Shown: positions 1 to 64,000 of the stretch, piece after piece
Position numbering within the stretch: position 1 is the first letter of the stretch
How the letters are laid out: each line of letters begins with the position of its first letter
From: an uncultured Candidatus Saccharibacteria bacterium
Lineage (GTDB): Bacteria; Patescibacteriota; Minisyncoccia; Phycocordibacterales; UBA918
Direction of reading: 5' to 3'
Length of the DNA: 64,000 nt
NCBI GenBank assembly: GCA_964552045.1
Contig: CAZKFF010000001.1
Location: 64,120-128,119, forward strand
Notes under the pieces: generated by a model
The model's database searches: none
Seen by the model: the letters and a program-made list of their open reading frames with translations, nothing else
Told to the model about the DNA's origin: nothing
Made by a program: the position numbers and the translations under genes

Positions 1-61
1 CGATGAGTCTGTATAGGTTTTACAGACTTCTGGGAACAGCGTGATCACATGAAAATGCATA

Positions 62-493
62 TTAAAATAATTCTTTATATTTATTTAAAAAGAATGGGAA
101 TTGGGAATGCTGCGGATGCGGGATCTCATCAATGGCACACCAGCGCTGTTCTGTACATTTCCCCGGCTCGGTAATAGCAACTTCACTGGGATCAATGCGC
201 GCTTTAAAATCAAACGCTATCCAGTGCGATTTCTTTCCCTGTATCTCTCGGAACACCTCCCGGAAGCCTATAAGTTCGATCGCATACGCTGAAGCGCCGC
301 ACTCTTCTTTGATCTCCCGTCTTACCGCATCTTCAAGGGATTCATGCGGTTCAACACTTCCTCCTCCAGCGGGTTCCCAGCAACCCTGTTCATCTTTGCA
401 TAAAGGCCCGCGCTGCGAGATGAGATATTTTCCTTCCCCATTGTGGCACATAGTTATGACCGATACACCAGTGTAGTCGAAGCCTTTCTGCAT
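62..493 (-). CDS. NUDIX hydrolase
   Basis: 143-aa ORF with a Nudix box GGGSVEPHESLEDAVRREIKEECG (GX5EX7REUXEEXGU). ATG at 491-493. Confidence 0.8.
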   Translation of the reverse strand: MQKGFDYTGVSVITMCHNGEGKYLISQRGPLCKDEQGCWEPAGGGSVEPHESLEDAVRREIKEECGASAYAIELIGFREVFREIQGKKSHWIAFDFKARIDPSEVAITEPGKCTEQRWCAIDEIPHPQHSQFPFFLNKYKELF

Positions 494-509
494 GAATGTA
501 TACTAACAC

Positions 510-531
510 AAAACCCGCGCAGGCGGGTTTT
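510..531 (-). terminator. hairpin terminator after the rpsP-KH operon
   Basis: Perfect 9-bp stem aaaacccgc/gcgggtttt with a 4-nt loop. U-rich tail on the minus-strand RNA. Sits about 30 nt after the KH-protein stop. Confidence 0.5.
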
Positions 532-560
532 GTACCAGATTGAAAACTGGAAATTCCAAT

Positions 561-923
561 TTATATCTTAAGGTCGTCAATTGCCTGGTCGAGTGACTTC
601 GGCTCTGCAGCCATATCACTGGCTCCGCCCATATCTGTTCCCTGATCCTGTGAAAGCGCACTGCGCGGTCCGGTGCCGCCTTCCGGCTCATTGATCTTGA
701 GGTTCACGCGTGCTTCGTTCTTCATTCCCACTACGCGGAGCAATGTGCGGATCGCTTTGGCAGTATTGCCTGAGCGTCCGATGATCTTTCCCATATCCTC
801 TGCATGGACATCAAGCGTCAACAGAACGCCCATTTCGTCTACCGTGCGGGTAATGTGTACGCTGTCCGGATGGTCTACGAGTGCCTTGACTACTGTCTCT
901 AGAAATTGCTGATCTTCTTGCAT
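561..923 (-). CDS. KH-domain RNA-binding protein (YlqC/UPF0109-like), downstream of rpsP
   Basis: 120 aa with a KH-like core (GKIIGRSGNTAKAIRTL). The rpsP-KH gene order is conserved in bacteria. Confidence 0.7.
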   Translation of the reverse strand: MQEDQQFLETVVKALVDHPDSVHITRTVDEMGVLLTLDVHAEDMGKIIGRSGNTAKAIRTLLRVVGMKNEARVNLKINEPEGGTGPRSALSQDQGTDMGGASDMAAEPKSLDQAIDDLKI

Positions 924-1072
924 AGTACGTTTGTATTGAGAACTTTATGACTGATAAGCGTCCGTCACTTCTCTTTCAGTAACGTTGCCACAAACAATAG
1001 TACAAAGAATTATATATGTACGTCAACAGCGCCCGGTGCAATGCACCGGGCGCTGTTGATAAAATAATGGCT

Positions 1073-1489
1073 TTACGCAGCAGTCTCTTCCGTTTTCTCC
1101 TCTGTTGTTGCCTCATCAGGAGTTTCCGCCGTATCGGGAGTCTCCGCTTGTGCTGCAGCCGCCTCAGCTGCTGCCTTTTCCTCCTCCGCCTTCTTCAGAG
1201 CCTCCTCGTCAACAATCGGAGACTTGCGCGGCAGAGGGTTGATCTTCTTGCCATCAATCACCTTCTTGCTTACGAGCATATTGTGGAGCGTTACCGATGG
1301 TTGCACTCCCTGTGAGAGCCAGTGCTTCGCTTTCTCCTCATTGATCTGGAACGTACCTTGCTTCGGGCTGAACGAACCAAGAAGATCCACGTGCTTATTG
1401 CTTTTTGGACCTGTTCGCTTGTCAGTGACCACAATACGATATGAAGGATCGTTTTTGCGGCCGACTCGTTGTAATCGCATCATTAACAT
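1073..1489 (-). CDS. rpsP: 30S ribosomal protein S16 with Ala/Glu-rich C-terminal extension
   Basis: MLMMRLQRVGRKNDPSYRIVVTD matches the S16 N-terminus. Start chosen at the ATG at 1487-1489; the ORF track extends to 1528. Confidence 0.85.
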   Translation of the reverse strand: MLMMRLQRVGRKNDPSYRIVVTDKRTGPKSNKHVDLLGSFSPKQGTFQINEEKAKHWLSQGVQPSVTLHNMLVSKKVIDGKKINPLPRKSPIVDEEALKKAEEEKAAAEAAAAQAETPDTAETPDEATTEEKTEETAA

Positions 1490-1781
1490 AAGTGGCTGAA
1501 ACTGTATCAAAACTGCACAAAAAGTCAAATGAGCAAAGGCCAGTATGGACTATTGCGAATTTGTGCCCCGTCTTTTTTACAAGGAGAGTAAATCGCTGGG
1601 CCAAGGAACTGAGGGCGTCTGCGACATATTCTGCGACATATGTTATGTGTGTCAGAATTTACGCTTTCCGAGAGCCAATATTGACCAAAGAAATAGCAGT
1701 GCCATTGTGGAACACACTGCCCTCTTCACGAATACGGTATACTAAATAATACTCATACGTGCTAGACTCCTTCCACTTTGT

Positions 1782-3737
1782 ATGACACAGCAACAAACAT
1801 ATCAGGGGCCGATCATGGTACGGGCAAAAGGTACCGGCTTTTTGACTGTAGAGGGACTGCCTGAGGACGTCCTCATTCCGCCCGAATCACTCTCCTTCGC
1901 TCTGGATGGAGACATTGTCGAGGTCGCATTGGTTAAAAAAGTGCCCGGCAAACGACAGGAAGGCCGTGTGGTCCGTGTGGTTGAGCCGGCACATGAAGAA
2001 CTCATTGGCACAGTAAAGAAAGAAAAGGATGCCCCTAGGTTCTATCTGTCCCCCGATAACTACCGTATCCATGTCAAACCGCAGCTGCGCGAGGCAAGCA
2101 GTAACGACGAAGGCATGAAGGTGGCGGCCAAGATAATCAAATGGACCGATCCGCTGAAGGATCCCATCGCTGAGATAACTGAGACGCTTGGAAAAGCGGG
2201 TGACCATGAAACAGAAATGCAGGCCATCATCCGCTCAGGCGGATTTTCCGAGAGCTTCAATGAGGCTATACAACAGGCTGGACAGGAGCTCTATGCAAAA
2301 AAAGAAGAGATATTCAGGGAAGCTGTTGAAGCGAGCAAGGGACCACAGCCTTTTCGCCGCGATATGCGAGACCGGACAACAATGACCATTGATCCGGTGG
2401 ACGCAAAGGACTTCGACGATGCGCTCTCCTTCCATGTGCTTCAAAACGGGAATTACGAGGTGGGCATTCACATAGCCGATGTGTCGCATTATGTCCACGA
2501 GGGGGATGTCATCGACAAAGAAGCTCAGGAGCGCGGAACGTCGATTTATCTGGTAGACCGGGTCATCCCTATGCTTCCTGAGGTGCTGTCCAATGATCTC
2601 TGCTCACTGCGGCCCGATGAAGACCGCCTCGCATTCTCTGCAGTCTTTGAAATGGATGCAGACGCCCACATTGTCAGTGAATGGTACGGACAGACCATCA
2701 TCCATTCAAATAAACGGTTCAGCTATGAGGAAGCACAAGGGGTGCTCGATGCCCAGGATGGCCCCTTCCTTGCGGAGCTCTCTACCCTGATGGCCCTTGG
2801 GCGTATTCTGCGCAAAAGGCGCTACCAGGAAGGTGCTATAGCCTTTGATCAGCCGGAAGTAAAATTCAAGCTCGATGAGCACGGTAAACCGATCGCCGTT
2901 GTTGCAAAGGTGCGCACCGAAACCATGCTCATGATCGAAGATTTCATGCTGCTGTGCAATCAGCGTGTTTCAGAACATATCTATACGCTCTGTAAAGACA
3001 AGGGCCGCGATGCGGCATTCATTTACCGCATCCACGATGTACCGAACCCCGATAAGATCGAGGAGCTCTCGCTGTTCATCCATGCGCTCGGCTACGAATT
3101 CGAAACAAAACAAGGAGAGGTGCATGCAAAAGAGATCAACCGGCTTCTGAAGGACATCGAAGGTAAGCCTGAAGAGAATCTCATCAAGACAGCCACTATC
3201 CGCTCGATGGCAAAGGCTGTCTATTCAACGAAGAACATCGGACATTTTGGACTTGCATTCAAATACTATACCCACTTCACCTCTCCTATTCGCCGCTATC
3301 CCGACCTGATGGCACACCGGATGCTGCGGCGACACCTCGATGGATCGCAGATCGGCAAGCAGGAGATGCTCCGGTATGAAAAGCTCGCGATCAAGTCTTC
3401 AAAGCGGGAAATCGAGGCAGTGAAGGCAGAGCGCGATTCGATCAAGTTCAAGCAGGTTGAATACATGCTCGACAAGGTCGGACAGGAGTTCGACGGCGTA
3501 GTTACTGGCGTCACTGACTGGGGTATTTATGTCGAGGAAAAAGAATCCAAAGCAGAAGGTATGGTTCGCCTGGGTAGCCTCCGCAGCGACTATTTCGTCA
3601 TAGACCCGGGCAAATACCGCATCAAAGGAGAGAGGACGGGACAGACCTACTCACTCGGACAGGAAGTGCGCATCAAGCTGGTACGGGCAGACTTGGAAGA
3701 ACGACAGCTCGATTTCGAACTCATCGCTCGTGCTTGA
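1782..3737 (+). CDS. rnr: ribonuclease R (RNB family 3'-5' exoribonuclease)
   Basis: 651 aa. N-terminal cold-shock/OB region. RNB catalytic motif TMTIDPVDAKDFDDALS. C-terminal S1 domain. Ends at TGA 3735-3737. Confidence 0.85.
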   Translation: MTQQQTYQGPIMVRAKGTGFLTVEGLPEDVLIPPESLSFALDGDIVEVALVKKVPGKRQEGRVVRVVEPAHEELIGTVKKEKDAPRFYLSPDNYRIHVKPQLREASSNDEGMKVAAKIIKWTDPLKDPIAEITETLGKAGDHETEMQAIIRSGGFSESFNEAIQQAGQELYAKKEEIFREAVEASKGPQPFRRDMRDRTTMTIDPVDAKDFDDALSFHVLQNGNYEVGIHIADVSHYVHEGDVIDKEAQERGTSIYLVDRVIPMLPEVLSNDLCSLRPDEDRLAFSAVFEMDADAHIVSEWYGQTIIHSNKRFSYEEAQGVLDAQDGPFLAELSTLMALGRILRKRRYQEGAIAFDQPEVKFKLDEHGKPIAVVAKVRTETMLMIEDFMLLCNQRVSEHIYTLCKDKGRDAAFIYRIHDVPNPDKIEELSLFIHALGYEFETKQGEVHAKEINRLLKDIEGKPEENLIKTATIRSMAKAVYSTKNIGHFGLAFKYYTHFTSPIRRYPDLMAHRMLRRHLDGSQIGKQEMLRYEKLAIKSSKREIEAVKAERDSIKFKQVEYMLDKVGQEFDGVVTGVTDWGIYVEEKESKAEGMVRLGSLRSDYFVIDPGKYRIKGERTGQTYSLGQEVRIKLVRADLEERQLDFELIARA

Positions 3738-4051
3738 TAGACAACTTCTTAAAGCTGTTGCGCACTACAGATATCTCAAGCTCATCTGTAAGGAACGGCC
3801 ATTTGCTGCGTCACAATAAGTATATGGGTACTACCGGGCACAACGTAACATATTCACTTCCTCTCTATCTGAAGAATATGGCAGTGCTCTGTTTAATGCG
3901 CACGAAGTGGACAACGCGTGCGCTTTGTTCTAGCCGAGATTCCGTTTCTCTCCGGTAATCCCCTCTCAGAAAATGAAACCTCGGCTGGATCAAAGTCGAG
4001 GTATTTTGTACGAAAACCAGCAGCGGCTCTTTCACAGAGGGAGTATATGTC

Positions 4052-4300
4052 ATGCTCATCGACACTGTTTGCCCGGGTGCGAGCGATGCCGAAATGGACT
4101 TCACCGTCCACTTCGTCACCCATGGGAAATTCAAACTCGGGGAGTTTCTTGAGCTGGTGAACGAACGGTATCCGCTGATCGTCACCGAAAAAAGCAGGAG
4201 CGGAGTGACCACGGTCGCTATCCGCATGCGGCATTCGCACCTGCGCCTGCTCATTGCGATACTGCCCAAGTACGTGGGCGTCTCGTATGAACCTGCGTGA
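4052..4300 (+). CDS. small hypothetical protein (82 aa)
   Basis: GAGGGAG RBS-like sequence about 9 nt before the ATG. A perfect terminator hairpin follows directly after the stop. No recognisable domain. Confidence 0.4.
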   Translation: MLIDTVCPGASDAEMDFTVHFVTHGKFKLGEFLELVNERYPLIVTEKSRSGVTTVAIRMRHSHLRLLIAILPKYVGVSYEPA

Positions 4301-4335
4301 GCCTGCAAAACATCCGTATGTTTTGCAGGCTCTTC
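4301..4335. terminator. bidirectional intrinsic terminator hairpin
   Basis: gcctgcaaaaca-tccgta-tgttttgcaggc gives a perfect 12-bp stem, followed by tcttctttattt. Lies between the converging small ORF (+) and smc (-). Confidence 0.65.
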
Positions 4336-4336
4336 T

Positions 4337-6613
4337 TTATTTGGCGACAGTGACCGCCTCCTCAAACTTTACCGACAGCAGTTTCGAGACCCCGTCGCCA
4401 CCCATAGTAACGCCGTAGAGTATGCCGGCGCGACTCATGGTCTCGCGGTTGTGCGTAATGAGGATAAGCTGCGACTTCTCCGCAAGCGCCTCGATCATGT
4501 CGCCGTAGCGCCGCGAATTTGCCTCATCAAGTGCCGCATCGGTCTCATCAAGAATGATGAACAGAGGGGGGTTGACCTGGCTCATGGCGAAAATAAGCGC
4601 GATGGAAGTAAGTGCCCGCTCCCCTCCGGAAAGCATATCCAAGCCCCGCACGCGCTTGTTGGGAAGTTTGACGTCAAGCTCGATCCCTTCCTGTACCAGC
4701 TCATCCTCTTCCCCCGCTGCTGGAGCCGTTTCTTCCTCACCTTCTTCAAGTTCATCGTTCTGTTTGCGGATCTTCGGCTTCACACGGAGGAGTTTTGCCT
4801 CACCGCCCCCGAACATCAGCGCGAAGAACCGGTTGAACTCAGCTCCGATCTTTTCAATGCCGGCGACAAACTCGCTATTGAGCGAAGCAGTGAGTTCCGC
4901 GATGAGTTCCTCGAGCTTTGTGATGGAGGCTTCCAGATCGGCTATTTCCCGAACCAGGAATTCATCACGGCCTTTCACTTCCTTGTATTCCTTCTCGACA
5001 TCCTGATCAACGCCGCCAAGCTCTTCAAGGCGTATCTTGAGCTTCTCAAGCTCATGCCGGCGATCCTTCTGCACCTGCCGATCTTCGCTGACTATCTCTT
5101 TGGTACCGACCGGCTTCCCATCCTTCTCTATCTCAAGAGTGAAATATTTTGATGCGCCGCTGCCGATCAGTGCCACCGCCTCCTGCAGTTCCCGTTTGAA
5201 TTCATTGCGGTCACGTTCAAGCGCACCCAATTCTGCATCAATGCGGGAGATGAGATTTTCGCATTCGCGCTGCTCTCCGATGATACGGAACACTTCCCGC
5301 TCGGCATCCCGGCTCTCCGATTGCTCTGCCTCAATGGACCGCCGTATCTCTTCATATGCGGAGGTCAGTTCTGACTCCTCTTTCTCAATATGGACTATGC
5401 GGCTTTCGCATTCCTGTTGTTCCACCTCCAGATCCTGAAGCTCCTTTTCCTCATCCTTGGTGCTCCCGGCAGCAGACCCGGACGCATGCTGCAGCAGTTT
5501 CCGCAACATATGCACCATATCGGCAAACGACCGACGCAGAAAATGGAGGTCTTCACTTGCTGCCGCCTTCTGTGCGGCCACCTCGATCGCATCGAGTACT
5601 TTTTTGAATTCACTGCCCGGAACGGGAGCAACCTCTTCCTGCGCATGTTTCTCTTTCATCTGGGTAATGCGGCGCTTCAGGAAGAGCACCTGTCCCTCCA
5701 CCGTCCCGCTCTTGCGCAACAGTTCCTGGCGCTTCTTGCGCACAGCCGATATCTTTTCTTCAAGGTCCATCAGCGTCTTGCTCTTCTCGTCATTCTCGCT
5801 TGCAGCGAGCACTGACTTTGCTTTGCCCAGTTCCTGGGTAAGCGCGTGGAGCTTCTGCGTCGGCTCATCCTTCTGTGCGGTAAGCCTGTCGTGATGGAAT
5901 GCTATATACGTGTCCTCACGTTTGAGATATTCCGCATACACTGCCGTCAACTCCTGCCGCAGCTGCAAGGCACGCTCTATCTTCTTCAATTGCCGCTCCA
6001 AAAACTGCAGATGTGGCGCGACCTCGCGGCGCAGCGACTGCACCCGCCCAACGTTTTCACGGGTTTTCTCCAGTTTCCTTTCTGCCTCGTTCTTCTTGTA
6101 TTGATATACCTTCAGCCCCAAAGCATCCTCGATCATTTCTCTGCGCTCCTGGTTTGAAGCTGAAAGGATGCGGTCCGCCTCACCCTGGGAAATGATATGG
6201 TGGCCTGTTGAACCAATATTTGCTGCAGCGAGCAGCTCCTGAACGTCTTTCAGGCGGACCTTCGAGCTATTGATTGCATACTCATTGGTACCGTCGCGGT
6301 TGACCGTACGTTCAATGAGGATCTCATCGAAATCCATCTGGAACACTCTTTGTGTGTTGTCGAGGACCACACTGACCTGCGCACGGTTGCCGCGTGAGAC
6401 GCTGTCCGAGCCGTTGAATATGAGGTCCTCACCTCTCTTGCCGCGCATCGATTTTATGGATTGCTCACCCAATACAAAGCGAAACGCTTCAGCGACATTT
6501 GACTTGCCAGAACCATTTGGACCCACGATCGCAGTTATGGGCGCACTGAATTCAAGCTCGCTCTTCTTAGCAAATGATTTGAAACCACTGATTGTGAGGT
6601 GTTTAAGATACAT
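4337..6613 (-). CDS. smc: chromosome segregation protein SMC (short form, 758 aa)
   Basis: N-terminal Walker A FKSF...GPNGSGKSN. Long coiled-coil middle. C-terminal signature LSGGERALTSIALIFA and Walker B LFIILDETDAALD. Confidence 0.85.
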   Translation of the reverse strand: MYLKHLTISGFKSFAKKSELEFSAPITAIVGPNGSGKSNVAEAFRFVLGEQSIKSMRGKRGEDLIFNGSDSVSRGNRAQVSVVLDNTQRVFQMDFDEILIERTVNRDGTNEYAINSSKVRLKDVQELLAAANIGSTGHHIISQGEADRILSASNQERREMIEDALGLKVYQYKKNEAERKLEKTRENVGRVQSLRREVAPHLQFLERQLKKIERALQLRQELTAVYAEYLKREDTYIAFHHDRLTAQKDEPTQKLHALTQELGKAKSVLAASENDEKSKTLMDLEEKISAVRKKRQELLRKSGTVEGQVLFLKRRITQMKEKHAQEEVAPVPGSEFKKVLDAIEVAAQKAAASEDLHFLRRSFADMVHMLRKLLQHASGSAAGSTKDEEKELQDLEVEQQECESRIVHIEKEESELTSAYEEIRRSIEAEQSESRDAEREVFRIIGEQRECENLISRIDAELGALERDRNEFKRELQEAVALIGSGASKYFTLEIEKDGKPVGTKEIVSEDRQVQKDRRHELEKLKIRLEELGGVDQDVEKEYKEVKGRDEFLVREIADLEASITKLEELIAELTASLNSEFVAGIEKIGAEFNRFFALMFGGGEAKLLRVKPKIRKQNDELEEGEEETAPAAGEEDELVQEGIELDVKLPNKRVRGLDMLSGGERALTSIALIFAMSQVNPPLFIILDETDAALDEANSRRYGDMIEALAEKSQLILITHNRETMSRAGILYGVTMGGDGVSKLLSVKFEEAVTVAK

Positions 6614-6633
6614 TGCAGCTGGTCCGCTCCACC

Positions 6634-7497
6634 TTAATTGACAAAGATGATATACGCATCGTCAAGGTCGATCTCATCATTGATCCAATTGTATGCTCCC
6701 TGCGTGTAATAGGAACTCTGGGTGTAGTAAGACGTCTGGGTGTAGTAGGATGTCTGCGCATAATAATTTCCCTGGATGTAGTACGAGGTCTGCGCATAAT
6801 ATGAAGTCTGCGTGTAGTACGAGGTCTGCATATAGTACGAAGACTGCATGTAGTATGAACTCTGTACATAGTACGAACCCTGGGCATAGTACCCGGATTG
6901 TGAGTAGTACCCGCTTTGGCTGTAGTAGCCTGATTGCGAGTAGTACCCACTTTGGCTGTAGTACCCGCTCTGACCATAGTAGCCGCTCTGCCGATAGTAT
7001 CCTGACTGTGAGTAATACCCGCTCTGGCCGTAACCCGCATACGCAACCGGCAGGAACGAATCGTCTTCAAGGTTAAGCTCTTCTTCCCCGCATACATCGG
7101 TGTAGTTCCCGTTCCCTTCAGACTCCATGTTCTGGACAATGATGACATCCCTGGTTTCGCCATTGCATTCAAAATCAGAGAAATACCAATATCCGTAGTT
7201 GCTTTTATCTCCGAGTGGGTCTTTGTTTATTTCAGGCAAGAACGGAGCAAGTTCGTCATCGATCGCCTCCCCTACGCCTATCTCTACCCCGTCGCTGAAT
7301 TCAGGGTATTCACCGTTCGCTTCTTTGTAGAGGCGAACCCCGAGCTTGAGCTGTTCAAGGTCATTCACCCGCGCTGTATCACGCGCTTCTTTCCGTGCGT
7401 TGCTGAAAACAGTGAAGGCAAGCACTGCCAGAGTAATGATGATGCCGACAACAGTCATCACTTCAACAAGTGTAAAACCTGTTCTTCTCATTAGCAC
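6634..7497 (-). CDS. type IV pilin-like protein with C-terminal Tyr-rich pentapeptide repeat
   Basis: N-terminal class III (prepilin) signal RRTGFTLVEVMTVVGIIITLAVLAF. Conserved pilin-like core shared with the neighbouring gene. About 23 tandem copies of S-G/S/T-YY-x-Q. Confidence 0.75.
   Translation of the reverse strand: MLMRRTGFTLVEVMTVVGIIITLAVLAFTVFSNARKEARDTARVNDLEQLKLGVRLYKEANGEYPEFSDGVEIGVGEAIDDELAPFLPEINKDPLGDKSNYGYWYFSDFECNGETRDVIIVQNMESEGNGNYTDVCGEEELNLEDDSFLPVAYAGYGQSGYYSQSGYYRQSGYYGQSGYYSQSGYYSQSGYYSQSGYYSQSGYYAQGSYYVQSSYYMQSSYYMQTSYYTQTSYYAQTSYYIQGNYYAQTSYYTQTSYYTQSSYYTQGAYNWINDEIDLDDAYIIFVN
6690..7045 (-). repeat. 15-nt periodic coding repeat encoding (S-x-Y-Y-x-Q)n
   Basis: Visible 15-bp periodicity gtagta...ctg..., with synonymous and near-synonymous variation between units. 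Confidence 0.8.
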
Positions 7498-7543
7498 AAT
7501 AATATCATCCGTAGAGCACTAAAAAAGAGCGACCGGGGGAATA

Positions 7544-8032
7544 TCAGTCCTTCAGTACGATAATGTACGACCCTGACCCTGCCACGGTCGCATCGGGACT
7601 TGCATCTGTACAAACAGTTGCAAAGTTCGCGTTCTTTGAAAGTTCCATGTTGCGGGCAAAAATGACATGCTGGCCGGATTCAGAACAGGTGAAATCAGAA
7701 TCGTACCAGTAGCTGTATTGGGTGCCCTCCGCTGCCCGCTTCGGATCACTGTAGATATTGCCGTTGAAAAGCCGGATATCGTCATCGAGATCACCGCCCA
7801 TCCCGATTTCAACCCCATTATCGAACGATGGGTAATCCCTGTATTTCTCCTTATAGAGCGTGAGGGCGAACTGGATATTGGTCAGATCAGAGACACGTTT
7901 TTCTTCGCGCGTTTTCTGCCGTGCCTGGGACATCGAGGCAAGCACGATGGTGAGTATGATCATGATGAGAGCGATCACAACCGCAAGTTCAACAAGTGTG
8001 AACCCGTCTTTTGTCTTCGCAATCTGTCGCAT
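7544..8032 (-). CDS. type IV pilin-like / pseudopilin protein
   Basis: 162 aa. N-terminal KDGFTLVELAVVIALIMIILTIV (G|FTLVE prepilin cleavage/methylation motif). Core paralogous to the 6634..7497 gene (YP-FxxGVEIG-G...YWY-SDF-C). Confidence 0.75.
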   Translation of the reverse strand: MRQIAKTKDGFTLVELAVVIALIMIILTIVLASMSQARQKTREEKRVSDLTNIQFALTLYKEKYRDYPSFDNGVEIGMGGDLDDDIRLFNGNIYSDPKRAAEGTQYSYWYDSDFTCSESGQHVIFARNMELSKNANFATVCTDASPDATVAGSGSYIIVLKD

Positions 8033-8098
8033 GCCTTAATCCTATCATGCACTTACTGTGCAAAACTGAGATAGCCACCAGGCCCAAGGCTGCATAAT

Positions 8099-8821
8099 TT
8101 ACCAGCCTTTCTGCTCGATCGCTTTCAGCGCTGCTTCCTGTTCAGCCTCCTGTTTCGCCCGTCCCTTCCCTTCGCCTACCTTTTCTTTCCCGAGAAAAAC
8201 GCCAACAGTGAATACGCGGTCATGGTCTGGTCCTTCCTGGCTGAGCGTAGCATAGGTCGGCGTCAGGTTTGTGTGTTCCTGCGCCAGCTCCTGAAACCTG
8301 CTTTTTGGATCTTGCCACAGGCGCTTCTCCACTATCTCATCAGTTTTGCTGAACAACTGATCAGCGATGAATTTCTGGGCGATGCCGTACCCCTGATCCA
8401 CGTACAAAGCTCCAATGAATGCTTCGAATGCATTTGCCAGAATATACTGCCGTGCTCTTCCAACATCCTTTGATTCGCCTTTGGACATCAGGAGATAATC
8501 ATTGACGCCGAGCTTCGTCGAGGCATTGGAAAGCGAGACCGTATTGACAAGCGCCGACCTGATGGCGGTAAGCTCGCCTTCCGGCTTATCTGGATACTTG
8601 CGGAACAGGAAATCCGTCACCACAAGCTCCAACACTGCATCCCCAAGGAATTCGAGCCGTTCGTTGTGGTCTTGCTTAGCATCGCGGTGCTCATTGAGAT
8701 ACGAACGGTGTGTTATGGCGGTCAACAGGTGCATTTTGTCATTGAACACAAAACCGAGCACGCGTTCAAGTGCGAGCAGGTCAGCTTCAATGTTCCGTTC
8801 ATCGCTTTCTTTTTGAGCCAT
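8099..8821 (-). CDS. rnc: ribonuclease III
   Basis: RNase III signature ERLEFLGDAVLELVVTDFLF. C-terminal dsRBD with a KAKQEAEQEAALKAIE-like tail. Confidence 0.9.
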   Translation of the reverse strand: MAQKESDERNIEADLLALERVLGFVFNDKMHLLTAITHRSYLNEHRDAKQDHNERLEFLGDAVLELVVTDFLFRKYPDKPEGELTAIRSALVNTVSLSNASTKLGVNDYLLMSKGESKDVGRARQYILANAFEAFIGALYVDQGYGIAQKFIADQLFSKTDEIVEKRLWQDPKSRFQELAQEHTNLTPTYATLSQEGPDHDRVFTVGVFLGKEKVGEGKGRAKQEAEQEAALKAIEQKGW

Positions 8822-8862
8822 AGTTCTGTGTAGCTCAACGCTACCACGTTTTAAAAAATGCG

Positions 8863-9768
8863 CTACTTCCTGCTATTGTTTGCAACAAGCATCGTCACCG
8901 CCTTGGTCACAATGGGCAGAATGTCCTCATAGAAATTGAGATCGAGTATCTCGGCAACCTTGAACCATTTCGCGTCATCAAGGCCACCTTTATTCTCCAA
9001 AGTAAGCTCAGTATATCCGCTTCGGGCGAGGAAATACGTGACCTGCTTCCGCACTTTGCCGAGTTCTGGGTGCGATGCCACGTATTCATTCTTGCCAAGT
9101 TCACCTTCGAGGATAACATCGACGCCGATCTCTTCTTTGATCTCACGCATGGCGCCGGCCTCGACTGTTTCACCCTCCTCGATCTTCCCCTTTGAGAGAG
9201 TCCAGTGTCCGAAGATATCGTGAACCAGAGCCAGATAGATGTCACCATCAGACTCCGAATACACCACAGCACCCGACAGACGTTGTATCGGCATCTTTTC
9301 AAAAGGAATATCCTTCCGCGGCCGTTTGCCCGTCTCATCCTTCCCCGGCTCGCCTATCTCCTTATACACTGCACCGAGCACGCCGTTGACGAACCGGCTG
9401 CTGTTCTCGCCGCCGAACTGTTTTGCAAGTTCTATTGCTTCGTTGATGGCGACCTTCGCAGGCACCTCTTTCCGGTCAGCAAAAAGAAGCTCGTAGAGTC
9501 CCAAGCGCAATATATTTCTATCTACCGGTGAAATACGGTCAATGGGCCACTCGGGAGCAGCCTTTTCGATCACCTGGTCGAGTTCCGGCTGCTTGCCAAG
9601 TACGCCGTCAAGAAGCTTCTCAATAAACGGTGCGTCGGTCTTGTTCGGGGCAAACTCGGATATGTTGCGTTCCAAAACGTCTGCTACGCCCTTCTTTTCA
9701 ATATCATTTAAATCCCACTCAAAAAGTGTCTGAAGAACGATAGACCTGCTTAAATGTCGATTTGCCAT
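8863..9768 (-). CDS. nusB: NusB antitermination factor fused to a C-terminal NUDIX hydrolase domain
   Basis: N-terminal about 140 aa are NusB-like (ends ...RFVNGVLGAVYKE). The C-terminal half carries the Nudix box GKIEEGETVEAGAMREIKEEIGV. Confidence 0.8.
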   Translation of the reverse strand: MANRHLSRSIVLQTLFEWDLNDIEKKGVADVLERNISEFAPNKTDAPFIEKLLDGVLGKQPELDQVIEKAAPEWPIDRISPVDRNILRLGLYELLFADRKEVPAKVAINEAIELAKQFGGENSSRFVNGVLGAVYKEIGEPGKDETGKRPRKDIPFEKMPIQRLSGAVVYSESDGDIYLALVHDIFGHWTLSKGKIEEGETVEAGAMREIKEEIGVDVILEGELGKNEYVASHPELGKVRKQVTYFLARSGYTELTLENKGGLDDAKWFKVAEILDLNFYEDILPIVTKAVTMLVANNSRK

Positions 9769-9819
9769 AAAAAATGTACTAACTTCTACTGAGACCAGTG
9801 TACAACACCCCTCTCAAAC

Positions 9820-9846
9820 AAAAAACCGGCGGGGGCCGGAATTTTG
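9820..9846 (-). terminator. GC hairpin + U-tract after rpmF
   Basis: aaaaaccggc-gggg-gccgg-attttg. Stem ccggc/gccgg. U-run on the minus-strand RNA immediately after the L32 stop. Confidence 0.4.
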
Positions 9847-9855
9847 TGGATTAGG

Positions 9856-10143
9856 TTATTTCGTTTCCTGTGCAGCCGGTTCTTGCGAGACAGTTTCCGC
9901 GTCTGAAGAGCTCTGCGCCCTGATCGCCTCGCGTTTTGCCTGCATCCGTGCATCACGCTTTTCCTTTTGCGCCTTCAGGTCCATTACCTGTCGTCCTTTG
10001 TAAAAGCCGCATTCCAGGCACATGTGATGAGGACGGTGCTGGGCACCGCAGTTTGAACACACAGCCAAAGTAGGGTTCTTCAGCGCATGGTGTGATCGGC
10101 GGTTGCTTGTATGCGCCCGCGTATGTCGCATTCGTATTACCAT
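9856..10143 (-). CDS. rpmF: 50S ribosomal protein L32 with C-terminal basic/acidic extension
   Basis: [53 protein letters not shown]. Zn-ribbon CxxC...CxxC typical of L32. ATG at 10141-10143. Confidence 0.75.
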
Positions 10144-10234
10144 AGTGGGCGCAACTATAGCAGACAAAGGCTTTTTTGGCAATAAGAAAGGGCGCCAAGC
10201 GTCGGCGCCCCCTGCTTGATGCACAATCGGGAAG

Positions 10235-10525
10235 CTATTTCCCGTGGAATTGCTGCTCGCGCAACTCCGGAAGATTGGACGTGAGCGCAAGTTTCCGGTA
10301 TACACCCAGATCTTCTTGACTGCACGACATCACGAGACAAGCCGCCGCAATGCCGTGGTTCTCACAGTATTGGGCAAGTTGTTCCCGGCTCTCCTCCTTG
10401 ATGGTGTTTGTGCCATCACTTTTTGCTTGTGACAAGACTGTACCTCTTCGATTCTGTAGAAAATTGAAACGCTCTTTTGCGTTCCTCCCACACCCCCTGA
10501 TGTGGCTTCCCATACTGTACCACAC
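10235..10525 (-). CDS. hypothetical protein (96 aa) between rnhB and rpmF
   Basis: Protein-like composition in an operon position. No recognisable motif. Might correspond to the YceD/DUF177 slot upstream of rpmF, but it is much shorter than that family. Confidence 0.3.
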
Positions 10526-10527
10526 AT

Positions 10528-11139
10528 TCAGCTCCCTATCAATTTCTGACAGTAACTTTTTCTGTGCACGTCAGAAACCCCGAGGGTAAGGATGAGCTTC
10601 CGATGATGCGCGGTGCCGTAGCCCTTATGCTGCTCGAAGCAATACGGAGCATATGCGGCACGAGCGGACAATCGGGACATGTGTCGGTCACGGGTCACTT
10701 TGGCGGCGATCGAAGCGAGGCCGATCACTTTCTCCTGTGCGTCGCCGCCGATGATGGTTTCCTGGTACAAAAACTCTTCCGGGGCTCGAAGCGAGCCATC
10801 GAGCTTCACCTGGCAAAATGCTTCCTCAAAGTGAAGCTCGCTTTTGAGTTTATGGAGCGCGATCCGCATCGCTTTGCGGACAGACGGGACGATGCCGATA
10901 GCATCAATGGAAGCCGCGCTGACCATCGCCACGGCAAACGCAAGTTTCCGTTCCTGCTGCAGTACGCACGCCTGTCTAAAAATCTCTTCTCGCTTCTGAG
11001 GCGTAAGTTTTTTTGAATCATCAACGCCCGGGATATGGCTCCAATTGAAGTCCGGAGAGACACAGACCACGCCGACAGCAACCGGGCCCGCTAATGGGCC
11101 GCGCCCAGCCTCGTCTATGCCAATGAGCCATTTTTGCAT
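10528..11139 (-). CDS. rnhB: ribonuclease HII
   Basis: IGIDEAGRGPLAGPVAVGVV catalytic N-terminal motif. ATG at 11137-11139; the ORF track extends further upstream. Confidence 0.85.
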   Translation of the reverse strand: MQKWLIGIDEAGRGPLAGPVAVGVVCVSPDFNWSHIPGVDDSKKLTPQKREEIFRQACVLQQERKLAFAVAMVSAASIDAIGIVPSVRKAMRIALHKLKSELHFEEAFCQVKLDGSLRAPEEFLYQETIIGGDAQEKVIGLASIAAKVTRDRHMSRLSARAAYAPYCFEQHKGYGTAHHRKLILTLGVSDVHRKSYCQKLIGS

Positions 11140-11170
11140 GTAGATAACTATACCAAGGATTTTTGATATA

Positions 11171-14100
11171 ATGGCCATATTCATGTCCCCCAAGCCCATC
11201 GAGTCCGAATTCGTCCATCTGCACGTGCATTCGCACTATTCCCTTCTTAATGCGATCCCGACTCCCAAAGAGCTCGCACAGGCGGCAAAGGAAGACGACC
11301 AGCAGGCACTTGCATTGACCGACGCCGGAGCGCTGTATGGCATCATCGACTTCTATAAAGCGTGTGCCAAAGAGGAGATCAGGCCTATCATTGGTCTTGA
11401 TGCGTTCCTCGCACCGCGGACACGCTTTGATAAGGAGCCGCTCGACAAACCGCGCGCTCGTCTGGTTTTGCTCGCAGAGAACGACGCAGGCTACAAGAAC
11501 CTCATCAAACTGGTCACGCTCTCGAACATTGAAGGCTTCTACTACCGCCCCCGTCTGGACCGCGAACTGCTGCAAACATATGCAAACGGGCTGTTCTGTC
11601 TGATCCCTTCATTCGCCGGAGAGACGTCTCAGCACTTGAAGAACAACGATCTCGAAAAAGCACAGGCCGATGCGGATTGGTACAAGAGTGTCTTCGGCGA
11701 TCACTGCTATCTTGAGATCACGCACCACCCCGAGATGCTCGAACATCAGGAACTGCAGGAGAAAATACGTGGGTTGAGCGAACGGTCCCGTATTCCGCTT
11801 GTTGCAGCGCACGATGTCTATTACCTCAACAAAGACGACGCCACCGCGCGTGAGGTGATGATCAAGATCCAGAACGGCGGCAGTGTTGACCCGCACGAAG
11901 AGCGCAGCGAGGATTTCTCGTTCATCACGCAGACGCAGGCAAAAGAATATTTCACAGACGTCCCCGAAGCGCTGCAGAATACCGTACGTATTGCAGAACA
12001 GTGTTTTGTCGATATCCCGATCGGTACAAAGTGGTACTTTCCCAACTACATCATTGAGAGCGGCAAAAAAGCAGACGAGGAGCTTCGTGAACGTGCATAC
12101 AAAGGAGTCGCCTGGCGCGGACATGACATCAATGACCCCGCCATCAAGGAGCGCCTCGACTACGAACTTGAGGTCATCAAGAACAAAGGCTATGCGAAGT
12201 ACTTTTTGACTGTAAGCGACCTGCTGCGTGAGGCGCGCGAACGAAAGATCCTCACCACCATTCGCGGATCAGTTGCCGGTTCGTATGCCACGTACGTGCT
12301 CGGCATCACGAACGTAGATCCACTTGAATATAAGCTCCCCTTTGAGCGTTTCTTGAACCCTGAGCGTCCTTCAGCGCCTGACGTCGATATGGACTACGCC
12401 GATAATCGGCGCGATGAGATCATCGAATACGCGAAGCAGAAGTACGGCGAAGATAAAGTGGCCCAGATCGGCACGTTCGGAACAATGATGGCTCGCGCGG
12501 CAGTGCGCGATGTTGCGCGCGCATTGGGCCATCCCTATTCGGTTGGCGACCGCATCGCAAAGCTCATTCCAATGGGAAGCCAGGGATTCCCGATGACGAT
12601 CAAACGCGCTCTGGAGATCGAACCGGAACTGAAAAAACTCTACAAGGCAGACAGCGAATCCCGCGATGTGCTTGACCTCGCACAGAAGATCGAAGGGCGC
12701 GCACGGCACGTGGGCGTGCATGCAGCTGGTGTGGTGATTGCACCCGAGCCATTGGACCAGTTTGTTCCTATACAACTCGATACCAAAACCGGCAAATACA
12801 TCACACAATATGAGATGCGCTCTGTCGGCGAAGACGGGGTCGGTCTCCTTAAGTTCGACTTCCTTGGCATCAAGAATCTCTCCATTCTGGCTGACGCCGT
12901 CAAACGCGTGAAGGCTATCCGCAATATTGATGTCGATATCGAAGACATCCCGCTTGATGATCCGAAGACGTTCAAGATGCTCGCCGCCGGGGAGACGATG
13001 GGGCTGTTCCAGCTCAACGGCTCAGGCATGACTGCATTCCTCAAGCAACTGCAGCCGTCATCGATTCATGACATCAACGCTATGGTCGCCCTGTATCGTC
13101 CGGGCCCGATGGAATCGATCCCGCAGTATATTGAGCGCAAGCACAACGCGAACCTCATCACCTATCTTGACCCGCGCCTGCAGAAGATACTCGACCGTTC
13201 GTACGGGGTGATCACCTATCAGGATGACGTCATGATGATCTCGATCGAGCTCGCCGGTTATTCATGGCTCGACGCCGACAAGCTCCGCAAAGCCATGGGG
13301 AAGAAGATTCCCGAGGTGATGGAGGCGGAAAAGGAGAAACTCATGAAAGGTTTTCTCGAATACGGGAAGCTCTCTCCTTCTGTTGCTGACAAGCTCTGGA
13401 GGCTCATCGAGCCATTTGCCGCGTATGGATTCAACAAAGCACATGCGGCCAGCTACGGACGGGTTGCATACCAGACCGCGTACATGAAAGCGAACTATCC
13501 CGAGGAGTATATGTCTGCGGTACTCACTGCCGACTCCGGAGATACGGAGAAGATCGCCGAGATCATCCACGAATGCGAACGCATGGGTATTGAGGTGCTG
13601 CCGCCGGATATCAACGAGAGCTTTGCAGCTTTCTCTGTGATACCCAACACGCAAAAGATACGCTTCGGCCTGACGACCATCAAGAATTTTGGCGCCGGAA
13701 TCGCAGAAGCGATCATTTCGGAACGCAAAGAGAATGGACCATTTGCTTCCCTCTCTGACTTCCTGACGCGCGTCCATGACAAAAATCTCAACAAGAAATC
13801 ACTTGAGGCGCTCATTATGGCGGGAGCATTCGACCGCTTTGAGGTGCGCGGCAAGATGTATGAGAACCTCGACACGCTCCTTGCGTTCAATAAGGAGCAC
13901 GTTGCCGGAAAGGAAGCAAACCAGGATTCGCTCTTCGGCGGACTTACCACCGCCATCAATATGCTTGTGCTTGCTGATGCTCCTGATGTGTCGCTTGAAC
14001 AGAAACTTTTGTGGGAAAAGGAGCTTTTGGGCGTGTATGTCTCCGGGCATCCGCTTGATCGGTTCAAAGAAGAGCTTTCCAAACGCTCGACCATACAGCA

Positions 14101-14404
14101 GATAAAGAATGACGGACGCAATGGCATTCCGGTAGTCACTGCCGGCATGATCGAGACAGTACGCGAACTGCTTACAAAGAAAGGAGACCGTATGGCCTTC
14201 ATTCAACTATCGAACCACGATGACACCATTGAGATGGTCGCATTTCCTGAGGTATTCCAGGCAAACCGCGAATTTCTTACGCCCGGCTCCTGTGTTGCAG
14301 TCAAAGGCAAGCTCAATATCCGTAATGATGAGCCAAGTATACTCGTTGATAAACTCAAGCTCCTCGGAGCCTCTCCAGTTGACGCAACACCTGAAACCGC
14401 CTAA
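11171..14404 (+). CDS. dnaE: DNA polymerase III alpha subunit
   Basis: 1077 aa. PHP domain start HLHVHSHYSLL. Conserved polymerase core (GLLKFDFLGIKNL, ITYQDDVMM). C-terminal OB region. An alternative start lies at 11183. Confidence 0.9.
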   Translation: MAIFMSPKPIESEFVHLHVHSHYSLLNAIPTPKELAQAAKEDDQQALALTDAGALYGIIDFYKACAKEEIRPIIGLDAFLAPRTRFDKEPLDKPRARLVLLAENDAGYKNLIKLVTLSNIEGFYYRPRLDRELLQTYANGLFCLIPSFAGETSQHLKNNDLEKAQADADWYKSVFGDHCYLEITHHPEMLEHQELQEKIRGLSERSRIPLVAAHDVYYLNKDDATAREVMIKIQNGGSVDPHEERSEDFSFITQTQAKEYFTDVPEALQNTVRIAEQCFVDIPIGTKWYFPNYIIESGKKADEELRERAYKGVAWRGHDINDPAIKERLDYELEVIKNKGYAKYFLTVSDLLREARERKILTTIRGSVAGSYATYVLGITNVDPLEYKLPFERFLNPERPSAPDVDMDYADNRRDEIIEYAKQKYGEDKVAQIGTFGTMMARAAVRDVARALGHPYSVGDRIAKLIPMGSQGFPMTIKRALEIEPELKKLYKADSESRDVLDLAQKIEGRARHVGVHAAGVVIAPEPLDQFVPIQLDTKTGKYITQYEMRSVGEDGVGLLKFDFLGIKNLSILADAVKRVKAIRNIDVDIEDIPLDDPKTFKMLAAGETMGLFQLNGSGMTAFLKQLQPSSIHDINAMVALYRPGPMESIPQYIERKHNANLITYLDPRLQKILDRSYGVITYQDDVMMISIELAGYSWLDADKLRKAMGKKIPEVMEAEKEKLMKGFLEYGKLSPSVADKLWRLIEPFAAYGFNKAHAASYGRVAYQTAYMKANYPEEYMSAVLTADSGDTEKIAEIIHECERMGIEVLPPDINESFAAFSVIPNTQKIRFGLTTIKNFGAGIAEAIISERKENGPFASLSDFLTRVHDKNLNKKSLEALIMAGAFDRFEVRGKMYENLDTLLAFNKEHVAGKEANQDSLFGGLTTAINMLVLADAPDVSLEQKLLWEKELLGVYVSGHPLDRFKEELSKRSTIQQIKNDGRNGIPVVTAGMIETVRELLTKKGDRMAFIQLSNHDDTIEMVAFPEVFQANREFLTPGSCVAVKGKLNIRNDEPSILVDKLKLLGASPVDATPETA

Positions 14405-14431
14405 AGTACCAGGGAAACACGGAGGCCAAGA

Positions 14432-14626
14432 ATGGTTTCGAAGGGTGTAATAAGACAGATTGAGGAACTGGTCGCCCATCAATTGCCGGAACTTGAGAAG
14501 CTTGAGGCTCTCTATGCACAGGTTTTCTGTATAGAGATCATTGCTGAAGGAAAGACACCTTCTAAGGAAGGGCTTCCTTCACTTGGAGAACAACGGAGCT
14601 CCGTGAAAAGCTCAACGAACTCTTGA
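14432..14626 (+). CDS. small hypothetical protein (64 aa)
   Basis: GGAGG RBS 7 nt upstream of the ATG. Sits between dnaE and a terminator. No known domain. Confidence 0.35.
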   Translation: MVSKGVIRQIEELVAHQLPELEKLEALYAQVFCIEIIAEGKTPSKEGLPSLGEQRSSVKSSTNS

Positions 14627-14717
14627 GTACCCCATACGTCATAGAAACGCTTTTGGTTCTGTTGCCGACACTCATTGATGTCAAAAAGCGCGGATCGGGA
14701 GGTTCTTGAAATCTCAC

Positions 14718-14745
14718 CCCGGCACCTACGGTGCCGGGTTTTTTG
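14718..14745 (+). terminator. intrinsic terminator of the dnaE transcription unit
   Basis: cccggcacc-tac-ggtgccggg perfect 9-bp stem, followed by tttttt. Confidence 0.65.
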
Positions 14746-14763
14746 AATAGTTGACCTATGGTA

Positions 14764-15522
14764 TTAAAATTTCAGAGAATTCAATATCTTTTCAGTCACC
14801 GAGACATCTCCGCTTATGTGCCACATAGTCAAGCCACTACCGTTAACAAACAGATGATATTTTAAAGTATCACCCACACATTCCTCACATTCCTTCTCAG
14901 TTATATCATTTCCCTTTGCATCAAACAGAGCCGGGCTAGTGATTTGCTTTAGCAAATTTACTCCATTTTCAAGAGTGATATAAACACTATATTTGGGAAT
15001 TTCTTTAAAAGTAATAATGCCATATTTAGAACTCTCCCCCGCTAGAGATGTTCTTTCTTTTTCAAAATCTTTTAACGAAGTTATTTCTGAATAGCCGACC
15101 CCACATGGCGTGTTTGGCGTACAGATTTTCACAGCATATTTTTTTGAATTGCTGCTATCTCGAAGAATAACATCACCTTCTTTGCTGACTTCCAATTCTT
15201 TCGGATACATGAAGCTAAAACCATACTGTTCATCAGTATATGTTTCTGTAAGAGGACCGTATGAGATAGGCTGCTTTTTGGTTGCAGACTCTACCGGTGC
15301 AGCTGCTTCTTGTGTCACCTCAAGTTCGCTGCATGGTGTTGTTGTTGCAGTCAGGTCGCAGTCAGGTTGCATTTGATTTTCTGGAACAGTTGCATCTGGA
15401 GTAGATATAAATGGCAGCATACGGACAAGATCATAGCCAAATGCAGATGAAACTGAGAAAGCAACCGCAACAATTACAACAATCGCGATGAGTAATGCGA
15501 TTATTTTTTTGTTTGATTTCAT
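14764..15522 (-). CDS. membrane-anchored secreted hypothetical protein (AT-rich islet)
   Basis: Start MKSNKKIIALLIAIVVIVAVAF (signal anchor). Cys-containing extracellular region. Local GC is much lower than the flanks. Confidence 0.55.
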   Translation of the reverse strand: MKSNKKIIALLIAIVVIVAVAFSVSSAFGYDLVRMLPFISTPDATVPENQMQPDCDLTATTTPCSELEVTQEAAAPVESATKKQPISYGPLTETYTDEQYGFSFMYPKELEVSKEGDVILRDSSNSKKYAVKICTPNTPCGVGYSEITSLKDFEKERTSLAGESSKYGIITFKEIPKYSVYITLENGVNLLKQITSPALFDAKGNDITEKECEECVGDTLKYHLFVNGSGLTMWHISGDVSVTEKILNSLKF

Positions 15523-15578
15523 ATAGGTGCATTTTATCATGCATCTATTGAATTTAATTGACAAAACTGGAGAAGCTC

Positions 15579-16814
15579 ATGCATAAAAAGATCCAAGTGT
15601 TACGATTAATGTGTATGAACCACTCTAAAATTTTTCTTCTCCTAAGTCTTTTAGTTACATTTATTTCTCAATCCGCACATGCAGAAAATGTCTACTACCA
15701 ACCCACTCCTTACGCGACGACCACAACGAACGGTGTGCACCTATATGACGGCTGGGTACCTAGCGTTTTTTATGGAAAAAAATTTATCCAAGATGAGAAG
15801 CTGAGAACCGGTGGCTGGGGCGATACATACCGTACATATCTTAACTTTGATCTTGAAGGTCTCCCAACAAATGTTTCAACAACAACCCTCTGGCTTACGC
15901 CATATTTTGATGGTGCTGGTGCAACTACCACCTCACTGGATATATATAGAGTAACAAGTAGCTGGTCCCCCACTATGACCTGGACTACACAACCTTCATT
16001 AAGCTATGTCGGGCAACTCGGAAGACCTGAATACAATATCCCTTGGGGCATAAACATATCGAGTTTGTATACTAACTGGAAGAATGGTACTTATTCGAAT
16101 TATGGGTTAATGCTAAACCCAGATTTAACCAACAATAAATTTAGTGTTTTTCGTTCTTCGAGATATACAACTGATGAAGAAGATCGGCCCATGTTGCAAT
16201 TTGATTTCACTCCACCGGTTACTATTCCCGATTTTAAGATTCCTCTACCTGGAGATCTCTCATGGTTAGTTACTAACGAGACTGGCGGCTATCGTTGCCT
16301 AAACGATGGACAAACTATATCTCACACCAACAATAATTATTTCTCCATAGACTTTGACGATCTAAACAAAGATGGGAGCGGCAACCCACAGACGACTTTC
16401 ACTATAGGAAGCACAAGTACCACTTCAGTTCCAATTCTTGCTGCTGCAGATGGGAAGGTAGTTGAACGAGGTACGAATGAGAATGTGCCCAATGGTTATT
16501 ATTTGGTGTTGGATCATGACACTGACTATGATGCCGATACTGGCTTTACAACAAGGTATTTACATCTGGCATATCCTCCAGAAGTCGCTATAAACGATAC
16601 TGTTTTACAAGGTGATTTGCTTGGTTATTTAGGTAACACTGGATCAAGTACAGGTTCACATCTACACTTTGGACTTCGATATGAAAACGATGGTACAAGT
16701 TCCTCAAATGTTCAATATGCAACTATTGAAAGCTGGCTCACTAAAGGAATTCAGACCGAATGTACTAGCGTAATACTAAATCGTTATTATCTATCCTCAA
16801 ATCAGGCTTACTAG
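15579..16814 (+). CDS. secreted peptidase M23 (LytM-type) with N-terminal DNRLRE-like domain
   Basis: Signal peptide ...MNHSKIFLLLSLLVTFISQSAHA. N-domain motifs YRTYLNFDLEGLP and VTSSWSPTMTWTTQP resemble the DNRLRE domain. C-terminal M23 active-site block LGYLGNTGSSTGSHLHFGLRY. GGAG RBS precedes the ATG at 15579. Confidence 0.75.
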   Translation: MHKKIQVLRLMCMNHSKIFLLLSLLVTFISQSAHAENVYYQPTPYATTTTNGVHLYDGWVPSVFYGKKFIQDEKLRTGGWGDTYRTYLNFDLEGLPTNVSTTTLWLTPYFDGAGATTTSLDIYRVTSSWSPTMTWTTQPSLSYVGQLGRPEYNIPWGINISSLYTNWKNGTYSNYGLMLNPDLTNNKFSVFRSSRYTTDEEDRPMLQFDFTPPVTIPDFKIPLPGDLSWLVTNETGGYRCLNDGQTISHTNNNYFSIDFDDLNKDGSGNPQTTFTIGSTSTTSVPILAAADGKVVERGTNENVPNGYYLVLDHDTDYDADTGFTTRYLHLAYPPEVAINDTVLQGDLLGYLGNTGSSTGSHLHFGLRYENDGTSSSNVQYATIESWLTKGIQTECTSVILNRYYLSSNQAY

Positions 16815-16879
16815 ACGATTCGATAGTGAAGTTGACTTAATAGCTGACCTTACGCTAGGATGTAGTGACCCAGAGATTG

Positions 16880-17050
16880 TGGTGGCTACCAACCGCCAGT
16901 GCGCATGCACGTGTTATCTGATCTGGAACAGCAAAGTGCCATGCAGTATACCTGCATGGAAGCCCGGTGGAACCGCGGTACTCACGAAAGTGAAGATCGT
17001 CCGAGCGAACACACGAACTATCGTGTAGTCGCTTGGGCGATTTATTTTTA
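16880..17050 (+). promoter_or_regulatory. candidate thrS leader with T-box-like motif
   Basis: GGTGGAACCGCGG at 16967-16979 is one mismatch from the T-box core GGUGGUACCGCGG. An upstream stem contains an ACC (Thr) triplet in gctACCAacc. A weak hairpin tcgcttgggcga plus TTTATTTTT sits at 17029-17049. Weak, unconfirmed. Confidence 0.25.
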
Positions 17051-17068
17051 TTACTTAATGCAATACAC

Positions 17069-18817
17069 ATGTCAGAACAACTTCAAAACAAACGCCATAC
17101 GCTCGCGCACCTGCTGGCTGCAGCGGTTGTAGAGCAGTATCCGCATGCAAAACTGACTCTTGGTCCGGCGATCGATACCGGCTTCTATTACGACATTGAT
17201 TTTTCGGGTGGCCCCGCCCTCACCGACGATGGTCTCAAGGAGATTGAGAAGCGTATGAAGAAGCTCCTCAACTCATGGACGGAATTCACCCATAGAGAAG
17301 TGGCAAAAGAAGAGGCCACAGCTCTTTTTGCAGGGAATCCGTATAAGATTGAACTCATCGAAGAGATCGCGCAGAAAGGCGAAACGATCACGTTGTACAC
17401 CTGCGGAGGCTTCACCGACCTGTGCCGCGGAGGGCACAGCCAGCACCCGAACAAGGATATACACGCTGATGCGTTCACACTCGACAAAGTGGCGGGAGCG
17501 TACTGGCGGGGCGACGAGAAGAATCCGATGCTCACCCGCGTGTACGGGCTCGCATTCGATACGGCAGCAGACCTCCAGGCGTACCAGACACAGTTAGAGG
17601 AAGCAAAGAAACGCGACCACCGCAAGCTCGGCAAGGAACTCGACCTGTTCACCTTCTCTGAGCTTGTCGGCTCTGGTCTGCCGCTGTGGACGCCTAAAGG
17701 CACAGTTGTGCGTCATGAGCTCGATACCTACATCTGGCAGCTGCGGAGCAAGCACGGATATCAGCGGGTCACTATCCCCCATATCACAAAAAAAGACCTC
17801 TACCAGACATCAGGACACTGGGAGAAATTCGCCGATGAACTCTTCCGCATCACCACGCGCGAGGGCAAGGAGTATGCTTTAAAGCCGATGAACTGCCCGC
17901 ACCATACGCAGATCTTCAACCGCACGCCGCACAGCTACCGTGACATGCCGCAGCGCTATGCGGAAACCACTATGGTGTACCGCGACGAACAGTCAGGCGA
18001 GCTCGGCGGCCTTACCCGCGTTCTGTCCATTACGCAGGACGATAGCCACGTCTTCTGCCGGCATACTCAGGTGCGCGAGGAATTCTTCCGTATCTGGGAT
18101 ATCATCGATACTTTCTACGGGACATTCGGATTCAAACTCCGCGTCCGCCTGTCCTTCCACGAACCGACGGAAATGGAAAAGTATCTCGGCACCAAGGAGA
18201 TATGGGACAATGCAGAAAATGCGCTCCGTGAAATCGCACAGGAGCGAAAGGCCGATTATTTCGAAGCGCAGGGAGAAGCAGCTATGTATGGACCCAAGCT
18301 CGATTTCATGGCACAAGATTCCATCGGCCGTGAACACCAGGTTGCGACCATACAGCTTGATATGAACTTGCCTGAGCGCTTCGACCTTTCCTGCATCAAT
18401 GAAGCAGGGCAGAAGGAACGCATCGTCATGATCCACTGCGCCATCATGGGATCGATCGAACGCTTCAGCGCGGTGCTGATCGAACACTTGGGCGGCAATT
18501 TCCCCTTGTGGCTTTCTCCAGTACAGATCGCAGTCATCCCTGTTGCCGACACGCATAGAGCATATGCGCAACAGGTGTACGATAGCCTGAGGGCAGTCGG
18601 CATTCGTGCGACCTTTGATGATTCCAATGAGTCCATGGGAAAGAAGATCCGCAATGCCAAGAAAGAGCGCCTTCCCTACTTCATCGTTATCGGCGACAAG
18701 GAGGTTGCAGCAAAAAACGTCACTCTGGAGTCGCGTAACGGAATCTCAGAACAGGTAGAACTCGGAGTGCTTGGCAACCGCCTCCTTGCAGAAATGAGCG
18801 AAAAGCTTCTTTCATAG
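17069..18817 (+). CDS. thrS: threonyl-tRNA synthetase (no N-terminal TGS domain)
   Basis: Editing domain start HTLAHLLAAAVVEQYPHAKLTLGPAIDTGFYYDIDF. Class II core and anticodon-binding domain. ATG at 17069. Confidence 0.9.
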   Translation: MSEQLQNKRHTLAHLLAAAVVEQYPHAKLTLGPAIDTGFYYDIDFSGGPALTDDGLKEIEKRMKKLLNSWTEFTHREVAKEEATALFAGNPYKIELIEEIAQKGETITLYTCGGFTDLCRGGHSQHPNKDIHADAFTLDKVAGAYWRGDEKNPMLTRVYGLAFDTAADLQAYQTQLEEAKKRDHRKLGKELDLFTFSELVGSGLPLWTPKGTVVRHELDTYIWQLRSKHGYQRVTIPHITKKDLYQTSGHWEKFADELFRITTREGKEYALKPMNCPHHTQIFNRTPHSYRDMPQRYAETTMVYRDEQSGELGGLTRVLSITQDDSHVFCRHTQVREEFFRIWDIIDTFYGTFGFKLRVRLSFHEPTEMEKYLGTKEIWDNAENALREIAQERKADYFEAQGEAAMYGPKLDFMAQDSIGREHQVATIQLDMNLPERFDLSCINEAGQKERIVMIHCAIMGSIERFSAVLIEHLGGNFPLWLSPVQIAVIPVADTHRAYAQQVYDSLRAVGIRATFDDSNESMGKKIRNAKKERLPYFIVIGDKEVAAKNVTLESRNGISEQVELGVLGNRLLAEMSEKLLS

Positions 18818-18942
18818 CAATATTCCAAAATGAAATCTACAGCTCGGCAATTGCAGCAATTGCCGAGTTCTTGTATTTTTAAGAAAGAACACACAGTACG
18901 CAGCAGAGTATATTTCATCACGTACCTCAGAGGGAGGAACCC

Positions 18943-19242
18943 ATGAAGCATTCCAGTATCGTACATGACGGTTCGCATGCGGCGATCAAGCTCCCGCGAA
19001 GGCTCTTGTCGAGCATCTGCCAGAACTTGGGCAGGCCCGGTCCAAGCTTCTCGCATGAGAAGAATGAGCTCGGCGGCATGCAGCTTCATGTCTACTGCAC
19101 CGACGACAGCGGCACAGTCACCACGGCGGTGCACGGGACCGTCAGGCGCGTCTCGCGCAAAAGCCTGCGCCGGTGGGCGTTCGTGGGCAGCCGCATCGAA
19201 GACCTCACATCGTTCGACGCGAAAAAACTGGTCCGCATCTGA
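18943..19242 (+). CDS. hypothetical protein (99 aa)
   Basis: GAGGGAGG RBS immediately upstream of the ATG at 18943. GC-rich. No known domain. Confidence 0.4.
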   Translation: MKHSSIVHDGSHAAIKLPRRLLSSICQNLGRPGPSFSHEKNELGGMQLHVYCTDDSGTVTTAVHGTVRRVSRKSLRRWAFVGSRIEDLTSFDAKKLVRI

Positions 19243-19313
19243 ATCGTTCCAGGACGCACGAAGAAGCCGAGCATATCTGCTCGGCTTTTCCTATGATCAC
19301 ATTGATACGCACG

Positions 19314-20039
19314 TTATCCGATGATCTTTATCGCTTTCATGATCGCCATCTTTACCGCATACTCCTCGTCAGTATACGTCCCGTCGAGCGCTGAAGTGAG
19401 CGCCCTGAGTATCTCCTGCAGCTGCTCCTCAGAAAGGCGGGAGCCTTCCTTTTTGAGCATCTCTGAAATGGCGGGGTCTTCCCCTTTCTTGAAGCGGTAG
19501 AGAGCATCAAGATCGGTGGTGGCATCCGCAAGCGCCACCATAGGACGATTACTGATCATCGTATATGAAGCGGTCGTATTTCCGGCAAGGATCGCCTCTG
19601 CGAGTGACCCCGATGTTATCGGCTCCTGGGAAAGGTCGATAGCCGTATCTGCTGTCATCTCTCCTTCTTCGGTATCCATTTCTGAAAGCAGCGTTTCCAT
19701 ACGCGCGAGATTGACGACCACCCACCCGTCTTCACTTGGGAACGATATCCGCGCTTGAGCGAGCACAGTATCGAGTGCTGAACCGCGCGCATCCTCTGAC
19801 GGTACCTTCCCGATGAAATAGCGCATCGCATCACTTGAGAGGAGTACCTTTTGCGCATGTGCCTGGTTCTCAAGCGAGGTAAGGGCGGCATCCTCGCTTG
19901 CAGGACTCATCGTATCGAAGTCGAATGCTCCTGTGGGCAGATCAACCGGACCCGCTGCAGCGTGTGTGACGGAATCAAGGTACGCTTCGGCGACCGGGGA
20001 TGCCCCCTCTACGCTTACATCAGTGTACGTGGTGTGCAC
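19314..20039 (-). CDS. acidic hypothetical protein, last gene of the sortase cluster
   Basis: 241 aa. GTG start with a GGGAG RBS 4 nt upstream. Begins 20 nt after the stop of the sorted surface protein. Asp/Glu-rich. Confidence 0.5.
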   Translation of the reverse strand: MHTTYTDVSVEGASPVAEAYLDSVTHAAAGPVDLPTGAFDFDTMSPASEDAALTSLENQAHAQKVLLSSDAMRYFIGKVPSEDARGSALDTVLAQARISFPSEDGWVVVNLARMETLLSEMDTEEGEMTADTAIDLSQEPITSGSLAEAILAGNTTASYTMISNRPMVALADATTDLDALYRFKKGEDPAISEMLKKEGSRLSEEQLQEILRALTSALDGTYTDEEYAVKMAIMKAIKIIG

Positions 20040-20059
20040 TGGCTCCCTGAATCTGAAGC

Positions 20060-21211
20060 CTAAGAAACCTTTTTTTTTATGACAACAATGTATGCTACGA
20101 AGAGTGCCCAGAGGGTGAGGAGACCGTAGAAGATGAAAGTGAGCACTGGACCGGCTTCAAATCCCGTATAGGGAACTTCCGTCAGGTAAATACTTCCGAC
20201 AACCGGCTTCTGATCGCGCGTCTCAAGAACGATGATCTCGCCCTCTACTTCTACTTCAACTTTACAGGTTCTATCCTTGCTGCCTCGCTCCGCTTCGAGC
20301 GTATAGGTAGTATCCTTTGTTGGACGCAGCTTGATCTCGCCGTCAAGGAAGTCCTTCTTATCCCTGCTTGAGAGATCATCGGTATCAACAAGCGTATTGC
20401 CGTGATTGTCCTTCAGAAGGATGTCGTACGCATTGGTAGTTTCCCACTCTAGCGTTATTTCTTTCCCCCTCTTTATTTTTTTCGCAGAGATGTCGAGATC
20501 ACACTTCGGCGTCTTTGATCCGCCTCCTCCGTATGAACCCTGTGAATAGTACGAACTCTGGCTGTAATTGTTATATGAGCCCTGCGAATAGTAACTGCTC
20601 TGGGAGTAGTAACTGCTTTGAGAATATGACGGCTCATCCACGACTACCTTAGCATTGCAGGTATCGTCATCACCGGTACCTTCGGCGGTGAGCTGGAAGG
20701 TCGTATCGTCTGTAACATGGACAACCTTTGTCCCGTTAGCATTCACTTCGCCAACGCCATTATCAATGGTGACTTTCGTTGCATTCGTGGTCTTCCAGGT
20801 GAGGGTCACATCGCCGCCGCCATTCGGAAGCGAAGATGGAGAGGCGGTAAAGAGATCACAGGATGCATTCGATACATATGACGACTGCGAATAGTACGAA
20901 CTTTGAGAGTAATAAGAACTCTGGGAGTAGTAGGAACTCTGAGAATAGTAATCACTCTGGGAGTAGTAGCTTCCCTGCGAGTAGTAGCTGCTCTGAGAAT
21001 AGTAATCGCTCTGAGAGTAATAAGAACTCTGGGAATAGTAATCGCTCTGAGAATAGTAATCGCTTTGCGAGTAACAACTGCCACAGCTGGTCTGAGCCTC
21101 TGCTGTACCCAGCAAAAGCGGAGAACCGGCGACATAGCTCAGTATCCCGAACACTGCAAAAAATACCAGTGCAGCGATAAGTGTCTTGTTGATTAATGTT
21201 GTCATATACAT
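20060..21211 (-). CDS. sortase-substrate surface protein with Tyr-rich repeats and two Cys-bounded beta-domains
   Basis: Signal peptide MTTLINKTLIAALVFFAVFGILSYVAGS. (S-D/S-YY-S-Q)n repeat blocks. C-terminal sorting signal VPYTG, then the hydrophobic stretch FEAGPVLTFIFYGLLTLWALFVAYIVVI, then KKK. The ORF track extends to 21382, but that start overlaps the upstream gene. Confidence 0.65.
   Translation of the reverse strand: MYMTTLINKTLIAALVFFAVFGILSYVAGSPLLLGTAEAQTSCGSCYSQSDYYSQSDYYSQSSYYSQSDYYSQSSYYSQGSYYSQSDYYSQSSYYSQSSYYSQSSYYSQSSYVSNASCDLFTASPSSLPNGGGDVTLTWKTTNATKVTIDNGVGEVNANGTKVVHVTDDTTFQLTAEGTGDDDTCNAKVVVDEPSYSQSSYYSQSSYYSQGSYNNYSQSSYYSQGSYGGGGSKTPKCDLDISAKKIKRGKEITLEWETTNAYDILLKDNHGNTLVDTDDLSSRDKKDFLDGEIKLRPTKDTTYTLEAERGSKDRTCKVEVEVEGEIIVLETRDQKPVVGSIYLTEVPYTGFEAGPVLTFIFYGLLTLWALFVAYIVVIKKKVS
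20512..20640 (-). repeat. coding repeat (S-S-Y-Y-S-Q)n block 2
   Basis: Second, shorter block of the same pentapeptide repeat: SYSQSSYYSQSSYYSQGSY... Confidence 0.75.
20863..21073 (-). repeat. coding repeat (S-D/S-Y-Y-S-Q)n block 1
   Basis: About 14 tandem 15-nt units. Confidence 0.8.
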
Positions 21212-21253
21212 GTAGTAAATAATATACCGCCCGAATCTCTTCGGATGCCAATA

Positions 21254-21325
21254 GTTGTGCATCGCACAACTGCTCGCATCCAAATTGATAGTGGTTCCGG
21301 ACGCAAGCATGGGTGCTTGCGTCCG
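21254..21325 (-). other. two stable hairpins in the intergenic region between the secreted-protein gene and the sorted-protein gene
   Basis: gttgtgc-atc-gcacaac has a 7-bp stem. ccggacgcaagca-tggg-tgcttgcgtccg has a 12-bp stem at 21298-21325. No clear U-tract. Confidence 0.4.
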
Positions 21326-21332
21326 AAGACCG

Positions 21333-21782
21333 TCAGACCGGCGAGTAGGACCACTCCTCTCCGCCGACCCGTTCCATGACATAGGTGCCGTCCTTCGTGA
21401 TCGCCGGAGTCGAGACCCAGCCGGTGTACTCCGGACAGGTCACATAGACCGCGATCCTGGTGCCGGATGTGACGAACTGGTCGCGGCACTGCGCGTTCTG
21501 CATCGTCGCGATGCGTTCGAACGTGCCGCGCTTGTAACGCAGGTGCACCACCCACTCGTTGGTTCCGTCAGGACGAGTGATGATCCGGTGCTCACGGTCT
21601 GTGAAGCAGACCGTGACCTTGATCGTAGGGTGCACATCGCTCTGCCCATGGTAGTGCGTTTCCGGCACAACCGGACACACGACCTTCTGGGCGCAGTTGT
21701 CAGCGAATGCCGGCGATGCGATCCCGAGCGAGCCGCCAAGCAGCAGTGAAGCAGCAAGGACGGCAGCAGCATACTTGGTCAT
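21333..21782 (-). CDS. secreted hypothetical protein (high-GC gene)
   Basis: Signal peptide MTKYAAAVLAASLLLGGSLGIASPAFA. Four Cys. About 62% GC against about 48% in the neighbours. Confidence 0.5.
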   Translation of the reverse strand: MTKYAAAVLAASLLLGGSLGIASPAFADNCAQKVVCPVVPETHYHGQSDVHPTIKVTVCFTDREHRIITRPDGTNEWVVHLRYKRGTFERIATMQNAQCRDQFVTSGTRIAVYVTCPEYTGWVSTPAITKDGTYVMERVGGEEWSYSPV

Positions 21783-22123
21783 TGAAATGCGCCTCCGTAG
21801 CGCTTCGTTGTGAAAGCAGCACCATGCCGCTTTCTGTTCAATGTGCGAAGCCTCCCGTCGTGGCAATACGGAAGCTCACCGAGCTTCCGTACATACACGT
21901 GGAGAGCTTGCTTGTAAGAAGACCAACCCATCGGTTCCAAAAAGAAAGCTCACCGCCTGTGTCTCCAGTATGCATGAGATAGATATTATTGAAGAGAAGT
22001 ACTTTCGAGATACTATACCCCAAAGAACTGAGCAATACTTCACTTTAGCCCATTTATGACAATTTGTCAAGAGCTCCGTTCAGCATTGATTATAAGGGCA
22101 CGGCAATGAGGTTTTTGTGAATT

Positions 22124-22807
22124 TTAGAGCTTTTTGGTCTCAATAAGAGACGCCTCAACGACGAAACGGTCGTCTTTTGAGCCGAAACTGTTGCAGGTTG
22201 CAAGCGTCAGCTTTGCCTTCCCCGGAGTTGCAGGCACAGCGACTTCACTCGCTTTTGCCTTGTACACATTCTGGACGCGATAAATATACTCCGCATCTGC
22301 AGAACGGACGCGGATCGTGTCTCCCCAGACCAGATTCTGGATACCGTTGAAAGCCTGAAAATTCTTGTTGAAGACAGTCGGCAGATAGCTCGAATGCCCG
22401 AGGATGAACATATTGCCCTTGGTCGTAAGATCAGCTGAATCAGGATGGCGCACAGCGCCGGAAAGAAGTGCAGCATCAAGGTCCGCAACTTCATCGGAAT
22501 CCGGGTTGAGTACGGGCACTTCTTTGCCCAGTGAATCGAATATGATGCTTGTCGGCAGCGCTGAGTGCGGTTCTTCTTCAACCACGGCAACTACGCGTTC
22601 TTCTGCTGGCTCTGTGTCCGATTCTTCAATCATCTCCGTATCTGTATCTTCTGTGGAGGCATCAGCTTTGTGCGGCTCAGGATAAAAATCAAGCGCAAAT
22701 AAAAGCCCGTACGTCATGAGCACGACGATGAAGAACACCACGAGAAATGGCGCACGGTTGACCTTTATTTGAGCATAGAGCTCTTCAAACAATTCACGTA
22801 TGTCCAT
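22124..22807 (-). CDS. sortase (transpeptidase) family protein
   Basis: N-terminal TM anchor. Catalytic His context NMFILGHS and the conserved TLxTC block KLTLATCNSF. Confidence 0.75.
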   Translation of the reverse strand: MDIRELFEELYAQIKVNRAPFLVVFFIVVLMTYGLLFALDFYPEPHKADASTEDTDTEMIEESDTEPAEERVVAVVEEEPHSALPTSIIFDSLGKEVPVLNPDSDEVADLDAALLSGAVRHPDSADLTTKGNMFILGHSSYLPTVFNKNFQAFNGIQNLVWGDTIRVRSADAEYIYRVQNVYKAKASEVAVPATPGKAKLTLATCNSFGSKDDRFVVEASLIETKKL

Positions 22808-23038
22808 AAAATAGTCACGACATAATACATTATTTTTGTCAAAAGTCAACCCTTTCCTGTTCAGGTGAAGGTTGACACTAGCTACATAATATGATATGGT
22901 TCATGTGTACTATTCCAATCGGCAATTGGATCTCGTTCTCACTACTTTTGCGTCCTTTTCCCTCAGTGTATGGGGGCTTTTGTGCAATTGCATTGAGGCG
23001 GCGGCGTACGATAACGTTAGTAATAGTTTTTAATTTTT

Positions 23039-24064
23039 ATGAATCAGGTATCAGAGGATAAGAAGACGACGCTCATGAAGGTTCTAGCCATTCTGGGCTT
23101 TCTGGCGATCATCATTCTCGCTGTGTGGCTTGCGGTGAAAATCGTAAGCGTCATACCGAGTGCATTCTCGTCTTTGGCTTCGCTCGCTGACAGCGTATAC
23201 AACTACGACCGCGAAGAGAAGCTCGAGGTAGCAACTGAGAACAGCGTGGTCAATGCTGGTGAGGCGTTCACCATCTCATGGACAAACATGCGGGAGAACG
23301 GTTCGTACACGTTCTCATACTCATGTATCGACGGAGTTTCGGTGGACATCCGCGATCAGGAGGGCACTATTGAAGCACTTGCCTGTGACACGCCGCTTGA
23401 TGTGCAGCATGAAACGTCGCTTGAGATCCGTATCTCATCGGAAAAATCACGATTCGTCGATGTTCCCTATACGATCACCTTTACCGCGAGCGATGAGGAA
23501 GGATCAGCTCTCTCAAGCAAATCCACTGTTACTATCGTCAATGCCACCATACCGACTTCAGGCCTAGTACAGGAAGAGCCTGAGGAAGAAGAGACAGTTA
23601 CACCGGAAGCAGCAAAGCCGGAAGCTGCTCCAAAAGCGCCGCGTTACACTCCAGGCACGCCTGTTGTCACCAAAAAGATAATCTACACCATCCCGGTGTC
23701 TGATCCGAATGGAACGATCGACCTCCAGGTCACCTATCTTGGTGCGGGTACGCTTTCACAGTTTGGCTTTATCAAGAAATCAAGCATTGATATTGATGAC
23801 CAGGGCGCAGTGCAGTTTGAGGTCAAGAACATCGGCACCAAAACTGCAGAAGACTGGGAATATGAAGCAGAGCTTCCCGGCGACATCACCTACTCATCAA
23901 ACGACCAGAAGGCTTTGAAGCCGAACGAACGTGCGGTTATTACCCTCGGATTTGAAGGACTCAGCAATGATGGTACAGAAAAAGTAAGCGTCGAGGTCAC
24001 CGCAAAGCATGACGTGAAGAAGTCGAACAATGACTTTACACACACTGTTAAGATCACTGACTAA
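23039..24064 (+). CDS. membrane-anchored extracellular hypothetical protein
   Basis: N-terminal TM LMKVLAILGFLAIIILAVWLAV. Acidic, Pro-rich linker. Beta-rich C-terminal region. Confidence 0.5.
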   Translation: MNQVSEDKKTTLMKVLAILGFLAIIILAVWLAVKIVSVIPSAFSSLASLADSVYNYDREEKLEVATENSVVNAGEAFTISWTNMRENGSYTFSYSCIDGVSVDIRDQEGTIEALACDTPLDVQHETSLEIRISSEKSRFVDVPYTITFTASDEEGSALSSKSTVTIVNATIPTSGLVQEEPEEEETVTPEAAKPEAAPKAPRYTPGTPVVTKKIIYTIPVSDPNGTIDLQVTYLGAGTLSQFGFIKKSSIDIDDQGAVQFEVKNIGTKTAEDWEYEAELPGDITYSSNDQKALKPNERAVITLGFEGLSNDGTEKVSVEVTAKHDVKKSNNDFTHTVKITD

Positions 24065-24072
24065 CATTAAAA

Positions 24073-24103
24073 AAAGCCGCAGGAGTGATCCGCGGCTTTT
24101 TTA
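24073..24103. terminator. bidirectional terminator hairpin
   Basis: aaaaagccgc-aggagtgatc-cgcggctttttt between convergent genes. Confidence 0.5.
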
Positions 24104-25492
24104 GCGCCCAAACCACAAAACCTTTTTGTCGGGATCCTGCTCTTCGGGGAAAAGCGCATTCCAGGTTGCCCGGTCCACTGTCCCTGGTATGACCTCGGAC
24201 TCAAGCATTTCCTTGCTGAAGACGCGCTGCTGAAAATCATATACCGCTTGTCGCGTGCCGGTGCCGTACAGTCCGTCAATTGCCACGCTTTCGTCCCCGT
24301 ACTCGTAGAGTGCCATCTGCACCTTTATGGTAAGCGCTCTTTTTTGCGGAGCCTCAGCCTCATCGAGTTCCATTGAGATGATCGTCTTGACCGTATCGAG
24401 CATAGCGCCGACCACTTCCGGCCCATGAATAAGGACGATGGTGTACTTTTCCCCGCTTGGCGACATCCGGTCTATGGCACCCCATTCGATGCCCGAAGGC
24501 ATGCGCACTCCAGCAGCACAGTCGCGGTCAAGGAACACCGGCGAACCGGAAATGCCCTCAAGGTCGTAGGCATTTTGCTTCTGGTCACCGTTGGAATCGT
24601 TCATCTTTGTGAGGAACGCATACGAAGACAAGAATGCTTCCTCGTATTCTCTGCTCGCGCGTGCTCCGAACAGCGCCTCTTTTTCATCTGTGGTTAGCAA
24701 CCCTTCTGTCACCTTGAATACGACGCCGGAGAGGATGTCGGTCCCGTCACTTGCCCTGCCTCTCCGTTCATGGATCGAGGGGATATGCACGAGATTGCCG
24801 CTGATATCCTCTGACGCTTTCCTCCTATCCCACTGCAGCTGTACCTTGTCTATCTCCTCTTTTCCTTCTTCGTTGGTGACCAACTCCGATACCGCGCACC
24901 CGCCGATATCCTCCCTTCCCCCCAGAAGTTCACAGCGGAACGAATGCTCCATGACGTGCTTATTGGCGATGAGTGCGTCATTAACAAAAAATCCGTTACT
25001 GTATCCCGCAAGATACATGTCTTCATTATTGCGCTGATGCGCAAAGCGGATATGGGGAATGCGATCCTTTCCCTCATGCCTGATCTGTACCGACGGCCAT
25101 GATCCGCCCTCGCGGAAAAAACCCTCACGGTCAACCTCTGAACCCTCCAGAACAGAGCGGTCGGTGACCGGTATTCCTTCCTCTCCTTCAAGGATGCTCC
25201 AGATCTCCTCTTCAGTTATATCGATCCGGGCGAGTTCCATCTTCAATTGCTTCAGTCGGGCTTCGTATGCACGGATCGACCCCACCAAATCCTCGGCGTT
25301 TTCTGGCGAGAACGGCGACGCCTCAGCACCGTGCACGCCTGAGACACCCAATGCGCTTGCTGCAGCCAAAGCACCAGCTCCCTTTAAGAACTGGCGTCTT
25401 TGAAGACCCTGTGCATTCAGCTCATGAGCGTTATCCGCTGTCTTTGAGGTGCGGGGCGTATCTTTTTTAAAGAAAAGGCTTTCAAATCCCAT
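24101..25492 (-). CDS. Tat-secreted trypsin-like serine-protease-like protein with C-terminal peptidoglycan-binding domain
   Basis: Twin-arginine signal RRQFLKGAGALAAASALG. GISGSPVF resembles the S1 catalytic-Ser motif GxSGxPV. C-terminal LTIKVQMALYEYGDESVAIDGLYGTGTRQAVYDFQ resembles a PG_binding_1 repeat. Confidence 0.55.
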   Translation of the reverse strand: MGFESLFFKKDTPRTSKTADNAHELNAQGLQRRQFLKGAGALAAASALGVSGVHGAEASPFSPENAEDLVGSIRAYEARLKQLKMELARIDITEEEIWSILEGEEGIPVTDRSVLEGSEVDREGFFREGGSWPSVQIRHEGKDRIPHIRFAHQRNNEDMYLAGYSNGFFVNDALIANKHVMEHSFRCELLGGREDIGGCAVSELVTNEEGKEEIDKVQLQWDRRKASEDISGNLVHIPSIHERRGRASDGTDILSGVVFKVTEGLLTTDEKEALFGARASREYEEAFLSSYAFLTKMNDSNGDQKQNAYDLEGISGSPVFLDRDCAAGVRMPSGIEWGAIDRMSPSGEKYTIVLIHGPEVVGAMLDTVKTIISMELDEAEAPQKRALTIKVQMALYEYGDESVAIDGLYGTGTRQAVYDFQQRVFSKEMLESEVIPGTVDRATWNALFPEEQDPDKKVLWFGR

Positions 25493-25495
25493 GAA

Positions 25496-27598
25496 TTAGA
25501 TATCCAGGTTTGCAGTGTGGGCGTTTGACTGGATGAACAGCTTTCGGCTTTCCACATCCGTTCCCATCAGTATATCAAATACTTTGTCAGCTTCCTGCGC
25601 ATCTTCAATGGTGACCTGCCTGAGAATGCGGTTCTCAGGATTCATCGTAGTCTCCCAGAGCTCTTCGGCATTCATTTCGCCGAGGCCTTTGTACCGTTGA
25701 ATGCGGAACTTCGTGCCGCCCTTCTTCGCGGCTTCTTCCTCAGGCTCCTCATCAGCTTCCTCCTCCGTTGATTCGTCCTGCGCAATCTCATCGAGCGCTG
25801 ACGCCTCTTCACCGACAATATCGAATTTTTCCTGGTCGGAATATGCGTATGAGGTCATCTTGCCCTGCTGAATCTTGTACAGAGGAGGTTGCGCGATATA
25901 GATATATCCTTCTTCAATGAGCGGACGGAAATAGCGGTAGAAAAGTGTCAACAGAAGCGTGCGGATATGCGCTCCGTCCACGTCCGCATCAGTTGCGATG
26001 ATGATCTTGTGGTAACGCAGTTTCGAAAGATCGAACACGTCGCCGATGGCCGTCCCCAATGCAATGACAAGGTTCTTGATCTGTTCGGACACGAGCATCT
26101 TATCAATGCGCGCGCGTTCCACATTGAGGATCTTGCCGCGCAACGGCAGGATCGCCTGCGTACGCCGGTCACGGCCCATCTTCGCAGAACCTCCCGCAGA
26201 GTCTCCCTCCACGATGAAGAGCTCGGATTCCTCTGCACTCTTGGTCTGACAGTCCGCAAGTTTTCCCGGCAGCGACATGCCCTCAAGCGCACCCTTGCGC
26301 AATACCGAATCTTTTGCCGCTTTTGCAGCCTTTCGCGCTTTCACAGCGATAATCACCTTGTTGATGATCGCTTTGGCATCATCGGGATTCTCCTCAAGAT
26401 ATTCGGTGAACGCCTCTCCGAAAATGGTCTCAACGGCGCTGCGCGCTTCGACGCTGCCAAGTTTGCCTTTGGTTTGTCCTTCAAATTGGATCTCCGGCAT
26501 TTTCACTGACACAACTGCAGTGATCCCCTCGAGCACATCGTCTCCGGTAAAGCCGGCGTCCTTATCCTTCTCTTTGAAGAAATTGTTCTTTTTTGCGTAA
26601 TTGTTGAGCGTGCGGGTGAGGGCTGTCTTAAAACCCGTTATGTGCGTTCCATGCTCAGGGTTGTAAATATTGTTCGCAAAGGCGGAGATGCGCGACTGAA
26701 TGTCATCGACGTACTGCAGCGCGACCTCAACGGACATGACCGGACCCTCCATGCTGTTCTTCTCAACGTAGAAGATATTCTTGTGGACTGGCTTTTGATA
26801 CTGGTTGTTGAACGCGACAAGTGATTTCAGCCCCCCCTCGAAGTAGAAGGACATGCTCGGAACCTCAAGATGCTCGTCGGCGAGGTAGATGACCTCAGCG
26901 ATGCTGTTGGCATCAAGTCTCGCCTGGCTTTCGCGTGCATCAAGCACGGTCATGTGCAGTCCTTTCACGAGATACGCCTGCTGGCGCAGATGTCCGACGA
27001 TACGCTTCCAGTCATACTTGATCTCAGGGAAGATCGCCGGATCGGCCTGGAACAAGACGATCGATCCATTGAACGACGTCGCGCTCAATTTCTTGACCTT
27101 CGCCTTTGCCTTGCCGATAGCGTATTCCTGCATGTAGTGGCCGCCGTCCTTGTGCACGTCAACGCGCATATGTGTTGAAAGTGCATTCACCACCGACGCG
27201 CCGACGCCATGGAGTCCGCCGGAAACTTTGTAGCCCGTCCCTTCGCCGCCGAACTTGCCGCCGGCATGGAGCGTAGTCATGATCGTCTCAAGCGCGGAGA
27301 CCTTCGTCTGCTTATGGATATCGACAGGAATGCCGCGGCCGTTGTCAACCACGCGGATATAATTGTCCGGCAGCAGCGCCACTTCGACACGATTGGCAAA
27401 ACCACCCATCGCCTCGTCGCGTGAGTTGTCGAATATTTCCCAGATCAGGTGATGAAGGCCATCGAGACCGGTGGTACCGATGTACATTCCTGGACGTTTG
27501 CGCACCGGTTCCAGCCCTTCGAGTACGGAGATTGAAGAGGCATCATATCCGCTCTTTTTTTTGGCATCCTTCTGTGCAGCTACTTTTTTTACAGGCAT
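25496..27598 (-). CDS. gyrB: type IIA topoisomerase ATPase subunit (GyrB/ParE family, most likely DNA gyrase B)
   Basis: GHKL ATPase domain (LHHLIWEIFDNSRDEAMGG, GLHGVGASVVNALS), a TOPRIM domain, and a C-terminal tail ending EELWETTMNP... Confidence 0.85.
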   Translation of the reverse strand: MPVKKVAAQKDAKKKSGYDASSISVLEGLEPVRKRPGMYIGTTGLDGLHHLIWEIFDNSRDEAMGGFANRVEVALLPDNYIRVVDNGRGIPVDIHKQTKVSALETIMTTLHAGGKFGGEGTGYKVSGGLHGVGASVVNALSTHMRVDVHKDGGHYMQEYAIGKAKAKVKKLSATSFNGSIVLFQADPAIFPEIKYDWKRIVGHLRQQAYLVKGLHMTVLDARESQARLDANSIAEVIYLADEHLEVPSMSFYFEGGLKSLVAFNNQYQKPVHKNIFYVEKNSMEGPVMSVEVALQYVDDIQSRISAFANNIYNPEHGTHITGFKTALTRTLNNYAKKNNFFKEKDKDAGFTGDDVLEGITAVVSVKMPEIQFEGQTKGKLGSVEARSAVETIFGEAFTEYLEENPDDAKAIINKVIIAVKARKAAKAAKDSVLRKGALEGMSLPGKLADCQTKSAEESELFIVEGDSAGGSAKMGRDRRTQAILPLRGKILNVERARIDKMLVSEQIKNLVIALGTAIGDVFDLSKLRYHKIIIATDADVDGAHIRTLLLTLFYRYFRPLIEEGYIYIAQPPLYKIQQGKMTSYAYSDQEKFDIVGEEASALDEIAQDESTEEEADEEPEEEAAKKGGTKFRIQRYKGLGEMNAEELWETTMNPENRILRQVTIEDAQEADKVFDILMGTDVESRKLFIQSNAHTANLDI

Positions 27599-27746
27599 GA
27601 GTTCAATTTTTTCTTAAATAGTGCCTCTTAGTATAGCAAAAAACATGCTCTCATGCTTCTTGCGGAAGTGGGAAAATGAGCCTTAATTCCATTGCAAAAT
27701 CACTGTTTTTGGGTATCCTGTAAGACCGCATCAAGGAGGTCGCGGC

Positions 27747-27950
27747 ATGGGCGCAAATATGGTGATACGGACACCCAATTACGGGGAGGCTGTCCGTGAA
27801 TACAGGACACAGACAGGTGAATGGTCGCGCGATCCAGACGACGCGTTCCACACCTCAGAGGAGGACGCAAAGGCGATCGTGCGCACGCTGAGGCAGGCGG
27901 ACAGGGCGCCAGCGCTCTATGAGTACGAGGAGAAACCTGTAGCACAGTAG
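27747..27950 (+). CDS. small hypothetical protein (67 aa)
   Basis: AGGAGG RBS 8 nt before the ATG. Terminator hairpin immediately downstream. Confidence 0.35.
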   Translation: MGANMVIRTPNYGEAVREYRTQTGEWSRDPDDAFHTSEEDAKAIVRTLRQADRAPALYEYEEKPVAQ

Positions 27951-27961
27951 ATGCAGTCCGG

Positions 27962-28002
27962 GCGTCCGTTTTGGTACTGATGTATTAAAACGGACGCTTT
28001 TT
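27962..28002 (+). terminator. intrinsic terminator hairpin
   Basis: gcgtccgtttt...aaaacggacgc has an 11-bp perfect stem, followed by ttttt. Confidence 0.6.
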
Positions 28003-28003
28003 C

Positions 28004-29941
28004 TTATCGCACTTCCCACCCTCGTTCTGCGACGACTGCATACACCTTCTCCATGACGCCGTTGACCTCAGCATCGGTAAGCGTCTTTTCATGTGACTGG
28101 AACACCAGCCGGAATGCATACGATGTCCTCCCCTCTTTGGTGAAGACGTCAACCAAGGTCGTCCGCACACGCAACGGTCCTGCTGACGCATTGATGATCT
28201 CCTCGACTGCTGCCGGGTCTGTTCCCTCAGTCACCCACAGTGCGATATCGCGTGACACAGCAGGAAAAGCCGAGAACGGCTTATAGACGATCTCCTGTGC
28301 GAACGCGATCTGCTCATACGCCGTCGGCGCAGGAAGATTCGTGAACACGTCGGTAAAATTGCACTCAGCGACTCCCTTCTGTGCAGTACATCCCATTTTG
28401 GTTCCCAACTGCGCTTCGAGGGAAGCAATAACCGATGCAAGAAGCGCATCATCAGCAGGTGTGTATCCCTGCACTCTGGAACGAACGCCTACGCACAACG
28501 ATACGTGCTCGCGTATCGTGTTGGATGCTTTATGAAAAACAGTCCCTATCTCAAACACGCGCGTATCTTGCGTGCCGAGCAGATCAACAAGATTCGCATT
28601 CTTCAGAAGCACCGCTTCAATATTCTTTCGCAGCGTCGATCGGAGGTACGACTTGTCGCTTGCAAGCGCATTGCGCAGGCGTACATCATCTTTTTTGTTG
28701 AATGATGAAGTGATGACTTCTGAGAACCCAAGGGCAGTGAGTATGCCGCGCACCTGTTCACTGTAATAATGCCGGGCATTTATCTCTGCAAGCGGCACTG
28801 CCTGAGGCACTTCGGATCGTATATGGTGGTAGCCGTAGAGCCGCCCTACTTCCTCAGTGAAGTCCTCCTCGATGTTCAGGTCATTGCGTTCCCATGGCGG
28901 CACAACAGAAAGCATCCCGTCTTCCTTTTGTTCAACTGCCGTGCCGGTACGTTGTATGAAGCCGATGATCTCATCTACTGACAATGAAAGCCCGAGGAGC
29001 GCATTTACCCGTGCAGGGTCAACGTCAACCGCATGCACAGGCTTGGATACTTCCTCTTCGTCAATGGAACCGACGCATGTGCCTCCTGCGATCTCCCGGA
29101 TGAGGGTGGCCACTTCGCGCAACGCGTGCGGGATCAATTCCTGCGAGGGATCATTCTCAAACCGTTTCGAGGCGTCAATGACGATCCCAAGCCTGCGCGC
29201 AGTTTTTCTGGTGATGATCGGGTCGAAATGCGCAGCTTCAACGATGATGCGTGTGGTATGCGCATCAACACCGGCAAACGCTCCGCCTTTGACCCCGGCA
29301 AGACCGATAGGCCGGTTTGCGCTTTTATCGACGATCAGAAGCTCTGTCCCTTCAAGTACAACGATGCGGTCGCCTTCTTTCCCTCCCTCAGCAATGAGGC
29401 TCACCTCCTCCCCCAACTGCGCAAACCGGACCTCGAACTGCCAGATGCCGTCAACCTGCGGAAATTTCTCAGCATCATACGCATGGAGCGGCTGCCCCAG
29501 TGCATACATGACGTAGTTCGTGGCGTCCACGATATTGTTGATCGGGCGCTGTCCCAGCGCGATCAGACGATCCTTAAGCCACTGCGGCGATTCTTTCACT
29601 TCAATGCCCTCGATGAGTGCAGCCCCGAAGCGGGTGCAGGCGTGCATGTCCTTGATATCAACCGTAATACGGTCGAACACCGGAAGACGCTCTGTGCTCT
29701 GGAGCGGATCATGCGCAAGCGGAACACCCGTGATGCTCGCGATCTCACGCGCGATGCCGCGGTGCGAAAGGCAGTATGAGGCGCGGTCAGGAAGCACCTT
29801 CACATCAAGGACGTCATGTGCTCCAACTTTTAGGATCTCTTCCACCTCAAACACATGGAACATCAGAAGCTCCTCAAGTTTCTGTACGTCGGGAAGGTTC
29901 GGGCCGACGTAGTCTTTAAGCCACTCATGTACAACTTTCAT
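28004..29941 (-). CDS. pheT: phenylalanyl-tRNA synthetase beta subunit (short form, 645 aa)
   Basis: MKVVHEWLKDYV start. B3/4 and B5 domain region. C-terminal anticodon-binding-like domain. Directly downstream of pheS. Confidence 0.85.
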   Translation of the reverse strand: MKVVHEWLKDYVGPNLPDVQKLEELLMFHVFEVEEILKVGAHDVLDVKVLPDRASYCLSHRGIAREIASITGVPLAHDPLQSTERLPVFDRITVDIKDMHACTRFGAALIEGIEVKESPQWLKDRLIALGQRPINNIVDATNYVMYALGQPLHAYDAEKFPQVDGIWQFEVRFAQLGEEVSLIAEGGKEGDRIVVLEGTELLIVDKSANRPIGLAGVKGGAFAGVDAHTTRIIVEAAHFDPIITRKTARRLGIVIDASKRFENDPSQELIPHALREVATLIREIAGGTCVGSIDEEEVSKPVHAVDVDPARVNALLGLSLSVDEIIGFIQRTGTAVEQKEDGMLSVVPPWERNDLNIEEDFTEEVGRLYGYHHIRSEVPQAVPLAEINARHYYSEQVRGILTALGFSEVITSSFNKKDDVRLRNALASDKSYLRSTLRKNIEAVLLKNANLVDLLGTQDTRVFEIGTVFHKASNTIREHVSLCVGVRSRVQGYTPADDALLASVIASLEAQLGTKMGCTAQKGVAECNFTDVFTNLPAPTAYEQIAFAQEIVYKPFSAFPAVSRDIALWVTEGTDPAAVEEIINASAGPLRVRTTLVDVFTKEGRTSYAFRLVFQSHEKTLTDAEVNGVMEKVYAVVAERGWEVR

Positions 29942-29943
29942 AT

Positions 29944-30669
29944 TTAAAATTGATTGATGAACCTCAGGTCTCCGGAGTAAAAATGACGTACATCATCAAC
30001 TCCATATTTCATGACTCCGAGGCGGTCGATGCCCATACCGAATGCAAATCCTGAATATTCTTTCGGATCAATGCCGCAGTTGCGCAGCACGTTGGGATGC
30101 ACCATGCCGGCACCCATGATCTCGATCCAGCGGTTGGCAAGTTTGCTGTCGCTTCCCTTAAGCATCATGTCAACCTCAACCCCCGGCTCGACGAACGGGA
30201 AAAAGCTCGGACGGAACCGCACCTCAACATCGCCCCCGAAGAACTTTGAGAAGAAGTATTCAATGGTGCCCTTCAGGTGCCCCATGTGCACCCCTCTGTC
30301 GACATAGAGACCTTCGAGCTGATGAAATTGAGCTTCGTGCGTGGCATCGGTCGCTTCATTGCGGAACACCTTGCCGGGCACGATCACACGGATCGGCGGT
30401 TTGTGTGCTTCCATGTAGCGAGCCTGTACAGGTGAGGTATGCGTACGAAGGACCATTGGTTCCTGTGTATCCTCCGGAGAAAGGAAGAATGTATCCTGCA
30501 TGTCGCGCGCCGGGTGGTCCTTGGGAAAATTGAGCTGGTCAAAATTGTAGTGCTCAGTTTCAGCCTCTGGACCTTCCGCAAACACAAAACCAATCTCAGA
30601 AAAAATACTGTTGATCTCCGAGATCATCTTTGAAAGCGGATGCTGGTGTCCGTGCTGCATTGTGGCCAT
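29944..30669 (-). CDS. pheS: phenylalanyl-tRNA synthetase alpha subunit (catalytic core only, 241 aa)
   Basis: Class II motifs FPKDHPARDMQDTFFL and GFAFGMGIDRLGVMKYGVDDVRHF. Confidence 0.85.
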   Translation of the reverse strand: MATMQHGHQHPLSKMISEINSIFSEIGFVFAEGPEAETEHYNFDQLNFPKDHPARDMQDTFFLSPEDTQEPMVLRTHTSPVQARYMEAHKPPIRVIVPGKVFRNEATDATHEAQFHQLEGLYVDRGVHMGHLKGTIEYFFSKFFGGDVEVRFRPSFFPFVEPGVEVDMMLKGSDSKLANRWIEIMGAGMVHPNVLRNCGIDPKEYSGFAFGMGIDRLGVMKYGVDDVRHFYSGDLRFINQF

Positions 30670-30681
30670 ACTAACAGATTA

Positions 30682-31833
30682 TTATTGTGAAGCAATTTCG
30701 GTAAACACCTCAATATAGTATTCCCCATCCTGCACATAGATGCGTCCTCCGTCCTGCACCACATGAATATCCGTACCCGGATACAACAGCTGGGTATTCT
30801 GCCACGAACGGTCATCGACCTCTACAACGTAGAGTCCGTCCTCAAGATGCATAAGCACCAGGTCAACGCTGTCGGGAAAGAAGTCGAACCACAGGACTTT
30901 CTTGCCGAGCCGGTCGATGCGGATATCATTGCGGCAGACCCGTTCACCGATGAGCGCGTTTAAATTTGCAATCCCTTTGAACTGCTTCTGCAACGCTTCA
31001 GTGATATGCTTGCCGTACTGTGCGGTGGTCTTCTTCTCTCCCTGGTAGACCACGCAATAATAATACGGGACATCTTCAGGGTTGCCGTTCCAGGAGACAT
31101 ACACTTCTCCATCCTGTTCATAAAGTGACACATCGCGCCATGTGCGCGTAGTGGTCGCGTTCAGCAGATCAATGTACGGTATCGAAGTCGCGTGCTCTGT
31201 ATCGAAGCGGAACGGTTCGATCTCCTCTCCATGGAGCAGCTGGTGCATTTCGGTTGACGATGCGATAAGACTTGCGACATATGCATATTCCGGATTCACC
31301 ACCAGGCTCGACGTTGCTGTAGAGGACGCCAAGCGCAGCTGTGTTGTGCTCGAGGCAAAGTCGAATGCCGTTGTTGTAGCGGCATCAAAGACCACTCCAC
31401 GGCCGTCAAGCGGGTCGCTCCACTGTGTAATGATCCTGATCTGAGGAACCTTCGGCATGTTGAAGCTCGCCACCTCGGTTACAAAGTGCGCATAGACCGG
31501 CAGATTCTTCACCCATGTCTGCACGTTGTTTCCCTGCACATGAAGCCGGTGCACCCCCGCCTCAAGATTTTGGATATACGCAGCCCGCTGGAACACGCGC
31601 ATGTCATGTACCGGTTCGTTATTGACATAGATCTCGGTTGCATCAATATCATTGCGGACATAAAGTCCACCGACACTTTTGATGCTCGTGAGCTCGCTTG
31701 AGAAATCGAAGCGGTACCCGATGGCATAAAAAACAGAGAACGGGACAGCAAACAAGAACAGCGCAAGCGAGAGCAAAAAAACGAAGCGGCGCTTCTTTTG
31801 TGACAGAGGCTTCATTTCGATTGTTGGTGTCAT
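30682..31833 (-). CDS. membrane-anchored extracytoplasmic hypothetical protein, co-transcribed with the glycosyltransferase
   Basis: N-terminal TM RRFVFLLSLALFLFAVPFSVFYAIGY. Its start overlaps the GT2 stop (ATGA). Confidence 0.5.
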   Translation of the reverse strand: MTPTIEMKPLSQKKRRFVFLLSLALFLFAVPFSVFYAIGYRFDFSSELTSIKSVGGLYVRNDIDATEIYVNNEPVHDMRVFQRAAYIQNLEAGVHRLHVQGNNVQTWVKNLPVYAHFVTEVASFNMPKVPQIRIITQWSDPLDGRGVVFDAATTTAFDFASSTTQLRLASSTATSSLVVNPEYAYVASLIASSTEMHQLLHGEEIEPFRFDTEHATSIPYIDLLNATTTRTWRDVSLYEQDGEVYVSWNGNPEDVPYYYCVVYQGEKKTTAQYGKHITEALQKQFKGIANLNALIGERVCRNDIRIDRLGKKVLWFDFFPDSVDLVLMHLEDGLYVVEVDDRSWQNTQLLYPGTDIHVVQDGGRIYVQDGEYYIEVFTEIASQ

Positions 31834-33404
31834 ACGTTGCTTTTACGCGTCTTCGGCGTTACCCAGAAGCCCATGTATTTGCCGAGCATCAGGCGCGTCT
31901 GCGCATCAAGTCCGGGAATGGCGCTGAAGACGATCATGGTCGCCGGGACAAGTACCCACTGTACCGCAAGGACAATGTAACGCAAGCGGCTTTTATCTTT
32001 CGGCCGCGGCGGCAGCATTGTGAGCGAAATAATGGATGATACCACCAGACCGAACATGGCAAGAATGAGAAGGTCGCGGACCATGATCGGCAGATTATAG
32101 GAAAGCACCGTCTGATGGAACTCCTGGGTTCCGAGAAAGATTGGCGCCCAGCCGAGAAGGAAGAGCATGATGGGGTTGGTCACTAAAGACCAATAACCCT
32201 CCGCCTGCTGCAGACCGACAGTGATTCGTTTCCTGAGGGATATGTTCTTGTTCTTCGTGAAATGATAGATGATATAGGCAAAATTCTCTACGCCGTATGT
32301 CCAGCGGCGATGCTGCCTGTAAATATTCTTGATGGTGCCCCACAAGGTCGGCGCTGCATTGGCATCCATAGAGACAGGGTACGAAAGCGGTACCACGTCA
32401 TATTCTCCGTCGTTTGCCATAAGGAGATTCCAAAAGATGCGGGAATCCTCGTTGACCATATTCACCTGCCAGTACCCCACCTCATAGAGCGCCTGGAATG
32501 AAAGCGAATGGGAGGAGAATGTCGCCATGCGTTCCGGCCGCTCCTGCTGTACCATTTCCCAGAATGTCGATGACATAGCAACCACCCGGGCGATCGCAGG
32601 AGCTTCCCAAATATTGTTATTGAAGATAGGTACCGGCTGGAATGAGGTCTTCAGCGGACGCTCTGCAGTCATGAAATGCCAAATGAGGCAATTGAAGTAA
32701 TCCCTATACAGGACGGTATCAATATCGAAGATCGACACCAGTACATGGTTGTACCGTATGCCATGCGGGTCAAGAATTTTGATGCGCGCCTCTTCCGCCG
32801 CATAGGACGCGTTCGAACCTTTTCCGGCCATTTCTCCGGGCACATCTTTCGGGTGCGTGGTCACCAAGAACGAACCGAAAGTGCTCCCCCACTTCTCTTG
32901 CATTGCGCGGGCAACCTGCTGTGCCCCCTCTCCCGCGCGCTCCTCCGCAGCGAGCACGACAATAAGGCTCTTCTTGTCATACTGCACCTGTGCGAGCGAC
33001 TCGATGGTCGCATTGACGATATCCTCCGGCTCTTCATAAAAAGGCAGGATCACCATCTGATAGAGGTGGCCGTATTCAAAGCGCTCGATCATCTGCAGCC
33101 AGTTGAGCGAAAGATGGTACCGGAGGCGCTTCCAGTTGTATCGGAGATGATATGACAGGAACGCGGTCTTCAAGACCCAGTAGATGGCGAAACCGATGAT
33201 GAAATACGCTGCGGCGAACGGCGCATAGTTAGACATGAGAATGACCCCGATGAGCGTTGTCCAGGACGCAAAACCAGGCACTATCTCAAGGAAGCGGTAA
33301 AAACGACGGTCTTCCCCTACCAGTTCAGGAGCACGCCCTACTTTGAAGTCAGAACGCCGGGCATACGGAAGCAGATGCGATGAATCCTCCATAAATAATA
33401 TCAA
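31830..33404 (-). CDS. integral-membrane family-2-like glycosyltransferase (processive synthase-like)
   Basis: 524 aa. Multiple TM segments flank a cytoplasmic catalytic-like domain (VLAAEERAGEG...SIFDIDTV...), which resembles membrane GT2 polysaccharide synthases. Domain call is by resemblance only. Confidence 0.5.
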   Translation of the reverse strand: MILFMEDSSHLLPYARRSDFKVGRAPELVGEDRRFYRFLEIVPGFASWTTLIGVILMSNYAPFAAAYFIIGFAIYWVLKTAFLSYHLRYNWKRLRYHLSLNWLQMIERFEYGHLYQMVILPFYEEPEDIVNATIESLAQVQYDKKSLIVVLAAEERAGEGAQQVARAMQEKWGSTFGSFLVTTHPKDVPGEMAGKGSNASYAAEEARIKILDPHGIRYNHVLVSIFDIDTVLYRDYFNCLIWHFMTAERPLKTSFQPVPIFNNNIWEAPAIARVVAMSSTFWEMVQQERPERMATFSSHSLSFQALYEVGYWQVNMVNEDSRIFWNLLMANDGEYDVVPLSYPVSMDANAAPTLWGTIKNIYRQHRRWTYGVENFAYIIYHFTKNKNISLRKRITVGLQQAEGYWSLVTNPIMLFLLGWAPIFLGTQEFHQTVLSYNLPIMVRDLLILAMFGLVVSSIISLTMLPPRPKDKSRLRYIVLAVQWVLVPATMIVFSAIPGLDAQTRLMLGKYMGFWVTPKTRKSNV

Positions 33405-33611
33405 GTGAGTATAACGCCCTTTTTAGCATAAAAAAAGTGGCTTTTTTACAGGAATGTGTGGTTGTGCGCGTCCTAAAACTGACTTTCCTGCGTGCGGTTT
33501 CCCCTGATTATTATGGCGGCAATACGCAAATTCCTCAGAGGCACCTGTATCACCGATACAGTTCTCGTTCACTCGGTTATTTCTGCAGGCGAGCTTGCAG
33601 TATGACACTCA

Positions 33612-33667
33612 TTCGCTCGACTGTCAGACGTCAACTGACGACCCACGGTTTACTTGGACAAGCGAGC
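33612..33667 (-). pseudogene. tRNA-derived fragment (3'-half-like copy of the tRNA-Thr gene)
   Basis: ctgtcagacGTCaactgacgacccacggtttac matches the tRNA T-arm and anticodon 3' side at 33812-33844 at 30 of 33 positions (3 mismatches). It lacks a D-arm and a 5' anticodon stem. Confidence 0.35.
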
Positions 33668-33767
33668 AGACATGGAAAAGTTTACTTTTACATGTACTGC
33701 GAGTGCCGTCCAAGAAAAGATATTTACAAAATCGTTCGGAACTGTCCCGCACTTCCTTACCGCAACC

Positions 33768-33790
33768 AACTGCGCTCAGGTGGCTTTGCA
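33768..33790 (-). pseudogene. tRNA-derived fragment (5'-half-like copy: acceptor + D-arm)
   Basis: ccaactgcgctcaggtggct resembles ccaactgagctaaggtggct, the 5' end of the tRNA-Thr. It is followed by a degenerate anticodon-loop-like ACGATTTTGTAAAT. Confidence 0.3.
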
Positions 33791-33805
33791 ACATAAAAGC
33801 CTCAG

Positions 33806-33878
33806 AGCCACCTGTCAGACTTGAACTGACGACCCACGGTTTACAAAACCGTTGCTCTACCAACTGAGCTAAGGTGGC
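33806..33878 (-). tRNA. tRNA-Thr (anticodon UGU)
   Basis: Cloverleaf readable on the minus strand: acceptor GCCACCT/AGGTGGC, D-arm GCTC-AGTTGGT-AGAGC, anticodon arm ACGGT-TTTGTAA-ACCGT, T-arm GTCAG-TTCAAGT-CTGAC, discriminator U. CCA is not encoded. An 18-bp extended inverted repeat flanks the gene. Confidence 0.8.
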
Positions 33879-33951
33879 TCTGAGGCTTTTATACTCGCTC
33901 AGAAATTGAGTCGCACCATTATTGCAACTTTTTTTAAAATTGCAACGTGCG

Positions 33952-34362
33952 CTAATGTGATAACCGCTCCTTTCTCTCCTCCTGGCTCAACGCAACTTCT
34001 TCCTTATGTTCTGCAATAGCGTCAAGGTGATTCCTCGTTTTCGACTCGCGTATATCTTTGGCCACTTTCCTGTTCTTTCGGACGAGCTCTTCGACCCTGC
34101 TTTCAAGCGCCCGCAGTGCTGTAAGCAGACGCTTGAGGATCGTGTGCGCTCCGTAATGGAGCAGAAGACGCATGAATCCATGAGTGAAGAAAGAGGTCGC
34201 TTTCTGTATGTGCTGCTGTATGAACGCAAGCGCCCTGTCAAAGGATTCACGCACACGCGGAAGGAGGATCCTTCTGCCCTGTATATCCTCTACCACATAC
34301 AGCAGGGTCAGCAGCAACAGCACTGCAATACTTGTCCCCATGTATGCGAGCGCAGTTACCAT
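33952..34362 (-). CDS. small membrane-anchored hypothetical protein downstream of tsf
   Basis: N-terminal TM MVTALAYMGTSIAVLLLLTLLYVV. Overlaps the tsf stop. Confidence 0.4.
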   Translation of the reverse strand: MVTALAYMGTSIAVLLLLTLLYVVEDIQGRRILLPRVRESFDRALAFIQQHIQKATSFFTHGFMRLLLHYGAHTILKRLLTALRALESRVEELVRKNRKVAKDIRESKTRNHLDAIAEHKEEVALSQEERKERLSH

Positions 34363-34363
34363 A

Positions 34364-34948
34364 CTATTTTACAGATAGGCGGCGCACCTCTGTGAGTTGC
34401 ACGTTCTCGCCGAACTTTTGAACTGCGCCGGTTATGAGTTCACCGATGGTCGTGTCCGGATTTTTTATGAATGGCTGCTCAAGCAGTATCTGCTCCTTGA
34501 AGTAGGCATTGAGCTTTCCTTCGAGGATCTTCTCCTGCATGTCTGCGGGCTTGTCTGCGATCTCGGAAGCGAAGACCTCTTTAGCCTTCGAGAGTGCCTG
34601 TTGGTCAACCTCTGCCCGTGAGATGAACTTCGGATTGAGTGCAGCAACGTGCATTGCGATTTCGCGTGCAAGAGCGATGAACTCCTCGTTCTTGGAGACG
34701 AAGTCCGTCTCGCATGAAAGGAGGACCATCGCGGCAACCTCATTCGTATTGTGCACATAGGAACCGATCGTACCTGCCGCAAGTTCGCGGTCAGCCTTTT
34801 TCTCAGCTGCTTCGCTGCGCTTCTTCTTGAGAATGATAAGCGCCTTTTCCATATCTCCTGCTGCCTCCTCGAGCGCTTTCTTGCACTGCATGACCGATAT
34901 GCCTGTCTGGTCGCGCAGCTCCTTTATTTGTGTTGATGTGATCTCCAT
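34364..34948 (-). CDS. tsf: elongation factor Ts (short form)
   Basis: MEITSTQIKELRDQTGISVMQCKKALEEAAGDMEKALIILKKK is the UBA-like N-terminus of EF-Ts. Lies downstream of rpsB. Confidence 0.85.
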   Translation of the reverse strand: MEITSTQIKELRDQTGISVMQCKKALEEAAGDMEKALIILKKKRSEAAEKKADRELAAGTIGSYVHNTNEVAAMVLLSCETDFVSKNEEFIALAREIAMHVAALNPKFISRAEVDQQALSKAKEVFASEIADKPADMQEKILEGKLNAYFKEQILLEQPFIKNPDTTIGELITGAVQKFGENVQLTEVRRLSVK

Positions 34949-34998
34949 AGATACAAATGTACTAAAACTGGTAAGTATTCCCCTCTGTCCGGGAAATG

Positions 34999-35766
34999 CT
35001 ATCGTCGGTCAGCAGCTGGGCGGGGTGCGCGGCGCACCTCAGGGCGCGTTGTGCGCACTGGTGCAGGCGTGTAGTTCTTGCGTCCTTCAAGATACGCTGA
35101 GGTGAGTTCATCCAAAGCAAGCGCAACGCTTGACGTAAGCGCGTCGTTGAGCACAACCGGCTTCGTTACTTTGGACGCGTCGCAGTCTGAGCTCATGATG
35201 GCTACAACAGGAATTCCCATATCTGTTGCCTCCTGCACCGCTATGAAGTCATGACGAGGATCTACAACCAAAAGAATGTGCGGAAGACGATCCATTTTCT
35301 GGATGCCGCCGAAGTTGAATTCGAGCTTATTGATCTCGCGGCCGATGACCACGCGCTCTTTTTTGATGTATTTGCGTTCGAGTTCTCCTGATTCGCGCTC
35401 AGAGACGAGTGCCTTGAACCGTTCGATCCGCTTGCGGATTTCGCTGAAGTTCGTAAGAACCCCGCCGATCCACCGGTTTACGACAACTGGCATCTCCGCC
35501 TTTGCAGCATATTCGCGCACCACCGAAGCCACCTCGTCTTTGGTACCGACGTAGAGTACAGTCTTGCCCTGCTCTCCTGCCTCTTTGAGCATCTGCTTGG
35601 CGTCTTCAATAAGCGCAGCAGTCTGCTCCAGATCAATGATATCTGTGCCGAGCTTGTTGCCGAAAATATACGGGGTGATGGTCGGGTGGCGACGGCTCTT
35701 GGTAAAACCAAAATGTGCGCCGGCATTGAAAAGTCGTTCAATGAGCGATGAATTGTTTTCTGACAT
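34999..35766 (-). CDS. rpsB: 30S ribosomal protein S2
   Basis: LFNAGAHFGFTKSRRHPTITPYIFG... is a typical S2 N-terminus. Basic C-terminal tail. Confidence 0.9.
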   Translation of the reverse strand: MSENNSSLIERLFNAGAHFGFTKSRRHPTITPYIFGNKLGTDIIDLEQTAALIEDAKQMLKEAGEQGKTVLYVGTKDEVASVVREYAAKAEMPVVVNRWIGGVLTNFSEIRKRIERFKALVSERESGELERKYIKKERVVIGREINKLEFNFGGIQKMDRLPHILLVVDPRHDFIAVQEATDMGIPVVAIMSSDCDASKVTKPVVLNDALTSSVALALDELTSAYLEGRKNYTPAPVRTTRPEVRRAPRPAADRR

Positions 35767-35952
35767 GCGTAATGATTACTGATCCAAACTGTCCTTGTTA
35801 ACTAATAAACTGGTGCATAAGGATACATCGAGGTGGCTTTTCAGTGCCGCACGAGCCTTATTGACAGTTCTCAGGTGTCTGGAGATTGTATCCGGAACAA
35901 AGAAAGTGCCCGGTACAAGCGGGGGCAATACTACCACACCATATGGCGCGTT

Positions 35953-36924
35953 TCAACCCTCAAGCGCGGCTGCATCACGCAGCGCCTCGAGCATATCGTC
36001 GAGCTCTCCTGCAAACGTACTCTCAATTGAGTGCCACGATTCCTTGATCCGGTGATCCGTGATGCGGTTTTGCGGGAAATTGTACGTGCGGATCTTTTCA
36101 GAGCGGTCGCCCGTACCGATCTGGTTCTTGCGGGTGCTCGCATGGGTTTTCGCCTCTTCTTCCTCATGCAGGGCTTCAAGTTTCGCGATCAGAATAGCCA
36201 TCGCCTTTTCCTTATTCTTGAGCTGAGACCGTTCCGACTGGCTGCGGACATCGATGCCGGTCGGCTTGTGGATGAGCCGGACAGCAGTCTCAACCTTATT
36301 GACGTTCTGTCCGCCAGCGCCGCCAGAACGGGAAAATTCCATCTCTATGTCACCGGCATTGACCTCGATGGTTGGCTTCTTGCGCAGCGGCAATATGGCA
36401 ACCGATGCGGTCGATGTATGGATGCGGCCGGCTTTTTCTGTGACCGGGACACGCTGAACGCGATGGACGCCCGTTTCGTACCGGAGCGCATCATATGCAT
36501 CGGGGTGGAGTATCTCGAATGTCGCTTCCTTATAACCGCCGCTTTGGGCGAACGATTCGGAGTTCACTGTCTTTTGCCATCCTCGTTTCTCGGCGTATTT
36601 CAGATACATCGATGCGAGCTCTGAAGCGAACAGAGCTGCCTCATCGCCTCCCGCTCCTGCGCGGACCTCAAGGATGATACCGTACGGCTTTGCCTCCTCC
36701 TCTTTTGAGGATTCGATGATCGCATCCATCTCGGCGAACATGCTCTGCAGCTGCTGCTGAATCGTTGCGATCTCTTCGTTCGCGAGTTCCGCCATCTCGG
36801 GATCAGAATCCGCGAGCGCTTGCGCGTCTGCGAGCTTCTGCGTGTACGCATCGAACTGGGACGCGAGGAATTGCGTTTTGTGATTCTCCCGGAATTCCGC
36901 TAATTTTTCCTGATCAAACTCCAT
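35953..36924 (-). CDS. prfA: peptide chain release factor 1 (short form)
   Basis: GGQ motif [18 protein letters not shown]. Codon-recognition tripeptide P-V-T (RVQRVPVTE) is RF1-type, not the SPF of RF2. Confidence 0.8.
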
Positions 36925-37008
36925 AGTGAATAAACATAAGCATACAACAAAAAGCGCCCGCGTGTCGTAAAAGTCTTTGACCGTACGATGCGCGTGCGCT
37001 TTGTATCG

Positions 37009-37275
37009 TTACGCCTTCTTCTTGCGCGAAGCAAGCGATGCGCGTGCCTTGAACCGTTCAACACGTCCTGCAGTATCCATCACTTTTTCCTGTCCGGTGT
37101 AGAACGGATGTGAGGCGCTTGAAACGTCGATATACGCAATCGGATATTCCTTGCCGTCCTCCCACTTGTCTGTGGCTTCAGTATCAATGGTGGATCCAAC
37201 AAGAAAACGGGTTCCACTTGAGTTGTCGTGGAAGATCACGAGTCGGTATTTTTCCGGGTGAATGTCTGTTTTCAT
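37009..37275 (-). CDS. rpmE: 50S ribosomal protein L31
   Basis: [10 protein letters not shown]... is an L31 N-terminus. ATG at 37273-37275; the ORF track extends upstream. Confidence 0.8.
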
Positions 37276-37328
37276 GGCCAGTACTATAACAAATAAATGT
37301 ATTTTGACAAGAACGCAGGCACAGAGCA

Positions 37329-38693
37329 CTATCCGGCGTCAAGTGTGCGGATATCTCCTTCGAGCCGTGCCTTTCGTTCCATCACCTGATCCCCGTAAAA
37401 CTGGTTCTCCGACCGTGACGCGCCTCCCCACCCTGCATAGTAGCGCAGCGCCGCAAGCCGATCGCTTGCATAGCTGCCGGTTGCGCCATTGTCCCGCAAG
37501 AGAAGCGCCGCTGCCATAAAGGCATCCTGCTTATTGAACGGATTGGAGGCGGTGGAGCCTCCTGTAAGACTGCGGATGGCATCCTGCGCTTTTGAGTACA
37601 CATATCCCCCGCTGCCATTGCTGACAATACCTCCATAGATCGCCCAAGTAGACGGAATGAACTGCAGCGGACCCATCGCGCCTCCCCAGCCGATACGCGA
37701 GCCGTCTGCACGCATAAGCGGGCAGGAAACGTTCTGTGTGGATGCTTCAAAACCGAGTACATCTGCAATTGCCAGGAAAATAGGTGCATCACGTTCAGGA
37801 TGCATGACCGATTTGCCCTGGCGGATATCTCCCACCTGGCACGAGCCAGTGTTGCTGCCGTAATTCGACTCTTGCTCGACAACCGCGAGAATGAGTGCCG
37901 GACTGACACCCGTTTGAGTCCCCGCGTATTGCGCGAGCGCTACTGCCTCAGGGAATGGGATCGCGCCGCTTCCTCCGAGCAGCTGGAAGAGCTGATTGCG
38001 CAGCTGTGCGGCAGTTTTCTGTTGTGAAGCAAGCAGTTCCTGATATGCCTTTTCTTCTCCTTTGGTCACTTGAAGAATCTGTTCTTTCTGTCCTTCTTTC
38101 GCCTCGATCTGCTTTTTTTCAAGTTCCTGCAACTGCTTCATGCGTGCTTCAGCAGTCTGCTTCTCCTCAAGCGACATCTTCTGCGTCTCCGTATCGGTTT
38201 TTATTTCGGTGAGCGCCTGGAGCGAATCGTTGAGTGAATGCTTCACCGCATGGAAGCTCTCAACATCAGTGAAAAAATCCGAAAAGCTCTGGTTGCTGAG
38301 CAGCACCTCCACCAGTGAGTAATCATCGACTGCTTCGGTCTGGCGTATAAGTTCGGCAAGAGACGTGCGCTGCTTCTCCAGGCGTTCATTGAGAATGCTG
38401 ATCAGCTCTTCCTTGTCGCCGATCTGGTCAGTGAGCGACGATATAGCAAGCGCTCGCGCCTGAATGCCGAGCTGCGCTTTCTCTATCTCGGCATCAAGGA
38501 TACCGAGGTCGCGCTCCAGTGACTGCCGCTCCTGCTTTTTGCCTTCAACAAGCTGCTGCTGCACGATCATCTGCTTCTCCACCTGCTGCAGCTGCGCTTC
38601 GATGCGTGCACGCTTTTCTGCATCCGTCTCCGCCAGAGTCACCTGCGGCAGCAAATAAGCAGCGCACAGAAAAATAGCAACGTATCTTCGCAT
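37329..38693 (-). CDS. secreted coiled-coil protein with C-terminal lytic-transglycosylase (SLT-like) domain
   Basis: Signal peptide [21 protein letters not shown]. About 250 aa of heptad-like Q/E/K/L-rich coiled coil. C-terminal block [15 protein letters not shown] resembles the SLT catalytic-Glu motif. Confidence 0.65.
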
Positions 38694-38765
38694 GATACCT
38701 GTAGTATAGCATCTGCAGACAAGAAAACACCCGCGCATGCGGGTGTTTTCTTGTGGGATGCTCAT

Positions 38766-39395
38766 TTATTCTTTTGCTTCCGTCTCCTCGGACTTTCCTT
38801 TCGCCTCGACTTCCACAGCGTCCATATCAACCGGTACTGCTTCTGGCTCCGGCTCCTCCTCCACCTCCTGAACGAGTGCGACAACCTCTTCGCCGTCATG
38901 CTCTACTTTGATGCCATTCGGCACAACGAGGTTCTTCACATGGATCTGCTTCTCAAATGTATCAAGTCCGCTGATATCAACTTCGATATGCTGCGGCAAT
39001 GCGCTTGGCTTGCAGGTGATCTCTATCTCGTGAAGTACTTTTGTGAGCGAGCCTCCGGTTTTTGTAGCCGGCGCTTCGCCGACGAACTCAAGCGGCACGT
39101 GCACAGTGATCTCCTTGCCTTTCTCAATAGCATAGAAGTCCACATGTTCGACTCCTCCCTTCGCCGGGTTGAACGACACGTCATGCACCAACACCTCAAT
39201 GTCTTCACCGAGACCCACGAGATTGATGATCGTCGATTCCCCTGCTTCTTTGAGCATCTTCTCAAACACACCCTTATCAACCGCAATCGAAAGCGGCTCC
39301 TGCTTTGGACCATACACTACCGCCGGAATATTGCCGGCATTGCGCACCGCCTCAGCCCGAGTAGTCCTTTGCGTAACCTCTAATTTTACTGTCAT
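38766..39395 (-). CDS. rplY: 50S ribosomal protein L25 / general stress protein Ctc
   Basis: MTVKLEVTQRTTRAEAVRNAGNIPAVVYG is an L25 N-terminus. Acidic C-terminal extension. Confidence 0.85.
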   Translation of the reverse strand: MTVKLEVTQRTTRAEAVRNAGNIPAVVYGPKQEPLSIAVDKGVFEKMLKEAGESTIINLVGLGEDIEVLVHDVSFNPAKGGVEHVDFYAIEKGKEITVHVPLEFVGEAPATKTGGSLTKVLHEIEITCKPSALPQHIEVDISGLDTFEKQIHVKNLVVPNGIKVEHDGEEVVALVQEVEEEPEPEAVPVDMDAVEVEAKGKSEETEAKE

Positions 39396-39465
39396 AGTGC
39401 GAATACCATATCACAATTTGGGGAAAGCTCAATGCTCGTTTAGCCCCTGCTGCTATACTGTCTGT

Positions 39466-40473
39466 ATGTCTTTAGCATATGATTTTGTAGCGATCGGAGA
39501 CCTGGTCATTGATGCATTTATTGAGCTTTCCAAGGATGAAGCCGACGTATCCATCGACCTCGATACCGGCAGGAAGACCCTCCTGATGAAATTCGGGGAG
39601 AAGATACCGTATGAGAACGTGACGGTAGTGAACGCCGTCGGAAATTCCTCGAACGCCTCGGTCTCAGCACGGCGACTCGGACTGCAATCCGCCCTTATTT
39701 CAAGCGTGGGGCATGACCGGTACGGCAATGACTGCCTGCAAACGCTCCGCGAAGAAGGCGTCCATACCGATTACGTGAAGGTCCATGAGGGCAAATCCAC
39801 CAATTATCACTACGTTCTCCGTTATGGGCCTGAACGGACGATCCTTATAAAGCACGAGAAATTTCCCTACCTGCTGCCCAATTTCGAAAAGCCGCCGCGG
39901 TACATTTATTTCTCTTCCATCGGCGAGCACGGACTGCCTCACCATTTTGAGATAGCGAAGTTTGTGCGCGAACACCCGGAATCAAAGCTCGTATTCCAAC
40001 CGGGCACGTTCCAGATCAAGCTCGGAGCTGAAAAGCTGCAGGAAGTGTACGAGCAGACCGAGATATTCTTCTGCAACAAGGAAGAGGCGCAGACCATACT
40101 GAAGACAACACAGCAGCACATTCCCACGCTGCTGCGTGACTTCAAGAAACTCGGGCCGAAGCTTCCGGTCATCACCGACGGTCCCGGTGGTGCGTATGTG
40201 GTTGATGAAAATGACCAGGCGTGGCATATGCCTATGTACCCCGATCCTGCGGATCCGGTTGACCGAACTGGCGCAGGCGACGCATTCTCCTCAACCTTCA
40301 CTGCCGCAATAGCACTCGGGTTATCGCCAAAGGAGGCGCTCGCATGGGGACCGATCAATTCCATGTCGGTGGTCCAATACATTGGCGCACGAAAAGGGCT
40401 TCTGACAAAAGACCAGCTGTTGCAGTACCTGCAAAATGCGCCTGCGACATACACAGCCAAAGAGATTGACTAG
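39466..40473 (+). CDS. PfkB-family carbohydrate/nucleoside kinase (ribokinase-like)
   Basis: C-terminal anion-hole motif DRTGAGDAFSSTF. N-terminal GG-like region. ATG at 39466; the ORF track begins at 39169 without a start. Confidence 0.75.
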   Translation: MSLAYDFVAIGDLVIDAFIELSKDEADVSIDLDTGRKTLLMKFGEKIPYENVTVVNAVGNSSNASVSARRLGLQSALISSVGHDRYGNDCLQTLREEGVHTDYVKVHEGKSTNYHYVLRYGPERTILIKHEKFPYLLPNFEKPPRYIYFSSIGEHGLPHHFEIAKFVREHPESKLVFQPGTFQIKLGAEKLQEVYEQTEIFFCNKEEAQTILKTTQQHIPTLLRDFKKLGPKLPVITDGPGGAYVVDENDQAWHMPMYPDPADPVDRTGAGDAFSSTFTAAIALGLSPKEALAWGPINSMSVVQYIGARKGLLTKDQLLQYLQNAPATYTAKEID

Positions 40474-40487
40474 ACTGCATACATAAA

Positions 40488-40522
40488 GGAAAAGGCCGAA
40501 AGCTTCGCTTTCGGCCTTTTCC
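40488..40522. terminator. bidirectional terminator hairpin
   Basis: aaaaggccgaaagc-ttc-gctttcggcctttt is a perfect palindrome between convergent genes. Confidence 0.6.
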
Positions 40523-40524
40523 TT

Positions 40525-41514
40525 TTAGCGCTCTACGGCGGCCCTAACCGCTGCAATAATGGAATCTGTATCCATGCCGTAATGAGCAATGAGTTCTTCC
40601 GGATCGCCTGATTGCCCGAACTGATCCTCAACACCGACCCTGATGATCCGCTTGGGGGCATGCGCACTGTAGTACTCCGCAATAGCCCCGCCCAATCCTC
40701 CGGCAACCTGATGCTCTTCGACAGTCACAATAAGATCATGAGCTTCCCCGAATTGGTCGAGCGCCGCCGTATCGAGCGGTTTGACCGTCGGCATGTGGAG
40801 CAGAGAGGCGCCGATTCCCTCCTCATTGAGTCGCTGCGCGGCAGACAATGCATTGTGCGCCAAAATCCCTGTGCTGATTATCCCGACTGTTTTTTCGTGA
40901 GCAGGGTTCTTATGGAAAAAAGTGTATGCTTTGCCGATCTCAAAGGGCGAGGACTCAGTTGTCACCACAGGAGATTTATCCCGGGCGATGCGAATATACA
41001 CCGGCCCGTCGTACTCCGCAGCGGCAAGCACCGCCTTCTGTGCCTCATGCACATCGCACGGGGCTATGACCACCATGTTCGGCATTACACGCATGAGTGC
41101 GATGTCCTCTATCGCCTGATGTGTTGCTCCGTCCGGTCCCACAGAGACGCCGGCATGAGCGCCGATGATCTTCACATTGCGGTTGTTGTAAGCAATGGTC
41201 GTTCGCACCTGTTCCCAGCTTCGTCCGGGAGAGAACATCGCATATGAAGCGATAAACGGTATCTTCCCGCAGGCAGCCATGCCCGAAGCTACCGAAGCCA
41301 TGTTCTGCTCGGCGACACCCACCTGCACAAACCGCTCAGGGAACGCCTCTGCAAACAGATTGGTGCGCGTCGATTCTGTGAGATCAGCGCATAAGGCGAC
41401 AACGCGCGCATCCTTTTCTGCCGCCTCTTTCAGACCTGTGCCGTATCCGTCCCGGTTCGGTATTTTTTCTACCTGATCGGTGCATATTCTTTTGTCGAGA
41501 TGATCTGCAAACAT
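40525..41514 (-). CDS. transketolase, C-terminal subunit (split transketolase)
   Basis: Pyrimidine-binding and C-terminal domains. Directly follows the N-terminal subunit gene with a 2-nt gap. Confidence 0.85.
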   Translation of the reverse strand: MFADHLDKRICTDQVEKIPNRDGYGTGLKEAAEKDARVVALCADLTESTRTNLFAEAFPERFVQVGVAEQNMASVASGMAACGKIPFIASYAMFSPGRSWEQVRTTIAYNNRNVKIIGAHAGVSVGPDGATHQAIEDIALMRVMPNMVVIAPCDVHEAQKAVLAAAEYDGPVYIRIARDKSPVVTTESSPFEIGKAYTFFHKNPAHEKTVGIISTGILAHNALSAAQRLNEEGIGASLLHMPTVKPLDTAALDQFGEAHDLIVTVEEHQVAGGLGGAIAEYYSAHAPKRIIRVGVEDQFGQSGDPEELIAHYGMDTDSIIAAVRAAVER

Positions 41515-41516
41515 AC

Positions 41517-42410
41517 TTATGAGTCTGATGGGATTATGGTCCCTCCGAGCGTGCGCAGCCGCTGGAGCGCTATTTTCGCCTGCTCACTTCGCGGCACCCG
41601 GTCTTCCGGTCCCTTGCCCGGAGGATTACCGTGCCATTTGAAGTCGCGCTCGAACACATCCACGCCTTTTGAAGGGATGGTGTTGGCGATGATAACCGAT
41701 GGCTGGGAATAGATCGCCTGTGCTTTTCCGATGGCGTCATTGACCGCACGGATATTGTGTCCGTCCACTTCCTGCACATCGAAATTGAATGATTCAAATT
41801 TTTCCCGCAGCGGCTCGAGCGGCATTACGTCCTTGGTAAAACCGTCTATCTGAATGCCGTTGCGGTCGATGATGACCACGAGATTATGAAGCCCCTCCTT
41901 CCCCGCAAGCATAGCCGCTTCCCATATCTGCCCTTCGTTGAGTTCGCCGTCCCCGCAGATGCAATAGATGAACCGGGAGGTATACGGATTGTCCATGCGC
42001 TGCGCAATGGCCATGCCCACCGCCTGCGAGAGGCCCGAGCCTAAAGGTCCGGAACTCGTTTCGAGGCCCGGAAGCGACTCCCGATGCGGATGCCCCTGCA
42101 GACGCGAACCGAATTTGCGCAGTGTCAGCAGCTCCTCAATGGGAAAATAGCCCGCGTGCGCCATGGTCGCATACAGTACCGGACAGATGTGTCCTGCTGA
42201 AAGTACGAGACGGTCGCGGTCCTCCCAGTCCGGGTTCTTTGGGTCATGCTGCATGACGCTGAAATACAAAAGCGTGAAGATATCTGCCATATCAAGCGGA
42301 CCGGCAGTATGGCCGCTGCCGGCCGCAACCAGCATTTCTATTACGCTCTGACGTATCTCGTTCGCTTTCAATTCGAGCGCTTCTATCTCGGAAGTGGAAA
42401 GATAATGCAT
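41517..42410 (-). CDS. transketolase, N-terminal (TPP-binding) subunit
   Basis: GHTAGPLDMADIFTLLYF and GDGELNEGQIWEAAMLAG are the TPP-binding motifs of the transketolase N-terminal section. Confidence 0.85.
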   Translation of the reverse strand: MHYLSTSEIEALELKANEIRQSVIEMLVAAGSGHTAGPLDMADIFTLLYFSVMQHDPKNPDWEDRDRLVLSAGHICPVLYATMAHAGYFPIEELLTLRKFGSRLQGHPHRESLPGLETSSGPLGSGLSQAVGMAIAQRMDNPYTSRFIYCICGDGELNEGQIWEAAMLAGKEGLHNLVVIIDRNGIQIDGFTKDVMPLEPLREKFESFNFDVQEVDGHNIRAVNDAIGKAQAIYSQPSVIIANTIPSKGVDVFERDFKWHGNPPGKGPEDRVPRSEQAKIALQRLRTLGGTIIPSDS

Positions 42411-42430
42411 AACTACCCTTTAGTATATCC

Positions 42431-43576
42431 TTAGGAGAGACCAATGAGGCGTGCGAGCTGTTTATAGGCGGCGGCAGGATCCTTTGCGCGTGCGATCGCT
42501 GAACCGGGAGCAAAACGATTTACTCCCGCGTCGCGCAGACGCACGATAGTGTCCGCATTGACCGCGCCGTCGACTGCGATCTCCAGAGAAGGATGCGCTG
42601 TACGGAGCGCGGACACAGTCGCAATAGTCCGTTCGTCGAACGGCTCCCCTTGGACGCCGACATGCGCAATACCCATCACCTGCACAAAGTCTATCTCCGG
42701 GATATATGGCTCAAGCTCCGCATGCGGAATGTCATTGGTGACCGCAATACCGATTGAGTACCGATGCTCGCGCGCATGCGCGATGCATGCGGTGTATTCC
42801 TCTGTGCTGCCGAAGTGTATGACCACGCGCTTGACTCCCATGGATGCGCACAGGTCTAAAAAACGTTCGGGGTGCACGCACATACAGTCGATCTCAAGAT
42901 CAAATTGTTTTGTATAGCGCTGCAGCTTACCCAATTCTGCCTCGGCATTGGTCACCAGAAATGGCCACGAAGTGTGCGGCACGAATACTCCATCGACGAT
43001 ATCTATCTGGACCGCGTCTGCCGTTCCCGCAAGGGCATCAAGCAGTGTGGTAATTTCCTCAAAGGATGAGGCAGGAAGCGACGGCGCAAGAGCCAGGGAT
43101 GTATTCGGCGCGTGCACGCTGCTCAGCGTCTCGAGTTCCTCTATGCGGCGGTCATATTTCTCTTTTGGCTCATGCGCAGAAGCGAGCCAGAGCGCCACCG
43201 CCTTCTTGGCGGTCTGCTGGTCGAGGAATCGTGCGCCGAGCGACAGCACATTTGCGTCATTGTGCTGCCGTGAAAGCTTCACGATCTCATCACTTCCGCC
43301 GTAATAGACCGCAGCGCGGACGTCATGGAACCGGTTGGCCATCATGGCCTCCCCCTGCCCTGAGCCGCCGAGAATGATCGCCTTGGTCTGAAGCGGCCGC
43401 GCACTTACTTCCCTCGCAGCTTTCGCTATAAAGTCAGTGAAGTCATCCTCCGCATCGTACGCGTATGCGCCGCAGTCAACAACCTCATACCCGAGCTCAT
43501 CTCTGACATAGTCGATGAGCTTGTCTTTGAGTTCGAATCCGGCATGGTCAGAAGCAAAATAAATTGTATCCTCCAT
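42431..43576 (-). CDS. fusion protein: ribose-5-phosphate isomerase B (N-terminal) + ribulose-phosphate 3-epimerase (C-terminal)
   Basis: N-terminus IYFASDHAGFELKDKLIDYVRDELGYEVVDCG...ILGGSGQGEAMMANR is RpiB/LacAB-like. C-terminus IDIVDGVFVPHTSWP...VMGIAHVGVQGEPF is an Rpe TIM barrel. Confidence 0.75.
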   Translation of the reverse strand: MEDTIYFASDHAGFELKDKLIDYVRDELGYEVVDCGAYAYDAEDDFTDFIAKAAREVSARPLQTKAIILGGSGQGEAMMANRFHDVRAAVYYGGSDEIVKLSRQHNDANVLSLGARFLDQQTAKKAVALWLASAHEPKEKYDRRIEELETLSSVHAPNTSLALAPSLPASSFEEITTLLDALAGTADAVQIDIVDGVFVPHTSWPFLVTNAEAELGKLQRYTKQFDLEIDCMCVHPERFLDLCASMGVKRVVIHFGSTEEYTACIAHAREHRYSIGIAVTNDIPHAELEPYIPEIDFVQVMGIAHVGVQGEPFDERTIATVSALRTAHPSLEIAVDGAVNADTIVRLRDAGVNRFAPGSAIARAKDPAAAYKQLARLIGLS

Positions 43577-43585
43577 AGAAAAAGA

Positions 43586-44626
43586 TCACATGCCCGTTTT
43601 TGCATTGAAGAATCGTGAGACTGCAGCCACGTGAGTGACAAGCGTGTGGGTATAGCTTGACTCGTTGTCGTACCACGCAAGTACCTTCACGAGGTTGCCG
43701 TCAACCACGCGGGTCATGGCCAGGTCAGCAATAGCGCCATATCGTGCGCCGATGATATCGGAAGACACGAGCGGCTCGTCCGTCACCGCAAAAAGATCCT
43801 TCCAGTTATCGGTTACAGCGGCTTTTTTGAGCGCTTCATTGACCTCTTCAACACTGGTATTGCGGGACGCGATGAAGGTGACGTCCACGATCGAACCGAC
43901 CGCCACTGGAACGCGGATGGCAATGCCATCAAACTTATTGGACAGGTCCGTGTGCGCAAGCGTTGTTGCTTTTGCAGCGCCGGTAGATGTCGGCACGATA
44001 TTCATAGCAGCTGCCCGTCCTGCCCGGAGATCCTTCTTGTTCGGACCGTCAACAAGCGACTGGGACGCGGTATAAGCATGGGTGGTGTTGAGTATTGCCT
44101 TTTCAATACCGATCGCTTCCTTGAGGATTGCGATAAGCGGGCTGGTTGCATTGGTGGTGCAGGAGGCATTGGAGCTTATGGTGCAGGTTGCGAGCATGGC
44201 GTCATTGACGCCCATGAGCACAGTAGCCCCGGTTACGCCCGCAGCAGACGGGTCGTCCTTTACCGGGCCAGAGATCACCACGCGCTTCGCGCCGGCATCG
44301 AGATGGGCCTTGGAGCCTTCATAGCTGGTGAAAAATCCGGTTGATTCGACCACCACATCAATGCCCATATCATTCCATGGCAACGCCTTCGGATCTTTTT
44401 CCTGCAGGAAGGTGATCTTCTTGCCGTCGATCAAAAGCGCTCCTTCCTTTACTTCAATATTCATCTGCGCATGGCCGTAGACGGTATCGTACTTCAAAAG
44501 ATATGCCAGGCTTTCGAGCGAGCCGAGATCATTGATGGCCACTATCTCAAAATCGGGATGACCGAACGCCATTCTGAAGAACGTGCGGCCGATGCGACCA
44601 AAACCGTTGATTGCTACTTTCGCCAT
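43586..44626 (-). CDS. gap: glyceraldehyde-3-phosphate dehydrogenase
   Basis: MAKVAINGFGRIGR Rossmann start. Active-site block ASCTTNATSPLIAIL. Confidence 0.9.
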   Translation of the reverse strand: MAKVAINGFGRIGRTFFRMAFGHPDFEIVAINDLGSLESLAYLLKYDTVYGHAQMNIEVKEGALLIDGKKITFLQEKDPKALPWNDMGIDVVVESTGFFTSYEGSKAHLDAGAKRVVISGPVKDDPSAAGVTGATVLMGVNDAMLATCTISSNASCTTNATSPLIAILKEAIGIEKAILNTTHAYTASQSLVDGPNKKDLRAGRAAAMNIVPTSTGAAKATTLAHTDLSNKFDGIAIRVPVAVGSIVDVTFIASRNTSVEEVNEALKKAAVTDNWKDLFAVTDEPLVSSDIIGARYGAIADLAMTRVVDGNLVKVLAWYDNESSYTHTLVTHVAAVSRFFNAKTGM

Positions 44627-44706
44627 GGATCATTGAAAATTATATTGCTAACTGCATATAACTATACGCCATCATCCTTCCTTCATACAGGGGTATTATC
44701 CTCACG

Positions 44707-46407
44707 CTACTTCCGCTTTGCGAGCACTGCGAGGATGAAAACCACGCAACACAGCGCGATGCACGCCAGGAAGAACGGGTGCACGAAGAACAAGGGCAGG
44801 CCGGAGATGACCGCAGCCCCGGTAGTACTGCTCTCGATGAAGACAAAAGATGCACAGAGCAAACCGGTACAGAACAGCACGATACACAGTACTTTCAGGG
44901 CAGCAACGGCTGTGTGACGAGTCATCTTTTTACGCACGATCACATACACAAGCAATAACAGAAGCCCGAGGGCAATCGCCCAAAAGAAAGGCCCTGTAGT
45001 GTAGAAAATCCGCTCCGTACTTCCCGACAAGCCTGTGGGCGATAATGGTGCGCCTGCAAGGAAACGGTACGAGCCTTCAACCTGCTGCATCTTCTGAGTC
45101 TTGTGGTCAAACACGGTAACGACAACCGGATAGACTCCGGCTGTGCGAAGCGGTGCTATATGTGCTTCATAGTCTGTCTTGTCCTTGTTGATGCGCAGGA
45201 GGAACGAGAACGTGAGATTCTGATCCACCGGATGCGTGAACGTCACGCGGACGGTCTTCAGATGTTCCGGGAGCTTTTCATATGCTATGCGCAGAAGAAA
45301 CGGTGCATTCGCATCAAGCGTGCCGCCCTGAACCTGTGCGCCATTCTGTATGACTTCGATATCGCTAAACGACAGCGGGAATGCCGGATAATGCTCGGTG
45401 TCACCGCTGGTTGCAATGGCCTGTTGCGCTGCGGCAACCACCGCGCCTGAGGAAATGTTGCCCTGCGTGTCGTACGCAAATACCGTATAGTACTGCGCGT
45501 CATATTTTGAAAGTGCCCGGCTGTCTGAAAAGACTTCGGCATCTCCCTGATACGCGATGAACCCGTCATACGGATCATCCGGATAGAACAAGTGGCTCCG
45601 CACAATGCGCACAAAGGCGAAATCGGGATCGCTTGGGTTCTCCCATGAAAGCTCCACATCATTGCCAGACAGAGCCGCGCGCAAACCGGAGACATTCGAC
45701 GGCGGCGTTATGTCGGGTGCTTCAAGTGTTTTGAATTCTCCTGATGAAAGCGCGTGCCTGCGCCCGTCGCGGTCAAAGCCGAGCAGCTGATAAGAATAGG
45801 TCGTACCGGGCTCCAGATCGGTGATTACAGTCGAGTGGGTATGCTTGAAGAGCTCGTTTGAGACGAACCCGAGTTCATATGCTGCGGTCCTGCCCCAGCG
45901 CAGTTCAAACTGTGCATAGCCTCTTGTCTGCCATTCCACCTGTACGGTTCGGATATCCGGGATGACATCAAAATGGATCAGGTACAGATCGCTTCCACCG
46001 CCTCCATCGTCAGACACAGGCGCAGGTATGTCCAACGTAGTGGTGGAAACTGCCGCTGACGATGACGAGAAGTTTTCGGATGTATCGAAAGCGGTCACAA
46101 AATAGCTGTACAAGGTGTCCGCAGTCAGGCCGGTATCCGCATAGGTGGTCAAAGATGTGGTTGCAATCTGGATTGCATCACGGAAGACCTGGTATCCGCC
46201 AAGCACGGTATCGTCAGTTGCGGCATTCCATGAAAGGTCGATCTGCGAAGAAGCAACCGGCGTTGCGCTTAGTCCTGTCGGAGTCGTGGGCGGATTGGCG
46301 TCCCCCACTATACGCATGCGTACATTGAACTCGTCCGTCTGTGCCTGCGCTGCAAAAACGCAGACGAAGAGAAATACAGCCACATGTATGCAGAGTCTGG
46401 AGATCAT
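44707..46407 (-). CDS. surface protein with fibronectin-type-III-like domains and C-terminal membrane anchor(s)
   Basis: Signal peptide MISRLCIHVAVFLFVCVFAAQA. FN3-like PPTTPTGLSATPVASSQIDLSWNAATDD...YSYFVTAFD. C-terminal FYTTG, then TM, then RKK, then further TM segments. Start overlaps the upstream gene stop. Confidence 0.6.
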   Translation of the reverse strand: MISRLCIHVAVFLFVCVFAAQAQTDEFNVRMRIVGDANPPTTPTGLSATPVASSQIDLSWNAATDDTVLGGYQVFRDAIQIATTSLTTYADTGLTADTLYSYFVTAFDTSENFSSSSAAVSTTTLDIPAPVSDDGGGGSDLYLIHFDVIPDIRTVQVEWQTRGYAQFELRWGRTAAYELGFVSNELFKHTHSTVITDLEPGTTYSYQLLGFDRDGRRHALSSGEFKTLEAPDITPPSNVSGLRAALSGNDVELSWENPSDPDFAFVRIVRSHLFYPDDPYDGFIAYQGDAEVFSDSRALSKYDAQYYTVFAYDTQGNISSGAVVAAAQQAIATSGDTEHYPAFPLSFSDIEVIQNGAQVQGGTLDANAPFLLRIAYEKLPEHLKTVRVTFTHPVDQNLTFSFLLRINKDKTDYEAHIAPLRTAGVYPVVVTVFDHKTQKMQQVEGSYRFLAGAPLSPTGLSGSTERIFYTTGPFFWAIALGLLLLLVYVIVRKKMTRHTAVAALKVLCIVLFCTGLLCASFVFIESSTTGAAVISGLPLFFVHPFFLACIALCCVVFILAVLAKRK

Positions 46408-47165
46408 AAGGGCAGTGCGGTTACTGTTGTTGTGGCAACATACGAGCCGGGCGCCTGGATGACCGACCCCCCCACCCCAACACGGAAGCGGATCGATGTC
46501 GTCGCGCCTGTGGGATGATTGGCGCTTCCGTGAGACGCAATTATTTCAGGTGCGGTAGAAAGACCGTCCCAGCATGCAAATGGCGTTTCTCCGGAGCCGG
46601 TATTGCAGGACGACCCATTGTCCTTAAAGCGCTGCACAACGTCAGCGCCTTCGGGAGTGTAGCCCAAATGCGCGTCAGCTGCGCCAGTTTCGAACGAGAA
46701 GTCCGGATCGCCCTGCGGTGCATAATCTGCGATCGCATCGGGTCCTTTCTGCATAGCCGGACTGTCTGATGCGGCAATGGAAAGCGCATAGCCGGAAGGA
46801 CTGTCGGTGATGACCGTAACAGTGGTCGATCCGTTCGCTATGCCGCCTGACACACCCGGAATCGACGGAGAGAGCGCAATATCCGATGACGCGCTGAGCG
46901 CGATGTATACCTCCTGCATCTGCTGATATCCCGCCTTCAATGCGTAGTTCGTACTCGTGGACACACCGCTTGCAAGTTCTCCCGCAGTGGATTCCAAGAC
47001 ATAATTGGTTGAAGTGGAAAGCCCGCCACTGAAGTTGATGCTGTCGCTCTGGATCTGAAAGTTACTGCTCTCCATCACCTGCGCGCCGGCACAATGAAGG
47101 CTGGCTACGACCAAAAGTGTAGCGATACTTGCTTGAGATAATGGCGAGAATAATTCTCTCCACAT
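46404..47165 (-). CDS. secreted beta-rich protein, paralog A
   Basis: Signal peptide. Shares the blocks DNGSSCNTGSGETPFACW and ATTSIRFRV with the 48278..48964 gene. Confidence 0.55.
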   Translation of the reverse strand: MWRELFSPLSQASIATLLVVASLHCAGAQVMESSNFQIQSDSINFSGGLSTSTNYVLESTAGELASGVSTSTNYALKAGYQQMQEVYIALSASSDIALSPSIPGVSGGIANGSTTVTVITDSPSGYALSIAASDSPAMQKGPDAIADYAPQGDPDFSFETGAADAHLGYTPEGADVVQRFKDNGSSCNTGSGETPFACWDGLSTAPEIIASHGSANHPTGATTSIRFRVGVGGSVIQAPGSYVATTTVTALPL

Positions 47166-47173
47166 GGCACAGG

Positions 47174-48262
47174 TTACTTAGACTTTCGTTTAAACTCGAA
47201 ATTTCGTGCAAAGAAGCGAATTATGAAGAAGACGAGGAAGAGTCCGAGGAATACCGGCAATACGATCTTCCACGGAAGCACCCAGAAGGTTATGGTCTGC
47301 GTATCGATAATGTCATCATACCCGCGGTTGATGTGTGCAGTTGCTGTGTACTTGCCGATGAGCAGCTCACGGTTCCAGGAGATCTCCCGCGAACGCAGCG
47401 ATTTCGGCAATGCAAACCACGGATCAAGCTCAACGAAGCCGACCTCCTCATTGAAGAGGTTCGTAATCCTGATCTCTCCGTACGGATTCAGGTGGAGGTC
47501 TCCTTTGTTCTCGTACAGTATCTGAAAATTGATCGGGCCTTCAGTGAAGAACTGCTGATCGGGTACCGTAGCAAAACTGTGCAACTCTCCTGCTATCTCC
47601 GTTTCTCCAGGAATGGTCAAGAAAAAAAGCGTTCCTACACGGGAAATGATAGCTGAAGACGGTGAGGCACCATTCGTTTCAGCAATGTCGGCCTTCTTCG
47701 AAACGGTTGTAACAAGCACACTGCCGTAGCGTCCGCCCGGTTCAGCATTTGGAGGGACTGCAACAGTTACTGGAATACGAGCCCGTTGATTGTGTTTAAG
47801 CGTCAGCTTCTTGGTCGGAAGCTGTATATAGTCTTTGAGCGTATAGGGACCCCTGTCATCACCGAGAAGCACGACAGGTGTCCGAGGATCATCGGAGCCG
47901 GTTGCGTCTTCAACAAACAGTTCAAACTCGCGTTCCTCGCCTGTTCTGTTTGAGACGATGATCTCAACAGTCTTAGATGAGCCGGGAGCGACCGTGAGTT
48001 CAGTCTTGCCCGGTCCGACCACAAAGTCACCAGGAACCTCGTCCGACGCAGAGGTGAGCATTTCGGTTGAGTATCCGGCCTGGGCAGGAGTTTGAACGGT
48101 TCCGGCCTCCTGGGTAGGATCCCCTTCCATAGCGTCTGTGCCAGTTGCTGTTTCCTGTGCAGAAGCCGGAAGGCCGCCGAGCAGCATGGCTGCAAACAAA
48201 ACAACAACTACCGCACACACAGAGGCGGTAGTTGCTGTCTTAAAGGAGTGACCATTCATCAT
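47174..48262 (-). CDS. cell-surface protein with N-terminal signal peptide and C-terminal TM anchor + basic tail
   Basis: Signal ...VCAVVVVLFAAMLLGGLPASA. C-terminal LPVFLGLFLVFFIIRFFARNFEFKRKSK. Architecture resembles DUF916/DUF3324-type surface proteins (inference). Confidence 0.55.
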   Translation of the reverse strand: MMNGHSFKTATTASVCAVVVVLFAAMLLGGLPASAQETATGTDAMEGDPTQEAGTVQTPAQAGYSTEMLTSASDEVPGDFVVGPGKTELTVAPGSSKTVEIIVSNRTGEEREFELFVEDATGSDDPRTPVVLLGDDRGPYTLKDYIQLPTKKLTLKHNQRARIPVTVAVPPNAEPGGRYGSVLVTTVSKKADIAETNGASPSSAIISRVGTLFFLTIPGETEIAGELHSFATVPDQQFFTEGPINFQILYENKGDLHLNPYGEIRITNLFNEEVGFVELDPWFALPKSLRSREISWNRELLIGKYTATAHINRGYDDIIDTQTITFWVLPWKIVLPVFLGLFLVFFIIRFFARNFEFKRKSK

Positions 48263-48277
48263 TAGAATGATTTTATG

Positions 48278-48964
48278 CTAGTTAGTTGTGGCGGTCAACG
48301 TAGCAGTTGCTGTGTAAAATCCGGTTGAAACTGCAGGACTTGGATTGGAAGGCACCAGAACGCGGAAGCCGATTGTGGTTGTTGCTCCTGAAAGCGGTGT
48401 TGCGGTACTTCGACTAATGATCGTTTCTGCTGCGTCATCAGGATCGAGCCAACATGTGTTTGCCGTATCCCCGGAACCAGTATTACATGCAGAGCCATTG
48501 TCTGCGAACGAAGGATCAAGATCAGAAGATGATGAGGCTGCGACCGTATAACCAAACTGTGCATACGTCTCAGCGCCGAAACCATAATCCGGTACGCCGA
48601 CAGCTGTTGGATTGTAGTTTGAGATATATCCTCCGCCGCCATCCTTTGTCATGGCAGTCGTGCTTGAAAATGCGATGGTCATATTATAGCCGGCTGTATT
48701 GTTGGTATTCACGCGGACCGTATACGAACCGTCTGATTGACCTCCAGTGAGACCAGCAATGTTTGGAGACATAACCACATCAGTTGATGTTGCGATGAAG
48801 GCGATCTCAGCAGTGATCTCCTGGGTCACTTCAAATGTATCGGTTGCCTGAGCCAGTCCTACCTGCGGCTCAAGCATGAAGAATGAAGCAAGCGCCAACA
48901 GCGACGCGAGCGTTGCGGCAACCAGTGCGCCAAAGGTTGAATGCCTGATAAGTGTAAGGGTCAT
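48278..48964 (-). CDS. secreted beta-rich protein, paralog B
   Basis: Signal peptide. Conserved blocks DNGSACNTGSGDTANTCW and ATTTIGFRV are shared with paralog A. Confidence 0.55.
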   Translation of the reverse strand: MTLTLIRHSTFGALVAATLASLLALASFFMLEPQVGLAQATDTFEVTQEITAEIAFIATSTDVVMSPNIAGLTGGQSDGSYTVRVNTNNTAGYNMTIAFSSTTAMTKDGGGGYISNYNPTAVGVPDYGFGAETYAQFGYTVAASSSSDLDPSFADNGSACNTGSGDTANTCWLDPDDAAETIISRSTATPLSGATTTIGFRVLVPSNPSPAVSTGFYTATATLTATTN

Positions 48965-49065
48965 ACGTTGTTGTGTGTTTATGATTAACTTCCTTTAATT
49001 ATAGGGTGGATTTGCTCTCTCTTCCCTCTCTTTTTGGCTCTTCTGTGGATTACTTTGCAGGCAAT

Positions 49066-49099
49066 AAATAAGGACACTTTATAAAGTGTCCTTATTTTG
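49066..49099. terminator. palindromic terminator hairpin
   Basis: aataaggacacttTATAaagtgtccttatt is a perfect palindrome. T-runs on both sides. Lies downstream of the 49120..50355 gene. Confidence 0.55.
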
Positions 49100-49119
49100 T
49101 GGCCCAATCCTACTACGGA

Positions 49120-50355
49120 TTATGTCTCCTGCGAGGTCGGCAAGACCTTGACCGTTGCCTCAGCCGATCGCGTTGTGGAGCCAAGTGTGCATTCGAGCGT
49201 GTACGTTGATTCCGAAGTGATGCCGACCACTGTTCCCTCTCCTTTAACCTCTGTTACAGACATGCCAGGGCCTTTCACGGTACAATTTTCCGCATTGCCT
49301 CCGTCCCAAGTGACCGTCACCTCACCTCCATAACGGATAAGTCCAGGCACAGCACTGATAGATATGTTGGACATCGTCAATGGATTATCTACCGCACAAG
49401 ACAAGTAGGTATATGCGCTGCTGCCGGAAAGTGTACCGTCGGTACAGGTACGGTTTATTGAGCTGCATGTTTCGCCGTCCGGAACCAGATTTTCATCGTA
49501 CAGTTTGCGGGTCGAACCATCGGCTATAGTGACGCCATTGACCGAACAATCTCTTTTGACCGTCGGGGTCGGCGACGAAGGCTGCGCTGGCGTCTGCGTT
49601 GCTGGTGTCGGGGTTGTCTTTGGAGTTGTTTTCGGCGTCGGTGCCGGGTCAATGGTACATGAGGAGTACTTGAACTTGTTCTTTCCGGAAAGATCGCCAT
49701 CGTCACATGTGCGTTTTATGAATTCGCATGTCTTTCCATAGTCAACATTCCGGTCCTTGTAGAATTTCCTCGATTTCCCGTCCTTTACCGTGACGCCATC
49801 AAGTTTGCAATCCTTCGGTTTTTCGCACACGAGCTCAGTGGTGCTCCAGGAGAAGAAGAATAATTGGTGCTTTACTGTCTTCTGTTCGCACCAGCTCTCC
49901 TTATAACAGGTTCCTTGGTAGAGGACGTATCCATTTTTACATTGCGGCGTCGGTGTGCGGGGTGTGGGATTATTCGGCGTCGGATCATCATTATTCAAAC
50001 CACAGGGGTCGTTTGGACCAGAACAGGCACTCGGTGTGCCACCATATGAGGCCTCTGAGGGACTCTGCGAGTATGAACCCTGACGGTAATATGAACTCTG
50101 CGAATACCCACTGGGAAGTGTCGCAGATATGGGCGAGGGAACGCCGAAACCTGTATCTGTTCCGGTTAAACCACCCGCATTGCATGACGGACAGCCCGAA
50201 TCAGAGAGTGCACCCGATGGATTGCCCGCCGTGCCACTATTGACCAGTGCCCGCTGATCCTCGTCGGTAAGCCGCGCGTTAGCAATTATGGGCATCGCGT
50301 ATAGCAATACGAGGGCGAAGCAAATGTAAACGTACGGACGTAAATATTTATTCAT
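49120..50355 (-). CDS. secreted Cys-rich protein with tandem Cys-bounded domains, Pro/Thr linkers and a short Tyr-rich S-Y-Y-x-Q segment
   Basis: Signal peptide MNKYLRPYVYICFALVLLYAMPIIANA. SGYSQSSYYRQGSYSQS. Two homologous modules C..DGVT..DG..RK.Y.....G.TC....RTC.DG.LSG. Linker TPKTTPKTTPTPATQTPAQP. C-terminal beta-domain ending C-T-L-G. Confidence 0.55.
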   Translation of the reverse strand: MNKYLRPYVYICFALVLLYAMPIIANARLTDEDQRALVNSGTAGNPSGALSDSGCPSCNAGGLTGTDTGFGVPSPISATLPSGYSQSSYYRQGSYSQSPSEASYGGTPSACSGPNDPCGLNNDDPTPNNPTPRTPTPQCKNGYVLYQGTCYKESWCEQKTVKHQLFFFSWSTTELVCEKPKDCKLDGVTVKDGKSRKFYKDRNVDYGKTCEFIKRTCDDGDLSGKNKFKYSSCTIDPAPTPKTTPKTTPTPATQTPAQPSSPTPTVKRDCSVNGVTIADGSTRKLYDENLVPDGETCSSINRTCTDGTLSGSSAYTYLSCAVDNPLTMSNISISAVPGLIRYGGEVTVTWDGGNAENCTVKGPGMSVTEVKGEGTVVGITSESTYTLECTLGSTTRSAEATVKVLPTSQET

Positions 50356-50366
50356 ATGATCAGGGG

Positions 50367-51440
50367 TTATTCGATCCAGTCACTTACAATGATACTCGAC
50401 TGCGGGAATGCATTGAGCGGTGTCACGGTAGTCACCACTCCGGAAAGCAAGTTCAAAAGTGTCAGTCTCCTATTTTCTGCTTCCGCTCCTGATGCTGGTG
50501 CCCAATCGACCTGTTCGAACGCAAGCCATTGGCTGTCCGGAGAAAAGACCGGCCAGAAAGCCTGTATATCATGAACCTCGCTTTCTCCCAGCGTGAACGG
50601 AGCCCATGAGGTGATGGCAGATACCGATACTGTCTGCACGAATGCATCGGTCATAGCCAGCATTTTCCCATCCGGAGATATATCGAACATGCGTTCAGTC
50701 GAAACCAGATTTTCATCCAAAACTACAGCGAGTCTGTCCTGTTTGTTTGTCACGGAGTACGCATGCACACCGTCATTCGCCAGATAAACAATCTGCGAAC
50801 CATCCGGAGAGAAGCGCGCATTATACCCGTGCGCTATAAATTGCGGTTCTTGTACATCCTGCACCAGATATATGCTCCAAGTGCTCGGCAAGTAGTACGC
50901 TTTTGTGTCTGTCGATTTCTCGGGCGGAACTTCGAAAGTGTATGACGCGCCTGTTGGTGCCTGCCGGACATTCCAGAAAGGTCTCTGTGCTGTTGTGGAC
51001 GCATACAAGACCTCATCACCGAGAGTGTCTTTAAGGGTACGGAACACAGCTACTTCGGGCGTGGCGCTCTTTACGAGAAAACCTGACCCAAGTGCGGTCT
51101 GTTTGTCGTTTGACACACTTGGCATGAAGTAATTGAAGAGTGAACGTTCGAGAGTTGACTTACCCAGGTCGAAGACAGCGAATATCGTTCCACTCGCATG
51201 TGGTTCCTGCAGGTTAAGCAGTATCTGACCCGACGGTGGCTCCATAGACTCTTCTGGAAGATCTGTATCCTCATCCATTTCAGAATACGTGTTCGTGAGT
51301 ACTGGCCCGGCAGGATTCCAGACGATCTTGATACCGATCACAATAGAAAGCAGGAGCAGAAACAACAAGAAGCATACGAGAACTATACCCAAGATGTTGC
51401 GTGTGGGCTCTTGCGGCTCTCGTGTATAGAGAAGGCTCAT
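50367..51440 (-). CDS. membrane-anchored PD40/TolB-like beta-propeller repeat protein
   Basis: TM ILGIVLVCFLLFLLLLSIVIGI. Repeated F/I-SPDG-x-x-L/I blades (FSPDGSQIVYL, ISPDGKMLAM, FSPDSQWLAF). Confidence 0.6.
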   Translation of the reverse strand: MSLLYTREPQEPTRNILGIVLVCFLLFLLLLSIVIGIKIVWNPAGPVLTNTYSEMDEDTDLPEESMEPPSGQILLNLQEPHASGTIFAVFDLGKSTLERSLFNYFMPSVSNDKQTALGSGFLVKSATPEVAVFRTLKDTLGDEVLYASTTAQRPFWNVRQAPTGASYTFEVPPEKSTDTKAYYLPSTWSIYLVQDVQEPQFIAHGYNARFSPDGSQIVYLANDGVHAYSVTNKQDRLAVVLDENLVSTERMFDISPDGKMLAMTDAFVQTVSVSAITSWAPFTLGESEVHDIQAFWPVFSPDSQWLAFEQVDWAPASGAEAENRRLTLLNLLSGVVTTVTPLNAFPQSSIIVSDWIE

Positions 51441-51599
51441 AAAGTATGTAGCGCACCTACAGACAGCACAATCAATGATAAGCATCGCTGTGGGTATTCT
51501 GCATCTGCGCTTAAACTCTCCCTATAGTATAAGCCACATCCCTAACTCATGCGCTGTAAAAGGAAGGGCGGATGTGGATTACTCCCAAAGTGAGTGGGG

Positions 51600-54500
51600 C
51601 TATATTTCGCCGCCGCCGCCGCCACCGCCGCCGCCTGCCTGGGTATACGGCTTTACCTGAATGGCATCGACCTTGACCGTATTCTGATCCGGCTGGTCAA
51701 TGACACGGACGAAGAAGTTGCCGCCTGAGAGGTCACTTGGACTCCAGCTGCGGCCCCAGGTATCGGACGCACCGCCGAGCGTATAGACTGCGTCGCTTCC
51801 CGTGAGCACGGATGTTGCCTTTGTCGCCGTCACACTTTCGTCGCCATTCCAGGAAAGTGCCACCTGAATCGTTCCCGCCCCGGTTGAACCGGACGCTTCA
51901 AGCTTCACTTCGATACCGGTCACCGTATTCCCTGCCGGCACATTGAAGCCGAAGACACTGTACGACTGACGAAGGTCCGCCGATGCAGCCGTTGCGTAGA
52001 CGTCGTCGGAGGTAAGCGCATTGCTGCCGTTTGTCCACTCATTGTAGAGTTCTCCGGTTGCGGTCGGCGCTTTGAAGCCGGGTTCGTTGCCAATCTGCTC
52101 TCCATTATCCTCTTCCCCTACTCCGCCGCCGCCGTTGTTGCCGCCGCCGCCGATGTCACCATCACCTTCTGGTGCATCGTCTCCCACTTCAGCGCTGAAG
52201 AGACTGCCGCCGCCCTTATTGCCGCCGCGGATATGCTGCACTGAGGTCACACCTCCGAGCGGGACAACAACTCCTTCAGTCGTCGCGCCCGTGCCGGTAA
52301 CACCGTTACGATTGAGGTCAATGGTCAGATACTCATTGGTATGTACGCCCGTGACATCTCCCGTAAGGACATAGTCTTTGGTCGTCGTTGCATCCCATGA
52401 TGTTGAGAATGTTATTGTCCCTGATTGTCCCGTGATGGCTAACACGCCAGTGCCGCCGATCTGGTTGTCAGAAGCGTCTGCCGTACCGTTGCTGTTATTG
52501 TCGCGGTAGAGCTTAAAGTCCCCAATATTACTGCTATCGATACGATGGATGCCGGAGAGTGTAAATACAGCTGACGTGATCGTTGCATTCTCTCCAACAG
52601 GTGCAAGATTAAAGGCAAACAATGGTTCGTCGCTCTTGTTCTGGTAGCTGAATGCATTGTCGATCTGACCAGCGGTGTGATCTGCAAGGTTTGCTGCACC
52701 ATAGATAGCCACAGTCTTATCATCATGAACGCCAGTAGCTGCCACAGGATCAAGTGTATAAGCGTTGATATCGTCACCCGTATAACCCATCACATAGAGC
52801 GTGGTACCGTCGTTGTTGAAGAGTGCCGCAGCAGGAGCAGATTCCTGTGCGGCGACCGAGAACGCGATCTCGTCGAAGGTCGCCGTTGAGATGTCGTACG
52901 GAGTGGAGAGCGTATAGGCATTGATGTCTTGTCCTGTTAAGCCCACAACATACAATACAGTACCGGTGTTGTTGAAGAATATATCAGAGGGGGCGTTTTC
53001 TTCTGAAAGGACCGAGAACGCGATCTCGTCGAAGGTCGCCGTTGAGATGTCGTACGGAGTGGAGAGCGTATAGGCATTGATCTCCCCACCAGATGCTTGC
53101 ACAACATACAGGACGGTACCGGTGTTGTTGAATTCCATATCATAGGGGAAGGATCCCTCTGCCGAAACCGAGAACGCGATCTCGTCGAAGGTCGCCGTTG
53201 AGATGTCATACGGAGTGGAGAGCGTATAGGTATTGATGTCGAGACCAGAAGTACCCATCACATAAAGAACGGTGCCGGTGTTATTGAAGAGCATTGAACG
53301 GGGGTTGATTTCCTGTGCGGCGACCGAGAGAGCGATCTCGTCGAAGGTGGCAGTTGAGATGTCATACGGAGTGGAGAGCGTATAGGCATTGATGTCATCA
53401 CCGGTAGAACCCATCACATAGAGCGTGGTACCGTTGTTGTTGAAGAGCATTGCACGAGGAGCGTCTTCTTGTGAAGAGACAGAAAGGGAGATTCCATTGA
53501 AGATGGCAGTTGAGACATCGTATGAACCTGACTCTTGATCAACAACAAACGACAGCGTCGATGTTGGCGCAGCAAGTGCGTTAAATTGTGTAAATGAAAG
53601 CCCCGAAATAGTGAGGGTATCCCCTCCTGAGAAGTCATTCGAGACGGGTACGACGAGTGTGGCACCGCTGTCCTCATACGAAACAGGATTAGAGACTTTG
53701 CCTGAGGCGGTTCCTCCAAAGACTGCAGTGGTATCGGTCGTATCCCACTTCATATTTGTCTTTGTAGTGTCAATGGTAATACGAAGGTCATTCGCTGCCG
53801 TAATCGTCGGGGTCTCGGCGTCGGTTATGGTAATGGCGGCAATAGACGTGGTCGCCTGGCCGTATCCAAAGATCTGGTTCGATGCTGAGGAAATCGTCCC
53901 CGCCCCGCCTCCACCTGCTGGCGCTGTGATGTCCCAGCAGTCGTTATTGCCGCTGTCGGTCGAGCTGGCTGCAGTGATGGTGCTTGCGCTGTCGCATGCG
54001 TTTGAGTCCATCACATCGACATACGTAACGGATATCTGGGTATCTGCATCGAGGCCCCACTGGGTTCCGTCCTGTGTTGAACGGAGTACGATCTCGTCAT
54101 TCTCTGCGCCGTCTATCTGTATAGAGGCGAAGGTTGAGGTCGCATCCGCAGGGAATTCCAGAGTAATACCGGGAGTGATCGCTACCAATTTTGCAGCCTC
54201 TACCGGATCAGTGAAGGTGGTGACCGGAACTCCGCCAGTATTGCCGGGCGAAGTCATCACGAGATCGGTACCAGATTGCGCTACCGCAACAAACGTACCG
54301 TTGCCGTAGGTCACTGACCGCCAAGAACTCGCTGCTCCTTCTTGTCGAGCAGTCCACGTGATTCCGTCAGGCGAGGTCATCACTTGATCAGTGCCACCGA
54401 GAGATACCGCAACAAACAGGCCGTTGCCGTAGGAAACGGAATGCCAGAAGGAAGCTTCTGTCGCCGAATGCGAGGTCCACGTGATGCCGTCCTCTGAGCT

Positions 54501-57500
54501 CATGACTCGGTTGGTGCCGGCTTGCGCGACGGCCACGAACGTGCCATTGCCATGCACCACGGAAATCCATGAACTTGCTTCAGCAGCACGTGCCGTCCAG
54601 GTGATGCCGTCAGGAGAGGTCATGACGCGGTTGGTGCCATCTTGAGAAACAGCGACAAATAAGCCATCGCCGTAGGTTACAGAAGTCCATGTGTTCGCCT
54701 CCGTTGCGGATCGTGCCGTCCACGTAATGCCGTCAGGAGAGGTCATGACGCGGTTGGTGCCGTCGGAAGAAACAGCGACAAACAGGTCGTCGCCGTAGGT
54801 GACTGATCGCCACTGGTTCGCTTCTGCGGCTGTGCGTACAGTCCAGGTAATGCCGTCGGGCGAGGTCATGACGCGGTTGGTGCCATCTTGAGAAACAGCA
54901 ACAAATAAGCCATCGCCGTAGGTGACTGATCGCCACTGGTTCGCTGCTGCGGCTGTGCGTGCAGTCCAGGTAATGCCGTCGGGCGAGGTCATGACGCGGT
55001 TGGTGCCCGTGAGTGCTACCGCGACGAACTGGCCGTTGCCGTAGGTGACTGAGTGCCACTGGTTCGCTTCTGCGGCTGTGCGTACTGTCCATGTTTGTCC
55101 GCCTTCGACCACTGGCGTATCCACTGAAGCGACCTCAAGCGTACCGAAGCTGGAGCTGCCGGTCAGGTTCCCACTGAAGGTTTGTGTGCCTCCATGTATG
55201 GTCGTCGTACCGTTCCCCCAGTCTATGGTCCCATTGTTCTCATAATCACCCGCAATCGAGAACTGCGACGGTGCTGTTACATACGTGTCCTCTGTAATGC
55301 TCAAGTCACTGGTCGAAGCATTGTTGGCAAACACCACTTCGCCGAGGAGCTCCCCGTCTGCAGAAGTCATGACGCAGTTTGTGGTACAGGTCGCTCCTGC
55401 GCTTGTCTGCTGTGCAATCGCGACAAATTTATTTTCTCCGTAAACAATATCCCACCATTTATTGACATTTATCGATGCGCGAGGTGTCCAATTTGCTCCA
55501 TTGTCACTAGAGGTCATGATCTGGTTTGTGCCGTCAGGTGAGACCGCAACAAAGAGGCCGCCGCCGTACGTGACTGACTGCCAGCTGTTCGCTTCATATC
55601 CGCTCGATACAATACTCCATGTGATGCCATCCTCTGAGGTCATGACATTATCATAGGCAACCGCGACAAACGTGCCACCGCCGTATCCCAAGCCGTACCA
55701 TGTACTACCCGGCACATTGCGCGATGTCCACGTGATGCCGTCGGGCGAGGTCATGACCAGATCGGTCCCCGTCGATGCGATCGCCACGTAGAGGCCTTCT
55801 CCGTAGACCACTCTCTCCCATTTGTTTGCCGCCGCAGCAGTACGTGCAGTCCACGTGATGCCGTCGGGCGAGGTCATGACGCAGCTGGTGCTGCAGGTGG
55901 CCGTACCATCGATATTGTTGTGGGCAATCGCAACAAACTGCCCTCCTCCATACGTTACCGAGTACCATTCGTTCTGCGCAGCTGCTGACCTGTTGGTCCA
56001 CGTGACTCCGTCAGGTGAGGTCATCACCTGATTGGTGCCGTTGCCAGCAACCGCAACAAACAGGCCTTCGCCATAGGTCAGGCTATTCCACGAGTTCGCC
56101 TGCGATGCTGAACGAGAGGTCCACGTGATGCCGTCAGGCGAGGTCATGACGCGGTTGGTGCCCGTGTATGCAAGCGCAACAAATGTGCCGTTGCCGTAGG
56201 TTATCGCAGACCAGGTACTGTTCTCCGATTGATTTTGTGCTGTCCAGTTCGCCCCGTCCGGTACGAACAGCTGCGGGGCATCAATGGTAATATCGTTGAA
56301 TGCCGAGCTTCCCGTCATGTTGCCCGAGAGAGTTGTCGTACCCGTGTAGGTTGTGGTTTCTGAGTAATCAAGACTGTACGGGAAAATATCCGAGGCAGAC
56401 TCTCCGTGGACATACATCTTCGAACCGTCGGGTTTGAACTCAAAACCATCAGGGAAGTCCTCCTGACTCGTAACCGAGATTGAAGTTCCGTCATATACTG
56501 CCGTGGTGACATCCCACGGGGTTGAAAGCGTGTATGGGGAGATATAGTCGTTGAGATAACCGCTGACGAACATCTTCGTTCCATCGTCGTTGAAGGCCAC
56601 ATCCTGGATATTCGTCTGCTGTGTATTGACCGAGAAGGACTTGCTGTCGTAGCTCGCACTTGAGATATCCCACGGGGTTGAAAGCGTATACGAATAGACC
56701 CGATTGTTTGCATCACCGCCGATGTACATGCGCGTGCCATCCTGCTTGAAGGTCATACCGAATGGTGTTGCATCCTGCGTCGTTACTGAAAAACTGACAC
56801 TGTCGTAGCTTGCTGTGGTGACATCCCATGCAGAAGACAGTGTGTACTGGAAGACGCGGTCATTGCCGGAACCGAGCGCAAACATCTTCGTACCGTCGCT
56901 TGAGAACGAGACTTTTTCGACAAAGCTATCCTGGGATGCAGTTGAGAATTCATTGACGTAACTCGCTGTGGTGACATCCCATGCAGAAGACAGCGAGTAT
57001 TCGGCAACGGCATCGCTGTTGTAGCCGTTGATGAAGAATTTCGTGCCGTCAGGCTTGAATGCGAGGCTTGTCACCTGCGACTCCTGCGAGGTCACCGAGT
57101 ACGCCACACCATCATAGGTTGCGGTGGTGATGTCCCAACTGGCAATCGCTGTTGTTGACGCTGTGGTGGTCCCGACAATATAGGTGAGGCCGCTTCCGCT
57201 GTCGAAGGTGCCGTTATTGGTGTAGTCGCCGGTTATGGTGAGCACCTCCGGCGCTTCCACAGTCGCGCCCGAAGCGATCGTAAAGTCGCTCGTCGAGGCA
57301 TTATCAGAGAACGTCTTAGTGCCATTTCCGGAGAAAGAGACTGCATTGAATGCGCTCGATCCGGTCATGCCGCCCGAAAACGCTTGTATGCCTGAACCGT
57401 CGAAATTGACGATACCGTTATGATGCGCGAAGACGCCGGTGTTCGCATAGTCGCCAGAGATCGTCAATTCAGCCGGAGCGATAAGCGTCGTCTGTCCGCC

Positions 57501-60500
57501 GATGGTGAGATCAGTTGTGGATGCTGTGGAACTAAGACTGATCGTATTGCCGTATGTACCGTCGCTGGAGTAGAGAACCTGATTGGTCCCATCCGTACTT
57601 GCCGACACAAACTTCCCCTCACCATAGGTCATCGAAATGAAGAAGTTCGTATTGGGAGTCGTGACCTCAGTCCACGTGATGCCGTCAGGCGAGATCATAA
57701 GGTATGTACTGCCCGTGAGCGGGTCTCCCAGTGCGGCAAAATATCCACCGCCGTACGCAAGTCCATACCAATCGGAATTGCCCGGAGTTATTCTCGTAGT
57801 CCACGTGATGCCGTCCTCTGAGGACATAGCGGTATCGGTCTCACTGACCGCAACGAATCTCCCTTCTCCATACACAACCCGCTGCCATCCGCTCGCGCTA
57901 GCCGCACTGCGGCTGGTCCAGGTAATGCCATCGGGTGAGGTCATCACGCGGTCAGAACCGGTACTCGCGACCGCCACGAAGAGGCCGTTGCCATAGGTCA
58001 CGTTTTTCCATTGATTTGCCTCAGGCGCGACCACCCCCGTCCAAATGATGCCATCTTCAGAGACCATCACGCGATATCCGCCGCCAGTAGTGTTACAGCT
58101 TGATGCATTCACGCCGCAGGCCACTGCTACGAAGAGGCCATTGCCGTAGGTGACGCTACTCCAGTTGTTCATCGCAGCTGCGGTACGGCTGGTCCAGGTA
58201 ATGCCGTCAGGCGAGGTCATGACGCGATTCGATCCAGTACTGGCGACTGCCACAAACAATCCGTCTCCATAGGTAACCCACTGCCATGAGTCTCCAACCG
58301 GCTGGGTTCGCGTAGTCCAGGTGACCCCGTCTGGAGATGACATGACATCTCCGTCCCATGAGACCGCTACGAAGGTTCCCCCACCGTACGTGATTGCGCT
58401 CCATTGTGATGATTTTGATGCGCTTCCCTCTTGCCATACGGCTGCACTATTAAAGAATTCACCCGATGAGGTGGCGGTCACATTGCCGAGTGTAGATGAG
58501 CCAGTGAGTGTTCCTGACACCGTACTGCTGCCCGTGATCACCAGTAGGCCATCATTTGAAAAGGTTCCGTTATTGATGAGGTTGCCGTTGACGGTGAGCG
58601 TTCCCGACGGGGCATTCAGTGCAGCCGTACCGCCGATGGTGAGATCGGAGGTCTCCGCGTCGTCCGCGAAGGTGATGTCGCTGTCCTCTGCACTGATTGT
58701 GAACACATTGAAGGCGTTCTCCCCCGTCATATTCCCTGCAAAGACCTTATCAGTGTCCGGCGTTCCGGTGCCTTCTGTTCCTGTCGTGTACTGGTACACC
58801 GCATCATCATCAATATCGAGTATGAACATCTTTACGCCGTCATCGCTGAACTTCACCTGCAATCCTCCACTGACCTGTGCTATTGGCGAGAAGCTGTTCG
58901 TGTAGCTTGCAGTACTGATATCAAAAGGCGTAGAAAGTGTATATCCGTACACATCCTGCCACCCGAAGAAAAAGAGTTTGGTTCCGTCAGTACTGAAATG
59001 TATACCTGAAACACTCGTATCCTGTGCCGAGAAAGAGAAACTCTCTTCATATACGGCAGTTGATACATCCCATGCCGGAGAAAGGGTGTATGCATGGATA
59101 CTGTCGCTGTTATCGCCAGCGATATACAAGCGTGTTCCGTCTGCGTTGAATGCAAGACCAAAAGGTTTTGTTTCTTCTGTGAAGAAGAACGCGTCTACAT
59201 AGGTTGCAGTAGTGATGTCGTACGGGGTGGAGAGCGACAGTTCTGCGACCGCATCACTTGAGTCCCCAGTGAAATACACTTTTGTACCGTCGTCCTTTAC
59301 GTATACCGCATTCGGAAAATCATCAAGTCCACCCACATTGAATGCGCCCTGGTATGAAGCGGTGCTGATATCCCACGGGGTACCCAGCGTGTACCAGCGG
59401 ATATTGTCAGCATCATAGCCAAGCACATAAAGATGTTCCCCATCACGGCTAAAATCCATTCCGTAGGCATTGGTTTCAGTAACGCCGAGCGAGACCGCGT
59501 CATACGAAGCGCTTGAGAGATCGTAGCCAACTGTATTGTTCTCCACCGCGACAGTCACTGTTCCATCGCCAGCGGTAAATACGCCGTCATTGGTGTAGTC
59601 TCCGTTGATCGTCAATACGGACGGAGCTACGACAGTCGAGGTTGCGGTGATAGAAAGATCGTTCACTTCCGCATCTGTTGAAAATGTCTGTGTCGTCAGG
59701 GCGTACGAACCGCTCTCTGAGGTCATGACTCGATCAGTACCATCAAGCGAGACCGCGACGAACTTCCCTTCCGCAAAGGTGACCGAACTCAGTGAATTTG
59801 CAACAGGCGTAGTTGCAAGCGACCACGTGATGCCGTCGGGTGAGGTCATGATACGGTCGTTTGTCGTATGGAAGCTTGAGACCGCTACATAGACCCCACC
59901 TCCGTATGCCACATCAACAACATTGCTGATGTCCGGCTTCGTGCGCGAGGTCCAGGTGGTGCCGTCTTGCGAGGTCATGATGTCTCCCCCCCATGAAGTG
60001 GCCACGAAGAGGCCGTTGCCGTAGCCGAGTCCGACCCATTGTTGGGCCGACGCAGCGGTGCGATTCGTCCAGGTGGTGCCGTCAGGTGAGGTCATAACGC
60101 GGTTCGTACCATCCTGAGCGACGGCGACGAAGATGTTGTTCCCATATGCCACACTATTCCATGTGTTCGCCTGGGAAGCGCTCTTCATGCTCCAGGTGAT
60201 GCCGTCGGGCGAGGTCATGACACGATCGGTCCCCGAGCCCGCGACTGCGACGAAGGTGCCGTTGCCATAGGCGACGGATTTCCACGCGCTCAGGCTGACG
60301 CTCGTCGTATCCCATGTAATGCCGTCGCTCGAATATGCCGCCCGATCGGTTCCGTCGCTCGAGACGGCGACAAACGTATCATTTCCGAATGTGACGGATT
60401 CCCACGTGTTGTCAGGGAGTGAATCGTCGTGCTCTACCCAATTCTCGCCATCAGTTGAAGTCATAACGCCCGTGCCGCTTCCGACTGTCACAAACAGTCC

Positions 60501-62690
60501 ATTACCGTAGGCGATGGATCTCCATGTCCAGGTGGGGACGTTGTGCGTTGCCCATGTCTCTCCGTCATGTTCAAAACTTGAGACCAACAAACGCCGCGCT
60601 CCGTCTGCAGTCATCACGCGGTTGGTTCCGGAGTCTGCAACCGCAACCAGCAATCCGTCTCCGTAGACCACGGATACCCACGAGCTTGCGTTCGCATCAT
60701 CAACGGCCGTCCACGTGATGCCGTCGGGCGAGGTCATGACCTGATCACTAACATCTGCCACTGCAACAGCCACGAAGTAATCTCCTGTATGCGTCACTGC
60801 TGTCCACGATCCGGTTTCGGGAACAGTACGGACTGTCCACGTGATGCCATCAGGAGAACTCATGACGCTATGGGTACCCTCGTTGAGAGAGCCTACCGCT
60901 ACATACATGCCGTCGCCGTAGGCTACGCTATTCCACCAGTTGTGTTCGGCTGCGGTTTGATTCGTCCATGTGATGCCGTCGGGCGAGGTCTCGACACGAT
61001 TGTCACCCACAGCCACAAACTGTCCATTGCCGTACGTCACAGAGTAGATACCATTCCCCGAGGAAGCCGTTCCTGAAACCCACGAAAGGCCGTCATCTGA
61101 ATACATTGCCGTACCCGTGAATGAGAGCGCCACAAATCTGCCCTCGCCATAACTGATCGAGGACCAGGCTTGCGCTGAAGCGGCACTGCGTGACGTCCAC
61201 GTGATGCCGTCGGGTGAGGTCATGACGCGGTTGGTGCCGTCTTCAGACACTGCCACAAATAAACCTTCCCCGTAGGTCACTTGTGTCCAGGTATTTGCTG
61301 CAGCAGCAGTGCGGTTCGTCCACGTGATGCCGTCGGGCGAGGTCATGACGCGGTTGGTGCCGCTTTCAGCCAAAGCAACAAACAGGCCTTCACCATAGGT
61401 GACTGATTTCCACAGATTGGCCTGTGATGCGCTGCGTGCAGTCCAATGCGTACCATCGTGTATCACCAGTTCCGTTGAGGAGCCAGTTATCAGGTTCCCC
61501 ATTTCGACAGCATCGCCGCTTATGGTGGAGTCTGTCGGCATCTGCGTTTCACCGGAAGACAGGTCAAGTGTACCGTTGTTTCCCAGGTCTCCCCCGAACA
61601 CTGTGGTGGTGGCACCAGTGAACGAGTCTCCATCACCCACATAGAATTTCTGTCCCTCTTCGATAAAGAGCATGCCTTCAACTTCATTGGCTATGAATGG
61701 AACATCACTATCTTGTAGCCCATCGTAAATAGCCATGTCGTCGATGGTCACCGCATCGGTGTCCTCATTGCGGACTATGACATGATCCTTATAGAGATCC
61801 AATCCCGATACAGCATTGGAGGCATCTGCGAGCGTAGTTATCACGGCAGCTCTGGTAGCCGGATCGCCATCGACCCATGTGACCACCGGCGTGCCCGCGG
61901 TAATGCCGGATGAGTTTGGTGTTATGGTCCAGTCTCCACTGCTGTCTGTTGTCGCAGACGCAACAGTCACTGGAGTGGTTGTACCTATGGCGATCTTAAT
62001 GGTCTTTCCAGATGTAATAGCCGTACTGCCTTCATCGGAATACAGAGTTCCCGATAAGCTCAGCGGAGGAAGCGTATAGTCGACCTCAATAGTGACATAG
62101 TCCACGTCGACATCAGCATTTGCAGCGGTAGCGAGTACGCCGAGCGCAATCCCGAAATCTGGATCTTTTATCCAGCTTGCTGTCAGCGTATTTCCCCACA
62201 GATTGGACGAACCTCCTTTCGTGATAACGGTGGAATTCGTGGTCGTCAGTGCCGTTGGGGTCGAGCACAGATTTGTGCCGACTTTTGCCCCGGAAGCATT
62301 GAGCAGCTGGCAGAGATCGAGCGAGCCGGACCCGTTTCCTGACCTGTAGAATGCATTGACACGTACGGTTATTCCATTGATGGTCGAGCCATCCGGAATG
62401 GAGCTGAAGTCAAAACCGGTCGCTTTAAGTACAGTGGTCTGGTCTCCGCTATCGTACTGCGATGCTGTCACATTGGCGGTGGCTCCATCATCTGCATAGA
62501 TGTTCGTTGGGGTGACCCAGTCATTGTCTGACCACGGTGATTCAGAAACGCCTGTACCCGAGGTCGGAAATACTGCACCAGTGGTTGCCGCTTCTGCTGT
62601 ATGCGTTCCAAAAAAGAACAGCGCGCTGAGCAGGAGCACATATATATGCATCTTTGCCTGCGTATTCTGTTGTAATAAATGAGTTTTCAT
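51600..62690 (-). CDS. giant secreted surface protein (3696 aa) built from Asp-box/BNR and beta-propeller-like repeats
   Basis: Signal peptide; a more likely start is the ATG at 62649-62651, giving MHIYVLLLSALFFFGTHTAEA. Dozens of S-x-D-G-x-T-W Asp-box units in repeats of about 40 aa (NRVMTSPDGITWT.R.AA.AN.W.SVTYGNGLFVAV). Blocks of about 50-aa repeats (YTLSTPWDISTASYD..SFSV..Q........F..DGTK.Y). Related N- and C-terminal domains. Gly-run at the C-terminus. Confidence 0.8.
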   Translation of the reverse strand: MKTHLLQQNTQAKMHIYVLLLSALFFFGTHTAEAATTGAVFPTSGTGVSESPWSDNDWVTPTNIYADDGATANVTASQYDSGDQTTVLKATGFDFSSIPDGSTINGITVRVNAFYRSGNGSGSLDLCQLLNASGAKVGTNLCSTPTALTTTNSTVITKGGSSNLWGNTLTASWIKDPDFGIALGVLATAANADVDVDYVTIEVDYTLPPLSLSGTLYSDEGSTAITSGKTIKIAIGTTTPVTVASATTDSSGDWTITPNSSGITAGTPVVTWVDGDPATRAAVITTLADASNAVSGLDLYKDHVIVRNEDTDAVTIDDMAIYDGLQDSDVPFIANEVEGMLFIEEGQKFYVGDGDSFTGATTTVFGGDLGNNGTLDLSSGETQMPTDSTISGDAVEMGNLITGSSTELVIHDGTHWTARSASQANLWKSVTYGEGLFVALAESGTNRVMTSPDGITWTNRTAAAANTWTQVTYGEGLFVAVSEDGTNRVMTSPDGITWTSRSAASAQAWSSISYGEGRFVALSFTGTAMYSDDGLSWVSGTASSGNGIYSVTYGNGQFVAVGDNRVETSPDGITWTNQTAAEHNWWNSVAYGDGMYVAVGSLNEGTHSVMSSPDGITWTVRTVPETGSWTAVTHTGDYFVAVAVADVSDQVMTSPDGITWTAVDDANASSWVSVVYGDGLLVAVADSGTNRVMTADGARRLLVSSFEHDGETWATHNVPTWTWRSIAYGNGLFVTVGSGTGVMTSTDGENWVEHDDSLPDNTWESVTFGNDTFVAVSSDGTDRAAYSSDGITWDTTSVSLSAWKSVAYGNGTFVAVAGSGTDRVMTSPDGITWSMKSASQANTWNSVAYGNNIFVAVAQDGTNRVMTSPDGTTWTNRTAASAQQWVGLGYGNGLFVATSWGGDIMTSQDGTTWTSRTKPDISNVVDVAYGGGVYVAVSSFHTTNDRIMTSPDGITWSLATTPVANSLSSVTFAEGKFVAVSLDGTDRVMTSESGSYALTTQTFSTDAEVNDLSITATSTVVAPSVLTINGDYTNDGVFTAGDGTVTVAVENNTVGYDLSSASYDAVSLGVTETNAYGMDFSRDGEHLYVLGYDADNIRWYTLGTPWDISTASYQGAFNVGGLDDFPNAVYVKDDGTKVYFTGDSSDAVAELSLSTPYDITTATYVDAFFFTEETKPFGLAFNADGTRLYIAGDNSDSIHAYTLSPAWDVSTAVYEESFSFSAQDTSVSGIHFSTDGTKLFFFGWQDVYGYTLSTPFDISTASYTNSFSPIAQVSGGLQVKFSDDGVKMFILDIDDDAVYQYTTGTEGTGTPDTDKVFAGNMTGENAFNVFTISAEDSDITFADDAETSDLTIGGTAALNAPSGTLTVNGNLINNGTFSNDGLLVITGSSTVSGTLTGSSTLGNVTATSSGEFFNSAAVWQEGSASKSSQWSAITYGGGTFVAVSWDGDVMSSPDGVTWTTRTQPVGDSWQWVTYGDGLFVAVASTGSNRVMTSPDGITWTSRTAAAMNNWSSVTYGNGLFVAVACGVNASSCNTTGGGYRVMVSEDGIIWTGVVAPEANQWKNVTYGNGLFVAVASTGSDRVMTSPDGITWTSRSAASASGWQRVVYGEGRFVAVSETDTAMSSEDGITWTTRITPGNSDWYGLAYGGGYFAALGDPLTGSTYLMISPDGITWTEVTTPNTNFFISMTYGEGKFVSASTDGTNQVLYSSDGTYGNTISLSSTASTTDLTIGGQTTLIAPAELTISGDYANTGVFAHHNGIVNFDGSGIQAFSGGMTGSSAFNAVSFSGNGTKTFSDNASTSDFTIASGATVEAPEVLTITGDYTNNGTFDSGSGLTYIVGTTTASTTAIASWDITTATYDGVAYSVTSQESQVTSLAFKPDGTKFFINGYNSDAVAEYSLSSAWDVTTASYVNEFSTASQDSFVEKVSFSSDGTKMFALGSGNDRVFQYTLSSAWDVTTASYDSVSFSVTTQDATPFGMTFKQDGTRMYIGGDANNRVYSYTLSTPWDISSASYDSKSFSVNTQQTNIQDVAFNDDGTKMFVSGYLNDYISPYTLSTPWDVTTAVYDGTSISVTSQEDFPDGFEFKPDGSKMYVHGESASDIFPYSLDYSETTTYTGTTTLSGNMTGSSAFNDITIDAPQLFVPDGANWTAQNQSENSTWSAITYGNGTFVALAYTGTNRVMTSPDGITWTSRSASQANSWNSLTYGEGLFVAVAGNGTNQVMTSPDGVTWTNRSAAAQNEWYSVTYGGGQFVAIAHNNIDGTATCSTSCVMTSPDGITWTARTAAAANKWERVVYGEGLYVAIASTGTDLVMTSPDGITWTSRNVPGSTWYGLGYGGGTFVAVAYDNVMTSEDGITWSIVSSGYEANSWQSVTYGGGLFVAVSPDGTNQIMTSSDNGANWTPRASINVNKWWDIVYGENKFVAIAQQTSAGATCTTNCVMTSADGELLGEVVFANNASTSDLSITEDTYVTAPSQFSIAGDYENNGTIDWGNGTTTIHGGTQTFSGNLTGSSSFGTLEVASVDTPVVEGGQTWTVRTAAEANQWHSVTYGNGQFVAVALTGTNRVMTSPDGITWTARTAAAANQWRSVTYGDGLFVAVSQDGTNRVMTSPDGITWTVRTAAEANQWRSVTYGDDLFVAVSSDGTNRVMTSPDGITWTARSATEANTWTSVTYGDGLFVAVSQDGTNRVMTSPDGITWTARAAEASSWISVVHGNGTFVAVAQAGTNRVMSSEDGITWTSHSATEASFWHSVSYGNGLFVAVSLGGTDQVMTSPDGITWTARQEGAASSWRSVTYGNGTFVAVAQSGTDLVMTSPGNTGGVPVTTFTDPVEAAKLVAITPGITLEFPADATSTFASIQIDGAENDEIVLRSTQDGTQWGLDADTQISVTYVDVMDSNACDSASTITAASSTDSGNNDCWDITAPAGGGGAGTISSASNQIFGYGQATTSIAAITITDAETPTITAANDLRITIDTTKTNMKWDTTDTTAVFGGTASGKVSNPVSYEDSGATLVVPVSNDFSGGDTLTISGLSFTQFNALAAPTSTLSFVVDQESGSYDVSTAIFNGISLSVSSQEDAPRAMLFNNNGTTLYVMGSTGDDINAYTLSTPYDISTATFDEIALSVAAQEINPRSMLFNNTGTVLYVMGTSGLDINTYTLSTPYDISTATFDEIAFSVSAEGSFPYDMEFNNTGTVLYVVQASGGEINAYTLSTPYDISTATFDEIAFSVLSEENAPSDIFFNNTGTVLYVVGLTGQDINAYTLSTPYDISTATFDEIAFSVAAQESAPAAALFNNDGTTLYVMGYTGDDINAYTLDPVAATGVHDDKTVAIYGAANLADHTAGQIDNAFSYQNKSDEPLFAFNLAPVGENATITSAVFTLSGIHRIDSSNIGDFKLYRDNNSNGTADASDNQIGGTGVLAITGQSGTITFSTSWDATTTKDYVLTGDVTGVHTNEYLTIDLNRNGVTGTGATTEGVVVPLGGVTSVQHIRGGNKGGGSLFSAEVGDDAPEGDGDIGGGGNNGGGGVGEEDNGEQIGNEPGFKAPTATGELYNEWTNGSNALTSDDVYATAASADLRQSYSVFGFNVPAGNTVTGIEVKLEASGSTGAGTIQVALSWNGDESVTATKATSVLTGSDAVYTLGGASDTWGRSWSPSDLSGGNFFVRVIDQPDQNTVKVDAIQVKPYTQAGGGGGGGGGEI
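54300..55100 (-). repeat. near-identical ~120-nt tandem coding repeats inside the giant gene
   Basis: ccaggtaatgccgtcgggcgaggtcatgacgcggttggtgcc... recurs about every 120 nt. It encodes TVRTAAEANQWRSVTYGDGLFVAVSQDGTNRVMTSPDGITWT units. Looser copies appear elsewhere at 55700-61400. Confidence 0.8.
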
Positions 62691-62700
62691 ACGTTATGCG

Positions 62701-63984
62701 TTATGCAGTGGGGGTCTGTTGCGGTTCTTCCTGCGGGCTTTCTTCGGCCGGTGCTTCTGCTGTCGCTTCTTCCTGTGGTTCTTCCGGCTGTACCTGTTCT
62801 TCTTCTGTGATTTCTTCAGATGCTTCCTGCGGCGGTTCAATCTCTTCTGTAGGTGTTTCTTGTTCCTGCGGTTGCTCCTGTTGCGGTTCTTCAGTTTCTG
62901 GTTCTTCCTGCGGCGGTGTTTCTGGCTGTTCCTGTTCCCCTGTACTGCTTTCTATCTGCGTATCTTCTTCCTCCTGCGCCGCTGCTTCGCCGCTTCCCTC
63001 TGGGGACGCGGGCGCTTCCTGCGGCGGCGGTGCTACCGGTTCTCCTGAACCCGAACCGCCTTCTGGACGATTAACCTCCTGCAGAAGCGCGCGCAAATCA
63101 TCGGCAGTGAGACACACGCCGTCAACGCAGAGCTGATTCTCGACGTACACATTCTCTGCACGCAAGCCCGTGATCGAGAGGACGCCATCGACGAATCCCT
63201 GCGCAAGCGTCTTAATGCGGCTCCAGAGTGTCTCTTCACCGTCGCCGTCAAGCACGAGATTAGTCGATGTGGAAGTCAGCTCCGCAAGGATCGTTTCGGT
63301 GTTTGCAGGCTGCCAGCCCAAGTTCACAAACATAAGCGCCTGTCCCACACGCACCTCTTCTCCGTCTGCAGTCTCCATCTCTGCAGCATCTTCGCGAGCA
63401 AGTTTACGAAGCGCCTGCTGCATGTTTTCGTGCTCATCAGAGATCGCCGACTCAACGGATTGGAAGCGTTCAACATCGCGCGGCGTGCATTCCTCTTCTT
63501 TCTCACCAAGTGCGCCGCCGCCGCCGAAGTAGCAGCCGTCATTGATGCGCTCGTCTTGCTCAACAGAGTCAGGCGTGGTGTCAGGTTCAGCGATGTCATC
63601 GCCGAACTGATCGATGAATCCCTCCGAGTAGGCATAGTCGCCGTTGAAGTCCTCAAGCGCAACGCCGACCACAGTGCCGCTCTCTGTTGCTTTCATGCCG
63701 ATTCCCGGAATAGACGAGAGCATGATCTTGTCTCCGGCGTTGATCGGTCCGTTCTCTGTTGAGAGCTTGACCGGAACACGTCCCTTAAGTGCAACTGGAT
63801 ATCCTTCCTGGCCGGAGATAAGCGACGAGTCATCGAATCCGAGCGTGAGGCCCGGTTTGGTCGAGACCACTCCGATGATATTGCCTGCATTGGTGCTGTC
63901 TGCCTTTTCAATACTGAGGATTCCTGCGGTTGCGATGATCTCGCCCGGCTGCAGGTCTTGTGACGAGAAGTACATTTCGGCCAA
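62701..63984 (-). CDS. hypothetical protein with Glu/Pro/Gln-rich C-terminal tail, immediately upstream of the giant gene (N-terminus may lie beyond the window)
   Basis: Long ORF ending 10 nt before the giant-gene start. Structured N-terminal part. C-terminal 110 aa of low-complexity EEPQQEQ repeats. Confidence 0.5.
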   Translation of the reverse strand: MAEMYFSSQDLQPGEIIATAGILSIEKADSTNAGNIIGVVSTKPGLTLGFDDSSLISGQEGYPVALKGRVPVKLSTENGPINAGDKIMLSSIPGIGMKATESGTVVGVALEDFNGDYAYSEGFIDQFGDDIAEPDTTPDSVEQDERINDGCYFGGGGALGEKEEECTPRDVERFQSVESAISDEHENMQQALRKLAREDAAEMETADGEEVRVGQALMFVNLGWQPANTETILAELTSTSTNLVLDGDGEETLWSRIKTLAQGFVDGVLSITGLRAENVYVENQLCVDGVCLTADDLRALLQEVNRPEGGSGSGEPVAPPPQEAPASPEGSGEAAAQEEEDTQIESSTGEQEQPETPPQEEPETEEPQQEQPQEQETPTEEIEPPQEASEEITEEEQVQPEEPQEEATAEAPAEESPQEEPQQTPTA

Positions 63985-64000
63985 GTCTGAGTTGCCGACT

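Follow-up and report, generated by a model that had tools for sequence, protein, structure and literature searches.

The window, by which we mean the whole 64-kb stretch of DNA that was analysed, comes from a reduced-genome bacterium of the Patescibacteria/CPR (Parcubacteria/Minisyncoccia type) and harbors five adjacent genes of sugar-phosphate metabolism. On the plus strand, pfkB (39466..40473) encodes a 335-residue, ribokinase-like kinase of the PfkB family (PF00294, E 1.5e-34, 120 bits). It converges on a minus-strand run comprising gap (43586..44626) for a predicted 346-residue type I glyceraldehyde-3-phosphate dehydrogenase (GAPDH; PF00044 and PF02800), an RpiB-Rpe fusion ORF of 381 residues (42431..43576), tktN (41517..42410) for the 297-residue N-terminal, thiamine diphosphate-binding subunit of a transketolase (PF00456, E 4e-60), and tktC (40525..41514) for the 329-residue C-terminal subunit with the pyrimidine-binding and C-terminal domains (PF02779, E 2e-42; PF02780, E 2e-24). 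The spacers within this run measure 9 nt (gap/fusion), 20 nt (fusion/tktN) and 2 nt (tktN/tktC). Both the adjacency and the identities of these genes had been put forward in a preliminary description of this DNA, and we recovered all five ORFs at the coordinates given there, each with matching Pfam domains.

Between the convergent stop codons lies a perfect inverted repeat, I1 (40485..40525, assigned to neither strand), with a 19-bp stem that is 100% complementary, a 3-nt loop, and A-rich and T-rich runs on the flanks of the stem. The minimum free energy of this hairpin is -31.1 kcal/mol on the plus strand (z = -8.9) and -31.6 kcal/mol on the minus strand (z = -7.8), and none of 200 shuffled sequences folded as well. 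I1 was absent from the output of a consensus terminator scan; we surmise that it is probably a bidirectional intrinsic terminator. The 80 nt upstream of gap (44627..44706, minus strand) contain, as read from the sequence, a TATAAT 14 nt before the ATG, which found no support in the consensus scan and marks this region as a possible promoter.

Based on their domains, tktN and tktC together make up a split transketolase, with PF00456, PF02779 and PF02780 all present. The two products match positions 11-268 (272 bits) and 312-625 (295 bits) of NF004559, and their scores add up to more than 488, the cut-off set for the undivided enzyme. The arrangement is that of the split transketolases of archaea and some bacteria, with N (thiamine diphosphate) and C (pyrimidine) subunits encoded by adjacent genes, here 2 nt apart, and no notable difference from these was seen. 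We also noticed that tktN is unusually conserved within its clade, belonging to a 37-member cluster at 90% identity or higher. As for the gap product, its TIGR01534 score was 364.8 against a cut-off of 367.2, with both Pfam domains far above their cut-offs and the SCTTN active-site motif present; we regard it in practice as a type I GAPDH.

The RpiB-Rpe fusion

The proposal that RpiB and Rpe form a single polypeptide was borne out, since one uninterrupted frame carries both PF02502 (residues 5-147, E 1e-35) and PF00834 (residues 163-361, E 1.3e-23). A hidden stop codon between the two halves, set beforehand as the refutation of this proposal, was looked for and none was found, the ORF being continuous under table 11. 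All on the minus strand, the ORF divides into an RpiB domain (residues 1-152; 43121..43576), a linker (~residues 153-162; 43091..43120) and an Rpe-like domain (residues 163-381 plus the stop codon; 42431..43090). In the AlphaFold2 model (mean pLDDT 91.9), there are two confident domains, with the linker (~150-160) alone being of low confidence (pLDDT ~56, falling below 50 at residues 154-156). The model thus depicts two folded domains joined by a disordered or flexible linker. Among fused homologues, the length of this linker varies, with inserts of 0-25 residues, and its counterpart in split relatives is the RpiB tail, a stop codon, the spacer and the start of Rpe.

Recognizing that rpiB and rpe are separate genes, 1-17 nt apart, in most related genomes, one may ask if two genes were merely joined by a frameshift introduced in sequencing or assembly, or by a misread stop codon. 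However, the identical 381-residue product is encoded on five contigs, each assembled independently from a separate sequencing run, and the ORF has no in-frame stop under table 11. Full-length fused homologues, 47-100% identical to the window protein, populate 58 clusters when grouped at 90% identity; at 50% identity, there are at least 34 fused clusters. Relatives that share the synteny are also fused, at 79% and 47% identity. With the same ORF in five assemblies and fused homologues in many clusters, we ruled out an artefact, the chance of which we consider to be next to nil.

The N-terminal half scored above the curated cut-offs of PF02502 (123.2 vs. 24.7) and TIGR00689 (111.9 vs. 88.3) and below the equivalog cut-offs of TIGR02133 (119 vs. 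168) and TIGR01120 (83 vs. 139). Its best solved match was RpiB of Mycobacterium tuberculosis (Rv2465c; 1USL, 2BES and 2VVO; E 3e-24, ~34% identity). The catalytic base of RpiB is Cys66 in the E. coli type and Glu75 in the M. tuberculosis type. In an alignment with 2VVO, the fusion kept D10, H11, the GGSGQGE stretch with E76, H105, N106, R116 and R144, which pair with D11, H12, E75, H102, N103, R113 and R141 of the M. tuberculosis enzyme; going by its structures, we take Glu75 to be catalytic and the Asp-His, His-Asn and Arg residues to be substrate-binding. The two proteins have in common the GGSG-x-GE motif with a Glu base as well as these binding residues, and differ in the fusion to Rpe and in Lys140, which stands here in place of Arg137. 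The active-site residues were invariant across 23 aligned fusions. The modelled domain (pLDDT ~90 or higher) matched 2BES in Foldseek with a target-normalised TM-score of 0.91 and an rmsd of 1.2 Å over 153 columns. As judged by sequence and model, the N-terminal half is an RpiB-family isomerase of the M. tuberculosis type, which would act on ribose 5-phosphate.

The C-terminal half passed PF00834 (83.8 bits vs. a cut-off of 21.1) and remained under the NCBIfam cut-offs of TIGR01163 (80.2 vs. 212.6) and NF004076 (95.7 vs. 165). Its modelled fold matched human RPE (3OVP/3OVQ) and Streptococcus pyogenes 2FLI with target-normalised TM-scores of 0.85-0.89 (Foldseek). With these enzymes it shares the TIM barrel, the two catalytic acid/base aspartates (Asp192 and Asp336), the phosphate-binding Gly-Ser pair (G358 and S359) and the position in the pathway; the Met cushion residues M232 and M301 are kept, and D192, D336, G358 and S359 are invariant. 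It differs from them, at ~28% identity, in the beta6 loop (VGxQG vs. PGFGGQ) and in the metal site. Rpe is normally an Fe2+/Zn2+ enzyme, and its His-Asp-His-Asp site (H35, D37, H70 and D175 in the human enzyme) is not intact here, the corresponding residues being Q190, D192, D230 and D336. Both canonical metal-ligand histidines (H35/H70 in human, H34/H67 in S. pyogenes) are accordingly replaced, by Gln190 and Asp230, a pattern widespread in the CPR. It occurs in all fused sequences, 59 of 59 when the window protein is counted with the 58 homologue clusters, and in 59 of 59 close split homologues. Because both histidines are missing, the metal dependence of the Rpe half, and conceivably its substrate, may differ from those of known Rpe. 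Across Patescibacteria, the slot between rpiB and tktN is occupied by His/His, His/Asp, Gln/His or Gln/Asp forms of Rpe, and by this slot the Rpe half is positionally orthologous to canonical rpe. The existence of His/Asp and Gln/His intermediates suggests that the ligands were replaced stepwise while function remained constant. The Gln/Asp swap could conceivably mark a Patescibacteria-wide move of Rpe to a harder metal (Mn2+/Mg2+) or to a metal-independent mechanism.

The PfkB-family kinase

By sequence, the kinase can be assigned only as far as the PfkB superfamily, with NxxE and GAGD motifs present. It fell below every NCBIfam equivalog cut-off, the best being that of ribokinase (TIGR02152, 95.4 bits vs. 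299.65, in two stretches), and scored 36-38 bits with the Pfk-2/1-phosphofructokinase branch (TIGR03168 and TIGR03828); among solved relatives, none matched better than E 1e-11. We take the ribose-contacting residues of E. coli RbsK to be N14, D16, G42, K43, N46, E143 and D255. Counterparts of Asp16, Gly42, Asn46 and D255 are kept; at Asn14 the kinase has a Val and at Lys43 an Asn, and around E143 the alignment is poor. Compared with RbsK, human RBKS (5BYC) and Methanocaldococcus jannaschii MJ0406 (2C49), the kinase shares the PfkB fold, both motifs and the sugar-binding Asp, Gly and Asn; unlike RbsK and the nucleoside kinases, to which it is 18-20% identical, it has a lid insertion of ~17 residues and lacks Asn14 and Lys43. 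The top Foldseek matches were ribokinases, obtained with a low-confidence model in which the substrate/lid half has a pLDDT below 50. The substrate is most likely of the ribofuranose type, i.e. ribose or a nucleoside. A separate feature of this protein is that it is far more conserved than the products of the neighbouring genes, with 75-87% identity in its top 120 homologue clusters.

Gene order and the fused state in Patescibacteria

To place the locus, we compared 80 rpiB-anchored loci from GTDB species genomes, for which all counts are lower bounds because many contigs end early. The collinear order gap-rpiB-rpe-tktN-tktC was seen in at least 43 of the 80; rpe lay directly downstream of rpiB in at least 50, tktN was present in at least 61 and gap in at least 56, and pfkB was found in the flank of at least 33, in convergent orientation in 23 of these and on the operon's own strand in 10. 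The adjacency seen in the window is no product of chance. The gap-rpiB-rpe-tktN-tktC order, like the proximity of pfkB, is conserved across the phylum, and this conservation, pfkB in both orientations included, supports a functional link among these genes.

The preliminary description had also called the fusion unusual. This holds insofar as rpiB and rpe are usually separate genes in Patescibacteria and the fused form is the minority state; it does not hold in the sense of a rarity, as evidenced by: 1) among the 150 best representatives of clusters at 50% identity, 34 are full-length fusions, with RpiB and Rpe subtypes that differ; and 2) close relatives alternate between the fused and the split form in a crude neighbour-joining tree of Rpe halves, the split relatives having identical flanking genes. 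In distant fusions, the RpiB half is of the Glu or the Cys type and the Rpe half shows any of four ligand patterns, and this mixing of types indicates that the fusion arose repeatedly.

Discussion

As a whole, the locus is very likely best explained as a conserved central-carbon operon of the CPR, which are very small and depend on hosts, with a merged rpiB-rpe gene, a convergent PfkB neighbour and a pathway that we infer from these genes. We postulate that, in this lineage, rpiB lost its stop codon together with the short spacer that separated it from rpe, and therefore both enzymes flanking ribulose 5-phosphate would be made as one polypeptide. Such a fusion is best seen as a state that two closely packed genes can enter and leave with ease, one that would guarantee 1:1 synthesis and co-localisation without bringing a new activity. 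Likewise, what the enzymes do, what the kinase acts on, which way the flux runs and whether the fusion brings a benefit are deduced from the genes. In the scheme that we propose, the fusion would interconvert ribose 5-phosphate, ribulose 5-phosphate and xylulose 5-phosphate; the split transketolase would trade carbon between pentose phosphates and glyceraldehyde 3-phosphate, fructose 6-phosphate, sedoheptulose 7-phosphate and erythrose 4-phosphate; GAPDH would pull glyceraldehyde 3-phosphate into lower glycolysis; and the kinase would phosphorylate a ribose- or nucleoside-type substrate, thereby feeding the pentose phosphate pool. Every enzyme of the module except the kinase is reversible, so that carbon could pass both ways through the module between the pentose pool and the pools of trioses and hexoses. 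In the 64 kb of the window, only a fraction of the whole genome, we found no genes for transaldolase, aldolase, phosphofructokinase, nucleoside phosphorylase or the oxidative branch, so that our scheme stays open at sedoheptulose 7-phosphate.

In the available portions of two accounts of the CPR (Jaffe et al. 2020, PMC7304191; Kadnikov et al. 2020, PMC7143001), these organisms are described as relying on glycolysis and a non-oxidative pentose phosphate shunt, mostly without phosphofructokinase and transaldolase. The genes reported there resemble ours (GAPDH, Rpi, Rpe, transketolase and a ribokinase-family kinase), as do the kind of organism and the question of the missing phosphofructokinase and transaldolase; they differ in that, in those portions, the genes are handled as presence or absence of a pathway. 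Missing biosynthesis has been proposed for this group in the same literature (PMC7304191, PMC7143001, PMC6389311), and so has ribose salvage (PMC6389311). A route from ribose or nucleoside salvage to glycolysis, as read from the genes in the preliminary description, is plausible for this module and echoes published CPR hypotheses. In the literature searched, including the available portions of PMC7304191 and PMC7143001, we found no mention of the conserved gene order or of the RpiB-Rpe fusion. The gene set of the operon is already known in the CPR, and the rpiB-rpe merger is a minor novelty, albeit real and recurrent.

The module might instead serve mainly as a phosphofructokinase bypass, in which transketolase takes fructose 6-phosphate to glyceraldehyde 3-phosphate, or as an anabolic route to ribose 5-phosphate and PRPP from imported glycolytic intermediates. 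Reversibility of all enzymes but the kinase and the position of gap at the head of the operon are in keeping with a role other than mainly ribose or nucleoside catabolism, as is the CPR literature, where, in the portions available, the shunt has been proposed and phosphofructokinase is nearly always absent (PMC7304191, PMC7143001). However, the conserved ribokinase-like neighbour fits an input of free ribose or nucleoside better, leaving such a role a tenable but somewhat doubtful idea; it is compatible with the conserved operon that we favor because the same enzymes serve both directions. A more specific proposal assigns to PfkB the sugar-phosphate kinase that the CPR seem to be missing, either a 6-phosphofructokinase or a sedoheptulose-7-phosphate kinase that would do the work of transaldolase jointly with an aldolase. 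If true, a PfkB kinase acting on fructose 6-phosphate or sedoheptulose 7-phosphate would close the pathway in CPR devoid of phosphofructokinase and transaldolase. According to the available portion of PMC7304191, most CPR lack both enzymes, and the alternative kinases looked for, as described there, were ROK-family and ADP-dependent ones and not PfkB types. The strong conservation of the kinase across its top 120 clusters, its linkage to transketolase in both orientations, the loss of the Asn14 and Lys43 ribose contacts and the enlarged lid are consistent with this assignment. Yet its best profiles and folds are those of ribokinases and nucleoside kinases (95 bits for TIGR02152 vs. 36-38 for TIGR03168 and TIGR03828, with ribokinases topping the Foldseek matches of the low-confidence model), and the sugar-binding Asp16, Gly42 and Asn46 are kept; we consider it unlikely.

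As for the fusion itself, the Rpe half might have diverged to another reaction of the ribulose-phosphate-binding barrels, or become impaired, in which case the protein would be no true isomerase-epimerase. Gln190 and Asp230 in place of both metal-ligand histidines and the scores below the NCBIfam Rpe cut-offs point in this direction, but the acid/base aspartates, M232 and M301, the Gly-Ser pair and the overall fold are all kept, the gene occupies the same slot as canonical His/His forms in other Patescibacteria, and strong purifying selection acts on the family, in which many alignment columns are invariant. We therefore regard divergence of this kind as quite improbable and retain the isomerase-epimerase assignment. 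The metal switch or metal independence of Rpe and a pathway-closing role of PfkB are linked possibilities, to which we would give little weight.

A parallel to the fusion is the HxlA-HxlB fusion (NF041755), for which the match was marginal at 15.8 bits. The two belong to other families and have another domain order; the resemblance is one of analogy, with no family membership. In both, a ribulose-phosphate-binding barrel enzyme is joined to the sugar-phosphate isomerase of an adjacent step around ribulose 5-phosphate, NF041755 being a fused 3-hexulose-6-phosphate synthase/6-phospho-3-hexuloisomerase comparable to the archaeal Hps-Phi fusions.

Gene layout and flanking signals

The module begins on the plus strand with a PfkB gene (39466-40473), a 335-residue ORF starting at the ATG at 39466 and matching Pfam PfkB, which converges on a minus-strand run of four genes. 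From its upstream end, this run comprises gap (43586-44626; 346 aa; Pfam Gp_dh_N and Gp_dh_C), the RpiB-Rpe fusion (42431-43576), tktN (41517-42410; 297 aa; Transketolase_N) and tktC (40525-41514; 329 aa; Transket_pyr and Transketolase_C), with spacers of 9, 20 and 2 nt. The fusion is one chain of 381 aa, with LacAB_rpiB at residues 5-147 and Ribul_P_3_epim at residues 163-361. NCBIfam assignments of the five genes match Pfam at the family level, and the ORF table and Pfam bear out the genes, coordinates and adjacency given in the preliminary description. Antisense ORFs within these genes (up to 211 aa) had no Pfam match and were treated as spurious.

The convergent stop codons of pfkB and tktC lie 51 nt apart, and inside this gap we spotted by eye an inverted repeat (40485-40525) whose 19-bp arms pair perfectly around a 3-nt loop, subsequently confirmed by folding and a repeat search. 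With a folding energy of about -31 kcal/mol on either strand and z-scores of -8 to -9, this hairpin is probably a bidirectional terminator. A consensus promoter and terminator scan returned nothing useful and missed the hairpin, the search for direct repeats in the region gave short chance pairs only, and the single Rfam hit in the window was a tRNA-Thr outside the module. At the outer ends, -10-like hexamers precede both ATGs, TATACT by 6 nt at pfkB (39454-39465) and TATAAT by 14 nt at gap (44627-44650), with no obvious Shine-Dalgarno sequence at either start. The closeness of these hexamers to the ATG, together with the missing Shine-Dalgarno sequences, suggests that the pfkB and gap mRNAs may be leaderless or near-leaderless.

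The RpiB-Rpe fusion is real

The preliminary description had recognized that a hidden stop codon might separate the RpiB and Rpe halves. None is present, as the frame is open from ATG to stop, and the Pfam scan that it proposed places both LacAB_rpiB and Ribul_P_3_epim in one ORF. The identical protein occurs on five contigs, independently assembled from five sequencing runs, and a word-indexed search of 5.8 billion proteins recovered full-length fused homologues in 58 clusters (47-100% identity). When these are aligned, conservation extends over both halves and the junction varies, with 0-25 residues inserted. The AlphaFold2 model of the fusion averages pLDDT 91.9 and loses confidence only at about residues 150-160. 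In Foldseek, Rpe from human and S. pyogenes matches the Rpe half at a target-normalised TM-score of 0.85-0.89, and M. tuberculosis RpiB matches the RpiB half at 0.91 (rmsd 1.2 Å); no solved chain spans both halves. An assembly or frameshift artefact, which would have joined two genes that are separate in the organism, is ruled out by the open frame, the five assemblies and the existence of fused syntenic relatives, and we conclude that the fusion is real.

Origin and recurrence of the fusion

Split close relatives, in which rpiB and rpe are separate genes, share extended synteny with the window, running through surface-protein genes, gap, rpiB, rpe, tktN, tktC, pfkB, L25, a lytic transglycosylase and L31. 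Their RpiB terminates 12-14 residues past the RRI motif, and 1-17 nt separate it from rpe; loss of this stop codon and spacer would yield the linker of the fusion seen here. One syntenic relative also carries a fusion, with only 47% identity in RpiB-Rpe, and a neighbour-joining tree of Rpe halves places three split-gene clades amid fused ones. As far as so crude a tree can tell, these genes have evidently switched between the fused and the split state on more than one occasion.

When 1.84 billion representatives were searched exhaustively with phmmer, 34 of the best 150 hits proved to be full-length fusions (28-59% identity), comprising one close fused homologue already in the fusion alignment (P0049) and 33 distant ones. 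Those with names belong to Patescibacteria, among them candidate division WWE3; their PGAP annotation reads only 'RpiB/LacA/LacB family sugar-phosphate isomerase'. A single origin, from which all these fusions would descend, is ruled out by the distant set, as the RpiB motif is of the Glu-base kind (GGSGQGE) in 10 of the 33 and of the Cys-base kind (CxxGxG) in 23, and the set spans four Rpe ligand patterns; the interleaving of fused and split genes among the syntenic close relatives also counters it. Since the distant fusions differ in both RpiB base type and Rpe ligand pattern, the sequences indicate that the architecture arose repeatedly. The preliminary description had called the fusion unusual, which overstated its rarity given this recurrence, although the two genes are indeed separate in all 80 rpiB-anchored GTDB loci. 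Our literature search found no description of an RpiB-Rpe fusion. We thus regard it as a recurrent, so far undescribed form of known enzymes, which public databases list under a name that covers one domain only.

An altered metal site in the Rpe half

The catalytic metal of Rpe is held by two histidines and two aspartates, namely H34, D36, H67 and D176 in the S. pyogenes enzyme (2FLI) and H35, D37, H70 and D175 in the human one (3OVP); the assignment of ligand roles draws on PDB alignments. In the Rpe half (42431-43090) the aligned ligands are Q190, D192, D230 and D336, with Gln190 and Asp230 replacing both canonical histidines. This Gln/Asp pattern is found in 59/59 fused sequences (58 clusters plus the protein of the window) and in 59/59 close split homologues. 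Among the 66 rpe genes of the GTDB loci, the pattern was Q-D-D-D in 30, H-D-H-D in 21 (7 of these in loci that do not resemble Patescibacteria in gene order and organism label), Q-D-H-D in 8 and H-D-D-D in 7. Because all four patterns occur in the same operon slot, with intermediate states present as in a mosaic, we infer that the reaction of the Rpe half may be unchanged, with a metal site altered by harder ligands.

Predicted working of the fusion

The Rpe half retains the barrel fold as well as the acid/base aspartates D192 and D336 and the Gly-Ser pair that binds phosphate. Aligned with M. tuberculosis RpiB, the RpiB half keeps all the residues known to be important in that enzyme, namely D10/H11, E76 in GGSGQGE, H105/N106, R116 and R144. 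The fusion would thus interconvert ribose-5-P, ribulose-5-P and xylulose-5-P, supplying both substrates of the split transketolase encoded by the adjoining genes, and the GAPDH whose gene heads the operon would consume the glyceraldehyde-3-P made. Fusing two enzymes that share ribulose-5-P would ensure their equal synthesis and proximity, and substrate channelling is possible. RpiB active sites extend across a dimer and Rpe assembles into dimers or hexamers, so that the fusion may form a higher-order complex. As the fusion, transketolase and GAPDH steps are all reversible, flux could run in either direction, carrying pentoses into glycolysis, bypassing phosphofructokinase or serving ribose-5-P synthesis. 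The salvage route proposed in the preliminary description, from nucleoside sugars to glycolytic intermediates, is plausible.

The PfkB kinase

The kinase belongs to the PfkB superfamily; its NxxE and GAGD motifs are intact, and the Asp, Gly and Asn that bind the sugar are conserved. It falls under all NCBIfam equivalog cut-offs, the best being ribokinase (95 bits vs. 300), and a PDB sequence search gave no relative with a solved structure better than E 1e-11. We aligned it with Pfk-2 and with E. coli RbsK; compared with the latter, the ribose contacts Asn14 and Lys43 are replaced by Val and Asn, respectively, and the lid is enlarged by an insertion of ~17 aa. Its AlphaFold model has a pLDDT of 65, with the substrate half below 50 and hence unreliable exactly there, and the top Foldseek matches of this partly unreliable model, ribokinases and nucleoside kinases, share 18-20% identity with it. 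'Ribokinase-like' is a fair description, whereas a firm ribokinase label is not established.

The kinase has ~8000 relatives at E<=1e-10, and its top 120 clusters are 75-87% identical vs. 55-65% for RpiB-Rpe in the same genomes; it is far more conserved than its neighbours, yet no characterised kinase matches it closely. Conservation of TktN is similarly high, at least 90% identity in a 37-member cluster. In two loci of split relatives, a D-2-hydroxyacid dehydrogenase gene lies between pfkB and L25 (L091, 10285-11256; L092, 9803-10774); neither the window nor the other fused-type loci inspected carry this gene.

Conservation in Patescibacteria and significance

The closest loci and named homologues, from which we read the lineage, are MAGs of Paceibacteria, Parcubacteria, Kaiserbacteria, Minisyncoccia or 'Patescibacteria group'. 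In a synteny sample of 80 rpiB-anchored loci from GTDB species genomes, rpe was near rpiB in 66 (directly downstream in 50), tktN was present in 61, gap in 56, tktC in 55 and a PfkB gene in 33 (23 convergent, 10 co-directional), with the complete collinear order gap-rpiB-rpe-tktN-tktC in 43. These counts identify the module as a conserved Patescibacteria operon and no oddity of the window. Horizontal transfer is not indicated, as the GC content of the module (0.52-0.56) resembles the rest of the window and synteny is kept well past its borders.

Elsewhere the window encodes housekeeping proteins (RNase R, SMC, RNase III, DnaE, ThrRS, GyrB, PheST, EF-Ts, S2, a release factor, L25, L31 and L32), many unannotated ORFs, pilin-like and cell-surface proteins and one 3696-aa ORF, a gene content usual for a CPR (Patescibacteria) genome. 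This content and the nearest loci agree with the kind of organism that the first reading had deduced.

The module itself is already known, as published metabolic maps of CPR place these enzymes within glycolysis and a non-oxidative pentose phosphate shunt, with phosphofructokinase and transaldolase mostly absent and a 'ribokinase' drawn (PMC7304191, PMC7143001). Ribose salvage was also proposed earlier for CPR (PMC6389311); a literature search on Patescibacteria ribokinase with nucleoside use gave nothing relevant. Our findings on the module do not overturn current understanding. It is nonetheless the core energy-yielding carbon route of a huge uncultured bacterial radiation, and the conserved operon provides a concrete clonable unit for biochemistry. 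The recurrent RpiB-Rpe fusion is natural evidence of two activities working together and may serve as a ready-made bifunctional enzyme. More useful leads are the remodelled Rpe metal site, widespread in CPR, and the specificity of the highly conserved PfkB kinase.

Other features of the window

A second gene fusion (8863-9768, minus strand) is a 301-aa ORF joining NusB (residues 7-136) to a NUDIX hydrolase (residues 167-281). The giant 3696-aa ORF (51600-62690, minus strand) has beta-propeller-type matches to Lactonase, EPTP and DUF6242, and is followed by unannotated ORFs and ORFs matching fn3, WxL-interacting and PD40 (44707-51485). This block lies directly upstream of gap, an arrangement preserved even where a relative's RpiB-Rpe shares only 47% identity. 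PheS (29944-30669, minus strand) is merely 241 aa, the catalytic core alone. The L32 ORF (9856-10305, minus strand) is listed at 149 aa with its L32p domain at residues 60-108, pointing to an extended N terminus or else to an incorrectly assigned start.

Follow-up and report, generated by a model that had tools for sequence, protein, structure and literature searches.

A four-gene cassette in a CPR bacterium, probably encoding a compact chaperone-assisted fibre related to the Pam pilus

We have found a cassette of four genes which rather probably directs the assembly of an usher-less, chaperone-assisted fibre joined by donor strands: it would be a pared-down version of the Pam pilus whose chaperone is of WxLIP type. 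The cassette occurs once in the window, which is the whole stretch of 64,000 nucleotides that was analysed. Its host is, by our assignment, an ultrasmall monoderm bacterium of the CPR (Patescibacteria), class Paceibacteria, similar to Kaiserbacteria. We infer donor-strand exchange from folds, conservation and analogy.

The four genes are found on the minus strand in positions 44707-48964, in the order A-M-B-F: gene A (48278-48964, 228 aa), gene M (47174-48262, 362 aa), gene B (46404-47165, 253 aa) and gene F (44707-46407, 566 aa). The start of M in public databases is one Met later, which gives 361 aa. A and M are separated by 15 nt, M and B by 8 nt, while B and F overlap by the 4 nt ATGA; the ORF list thus reproduces exactly the tight, co-oriented packing described in the first-pass annotation. 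Upstream of gene A a stem-loop of 14 bp runs into a T-rich tail (49067..49096, minus strand), apparent on reading the sequence and with an RNAfold dG of -20.3 kcal/mol, though unreported by a consensus terminator scan. It is likely to serve gene 49120-50355, which lies upstream, as intrinsic terminator and to form the 5' boundary of the cassette, which has no hairpin inside. A TATAAT hexamer in 48998..49003 (minus strand), 35 nt upstream of the start codon of A, is a tentative -10 box of the operon promoter; a consensus scan gave no full sigma-70 promoter near it.

The same order A-M-B-F is retained in 71 of the 80 species-representative Paceibacteria genomes which we fetched, and it is identical in other metagenome contigs, so that the grouping is far beyond chance. 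Co-occurrence in related genomes had been put forward as a check when the sequence was first read, and the gene set is indeed kept as a unit; neither of the two outcomes named there as refutations, unrelated folds or a gene set scattered in relatives, was observed. In the loci of this genome scan the orthologues of gene A are the first of the cassette in 71 of 80 cases and gene F is invariably the last; each of the four genes has more than 1000 homologues. The chromosomal position is also fixed in most genomes, where the cassette adjoins GAPDH and pentose-phosphate genes; here it is surrounded by housekeeping genes. As context we mention a giant secreted repeat protein of 3696 aa (51600..62690, minus strand; Pfam EPTP, DUF6242, beta-propeller), which is often syntenic with the cassette: the gene immediately before A encodes a homologue in 30 of the 80 loci and in locus L004, and the giant gene is missing from more than half of the 80.

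The protein with the clearest family is M. It begins with a hydrophobic signal segment, after which come a disordered linker, domain 1 (residues ~65-188), domain 2 (~205-328), a TM helix and a KRKSK tail. Its AF2 model (pLDDT 82) contains two Ig-like domains and a helix in residues 331-360, with a hydropathy peak at 333-351; helix and basic tail (47183..47272, minus strand) would form a membrane tether. The layout of signal peptide, C-terminal TM and RK tail, already recognised in the first-pass annotation, is confirmed. The motif FEFKRK is nearly invariant in the M family. Against Pfam PF06030 (DUF916/WxLIP_PGBD) M scores 31.2 bits, with a gathering cut-off of 27.3; phmmer matches it in the PDB to EfmWxLIP1 of E. 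faecium (9i25_C/9i1y_A) with E 1e-7; hhalign against WxLIP gives a probability of 94.4% over 141 columns; WxLIP is also the top fold match in Foldseek, with E 1e-13. Sequence and fold agree in these searches, which include the DUF916 comparison suggested earlier: M is a membrane-tethered, chaperone-like protein with two Ig-like domains, a member of the WxLIP/DUF916 family. The next Foldseek matches are CfaA, CsuC, FimC, Caf1M, YadV, CupB2 and EcpB: they are chaperones of chaperone-usher systems, with E from 1e-6 to 1e-10 for CfaA, CsuC, FimC, Caf1M and EcpB. The second domain of M has no match to PF11797 (DUF3324/WxLIP_HBD), for which the WxLIPs of Enterococcus score 110-130 bits. The Foldseek alignment with 9i1y/9i25 has about 270 columns and spans both domains, and the AF2 model has a second beta-sandwich before the TM helix.

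The products of A and B are single-domain proteins, as judged from ORF length and from the AF2 model of B. They had been called paralogues with a common Cys block, and BLASTP bears this out: they are 41% identical over 180 aa (E 2e-30), in a stretch which includes the block DNGS.CNTGSG.T...CW. Both Cys are invariant in the family. The loop of B, C-N-T-G-S-G-x-T-x-x-x-C-W (46572..46607, minus strand), has the invariant columns C187, C198 and W199, and its Cys pair presumably forms a disulfide; the equivalent loop of A is in 48452-48487 (minus strand), with the pair Cys160/Cys171. We propose B as a secreted protein of pilin type, a distant relative of PamT, and as the main polymerising subunit. 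Its mature N-terminus is an extension of 58 residues (27-84; 46914..47087, minus strand), in which Gly-rich turns lie between three S-x-N-[YF]-x-[LI] repeats; we propose it as a donor-strand/linker region. In the monomer model it is unstructured (AF2 pLDDT below 50), but no other part of B is as well conserved: its mean pairwise column identity is 0.69, compared with 0.55 in the folded domain. In larger paralogues from other genomes this extension comes after a lectin-like domain at the N-terminus and before the Ig domain: LamG, DUF2341 or FN3 domains are followed by a module of extension and Ig domain. The best structural matches of B are CsuA/B, CupE and CfaB; TLP, CanA/CanX and TasA are also found.

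The relation of B to PamT is one of distant homology according to profile scores. B is not an equivalog, because its 40.5 bits against NCBIfam PamT NF058579 (E 2e-10, profile positions 10-131) are far under the cut-off of 240 bits. The profile is matched by 39 of 40 B-type relatives, with a best E of 1.8e-14 and all of them far under the cut-off; one relative aligns to positions 7-235 of 241. A has no match to this profile. We propose A as a secreted pilin-like subunit too, a paralogue of B without the long extension. After a hydrophobic segment of signal type (residues 13-31) it has a mature N-terminal strand (residues 39-56; 48797..48850, minus strand) with the consensus [ST]-D-x-F-T-[IV]-[TR]-Q-x-I-x-x-E-x-S-F; among 69 orthologues F44 is present in 68, I/V46 in all 69 and Q48 in 65.

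A similar strand of the same motif type opens mature F (residues 23-36; 46300..46341, minus strand), with the consensus [TS]-[DS]-[DE]-F-[TN]-[IV]-R-x-x-[VI]-G-x-D: in 75 orthologues F27 is found 68 times, I/V29 74 times and D36 always. The strand comes after a signal peptide and is followed by three or four FN3/Ig-like domains and three TM segments (473-491, 506-524 and 545-563). Pfam fn3 is matched with 41 bits, there are partial Fn3-like matches at 150-215, and residues 35-124 have FN3 matches in the PDB. The FN3 character first noted for F is thus correct, but the protein does not end at the TM and RKK that had been taken as its terminus: the chain goes on for about 70 residues, which contain two more hydrophobic segments and end in KRK. 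Three TM segments are found in its own clade and in L004, a single one in the more distant orthologues L006/L007. By analogy with PamR, we propose that F forms the stalk of the fibre and anchors it in the membrane.

From these features an assembly pathway may be drawn. The four proteins, all with N-termini of signal type, would be exported by Sec. M, whose fold and family are established, would remain tethered to the membrane through the helix at its C-terminus, and its two Ig-like domains would cap A and B, just exported, by strand complementation in the manner of PapD/FimC and of the predicted WxLIP-WxL pairs. B may then polymerise: its unfolded three-strand S-x-N-Y-x-L extension would enter the Ig-like domain, presumably incomplete, of the subunit before it and displace the chaperone. 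A, which has no long extension, might be a minor subunit, perhaps a tip or an adaptor; this assignment is tentative. The N-terminal strand of F, if it works as in PamR, would mimic the N-terminus of a subunit and plug the last one, while the FN3/Ig stalk would cross the envelope and the TM segment or segments would fix the fibre in the membrane.

The Pam or 'CPR-type' pilus was described in Candidatus Mycosynbacter amalyticus, of the Saccharimonadia, in a preprint whose assembly model is largely based on AlphaFold; its major pilins PamA (55 kDa) and PamB (39 kDa) have two domains, and the donated linker is their most conserved region (bioRxiv 10.64898/2026.03.03.709456). Both systems are restricted to CPR and exported by Sec, with no usher or trans-envelope machine. 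When compared by description, M resembles PamC and PamD, with a PapD/FimC-like fold and a C-terminal TM helix; the chaperone-usher-like two-domain fold and the predicted tether of M, a WxLIP/DUF916 member, agree with the architecture reported for them. The B extension, unfolded and most conserved, corresponds to the conserved segment donated in Pam from the N-terminal side of the Ig domain, and the invariant Cys pair of A and B to the paired cysteines of the Ig-like Pam pilins. The extension and Ig domain placed behind LamG, DUF2341 or FN3 have the same layout as PamA/B (NTD-linker-CTD) and as FimH/PapG (adhesin-pilin). F is comparable with PamR at the level of architecture: N-terminal strand, FN3 and C-terminal TM anchor. 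B-type proteins match PamT consistently, although weakly, and both systems often have a giant or 'tail-fibre-like' protein nearby. The gene order of the cassette, conserved behind a probable terminator, is a further point for a fibre. Compared with Pam, the cassette has four genes instead of the seven named pam genes. Its subunits of 228 and 253 aa include no two-domain major pilin of the PamA/PamB type: two-domain relatives exist in other genomes, none in the cassette or window, and B is only a 'linker + CTD'. F has three or four Ig/FN3 domains and, in its own clade, three TM segments. The pam genes adjoin ATP synthase instead of GAPDH/pentose-phosphate genes; the host class is Paceibacteria, compared with Saccharimonadia and Microgenomatia, and the preprint is silent on DUF916/WxLIP (bioRxiv 10.64898/2026.03.03.709456).

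Other fibres have less in common with the cassette. The chaperone-usher systems, above all the archaic/alternate ones (Csu and CupE with SCPU pilins, CFA/I), also combine a subunit with a chaperone and use N-terminal donor strands, but the host of the cassette has no outer membrane and the cassette no usher; M appears to be membrane-anchored instead of soluble, and the proposed donor region of B has 58 residues and three repeats instead of one extension of 10-20 residues. No Pfam PapD, usher, fimbrial or SCPU match was found in the cassette, nor PapD_N, PapD_C or Usher in 18 neighbouring or large proteins of the window. Among fibres built by donor strands with no chaperone, TasA of Bacillus, archaeal TasA-like proteins, bundling pili and cannulae resemble the cassette in that they belong to monoderms or archaea, have subunits of beta-sandwich type and polymerise in the way proposed here; the combination of a TasA/camelysin domain with a SipW signal peptidase was not found here. 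Sortase and type IV pili do not fit either: there is no LPXTG-type motif near the C-termini of the four proteins, no sortase among the neighbouring genes, and the proteins begin with ordinary signal peptides of Sec type, not with those of prepilin class III.

Several facts speak against a fibre: A has no PamT match, that of B is far under the cut-off, there are no two-domain major pilins, and the closest characterised relatives of M belong to non-filamentous surface complexes. In Firmicutes WxL/Csc clusters WxLIP consists of DUF916, DUF3324 and a TM (PMC10599100, PMC1534035; PDB 9i1y, 9i25). WxLIP-WxL pairing has been proposed in Enterococcus and Lactobacillus, with a predicted strand insertion of DUF916 into the partner protein. 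Fibre formation is not known for WxL clusters. M could hold A and B permanently at the cell surface by strand complementation in a static complex of this kind, F being an extra surface protein. We consider this unlikely, although it is the alternative to be taken most seriously. M is a WxLIP homologue by sequence and structure, with equal length and domain order and a TM with basic tail; one WxLIP and two small secreted proteins (228-253 aa) are the commonest composition of a WxL cluster (PMC10599100), and A and B, themselves paralogues, agree in size with WxL proteins of 228-266 aa. A local motif TD..GY.L.I is also similar to the first WxL motif VTDxRG..GW.L.V. However, PF13731 (WxL) has no match at E<=10 in A, B and 38 relatives; hhalign of 92-161 A/B-family sequences with 120 WxL proteins gives probabilities of 1-3%, with only a local match of 14 columns; the W-x-L motif is absent from A, B and F, and the WxL chain of 9i25 is absent from the best 50-60 structural matches of B. 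It is not demonstrable that A and B are WxL domains. The cassette also differs by the absence of a sortase and of an LPXTG protein (the LPXTG component of the Csc-like locus once suggested is not found in A, B or F), by a second M domain which the DUF3324/WxLIP_HBD model does not recognise and by a CPR host. A static complex would moreover leave unexplained the conserved unfolded extension of B, its relationship to PamT and the subunit-like strand of F.

The conservation of B is unusually high for a surface protein, and it could reflect a housekeeping role in the envelope instead of an adhesive pilus. The four proteins would then be an S-layer-associated or similar complex of Ig-like proteins, for example one which tethers an outer layer or the giant protein to the membrane. 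The single copy in the window, the housekeeping surroundings with a fixed position by GAPDH and pentose-phosphate genes and the giant protein upstream in some loci agree with it. We give it a low probability: Pfam and NCBIfam detect no S-layer or cell-wall-binding domain in the four proteins, the folds point specifically to pairs of pilin and chaperone, and most loci do not have the giant gene. Finally, four unrelated or spurious ORFs close together by chance can be practically dismissed: we found no support for them, and they are ruled out by the conserved gene order, together with the abundance of homologues and the coherent fold and family assignments.

Returning to the chaperone-assisted fibre, the two leads of the first-pass annotation, a Csc-type surface locus and an operon of pilus subunit and anchor, both hold and are two faces of one thing. 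Nothing supports the polysaccharide binding it also mentioned, and the possible novelty is correct in part: a related CPR pilus, Pam, appeared in a 2026 preprint, while the compact relative with a DUF916 chaperone is undescribed. The fibre would probably serve to attach the cell to a host cell or a surface, or to bring it into contact with one; paralogues in other genomes have lectin-like domains before the B module. The system is most likely a small and very widespread relative of the Pam pilus, which has not been described so far.

The cassette consists of four co-oriented genes on the minus strand, which we call A, M, B and F in their order of reading. A (48278-48964) codes for 228 aa, M (47174-48262) for 362 aa, B (46404-47165) for 253 aa and F (44707-46407) for 566 aa. 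The tight packing described in the first-pass annotation is confirmed by these ORFs: gaps of 15 and 8 nt separate the first three genes, while B and F have in common a 4-nt overlap, ATGA. Upstream of A there is a 14-bp hairpin (49067-49096, minus strand, dG -20 kcal/mol), and a TATAAT can be read between the hairpin and A (48998-49003, minus strand). Reading the sequence, we found no hairpin within the four genes and a second TATAAT ahead of the GAPDH gene, which comes next after the cassette. By these signals, as read by eye, A-M-B-F look like one transcription unit. A scan with promoter and terminator consensus sequences found fewer sites than in shuffled controls, and the hairpin, visible by eye, was not among them.

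At its N-terminus M has a signal-type segment, and at the C-terminal end a transmembrane (TM) helix and a basic tail, KRKSK, as had been noticed at first sight. The lead to DUF916 was also a good one in the case of this protein. M matches Pfam PF06030 (DUF916, WxLIP_PGBD) with 31.2 bits, above the gathering score of 27.3, and its sole match in the PDB, by phmmer and profile searches, is EfmWxLIP1 (9i25_C and 9i1y_A, E 1e-7). When 73 M orthologues are compared by hhalign with four Enterococcus WxLIPs, the DUF916-family proteins of WxL clusters, the probability is 94.4% over 141 columns. In the AF2 model (pLDDT 82) a signal helix and a disordered linker precede two beta-sandwich domains, and a TM helix of 30 residues follows. 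In Foldseek the top match of this model is again WxLIP (E 1e-13), with about 270 aligned columns, so that both domains are covered; the Pfam model of DUF3324 does not recognise the second one. After WxLIP come the periplasmic chaperones of chaperone-usher systems, CfaA, CsuC, FimC, Caf1M, YadV, CupB2, EcpB and DraB, and also RbmA. From these results M belongs to the WxLIP family; its two domains have a PapD-like fold, and it is tethered to the membrane. Its residues 78-86 are an invariant G-D-F-V-V-G-P-G-K, found at the position of the conserved WxLIP motif NQIDKxxxYFDLK and loosely similar to the D-x-F-x-[IV] N-termini of A and F; they might be the complementing strand of the chaperone.

A and B are indeed paralogues (41% identity over 180 residues, E 2e-30), and the two Cys of their common block C-N-T-G-S-G-x-T-x-x-x-C-W are invariant in the family. 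We found no Pfam family for either protein, and nothing but noise came from searching PDB sequences with B. In its AF2 model B is a beta-sandwich at residues 85-253 (pLDDT about 90), preceded by 58 residues with pLDDT below 50. Its structural matches are CS20, CfaE/CfaB, the FimH pilin domain, FimI/A/F/G, PapG/K/F/H/E/A, AggA, Caf1, cannulae and TasA; Foldseek concurs, with weak E-values. The scores are modest. Ordinary Ig and FN3 domains are nearly absent from the top matches, which makes the pilin-like assignment specific, and a pilin-like B fits with the presence of a chaperone-like gene between the two paralogues. The unfolded N-terminal extension of B has three S-x-N-[YF]-x-[LI] repeats with Gly-rich turns between them. 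Nowhere in the protein is conservation higher: the mean pairwise column identity is 0.69, versus 0.55 in the domain and 0.23 in the signal peptide. A does not have such an extension; it starts with a single strand, [ST]-D-x-F-T-[IV]-[TR]-Q, with Phe in 68 of 69 orthologues and Ile/Val in all 69.

The likeness to Csc-type loci does not extend to A and B, whose membership in the WxL family is not supported. For the comparison we used 120 WxL proteins, plus Enterococcus WxL clusters from plasmids. No WxL domain was found by Pfam in 40 members of the A/B family at E<=10, and a profile search of the PDB with the family gave nothing, including the partner chain in 9i25. Neither is this WxL chain found among the top 50-60 structural matches of B. 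Alignments of 92 B-type, 69 A-type and 161 pooled sequences against the 120 WxL proteins (hhalign) gave only a 14-column local match with E 0.015 and a probability of 3%, in which TD..GY.L.I of the A/B family faces VTDxRG..GW.L.V of WxL; with shallow alignments the last strand alone is matched, at a probability of 3% or less. We reject A and B as demonstrable WxL proteins: what remains is a short motif resemblance, and a very remote kinship is conceivable.

F carries behind its signal peptide the motif [TS]-[DS]-[DE]-F-[TN]-[IV]-R-x-x-[VI]-G-x-D, of the same type as that of A (Phe in 68 and Ile/Val in 74 of 75 orthologues). It is followed by an FN3 domain (detected by Pfam, with PDB matches at 35-124), more Fn3-like segments and one or more TM anchors. 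The FN3, TM and RKK elements reported in the first-pass annotation are present, but the protein does not end there: two more hydrophobic segments follow and the end is KRK. There are three TM segments in the clade of the window (at 44719-44991, minus strand, in the window itself) and in the related locus L004, a single one in distant orthologues (L006, L007). The extra pair is Cys-rich and has 6 of the 8 Cys of F. The suggestion of a polysaccharide-binding complex has to be abandoned: A, M, B and F have no CBM or lectin domain, and the matches of F to exoglucanase CbhB and chitinase A1 cover just their FN3 linker domains.

The B module is also found in other architectures. Among the 150 best A/B-profile representatives (of 1388 clusters) many have 365-2187 aa, with the B module at the C-terminal end. 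Some of the long matches which we inspected (P0245, P0249 and P0257, in the range 430-670 aa) were candidates for PamA-like pilins and had to be rejected: they are M-B read-through fusions, which retain the M TM helix directly abutting the B signal peptide. Such joined calls may reflect natural read-through or a polyprotein, or else a frameshift error or an artefact of gene calling (e.g. an alternative code); if real, they are a Rosetta-stone link of chaperone to subunit. Others among those inspected, P0255, P0269, P0280 and P0310, are genuine NTD-linker-Ig proteins, and P0341 is also a genuine fusion. They have a LamG/ConA-like lectin, DUF2341, toxin-receptor-binding-like or FN3 domain and, directly after it, the S-x-N-Y-x-L region and the Ig domain, which is an adhesin-linker-pilin layout. 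The lectin-like N-terminal domain of P0280 has a weak match to NCBIfam NF052521 'TafC family fimbrial protein' (E 1.6e-8, with a score well under the cut-off).

At 90% clustering there are 1331 homologues of B and 1582 of M; with the A/B profile, 1388 clusters (50% identity) are matched, of which 253 have E<=1e-30. A single pattern scan, with one genome per species, gave 181 GTDB species genomes with confirmed relatives. Gene order was counted in the closest 80 of the 181, all of Paceibacteria type. The four genes are clearly conserved as a unit, as expected of the surface operon first proposed: the order A-M-B-F is kept in 71 of the 80 loci, and the rest are mostly contig ends or cases in which A was undetected (L052, L061, L079, L087). 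GAPDH is found downstream in 63 of these 80. Compared with the window proteins, identity is highest for B (48-77%) and decreases through M and A to F. The closest named relatives of the cassette proteins are in MAGs of Candidatus Kaiserbacteria, Paceibacterota and Parcubacteria, and identical proteins only on NCBI/Logan contigs. The same Paceibacteria-type cassette appears in contigs labelled Acidimicrobiales, Nanoarchaeia archaeon, Azotimanducaceae or Saccharibacteria (L041, L062, L078 and many 'uncultured Candidatus Saccharibacteria' loci). In L041 and L078 GAPDH is 75-77% identical to that of the window, and the L062 contig ends before this gene; all these MAG contigs probably are mis-binned or carry a generic label.

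The remaining genes of the window are those of an ordinary chromosome (RNase R, SMC, DnaE, GyrB, PheT). On the minus strand there is a 381-aa fusion of ribose-5-phosphate isomerase B and ribulose-phosphate 3-epimerase (42431-43576), also found in L001, L004 and L005; the two are separate in L006 (14549-15718) and L007 (14472-16214). The N- and C-terminal parts of transketolase are coded by separate genes (41517-42410 and 40525-41514). A 463-aa protein (24101-25492, minus strand) combines a PG_binding_1 domain with a twin-arginine (TAT) signal and would be a TAT substrate in a reduced CPR genome. A giant secreted protein of 3696 aa (51600-62690, minus strand) has EPTP, DUF6242 and 7-bladed propeller matches in Pfam, with repeats S-P-D-G-I-T-W-T (Asp-box-like) and Y-T-L-S-T-P-W-D-I-S-T-A. 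In L004 and in 30 of the 80 loci a homologue is the immediate 5' neighbour of the cassette; L006 also has a giant gene upstream, which was not registered as a homologue and has a weak match to Peptidase_S74, a tail-spike chaperone. These genes recall the 'tail fibre-like protein' linked to pam operons in the Pam preprint, and the fibre may have the giant protein as its partner or cargo. In the window two minus-strand genes, 49120-50355 and 50367-51485, stand between the giant gene and the cassette. One codes for a Cys-rich secreted protein of 411 aa with Pro/Thr linkers and no family, the other for a TM segment plus a PD40/TolB-like beta-propeller (372 aa). Neither gene has a homologue in the 87 related loci, where the giant gene abuts A directly; the pair looks like a lineage-specific insertion.

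The CPR-type pilus Pam was described from solved filaments of Ca. Mycosynbacter amalyticus (10.64898/2026.03.03.709456). In its pilins PamA and PamB a linker donor strand joins an NTD to a truncated Ig CTD; there are paired cysteines, and the linker is the most conserved part. As accessories the preprint predicts two PapD/FimC-like chaperones anchored in the membrane (PamC/D), PamT with a single domain, and PamR, an FN3 protein which has an N-terminal strand and a TM helix that anchors the filament. Homologues were reported mainly from Saccharimonadia and Microgenomatia, and the preprint mentions neither DUF916/WxL nor Paceibacteria/Parcubacteria (10.64898/2026.03.03.709456). WxL clusters of Firmicutes have one WxLIP (DUF916+DUF3324+TM) and at least two WxL proteins, and an AlphaFold prediction has a DUF916 strand inserted into WxL (PMC10599100). 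No report in the literature searched links WxL/DUF916 to chaperone-usher systems or pili. B and its relatives match weakly the NCBIfam model NF058579 'CPR-type pilus protein PamT' (39 of 40 family members; E 2e-10 for B), and one relative covers nearly the whole model. With 40.5 bits against a cut-off of 240, B fails this equivalog test; the NCBIfam models of other Pam components match neither M and 39 relatives nor F. Compared with Pam as published, the cassette is without PamA/B-type pilins, has four genes, belongs to a different CPR class and has a chaperone which is demonstrably of the DUF916/WxLIP family. It is best called a new form of a kind which is already known, though described only very recently. 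TasA/camelysin fibres, sortase pili and type IV pili were rejected, with no motifs or Pfam matches.

Very probably the cassette codes for one coherent complex at the cell surface, with kinship to WxLIP-containing clusters as well as to Pam loci. The initial idea of a pilus or fibre subunit with its anchor is favoured by the export signals, the family and fold of M, the pilin-like fold and the conserved unfolded extension of B, the N-terminal motif common to A and F, FN3 and TM in F, and the strict conservation of the operon; the cassette probably codes for an usher-less, chaperone-assisted donor-strand fibre. M would cap A and B by strand complementation and B would polymerise through its N-terminal extension. 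A would be a minor subunit, tip or adaptor, which is the least certain point, since A too has a potential donor strand. The N-terminal strand of F would plug the last subunit, so that F anchors the fibre, whose function may be adhesion or host contact. The main rival, a static complex of WxL/Csc type, accounts for M and the gene composition, but it leaves the extension of B, the link to PamT and the subunit-like N-terminus of F unexplained; we think it unlikely. A housekeeping envelope scaffold, in our opinion quite improbable, would account for the unusually high conservation and the fixed position.

The donor-strand fibre has a possible wider reading, which we give tentatively and with some doubt. 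The cassette could be the minimal, near-core Paceibacteria form of an ancient usher-free system of membrane-tethered chaperone, donor-strand subunit and FN3 anchor, which would unite WxL/Csc clusters, Pam pili and, at the level of fold, chaperone-usher pili, until now seen as separate; WxLIP/DUF916 proteins would be the monoderm counterparts of PapD-type chaperones. WxL clusters may then also owe their assembly to strand exchange.

A large part of bacterial diversity belongs to CPR/Patescibacteria, which live attached to other cells. To our knowledge their attachment organelles are barely known, and the sole non-type-IV CPR pilus described is Pam, in a 2026 preprint on one Saccharimonadia species. 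The cassette would be a far more compact relative of Pam in another CPR class, on the scale of 1388 clusters (50% identity) in the B family and 181 GTDB species genomes by one pattern scan, with a near-invariant gene order. In enterococci, listeriae and lactobacilli the DUF916/WxLIP proteins are linked to virulence and adhesion: a testable hypothesis is that they are chaperones of the chaperone-usher type, tethered to the membrane. With its four small genes, the cassette is an attractive minimal system for the reconstitution of usher-free donor-strand assembly.

Follow-up and report, generated by a model that had tools for sequence, protein, structure and literature searches.

A giant protein of two beta-propeller types in a conserved, putative surface-protein gene cluster of Patescibacteria

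How the ultrasmall Patescibacteria outside Saccharibacteria recognize and attach to their hosts is, to our knowledge, largely unknown, and we know of no adhesin for Paceibacteria. A 64,000-nt stretch of DNA from an uncultured bacterium (the window) encodes a single giant repeat protein. Is such a gene real, what do its repeats fold into, what might hold the product at the cell, and what might it bind? An earlier note, made from the sequence letters without database searches, had placed the protein on the surface of a CPR bacterium. The CPR context holds, with GyrB 82–84% identical to that of Patescibacteria/Paceibacteria MAGs.

An uninterrupted frame encoding eight propellers

The giant gene occupies 51600..62690 on the minus strand, as do all domains and genes given with coordinates below. 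It encodes 3,696 aa from an ATG start without interruption, which confirms the single frame reported in the earlier note. An open frame of this length does not arise by chance, because (61/64)^3696 is ~e^-177. The protein is acidic and rich in Thr, Ser, and Gly (D + E 10.6% vs K + R 3.3%), and its ten cysteines come as five close pairs. It starts with a putative export signal (aa 1–34; 62589..62690), also proposed before. Read by eye from the translation, this signal, MKTHLLQQNTQAKMHIYVLLLSALFFFGTHTAEA followed by ATTG, combines a basic stretch with a hydrophobic core of 13 residues (IYVLLLSALFFFG) and an A-x-A site (A-E-A/A). Met14 is a possible alternative start. The signal is followed by an N-terminal CAP domain (aa 35–207; 62070..62588), which is 26% identical over 128 aa (E 7e-6) to a CAP domain at the other end of the protein (aa ~3536–3684). 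Related domains cap both ends, as the note had claimed. A beta-rich region comes next (aa 208–403; 61482..62069). It has no significant Pfam match and is 57% identical to the matching region of a positional ortholog, P0264.

Blades were located with self-built HMMs and are of two types. Type A blades (n = 35, ~41 aa) follow the pattern W.SV.YG.G.FVAV...G.NRVMTSPDGITWT and fall into five blocks of exactly seven each. Type B blades (n = 15, ~52 aa) follow YTLSTPWDISTASY..SFSV..Q...P..F..DGTKMYV.G...D and fall into three blocks of exactly five each. The order along the protein is A A B A B A A B, giving eight beta-propellers. The alternation of two blade types had been recognized from the sequence, with "at least three" Asp-box blocks; the alternation stands and the count becomes five type A propellers. 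Propellers A1 (aa 404–702) and A2 (aa 703–995), together 14 short Asp-box blades at 59706..61481, each have a DG..W closing strand at the start of the block and a truncated blade at its end. Then come B1 (aa 1053–1305; 58776..59534), with five lactonase-like blades, the seven-bladed A3 (aa 1410–1713; 57552..58463), and the five-bladed B2 (aa 1846–2108; 56367..57155). A4 (aa 2143–2448) and A5 (aa 2530–2816) occupy 54243..56264 with an 81-aa beta-rich spacer between them. The last propeller, B3 (aa 3054–3315; 52746..53531), has five near-identical blades.

AlphaFold models, which the note had suggested for the repeat blocks, gave confident closed propellers for both types. A5 is seven-bladed (pLDDT 96.3, pTM 0.93) and B3 is five-bladed with 20 strands (pLDDT 95.3, pTM 0.92). 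Both are highly symmetric, with a mean blade identity of 67% in A5 and 66% in B3. The near-invariant positions of the two families are core W/G/F/V, the Asp-box hairpin, and P/G/Y/L. We take these positions to be structural, and no catalytic signature stands out among the conserved positions of either family.

The family labels first given to the repeats needed adjustment. For the whole giant, Pfam returned EPTP (88.9 bits, cutoff 21), DUF6242 (64.7 bits, cutoff 29), and Lactonase (PF10282; 64.3 bits, cutoff 21.7). B2 and B3 reach Lactonase alone (39–43 bits; B2, 39.4 bits), and B1 alone stays under the 21.7-bit cutoff (17.7 bits, E 0.0023). Of the label "YVTN/lactonase-type", the lactonase half was upheld. 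The YVTN half was not: no YncE/YVTN NCBIfam model was reached (only 7_blade_YncE was listed, at 11.5 bits vs a cutoff of 400). The type B propellers, moreover, have five blades, not the seven of the Lactonase family. For the label "BNR/Asp-box", the proposed Pfam check with BNR (PF02012) and BNR_2 (PF13088) gave no match, nor did PSII_BNR or Sortilin-Vps10 (whole giant, E ≤ 1; A4 and A5, E ≤ 10), EPTP and DUF6242 matching instead. The canonical S-x-D-x-G-x-T-W has no exact copy in the protein and one near match (SSDNGANW, aa 2394). What remains of the label is the Asp-box in a form one residue shorter, such as SPDGITW. The pattern [ST]-x-D-[GN]-x-x-W occurs in 30 copies and fits the short Asp-box consensus S-x-D-x-x-x-W (Quistgaard & Thirup, PMC2716378). 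In the A5 model, strand RVMT(S) precedes SPDGITW and strand T.R follows it, for example at residues 43–49 between strands E40–43 and E50–52. Among the homologs of the giant, one (P0207) matches Pfam BNR.

A repeat-rich gene could also be an assembly artefact, whether chimeric or with its repeats collapsed or expanded. An exact-sequence look-up of the protein gave no match on record elsewhere. Logan short-read contigs from other runs carry the 3' ~1.15–1.3 kb at 100% identity (two contigs aligned) and break at the B3 repeats, near a 72-nt exact repeat at 52854/53010. Those 72 nt are, however, the longest exact internal repeat of the gene. Most repeat copies are 60–80% identical at the DNA level, with a maximum of 90% over 125 nt. 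All eight propellers have a whole number of blades and a closing strand, and both modeled propellers fold confidently. The independently assembled P0264 (3,280 aa) is intact on a 57-kb JGI contig, and dozens of giants of >2,000 aa have the same plan. We give an artefact very little credence.

A conserved C-terminus and a variable propeller payload

The C-terminal part of the giant combines several conserved pieces around B3. Module M (aa 2817–3053; 53532..54242), with one Cys pair, precedes this propeller and is 49–57% identical in P0261, P0264, P0268, and P0271. Module C1 (aa 3316–3497) follows it and leads into a Gly/acidic linker (aa 3498–3535; with C1, 52086..52745); the identity here is 42–62% in related giants. 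A D-x-N-x-x-G EF-hand-like loop can be picked out in C1 from an EF-hand alignment with a non-significant E of 1.6. The C-terminal CAP domain (51639..52085) starts with GFKAPTATGE and is 73–89% identical in the same four proteins. The last residues are YTQAGGGGGGGGGEI, ending in the tail A-G9-E-I-stop (51603..51638), in agreement with the poly-Gly end noted earlier. A slippery homopolymer was considered for the poly-Gly run and rejected, as its codons are mixed GGC/GGT.

This tail type is found in 40 of 80 related metagenome loci. A G-rich run of 9–15 residues, one variable residue, and a terminal Ile make up 30 of the 33 distinct tails. The tail resembles no familiar sorting signal: no NCBIfam sorting-signal model is matched by the giant (LPXTG, PEP-CTERM, PGF-CTERM, and GlyGly-CTERM among the known signals), and the G9-E-I end lacks both a hydrophobic segment and the usual short motif with a TM helix and basic residues after it. 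With no membrane anchor and no known sorting signal, the giant could simply be released. In Pfam, no family passed threshold for the caps, spacers, M, or C1. The whole giant has no sequence match in the PDB, and a profile of the C-terminal module, including M, gave nothing significant there. PHROGs searches with the caps, the upstream protein, the small proteins, and the propellers returned "unknown function" families only.

Relatives of the CAP domain were found in 254 metagenome stretches. They were also found in 13 viral contigs, mostly at the N-terminus where the protein is full-length (MADTGFKSPT..). The domain may have come from phage proteins or have passed to them. A search of the contigs of GTDB species representatives with the last 381 aa of the giant gave no relative and no orthologous locus.

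The propellers behave differently from this C-terminus. A query of type A propeller, linker, and type B propeller matches 39,917 representative proteins, and the top ones are 1,000–7,000-aa arrays of seven-bladed type A (A7) and/or five-bladed type B (B5) propellers. Among the best 150 cluster representatives, at least nine combine A7 and B5, and most of those have the C-terminal cap at the end; CAP occurs in 18 of the 150 and is C-terminal in 17 of the 18. The combination of the two domains is not unique, as many metagenomic giants string the same modules in varying order. The earlier suggestion that this repeat combination may be undescribed holds to the extent that we found no description of an A7/B5 family in the literature or in curated families. 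The M–C1–CAP module is conserved across giants while the propeller payload varies, and some giants with a poly-Gly tail have no A or B propeller at all. P0264 has the same neighbors as the giant and a CAP domain 89% identical to it, yet it has a different N-terminal domain, a replacement for one propeller, and no B3. These differences point to module shuffling, as expected of host-interaction proteins.

A downstream cassette with a WxLIP homolog

The giant gene lies among housekeeping genes (GAPDH, pentose-phosphate genes, ribosomal proteins), and its position is conserved across genomes. Directly upstream is a partner gene (62701..64000, its 3' part, continuing past the window) with the acidic E/P/Q-rich tail described in the note. 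Relatives of this partner are directly upstream of giants in loci L089, L104, and L131, and at the P0264 locus a 714-aa gene overlaps the start of the giant. Downstream, the PD40 propeller protein reported before is a 372-aa ORF (PD40 E 8.7e-10). A scan of 44400–64000 for promoters and terminators found sites no more numerous than in shuffled sequence, and Rfam detected only a tRNA-Thr, far from the giant gene.

Further downstream is a cassette of four genes, here separated from the giant by two extra genes. The first encodes a small secreted protein of 228 aa (48278..48964), a 36–51% identical homolog of which stands right after the stop codon of the giant in >20 loci. The second encodes a 362-aa protein (47174..48262) with a signal, a DUF916/PGBD domain, a second beta domain, and a C-terminal TM helix. 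This protein is a WxLIP homolog. It matches Pfam WxLIP_PGBD (PF06030) at 31.2 bits (cutoff 27.3), as 13 of 14 family members do, and a profile of the family hits the solved EfmWxLIP1 structures (9i25/9i1y, E 4e-9). Pfam detects no second WxLIP domain (DUF3324/HBD). The third gene encodes a small secreted protein of 253 aa (46404..47165), a paralog of the 228-aa protein (41% identity), and the last a 566-aa fn3 protein with C-terminal membrane segments (44707..46407; Pfam fn3 E 1.8e-10). A homolog of the fn3 protein, 33–43% identical, is found at the same position in 16 loci.

The cassette goes with the tail. Of the poly-Gly loci, 22 have enough sequence for this comparison, and in 16 of them the cassette directly follows the giant. 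A WxLIP-like gene occurs within 4 kb downstream in the same proportion of these loci (16/22) vs 4/23 of the other CAP loci (Fisher p 2.8e-4). Those four, not individually identified, are probably among the variants with an extension of 40–50 aa after the poly-Gly run. At L107, L109, L114, and L161 the extra residues come after polyG-x-V, which would predict cleavage at this point. Six poly-Gly giants, as well as P0268, lie away from any cassette.

A WxLIP homolog raises the question of a WxL domain. Pfam WxL (PF13731) matched none of the giant, CAP, the two small proteins, or 26 homologs of the small proteins (E ≤ 1). The dual W-x-L motif is absent from the giant and the small proteins, the latter having a single conserved Trp, and profiles of the small proteins gave nothing significant against the PDB. 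As no WxL domain is detectable, the analogy to WxL clusters drawn below rests on WxLIP and gene order.

Candidate roles and known systems

We lean toward the view that the giant is a multivalent surface adhesin on a WxL-cluster-like scaffold, the large, variable subunit that faces outward in a cell-surface complex shared by Patescibacteria of Paceibacteria type. It would be exported through Sec. An extracellular place is suggested by the export signal, the five close Cys pairs, the excess of acidic residues, and the T9SS, SLH, or fn3 domains common in type A homologs. Its eight rigid propellers on short beta-rich spacers would make a long, highly acidic, beads-on-a-string molecule and would serve as multivalent binding modules, the ligands most likely being repeated polymers or glycans on the surface of a host or partner cell. 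M, C1, the Gly linker, CAP, and the G9-x-Ile end would hold the giant at the envelope. For this, the C-terminal module may dock onto the downstream products, namely the two small paralogs, the WxLIP/DUF916 protein, and the fn3 membrane protein. A parallel would be the C-terminal WxL domain of the large WxL protein of Firmicutes, held by WxLIP and small WxL proteins.

The propellers might instead be catalytic, making the giant a secreted multi-enzyme protein that degrades host or environmental polymers with lactonase-, glutaminyl-cyclase-, or GH43/62-like domains. The B5 fold is indeed common to enzymes such as glutaminyl cyclases and GH43/62, but identity to those enzymes is 7–11%, and no enzyme family is above threshold except the generic Lactonase repeat model. 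The conserved positions look structural and recur identically in every blade, which suits symmetric binding sites better than a single active site. The >6,500 homologs of type A, among which T9SS, SLH, or fn3 domains are common, are mostly unannotated secreted proteins. We regard an enzymatic role as unlikely.

A structural coat, S-layer-like or a sheath, in which the propellers are rigid building blocks with no specific ligand, strikes us as just as doubtful, if not slightly more so. A large, acidic, Thr/Ser/Gly-rich exported protein with a conserved C-terminal module and an envelope-associated cassette would suit it. The payload, however, varies strongly even among positional orthologs and can lack A and B propellers altogether, a poor fit to a lattice-forming protein, and the giant matches no SLH or S-layer family. 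Another reading makes the giant a receptor-binding protein of the tail-fiber kind, derived from a phage or encoded by a prophage, and not a cellular surface protein. It sits, however, between housekeeping genes at a conserved position, carries a Sec signal (read by eye), and has no phage structural genes nearby, PHROGs being uninformative. Such a reading is highly improbable.

The locus offers a concrete candidate: a conserved operon with a large subunit of shuffled propellers and a true WxLIP homolog among the small subunits. The poly-Gly-x-Ile C-terminus, seen in dozens of independent metagenomic loci, is a simple handle for finding such proteins. The propeller families are very large and uncharacterized, with tens of thousands of proteins matching both types, so any functional assignment would reach far. 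More tentatively, and as something that we hold possible but short of probable, CAP together with the invariant H-Q-A-G(9–15)-x-Ile-COOH could be a new envelope-docking or processing signal of Patescibacteria. It would define giants with exchangeable payloads (A7, B5, and others) on a WxLIP-like scaffold, a CPR counterpart of WxL. If this holds, the cluster becomes a leading candidate for the machinery with which Paceibacteria attach to their hosts.

How does the giant compare with known propellers? The PF10282 and PF08450 families are normally six- to seven-bladed. Type B blades are lactonase/SGL-like in sequence (PF10282, PF08450), and the B5 fold is shared with five-bladed propellers in the PDB: the C-terminal domain of E. 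coli YjiK (3qqz), bacterial glutaminyl cyclases (3mbr, 3nok), GH43/GH62 hydrolases, and the RBP platform of phage phi11 (5efv). Their identity to type B is 7–11%. Type A resembles Ycf48/HCF136, EPTP/EAR (PF03736), and DUF6242 (PF19755) in having seven blades, each with a conserved hairpin that joins strands 3 and 4. In a Foldseek search of the PDB, the A5 model has Ycf48 (top match, TM 0.74) and, at TM 0.86, virginiamycin B lyase as its best matches, and type A is 11–15% identical to solved structures. The short Asp-box is present in almost every type A blade, whereas one or two blades carry it in the literature (PMC2716378).

In WxL clusters, a large protein, anchored by a C-terminal domain and binding the host with N-terminal ones, is encoded together with a WxLIP and one or two small proteins (PMC9772566, PMC10599100). 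Like the Firmicutes clusters, with large proteins such as LwpA/ElrA, our locus encodes a single large exported protein whose N-terminal binding domains vary and whose extreme C-terminus holds a conserved domain. It also has two small secreted paralogs (~190 aa when mature) and a WxLIP homolog of ~360 aa with a C-terminal TM helix, within four genes. The Firmicutes WxLIP is DUF916-DUF3324-TM, of which PGBD, the size (362 aa), and the C-terminal TM fit here, while Pfam detects no DUF3324. The layout of the large protein is a matter of analogy, not homology. The giant is 3–7 times longer than large WxL proteins and made of propellers, and its C-terminal domain is an unrelated or unrecognizable CAP followed by G9-x-Ile. 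Inspection turned up no LPxTG protein, its place being taken by an fn3 membrane protein. The host differs as well, since Firmicutes account for >91% of known WxL proteins and this cluster is in Patescibacteria. Our literature search found neither CPR proteins reported to end in poly-Gly nor WxLIP clusters reported from Patescibacteria, and the surface-protein gene cluster is conserved and undescribed.

Giant tandem beta-propeller proteins, such as the RCC1-type proteins of Oscillospiraceae, are extracellular and thought to bind host or prey surfaces (bioRxiv 10.1101/2023.11.21.568195), and surface proteins with beta-propeller, lectin, and fn3 domains are common in CPR genomes (PMC5220378). That a CPR genome encodes a giant surface protein rich in propellers is, by itself, expected and not surprising. 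Those proteins use other propeller families, whereas two types alternate here. The papers on them describe no conserved C-terminal module or partner cassette, and both are present at this locus. The new result, which holds the most informative features and goes beyond what the earlier note saw, lies outside the repeats, in the family-wide conserved C-terminal cap with its poly-Gly-x-Ile end and in the WxLIP-containing cassette.

Two propeller types in one exported protein

The giant gene is a single uninterrupted ORF of 3,696 codons with an ATG start (51600-62690, minus strand), as the earlier note had it, and begins 10 nt past the stop codon of the upstream gene. The signal peptide claimed there also stands: the N-terminus reads as a Sec-type signal, with a run of basic residues, a hydrophobic core of 13 residues, and the site A-E-A|A. 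Repeats were counted with two HMMs, both made from the giant's own repeats. Type A blades (n = 35, ~41 aa, consensus W.SV.YG.G.FVAV...G.NRVMTSPDGITWT) are grouped as five blocks of exactly seven. A lone DG..W strand opens each block and its last blade is cut short, the sequence pattern of a classic velcro closure. Type B blades (n = 15, ~52 aa) come in exact fives, three blocks in all, and after each block an xYTL strand closes the ring. The full order is signal, N-CAP, beta-rich region, A1, A2, B1, A3, B2, A4, A5, M, B3, C1, Gly linker, C-CAP, and G9-E-I, where M and C1 are conserved modules. Blocks of the two repeat types do alternate as proposed, the end domains are related (N-CAP and C-CAP, 26% identity, E 7e-6), and the predicted poly-Gly end is present. 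An inter-propeller spacer motif, ..ASTSDLTI....T..AP..LTI.GDY.NNGTF....GTV.F.G...Q..SG.MTG.SAF.., recurs in related giants. The protein is very acidic and abundant in Thr, Ser, and Gly; its ten cysteines make up five close pairs, which fits the expectation for an extracellular protein.

Both propeller folds are confidently modelled. AlphaFold predicts block A5 (72 homologues) as a closed 7-bladed propeller (pLDDT 96.3) and block B3 as a closed 5-bladed one (pLDDT 95.3). The type A repeats had been taken for BNR/Asp-box repeats. BNR models have no match on the giant; EPTP (88.9 bits) and DUF6242 (64.7 bits) match instead. The type A motif, S-P-D-G-I-T-W, has one residue fewer than the canonical Asp-box S-x-D-x-G-x-T-W and fits exactly the 'short Asp-box' consensus S-x-D-x-x-x-W (PMC2716378). 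The A5 model puts it in the hairpin between strands 3 and 4. Foldseek ranks Ycf48, a propeller of the Asp-box type, first (TM 0.74), and the best superposition is with virginiamycin B lyase (TM 0.86). Type A has >6,500 homologues. Many are secreted, ~450-510 aa long, and bear T9SS, SLH, or fn3 domains; no homologue has a functional name. For type B, the lactonase likeness holds at the level of Pfam (Lactonase, 64.3 bits, above threshold), while the modelled blade number is five; Foldseek with the B3 model returned only 6-7-bladed propellers, at TM ~0.5. Near-invariant positions of both families recur blade by blade and look structural. Blade-to-blade identity in A5 and B3 is 66-67%, which puts both with the recently amplified, 'highly symmetrical' propellers treated by Pereira & Lupas (PMC9218822).

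Origin of the ORF and its genome

An ORF this repetitive could be an assembly artefact. This is unlikely, because the repeats have diverged (mostly 60-80% identical at the DNA level; the longest exact repeat, within the B3 array, is 72 nt), blade counts are complete in 8/8 propellers, and independent sequences agree. Logan assemblies of other sequencing runs contain the PD40 gene and the giant's last ~300-430 codons. Two aligned Logan contigs are 100% identical to the 3' part and end at the B3 repeats, where a short-k assembler is expected to stop. A 57-kb JGI contig carries the positional orthologue P0264 (3,280 aa) uninterrupted and next to the same neighbours.

CAP relatives occur in 13 viral contigs (IMG/VR, L090-L102; L088 = P0257) at 30-40% identity. 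In most full-length cases the viral CAP is N-terminal (MADTGFKSPTA..) in a protein of 170-660 aa; some of these proteins carry short repeats, VKTINGVAIAS, at the C-terminus. After the Gly linker, the giant's C-CAP opens with the same motif, GFKAPTATGE. A phage protein is a less well supported reading of the giant. The window is chromosomal, with DnaE, GyrB, PheT, SMC, RNase R, ribosomal proteins, and pentose-phosphate genes. Its GyrB is 82-84% identical to that of Patescibacteria MAGs labelled Kaiserbacteria, Paceibacterota, or Parcubacteria, so the CPR context proposed earlier is supported. Less well supported, too, are an enzyme array and a structural coat. The giant is a real, exported, eight-propeller protein of a CPR genome.

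Other genes of the window deserve mention. RpiB and ribulose-phosphate 3-epimerase are fused (42431-43576, minus strand, 381 aa) beside a transketolase split into genes of 297 and 329 aa (40525-42410, minus strand); the related locus L087 has RpiB and RPE as two genes. NusB and a NUDIX hydrolase domain share one 301-aa ORF (8863-9768, minus strand). An M23 peptidase of the lysostaphin-type, Gly-Gly-cleaving family is fused to a CBM96 domain (15558-16814, plus strand); it lies 35 kb from the giant and is of note solely for the latter's poly-Gly tail. GC at 14001-16000, a stretch overlapping a 266-aa ORF with no Pfam match and the start of the M23 gene, is 0.43 vs ~0.52 in the rest of the window.

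Relatives that share the C-terminal module and tail

Used as the query of an exhaustive search, A3+spacer+B2 (711 aa) matched 39,917 representative proteins. Most of the best 150 are arrays of 7-bladed A modules (A7), 5-bladed B modules (B5), or both, 1,000-7,000 aa long. The repeat combination had been thought possibly undescribed; at least nine further A+B proteins among these 150 make it recurrent, not unique. Most have a CAP at the end, as in P0261 (B10 A7 A7 B5 B10 CAP) and P0271 (B10 A7 A7 B5 A7 CAP). Single-type arrays also occur: P0258 has 65 B blades in succession (3,363 aa), P0260 (6,246 aa) contains B5 modules at even spacing, 14 in number, and lies on a contig of 8.6 Mb, therefore outside CPR genomes, P0263 consists of seven A7 modules, and P0270 (7,024 aa) is built of A blades.

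The C-terminal ~620 aa (M, C1, Gly linker, CAP) are 42-89% identical in related giants, and the payload is variable. M, C1, and CAP have no recognised match in Pfam or PDB. P0264 differs from the giant in its N-terminal domain and is missing B3. Its aa 1460-1870, at the A3 position, are taken up by another module of ~390 aa, which contains an SSDGTTW-type motif and is without BLAST similarity to the giant; this looks like module replacement in an otherwise collinear protein.

Nearly all CAP-terminated giants end [YH]-[HNT]-[QS]-[AT]-x-GGG-x-GGGG-x-[IV]-stop. A CAP profile scan of metagenomes gave 254 related stretches. In 40 of the 80 best loci the tail is a G-rich run of 9-15 residues (mode 11), one residue, and Ile; the final Ile is kept in 30/33 distinct tails. 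Several of these polyG giants lack both A and B modules, so the C-terminal module, not the propellers, defines the family. In six more of the best 80 (L107, L109, L112/L113, L114, L161), polyG-x-[VF] is followed by a poorly conserved stretch of 40-50 residues, a hint of a propeptide or of processing at the point where most members stop. No hydrophobic segment is present in the giant's tail, and no known sorting-signal model matches it. The tail may plausibly serve for docking, with its C-terminal Ile free at the end of a flexible Gly tether, or as a site of processing. A second CAP clade without the tail (L148, L150, L153, L156-L160, L164-L167, L171, L178, L181) is mostly 600-970 aa and ends ..DWVAVQVTYTP (..SRDFSLDWVAVQVTYTP).

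A partner cassette and its likeness to WxL clusters

The window's neighbour proteins were compared with the polyG loci by tblastn. Directly past the giant's stop codon these loci share the same four genes in the same order: a small secreted protein (228-aa-like), a WxLIP homologue (362-aa-like), a paralogue of the first (253-aa-like, 41% identity), and an fn3 protein with membrane segments at its C-terminus (566-aa-like). Of the loci with 2.5 kb or more of sequence downstream, 16/22 polyG loci vs 4/23 other CAP loci carry the cassette (Fisher p 2.8e-4); the four are probably among the extended-tail variants. It follows no second-clade CAP gene with enough downstream sequence. The 362-aa protein matches Pfam WxLIP_PGBD (31.2 bits vs 27.3 threshold), as do 13/14 members of its family. 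The family profile matches solved E. faecium WxLIP1 structures (E 4e-9), and size and C-terminal TM helix are typical; by these sequence comparisons it is a genuine WxLIP homologue.

The flanking genes are as the earlier note described them, an upstream protein with an acidic tail and a downstream PD40 protein. The PD40 gene (50367-51485) and a 411-aa exported protein with Pro/Thr-rich linkers (49120-50355, minus strand) lie between giant and cassette, and neither is in the P0264 locus. The 411-aa protein has two ~60-aa Cys-rich repeats, C..DG.T..DG..R.FY...G.TC....C.DG.LSG....Y..C, and no Pfam or PHROG family. The upstream protein (62701-64000, minus strand, running past the window end; E/P/Q tail) has a conserved ~120-aa domain, ..DLAEMY....L.PGE....G.....STKPG...G....PVALKGRVPVK.., and its only family match is a PHROG of unknown function (E 5e-8). 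Relatives lie directly 5' of other giants at three loci, L089 (1,956-aa protein), L104, and L131.

We propose that the giant would be kept at the cell surface by its C-terminal module docking on cassette proteins. Its propellers may bind repeated ligands of a partner cell multivalently, with specificity tuned by module shuffling. A giant surface protein rich in propellers is expected in CPR genomes (PMC5220378); beyond the bare protein, the conserved tail and WxL-like cassette set this system apart and attach a testable hypothesis to it.

In Firmicutes, a WxL cluster is defined by a WxLIP gene that has two or more WxL-domain proteins no more than four genes away; the typical set is a single large WxL protein with one or two small ones. 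Anchoring of the large protein to the wall is by a C-terminal WxL domain, and binding to the host is by its N-terminal domains (PMC9772566, PMC10599100). Neither the giant nor any of 26 small-protein homologues has a detectable WxL domain, and they lack the dual W-x-L motif; the Paceibacteria cluster therefore falls outside WxL-cluster membership. Yet the layout is the same and the WxLIP is homologous. By analogy, the cluster plausibly works like a WxL cluster, with CAP and polyG tail in the place of the WxL domain.
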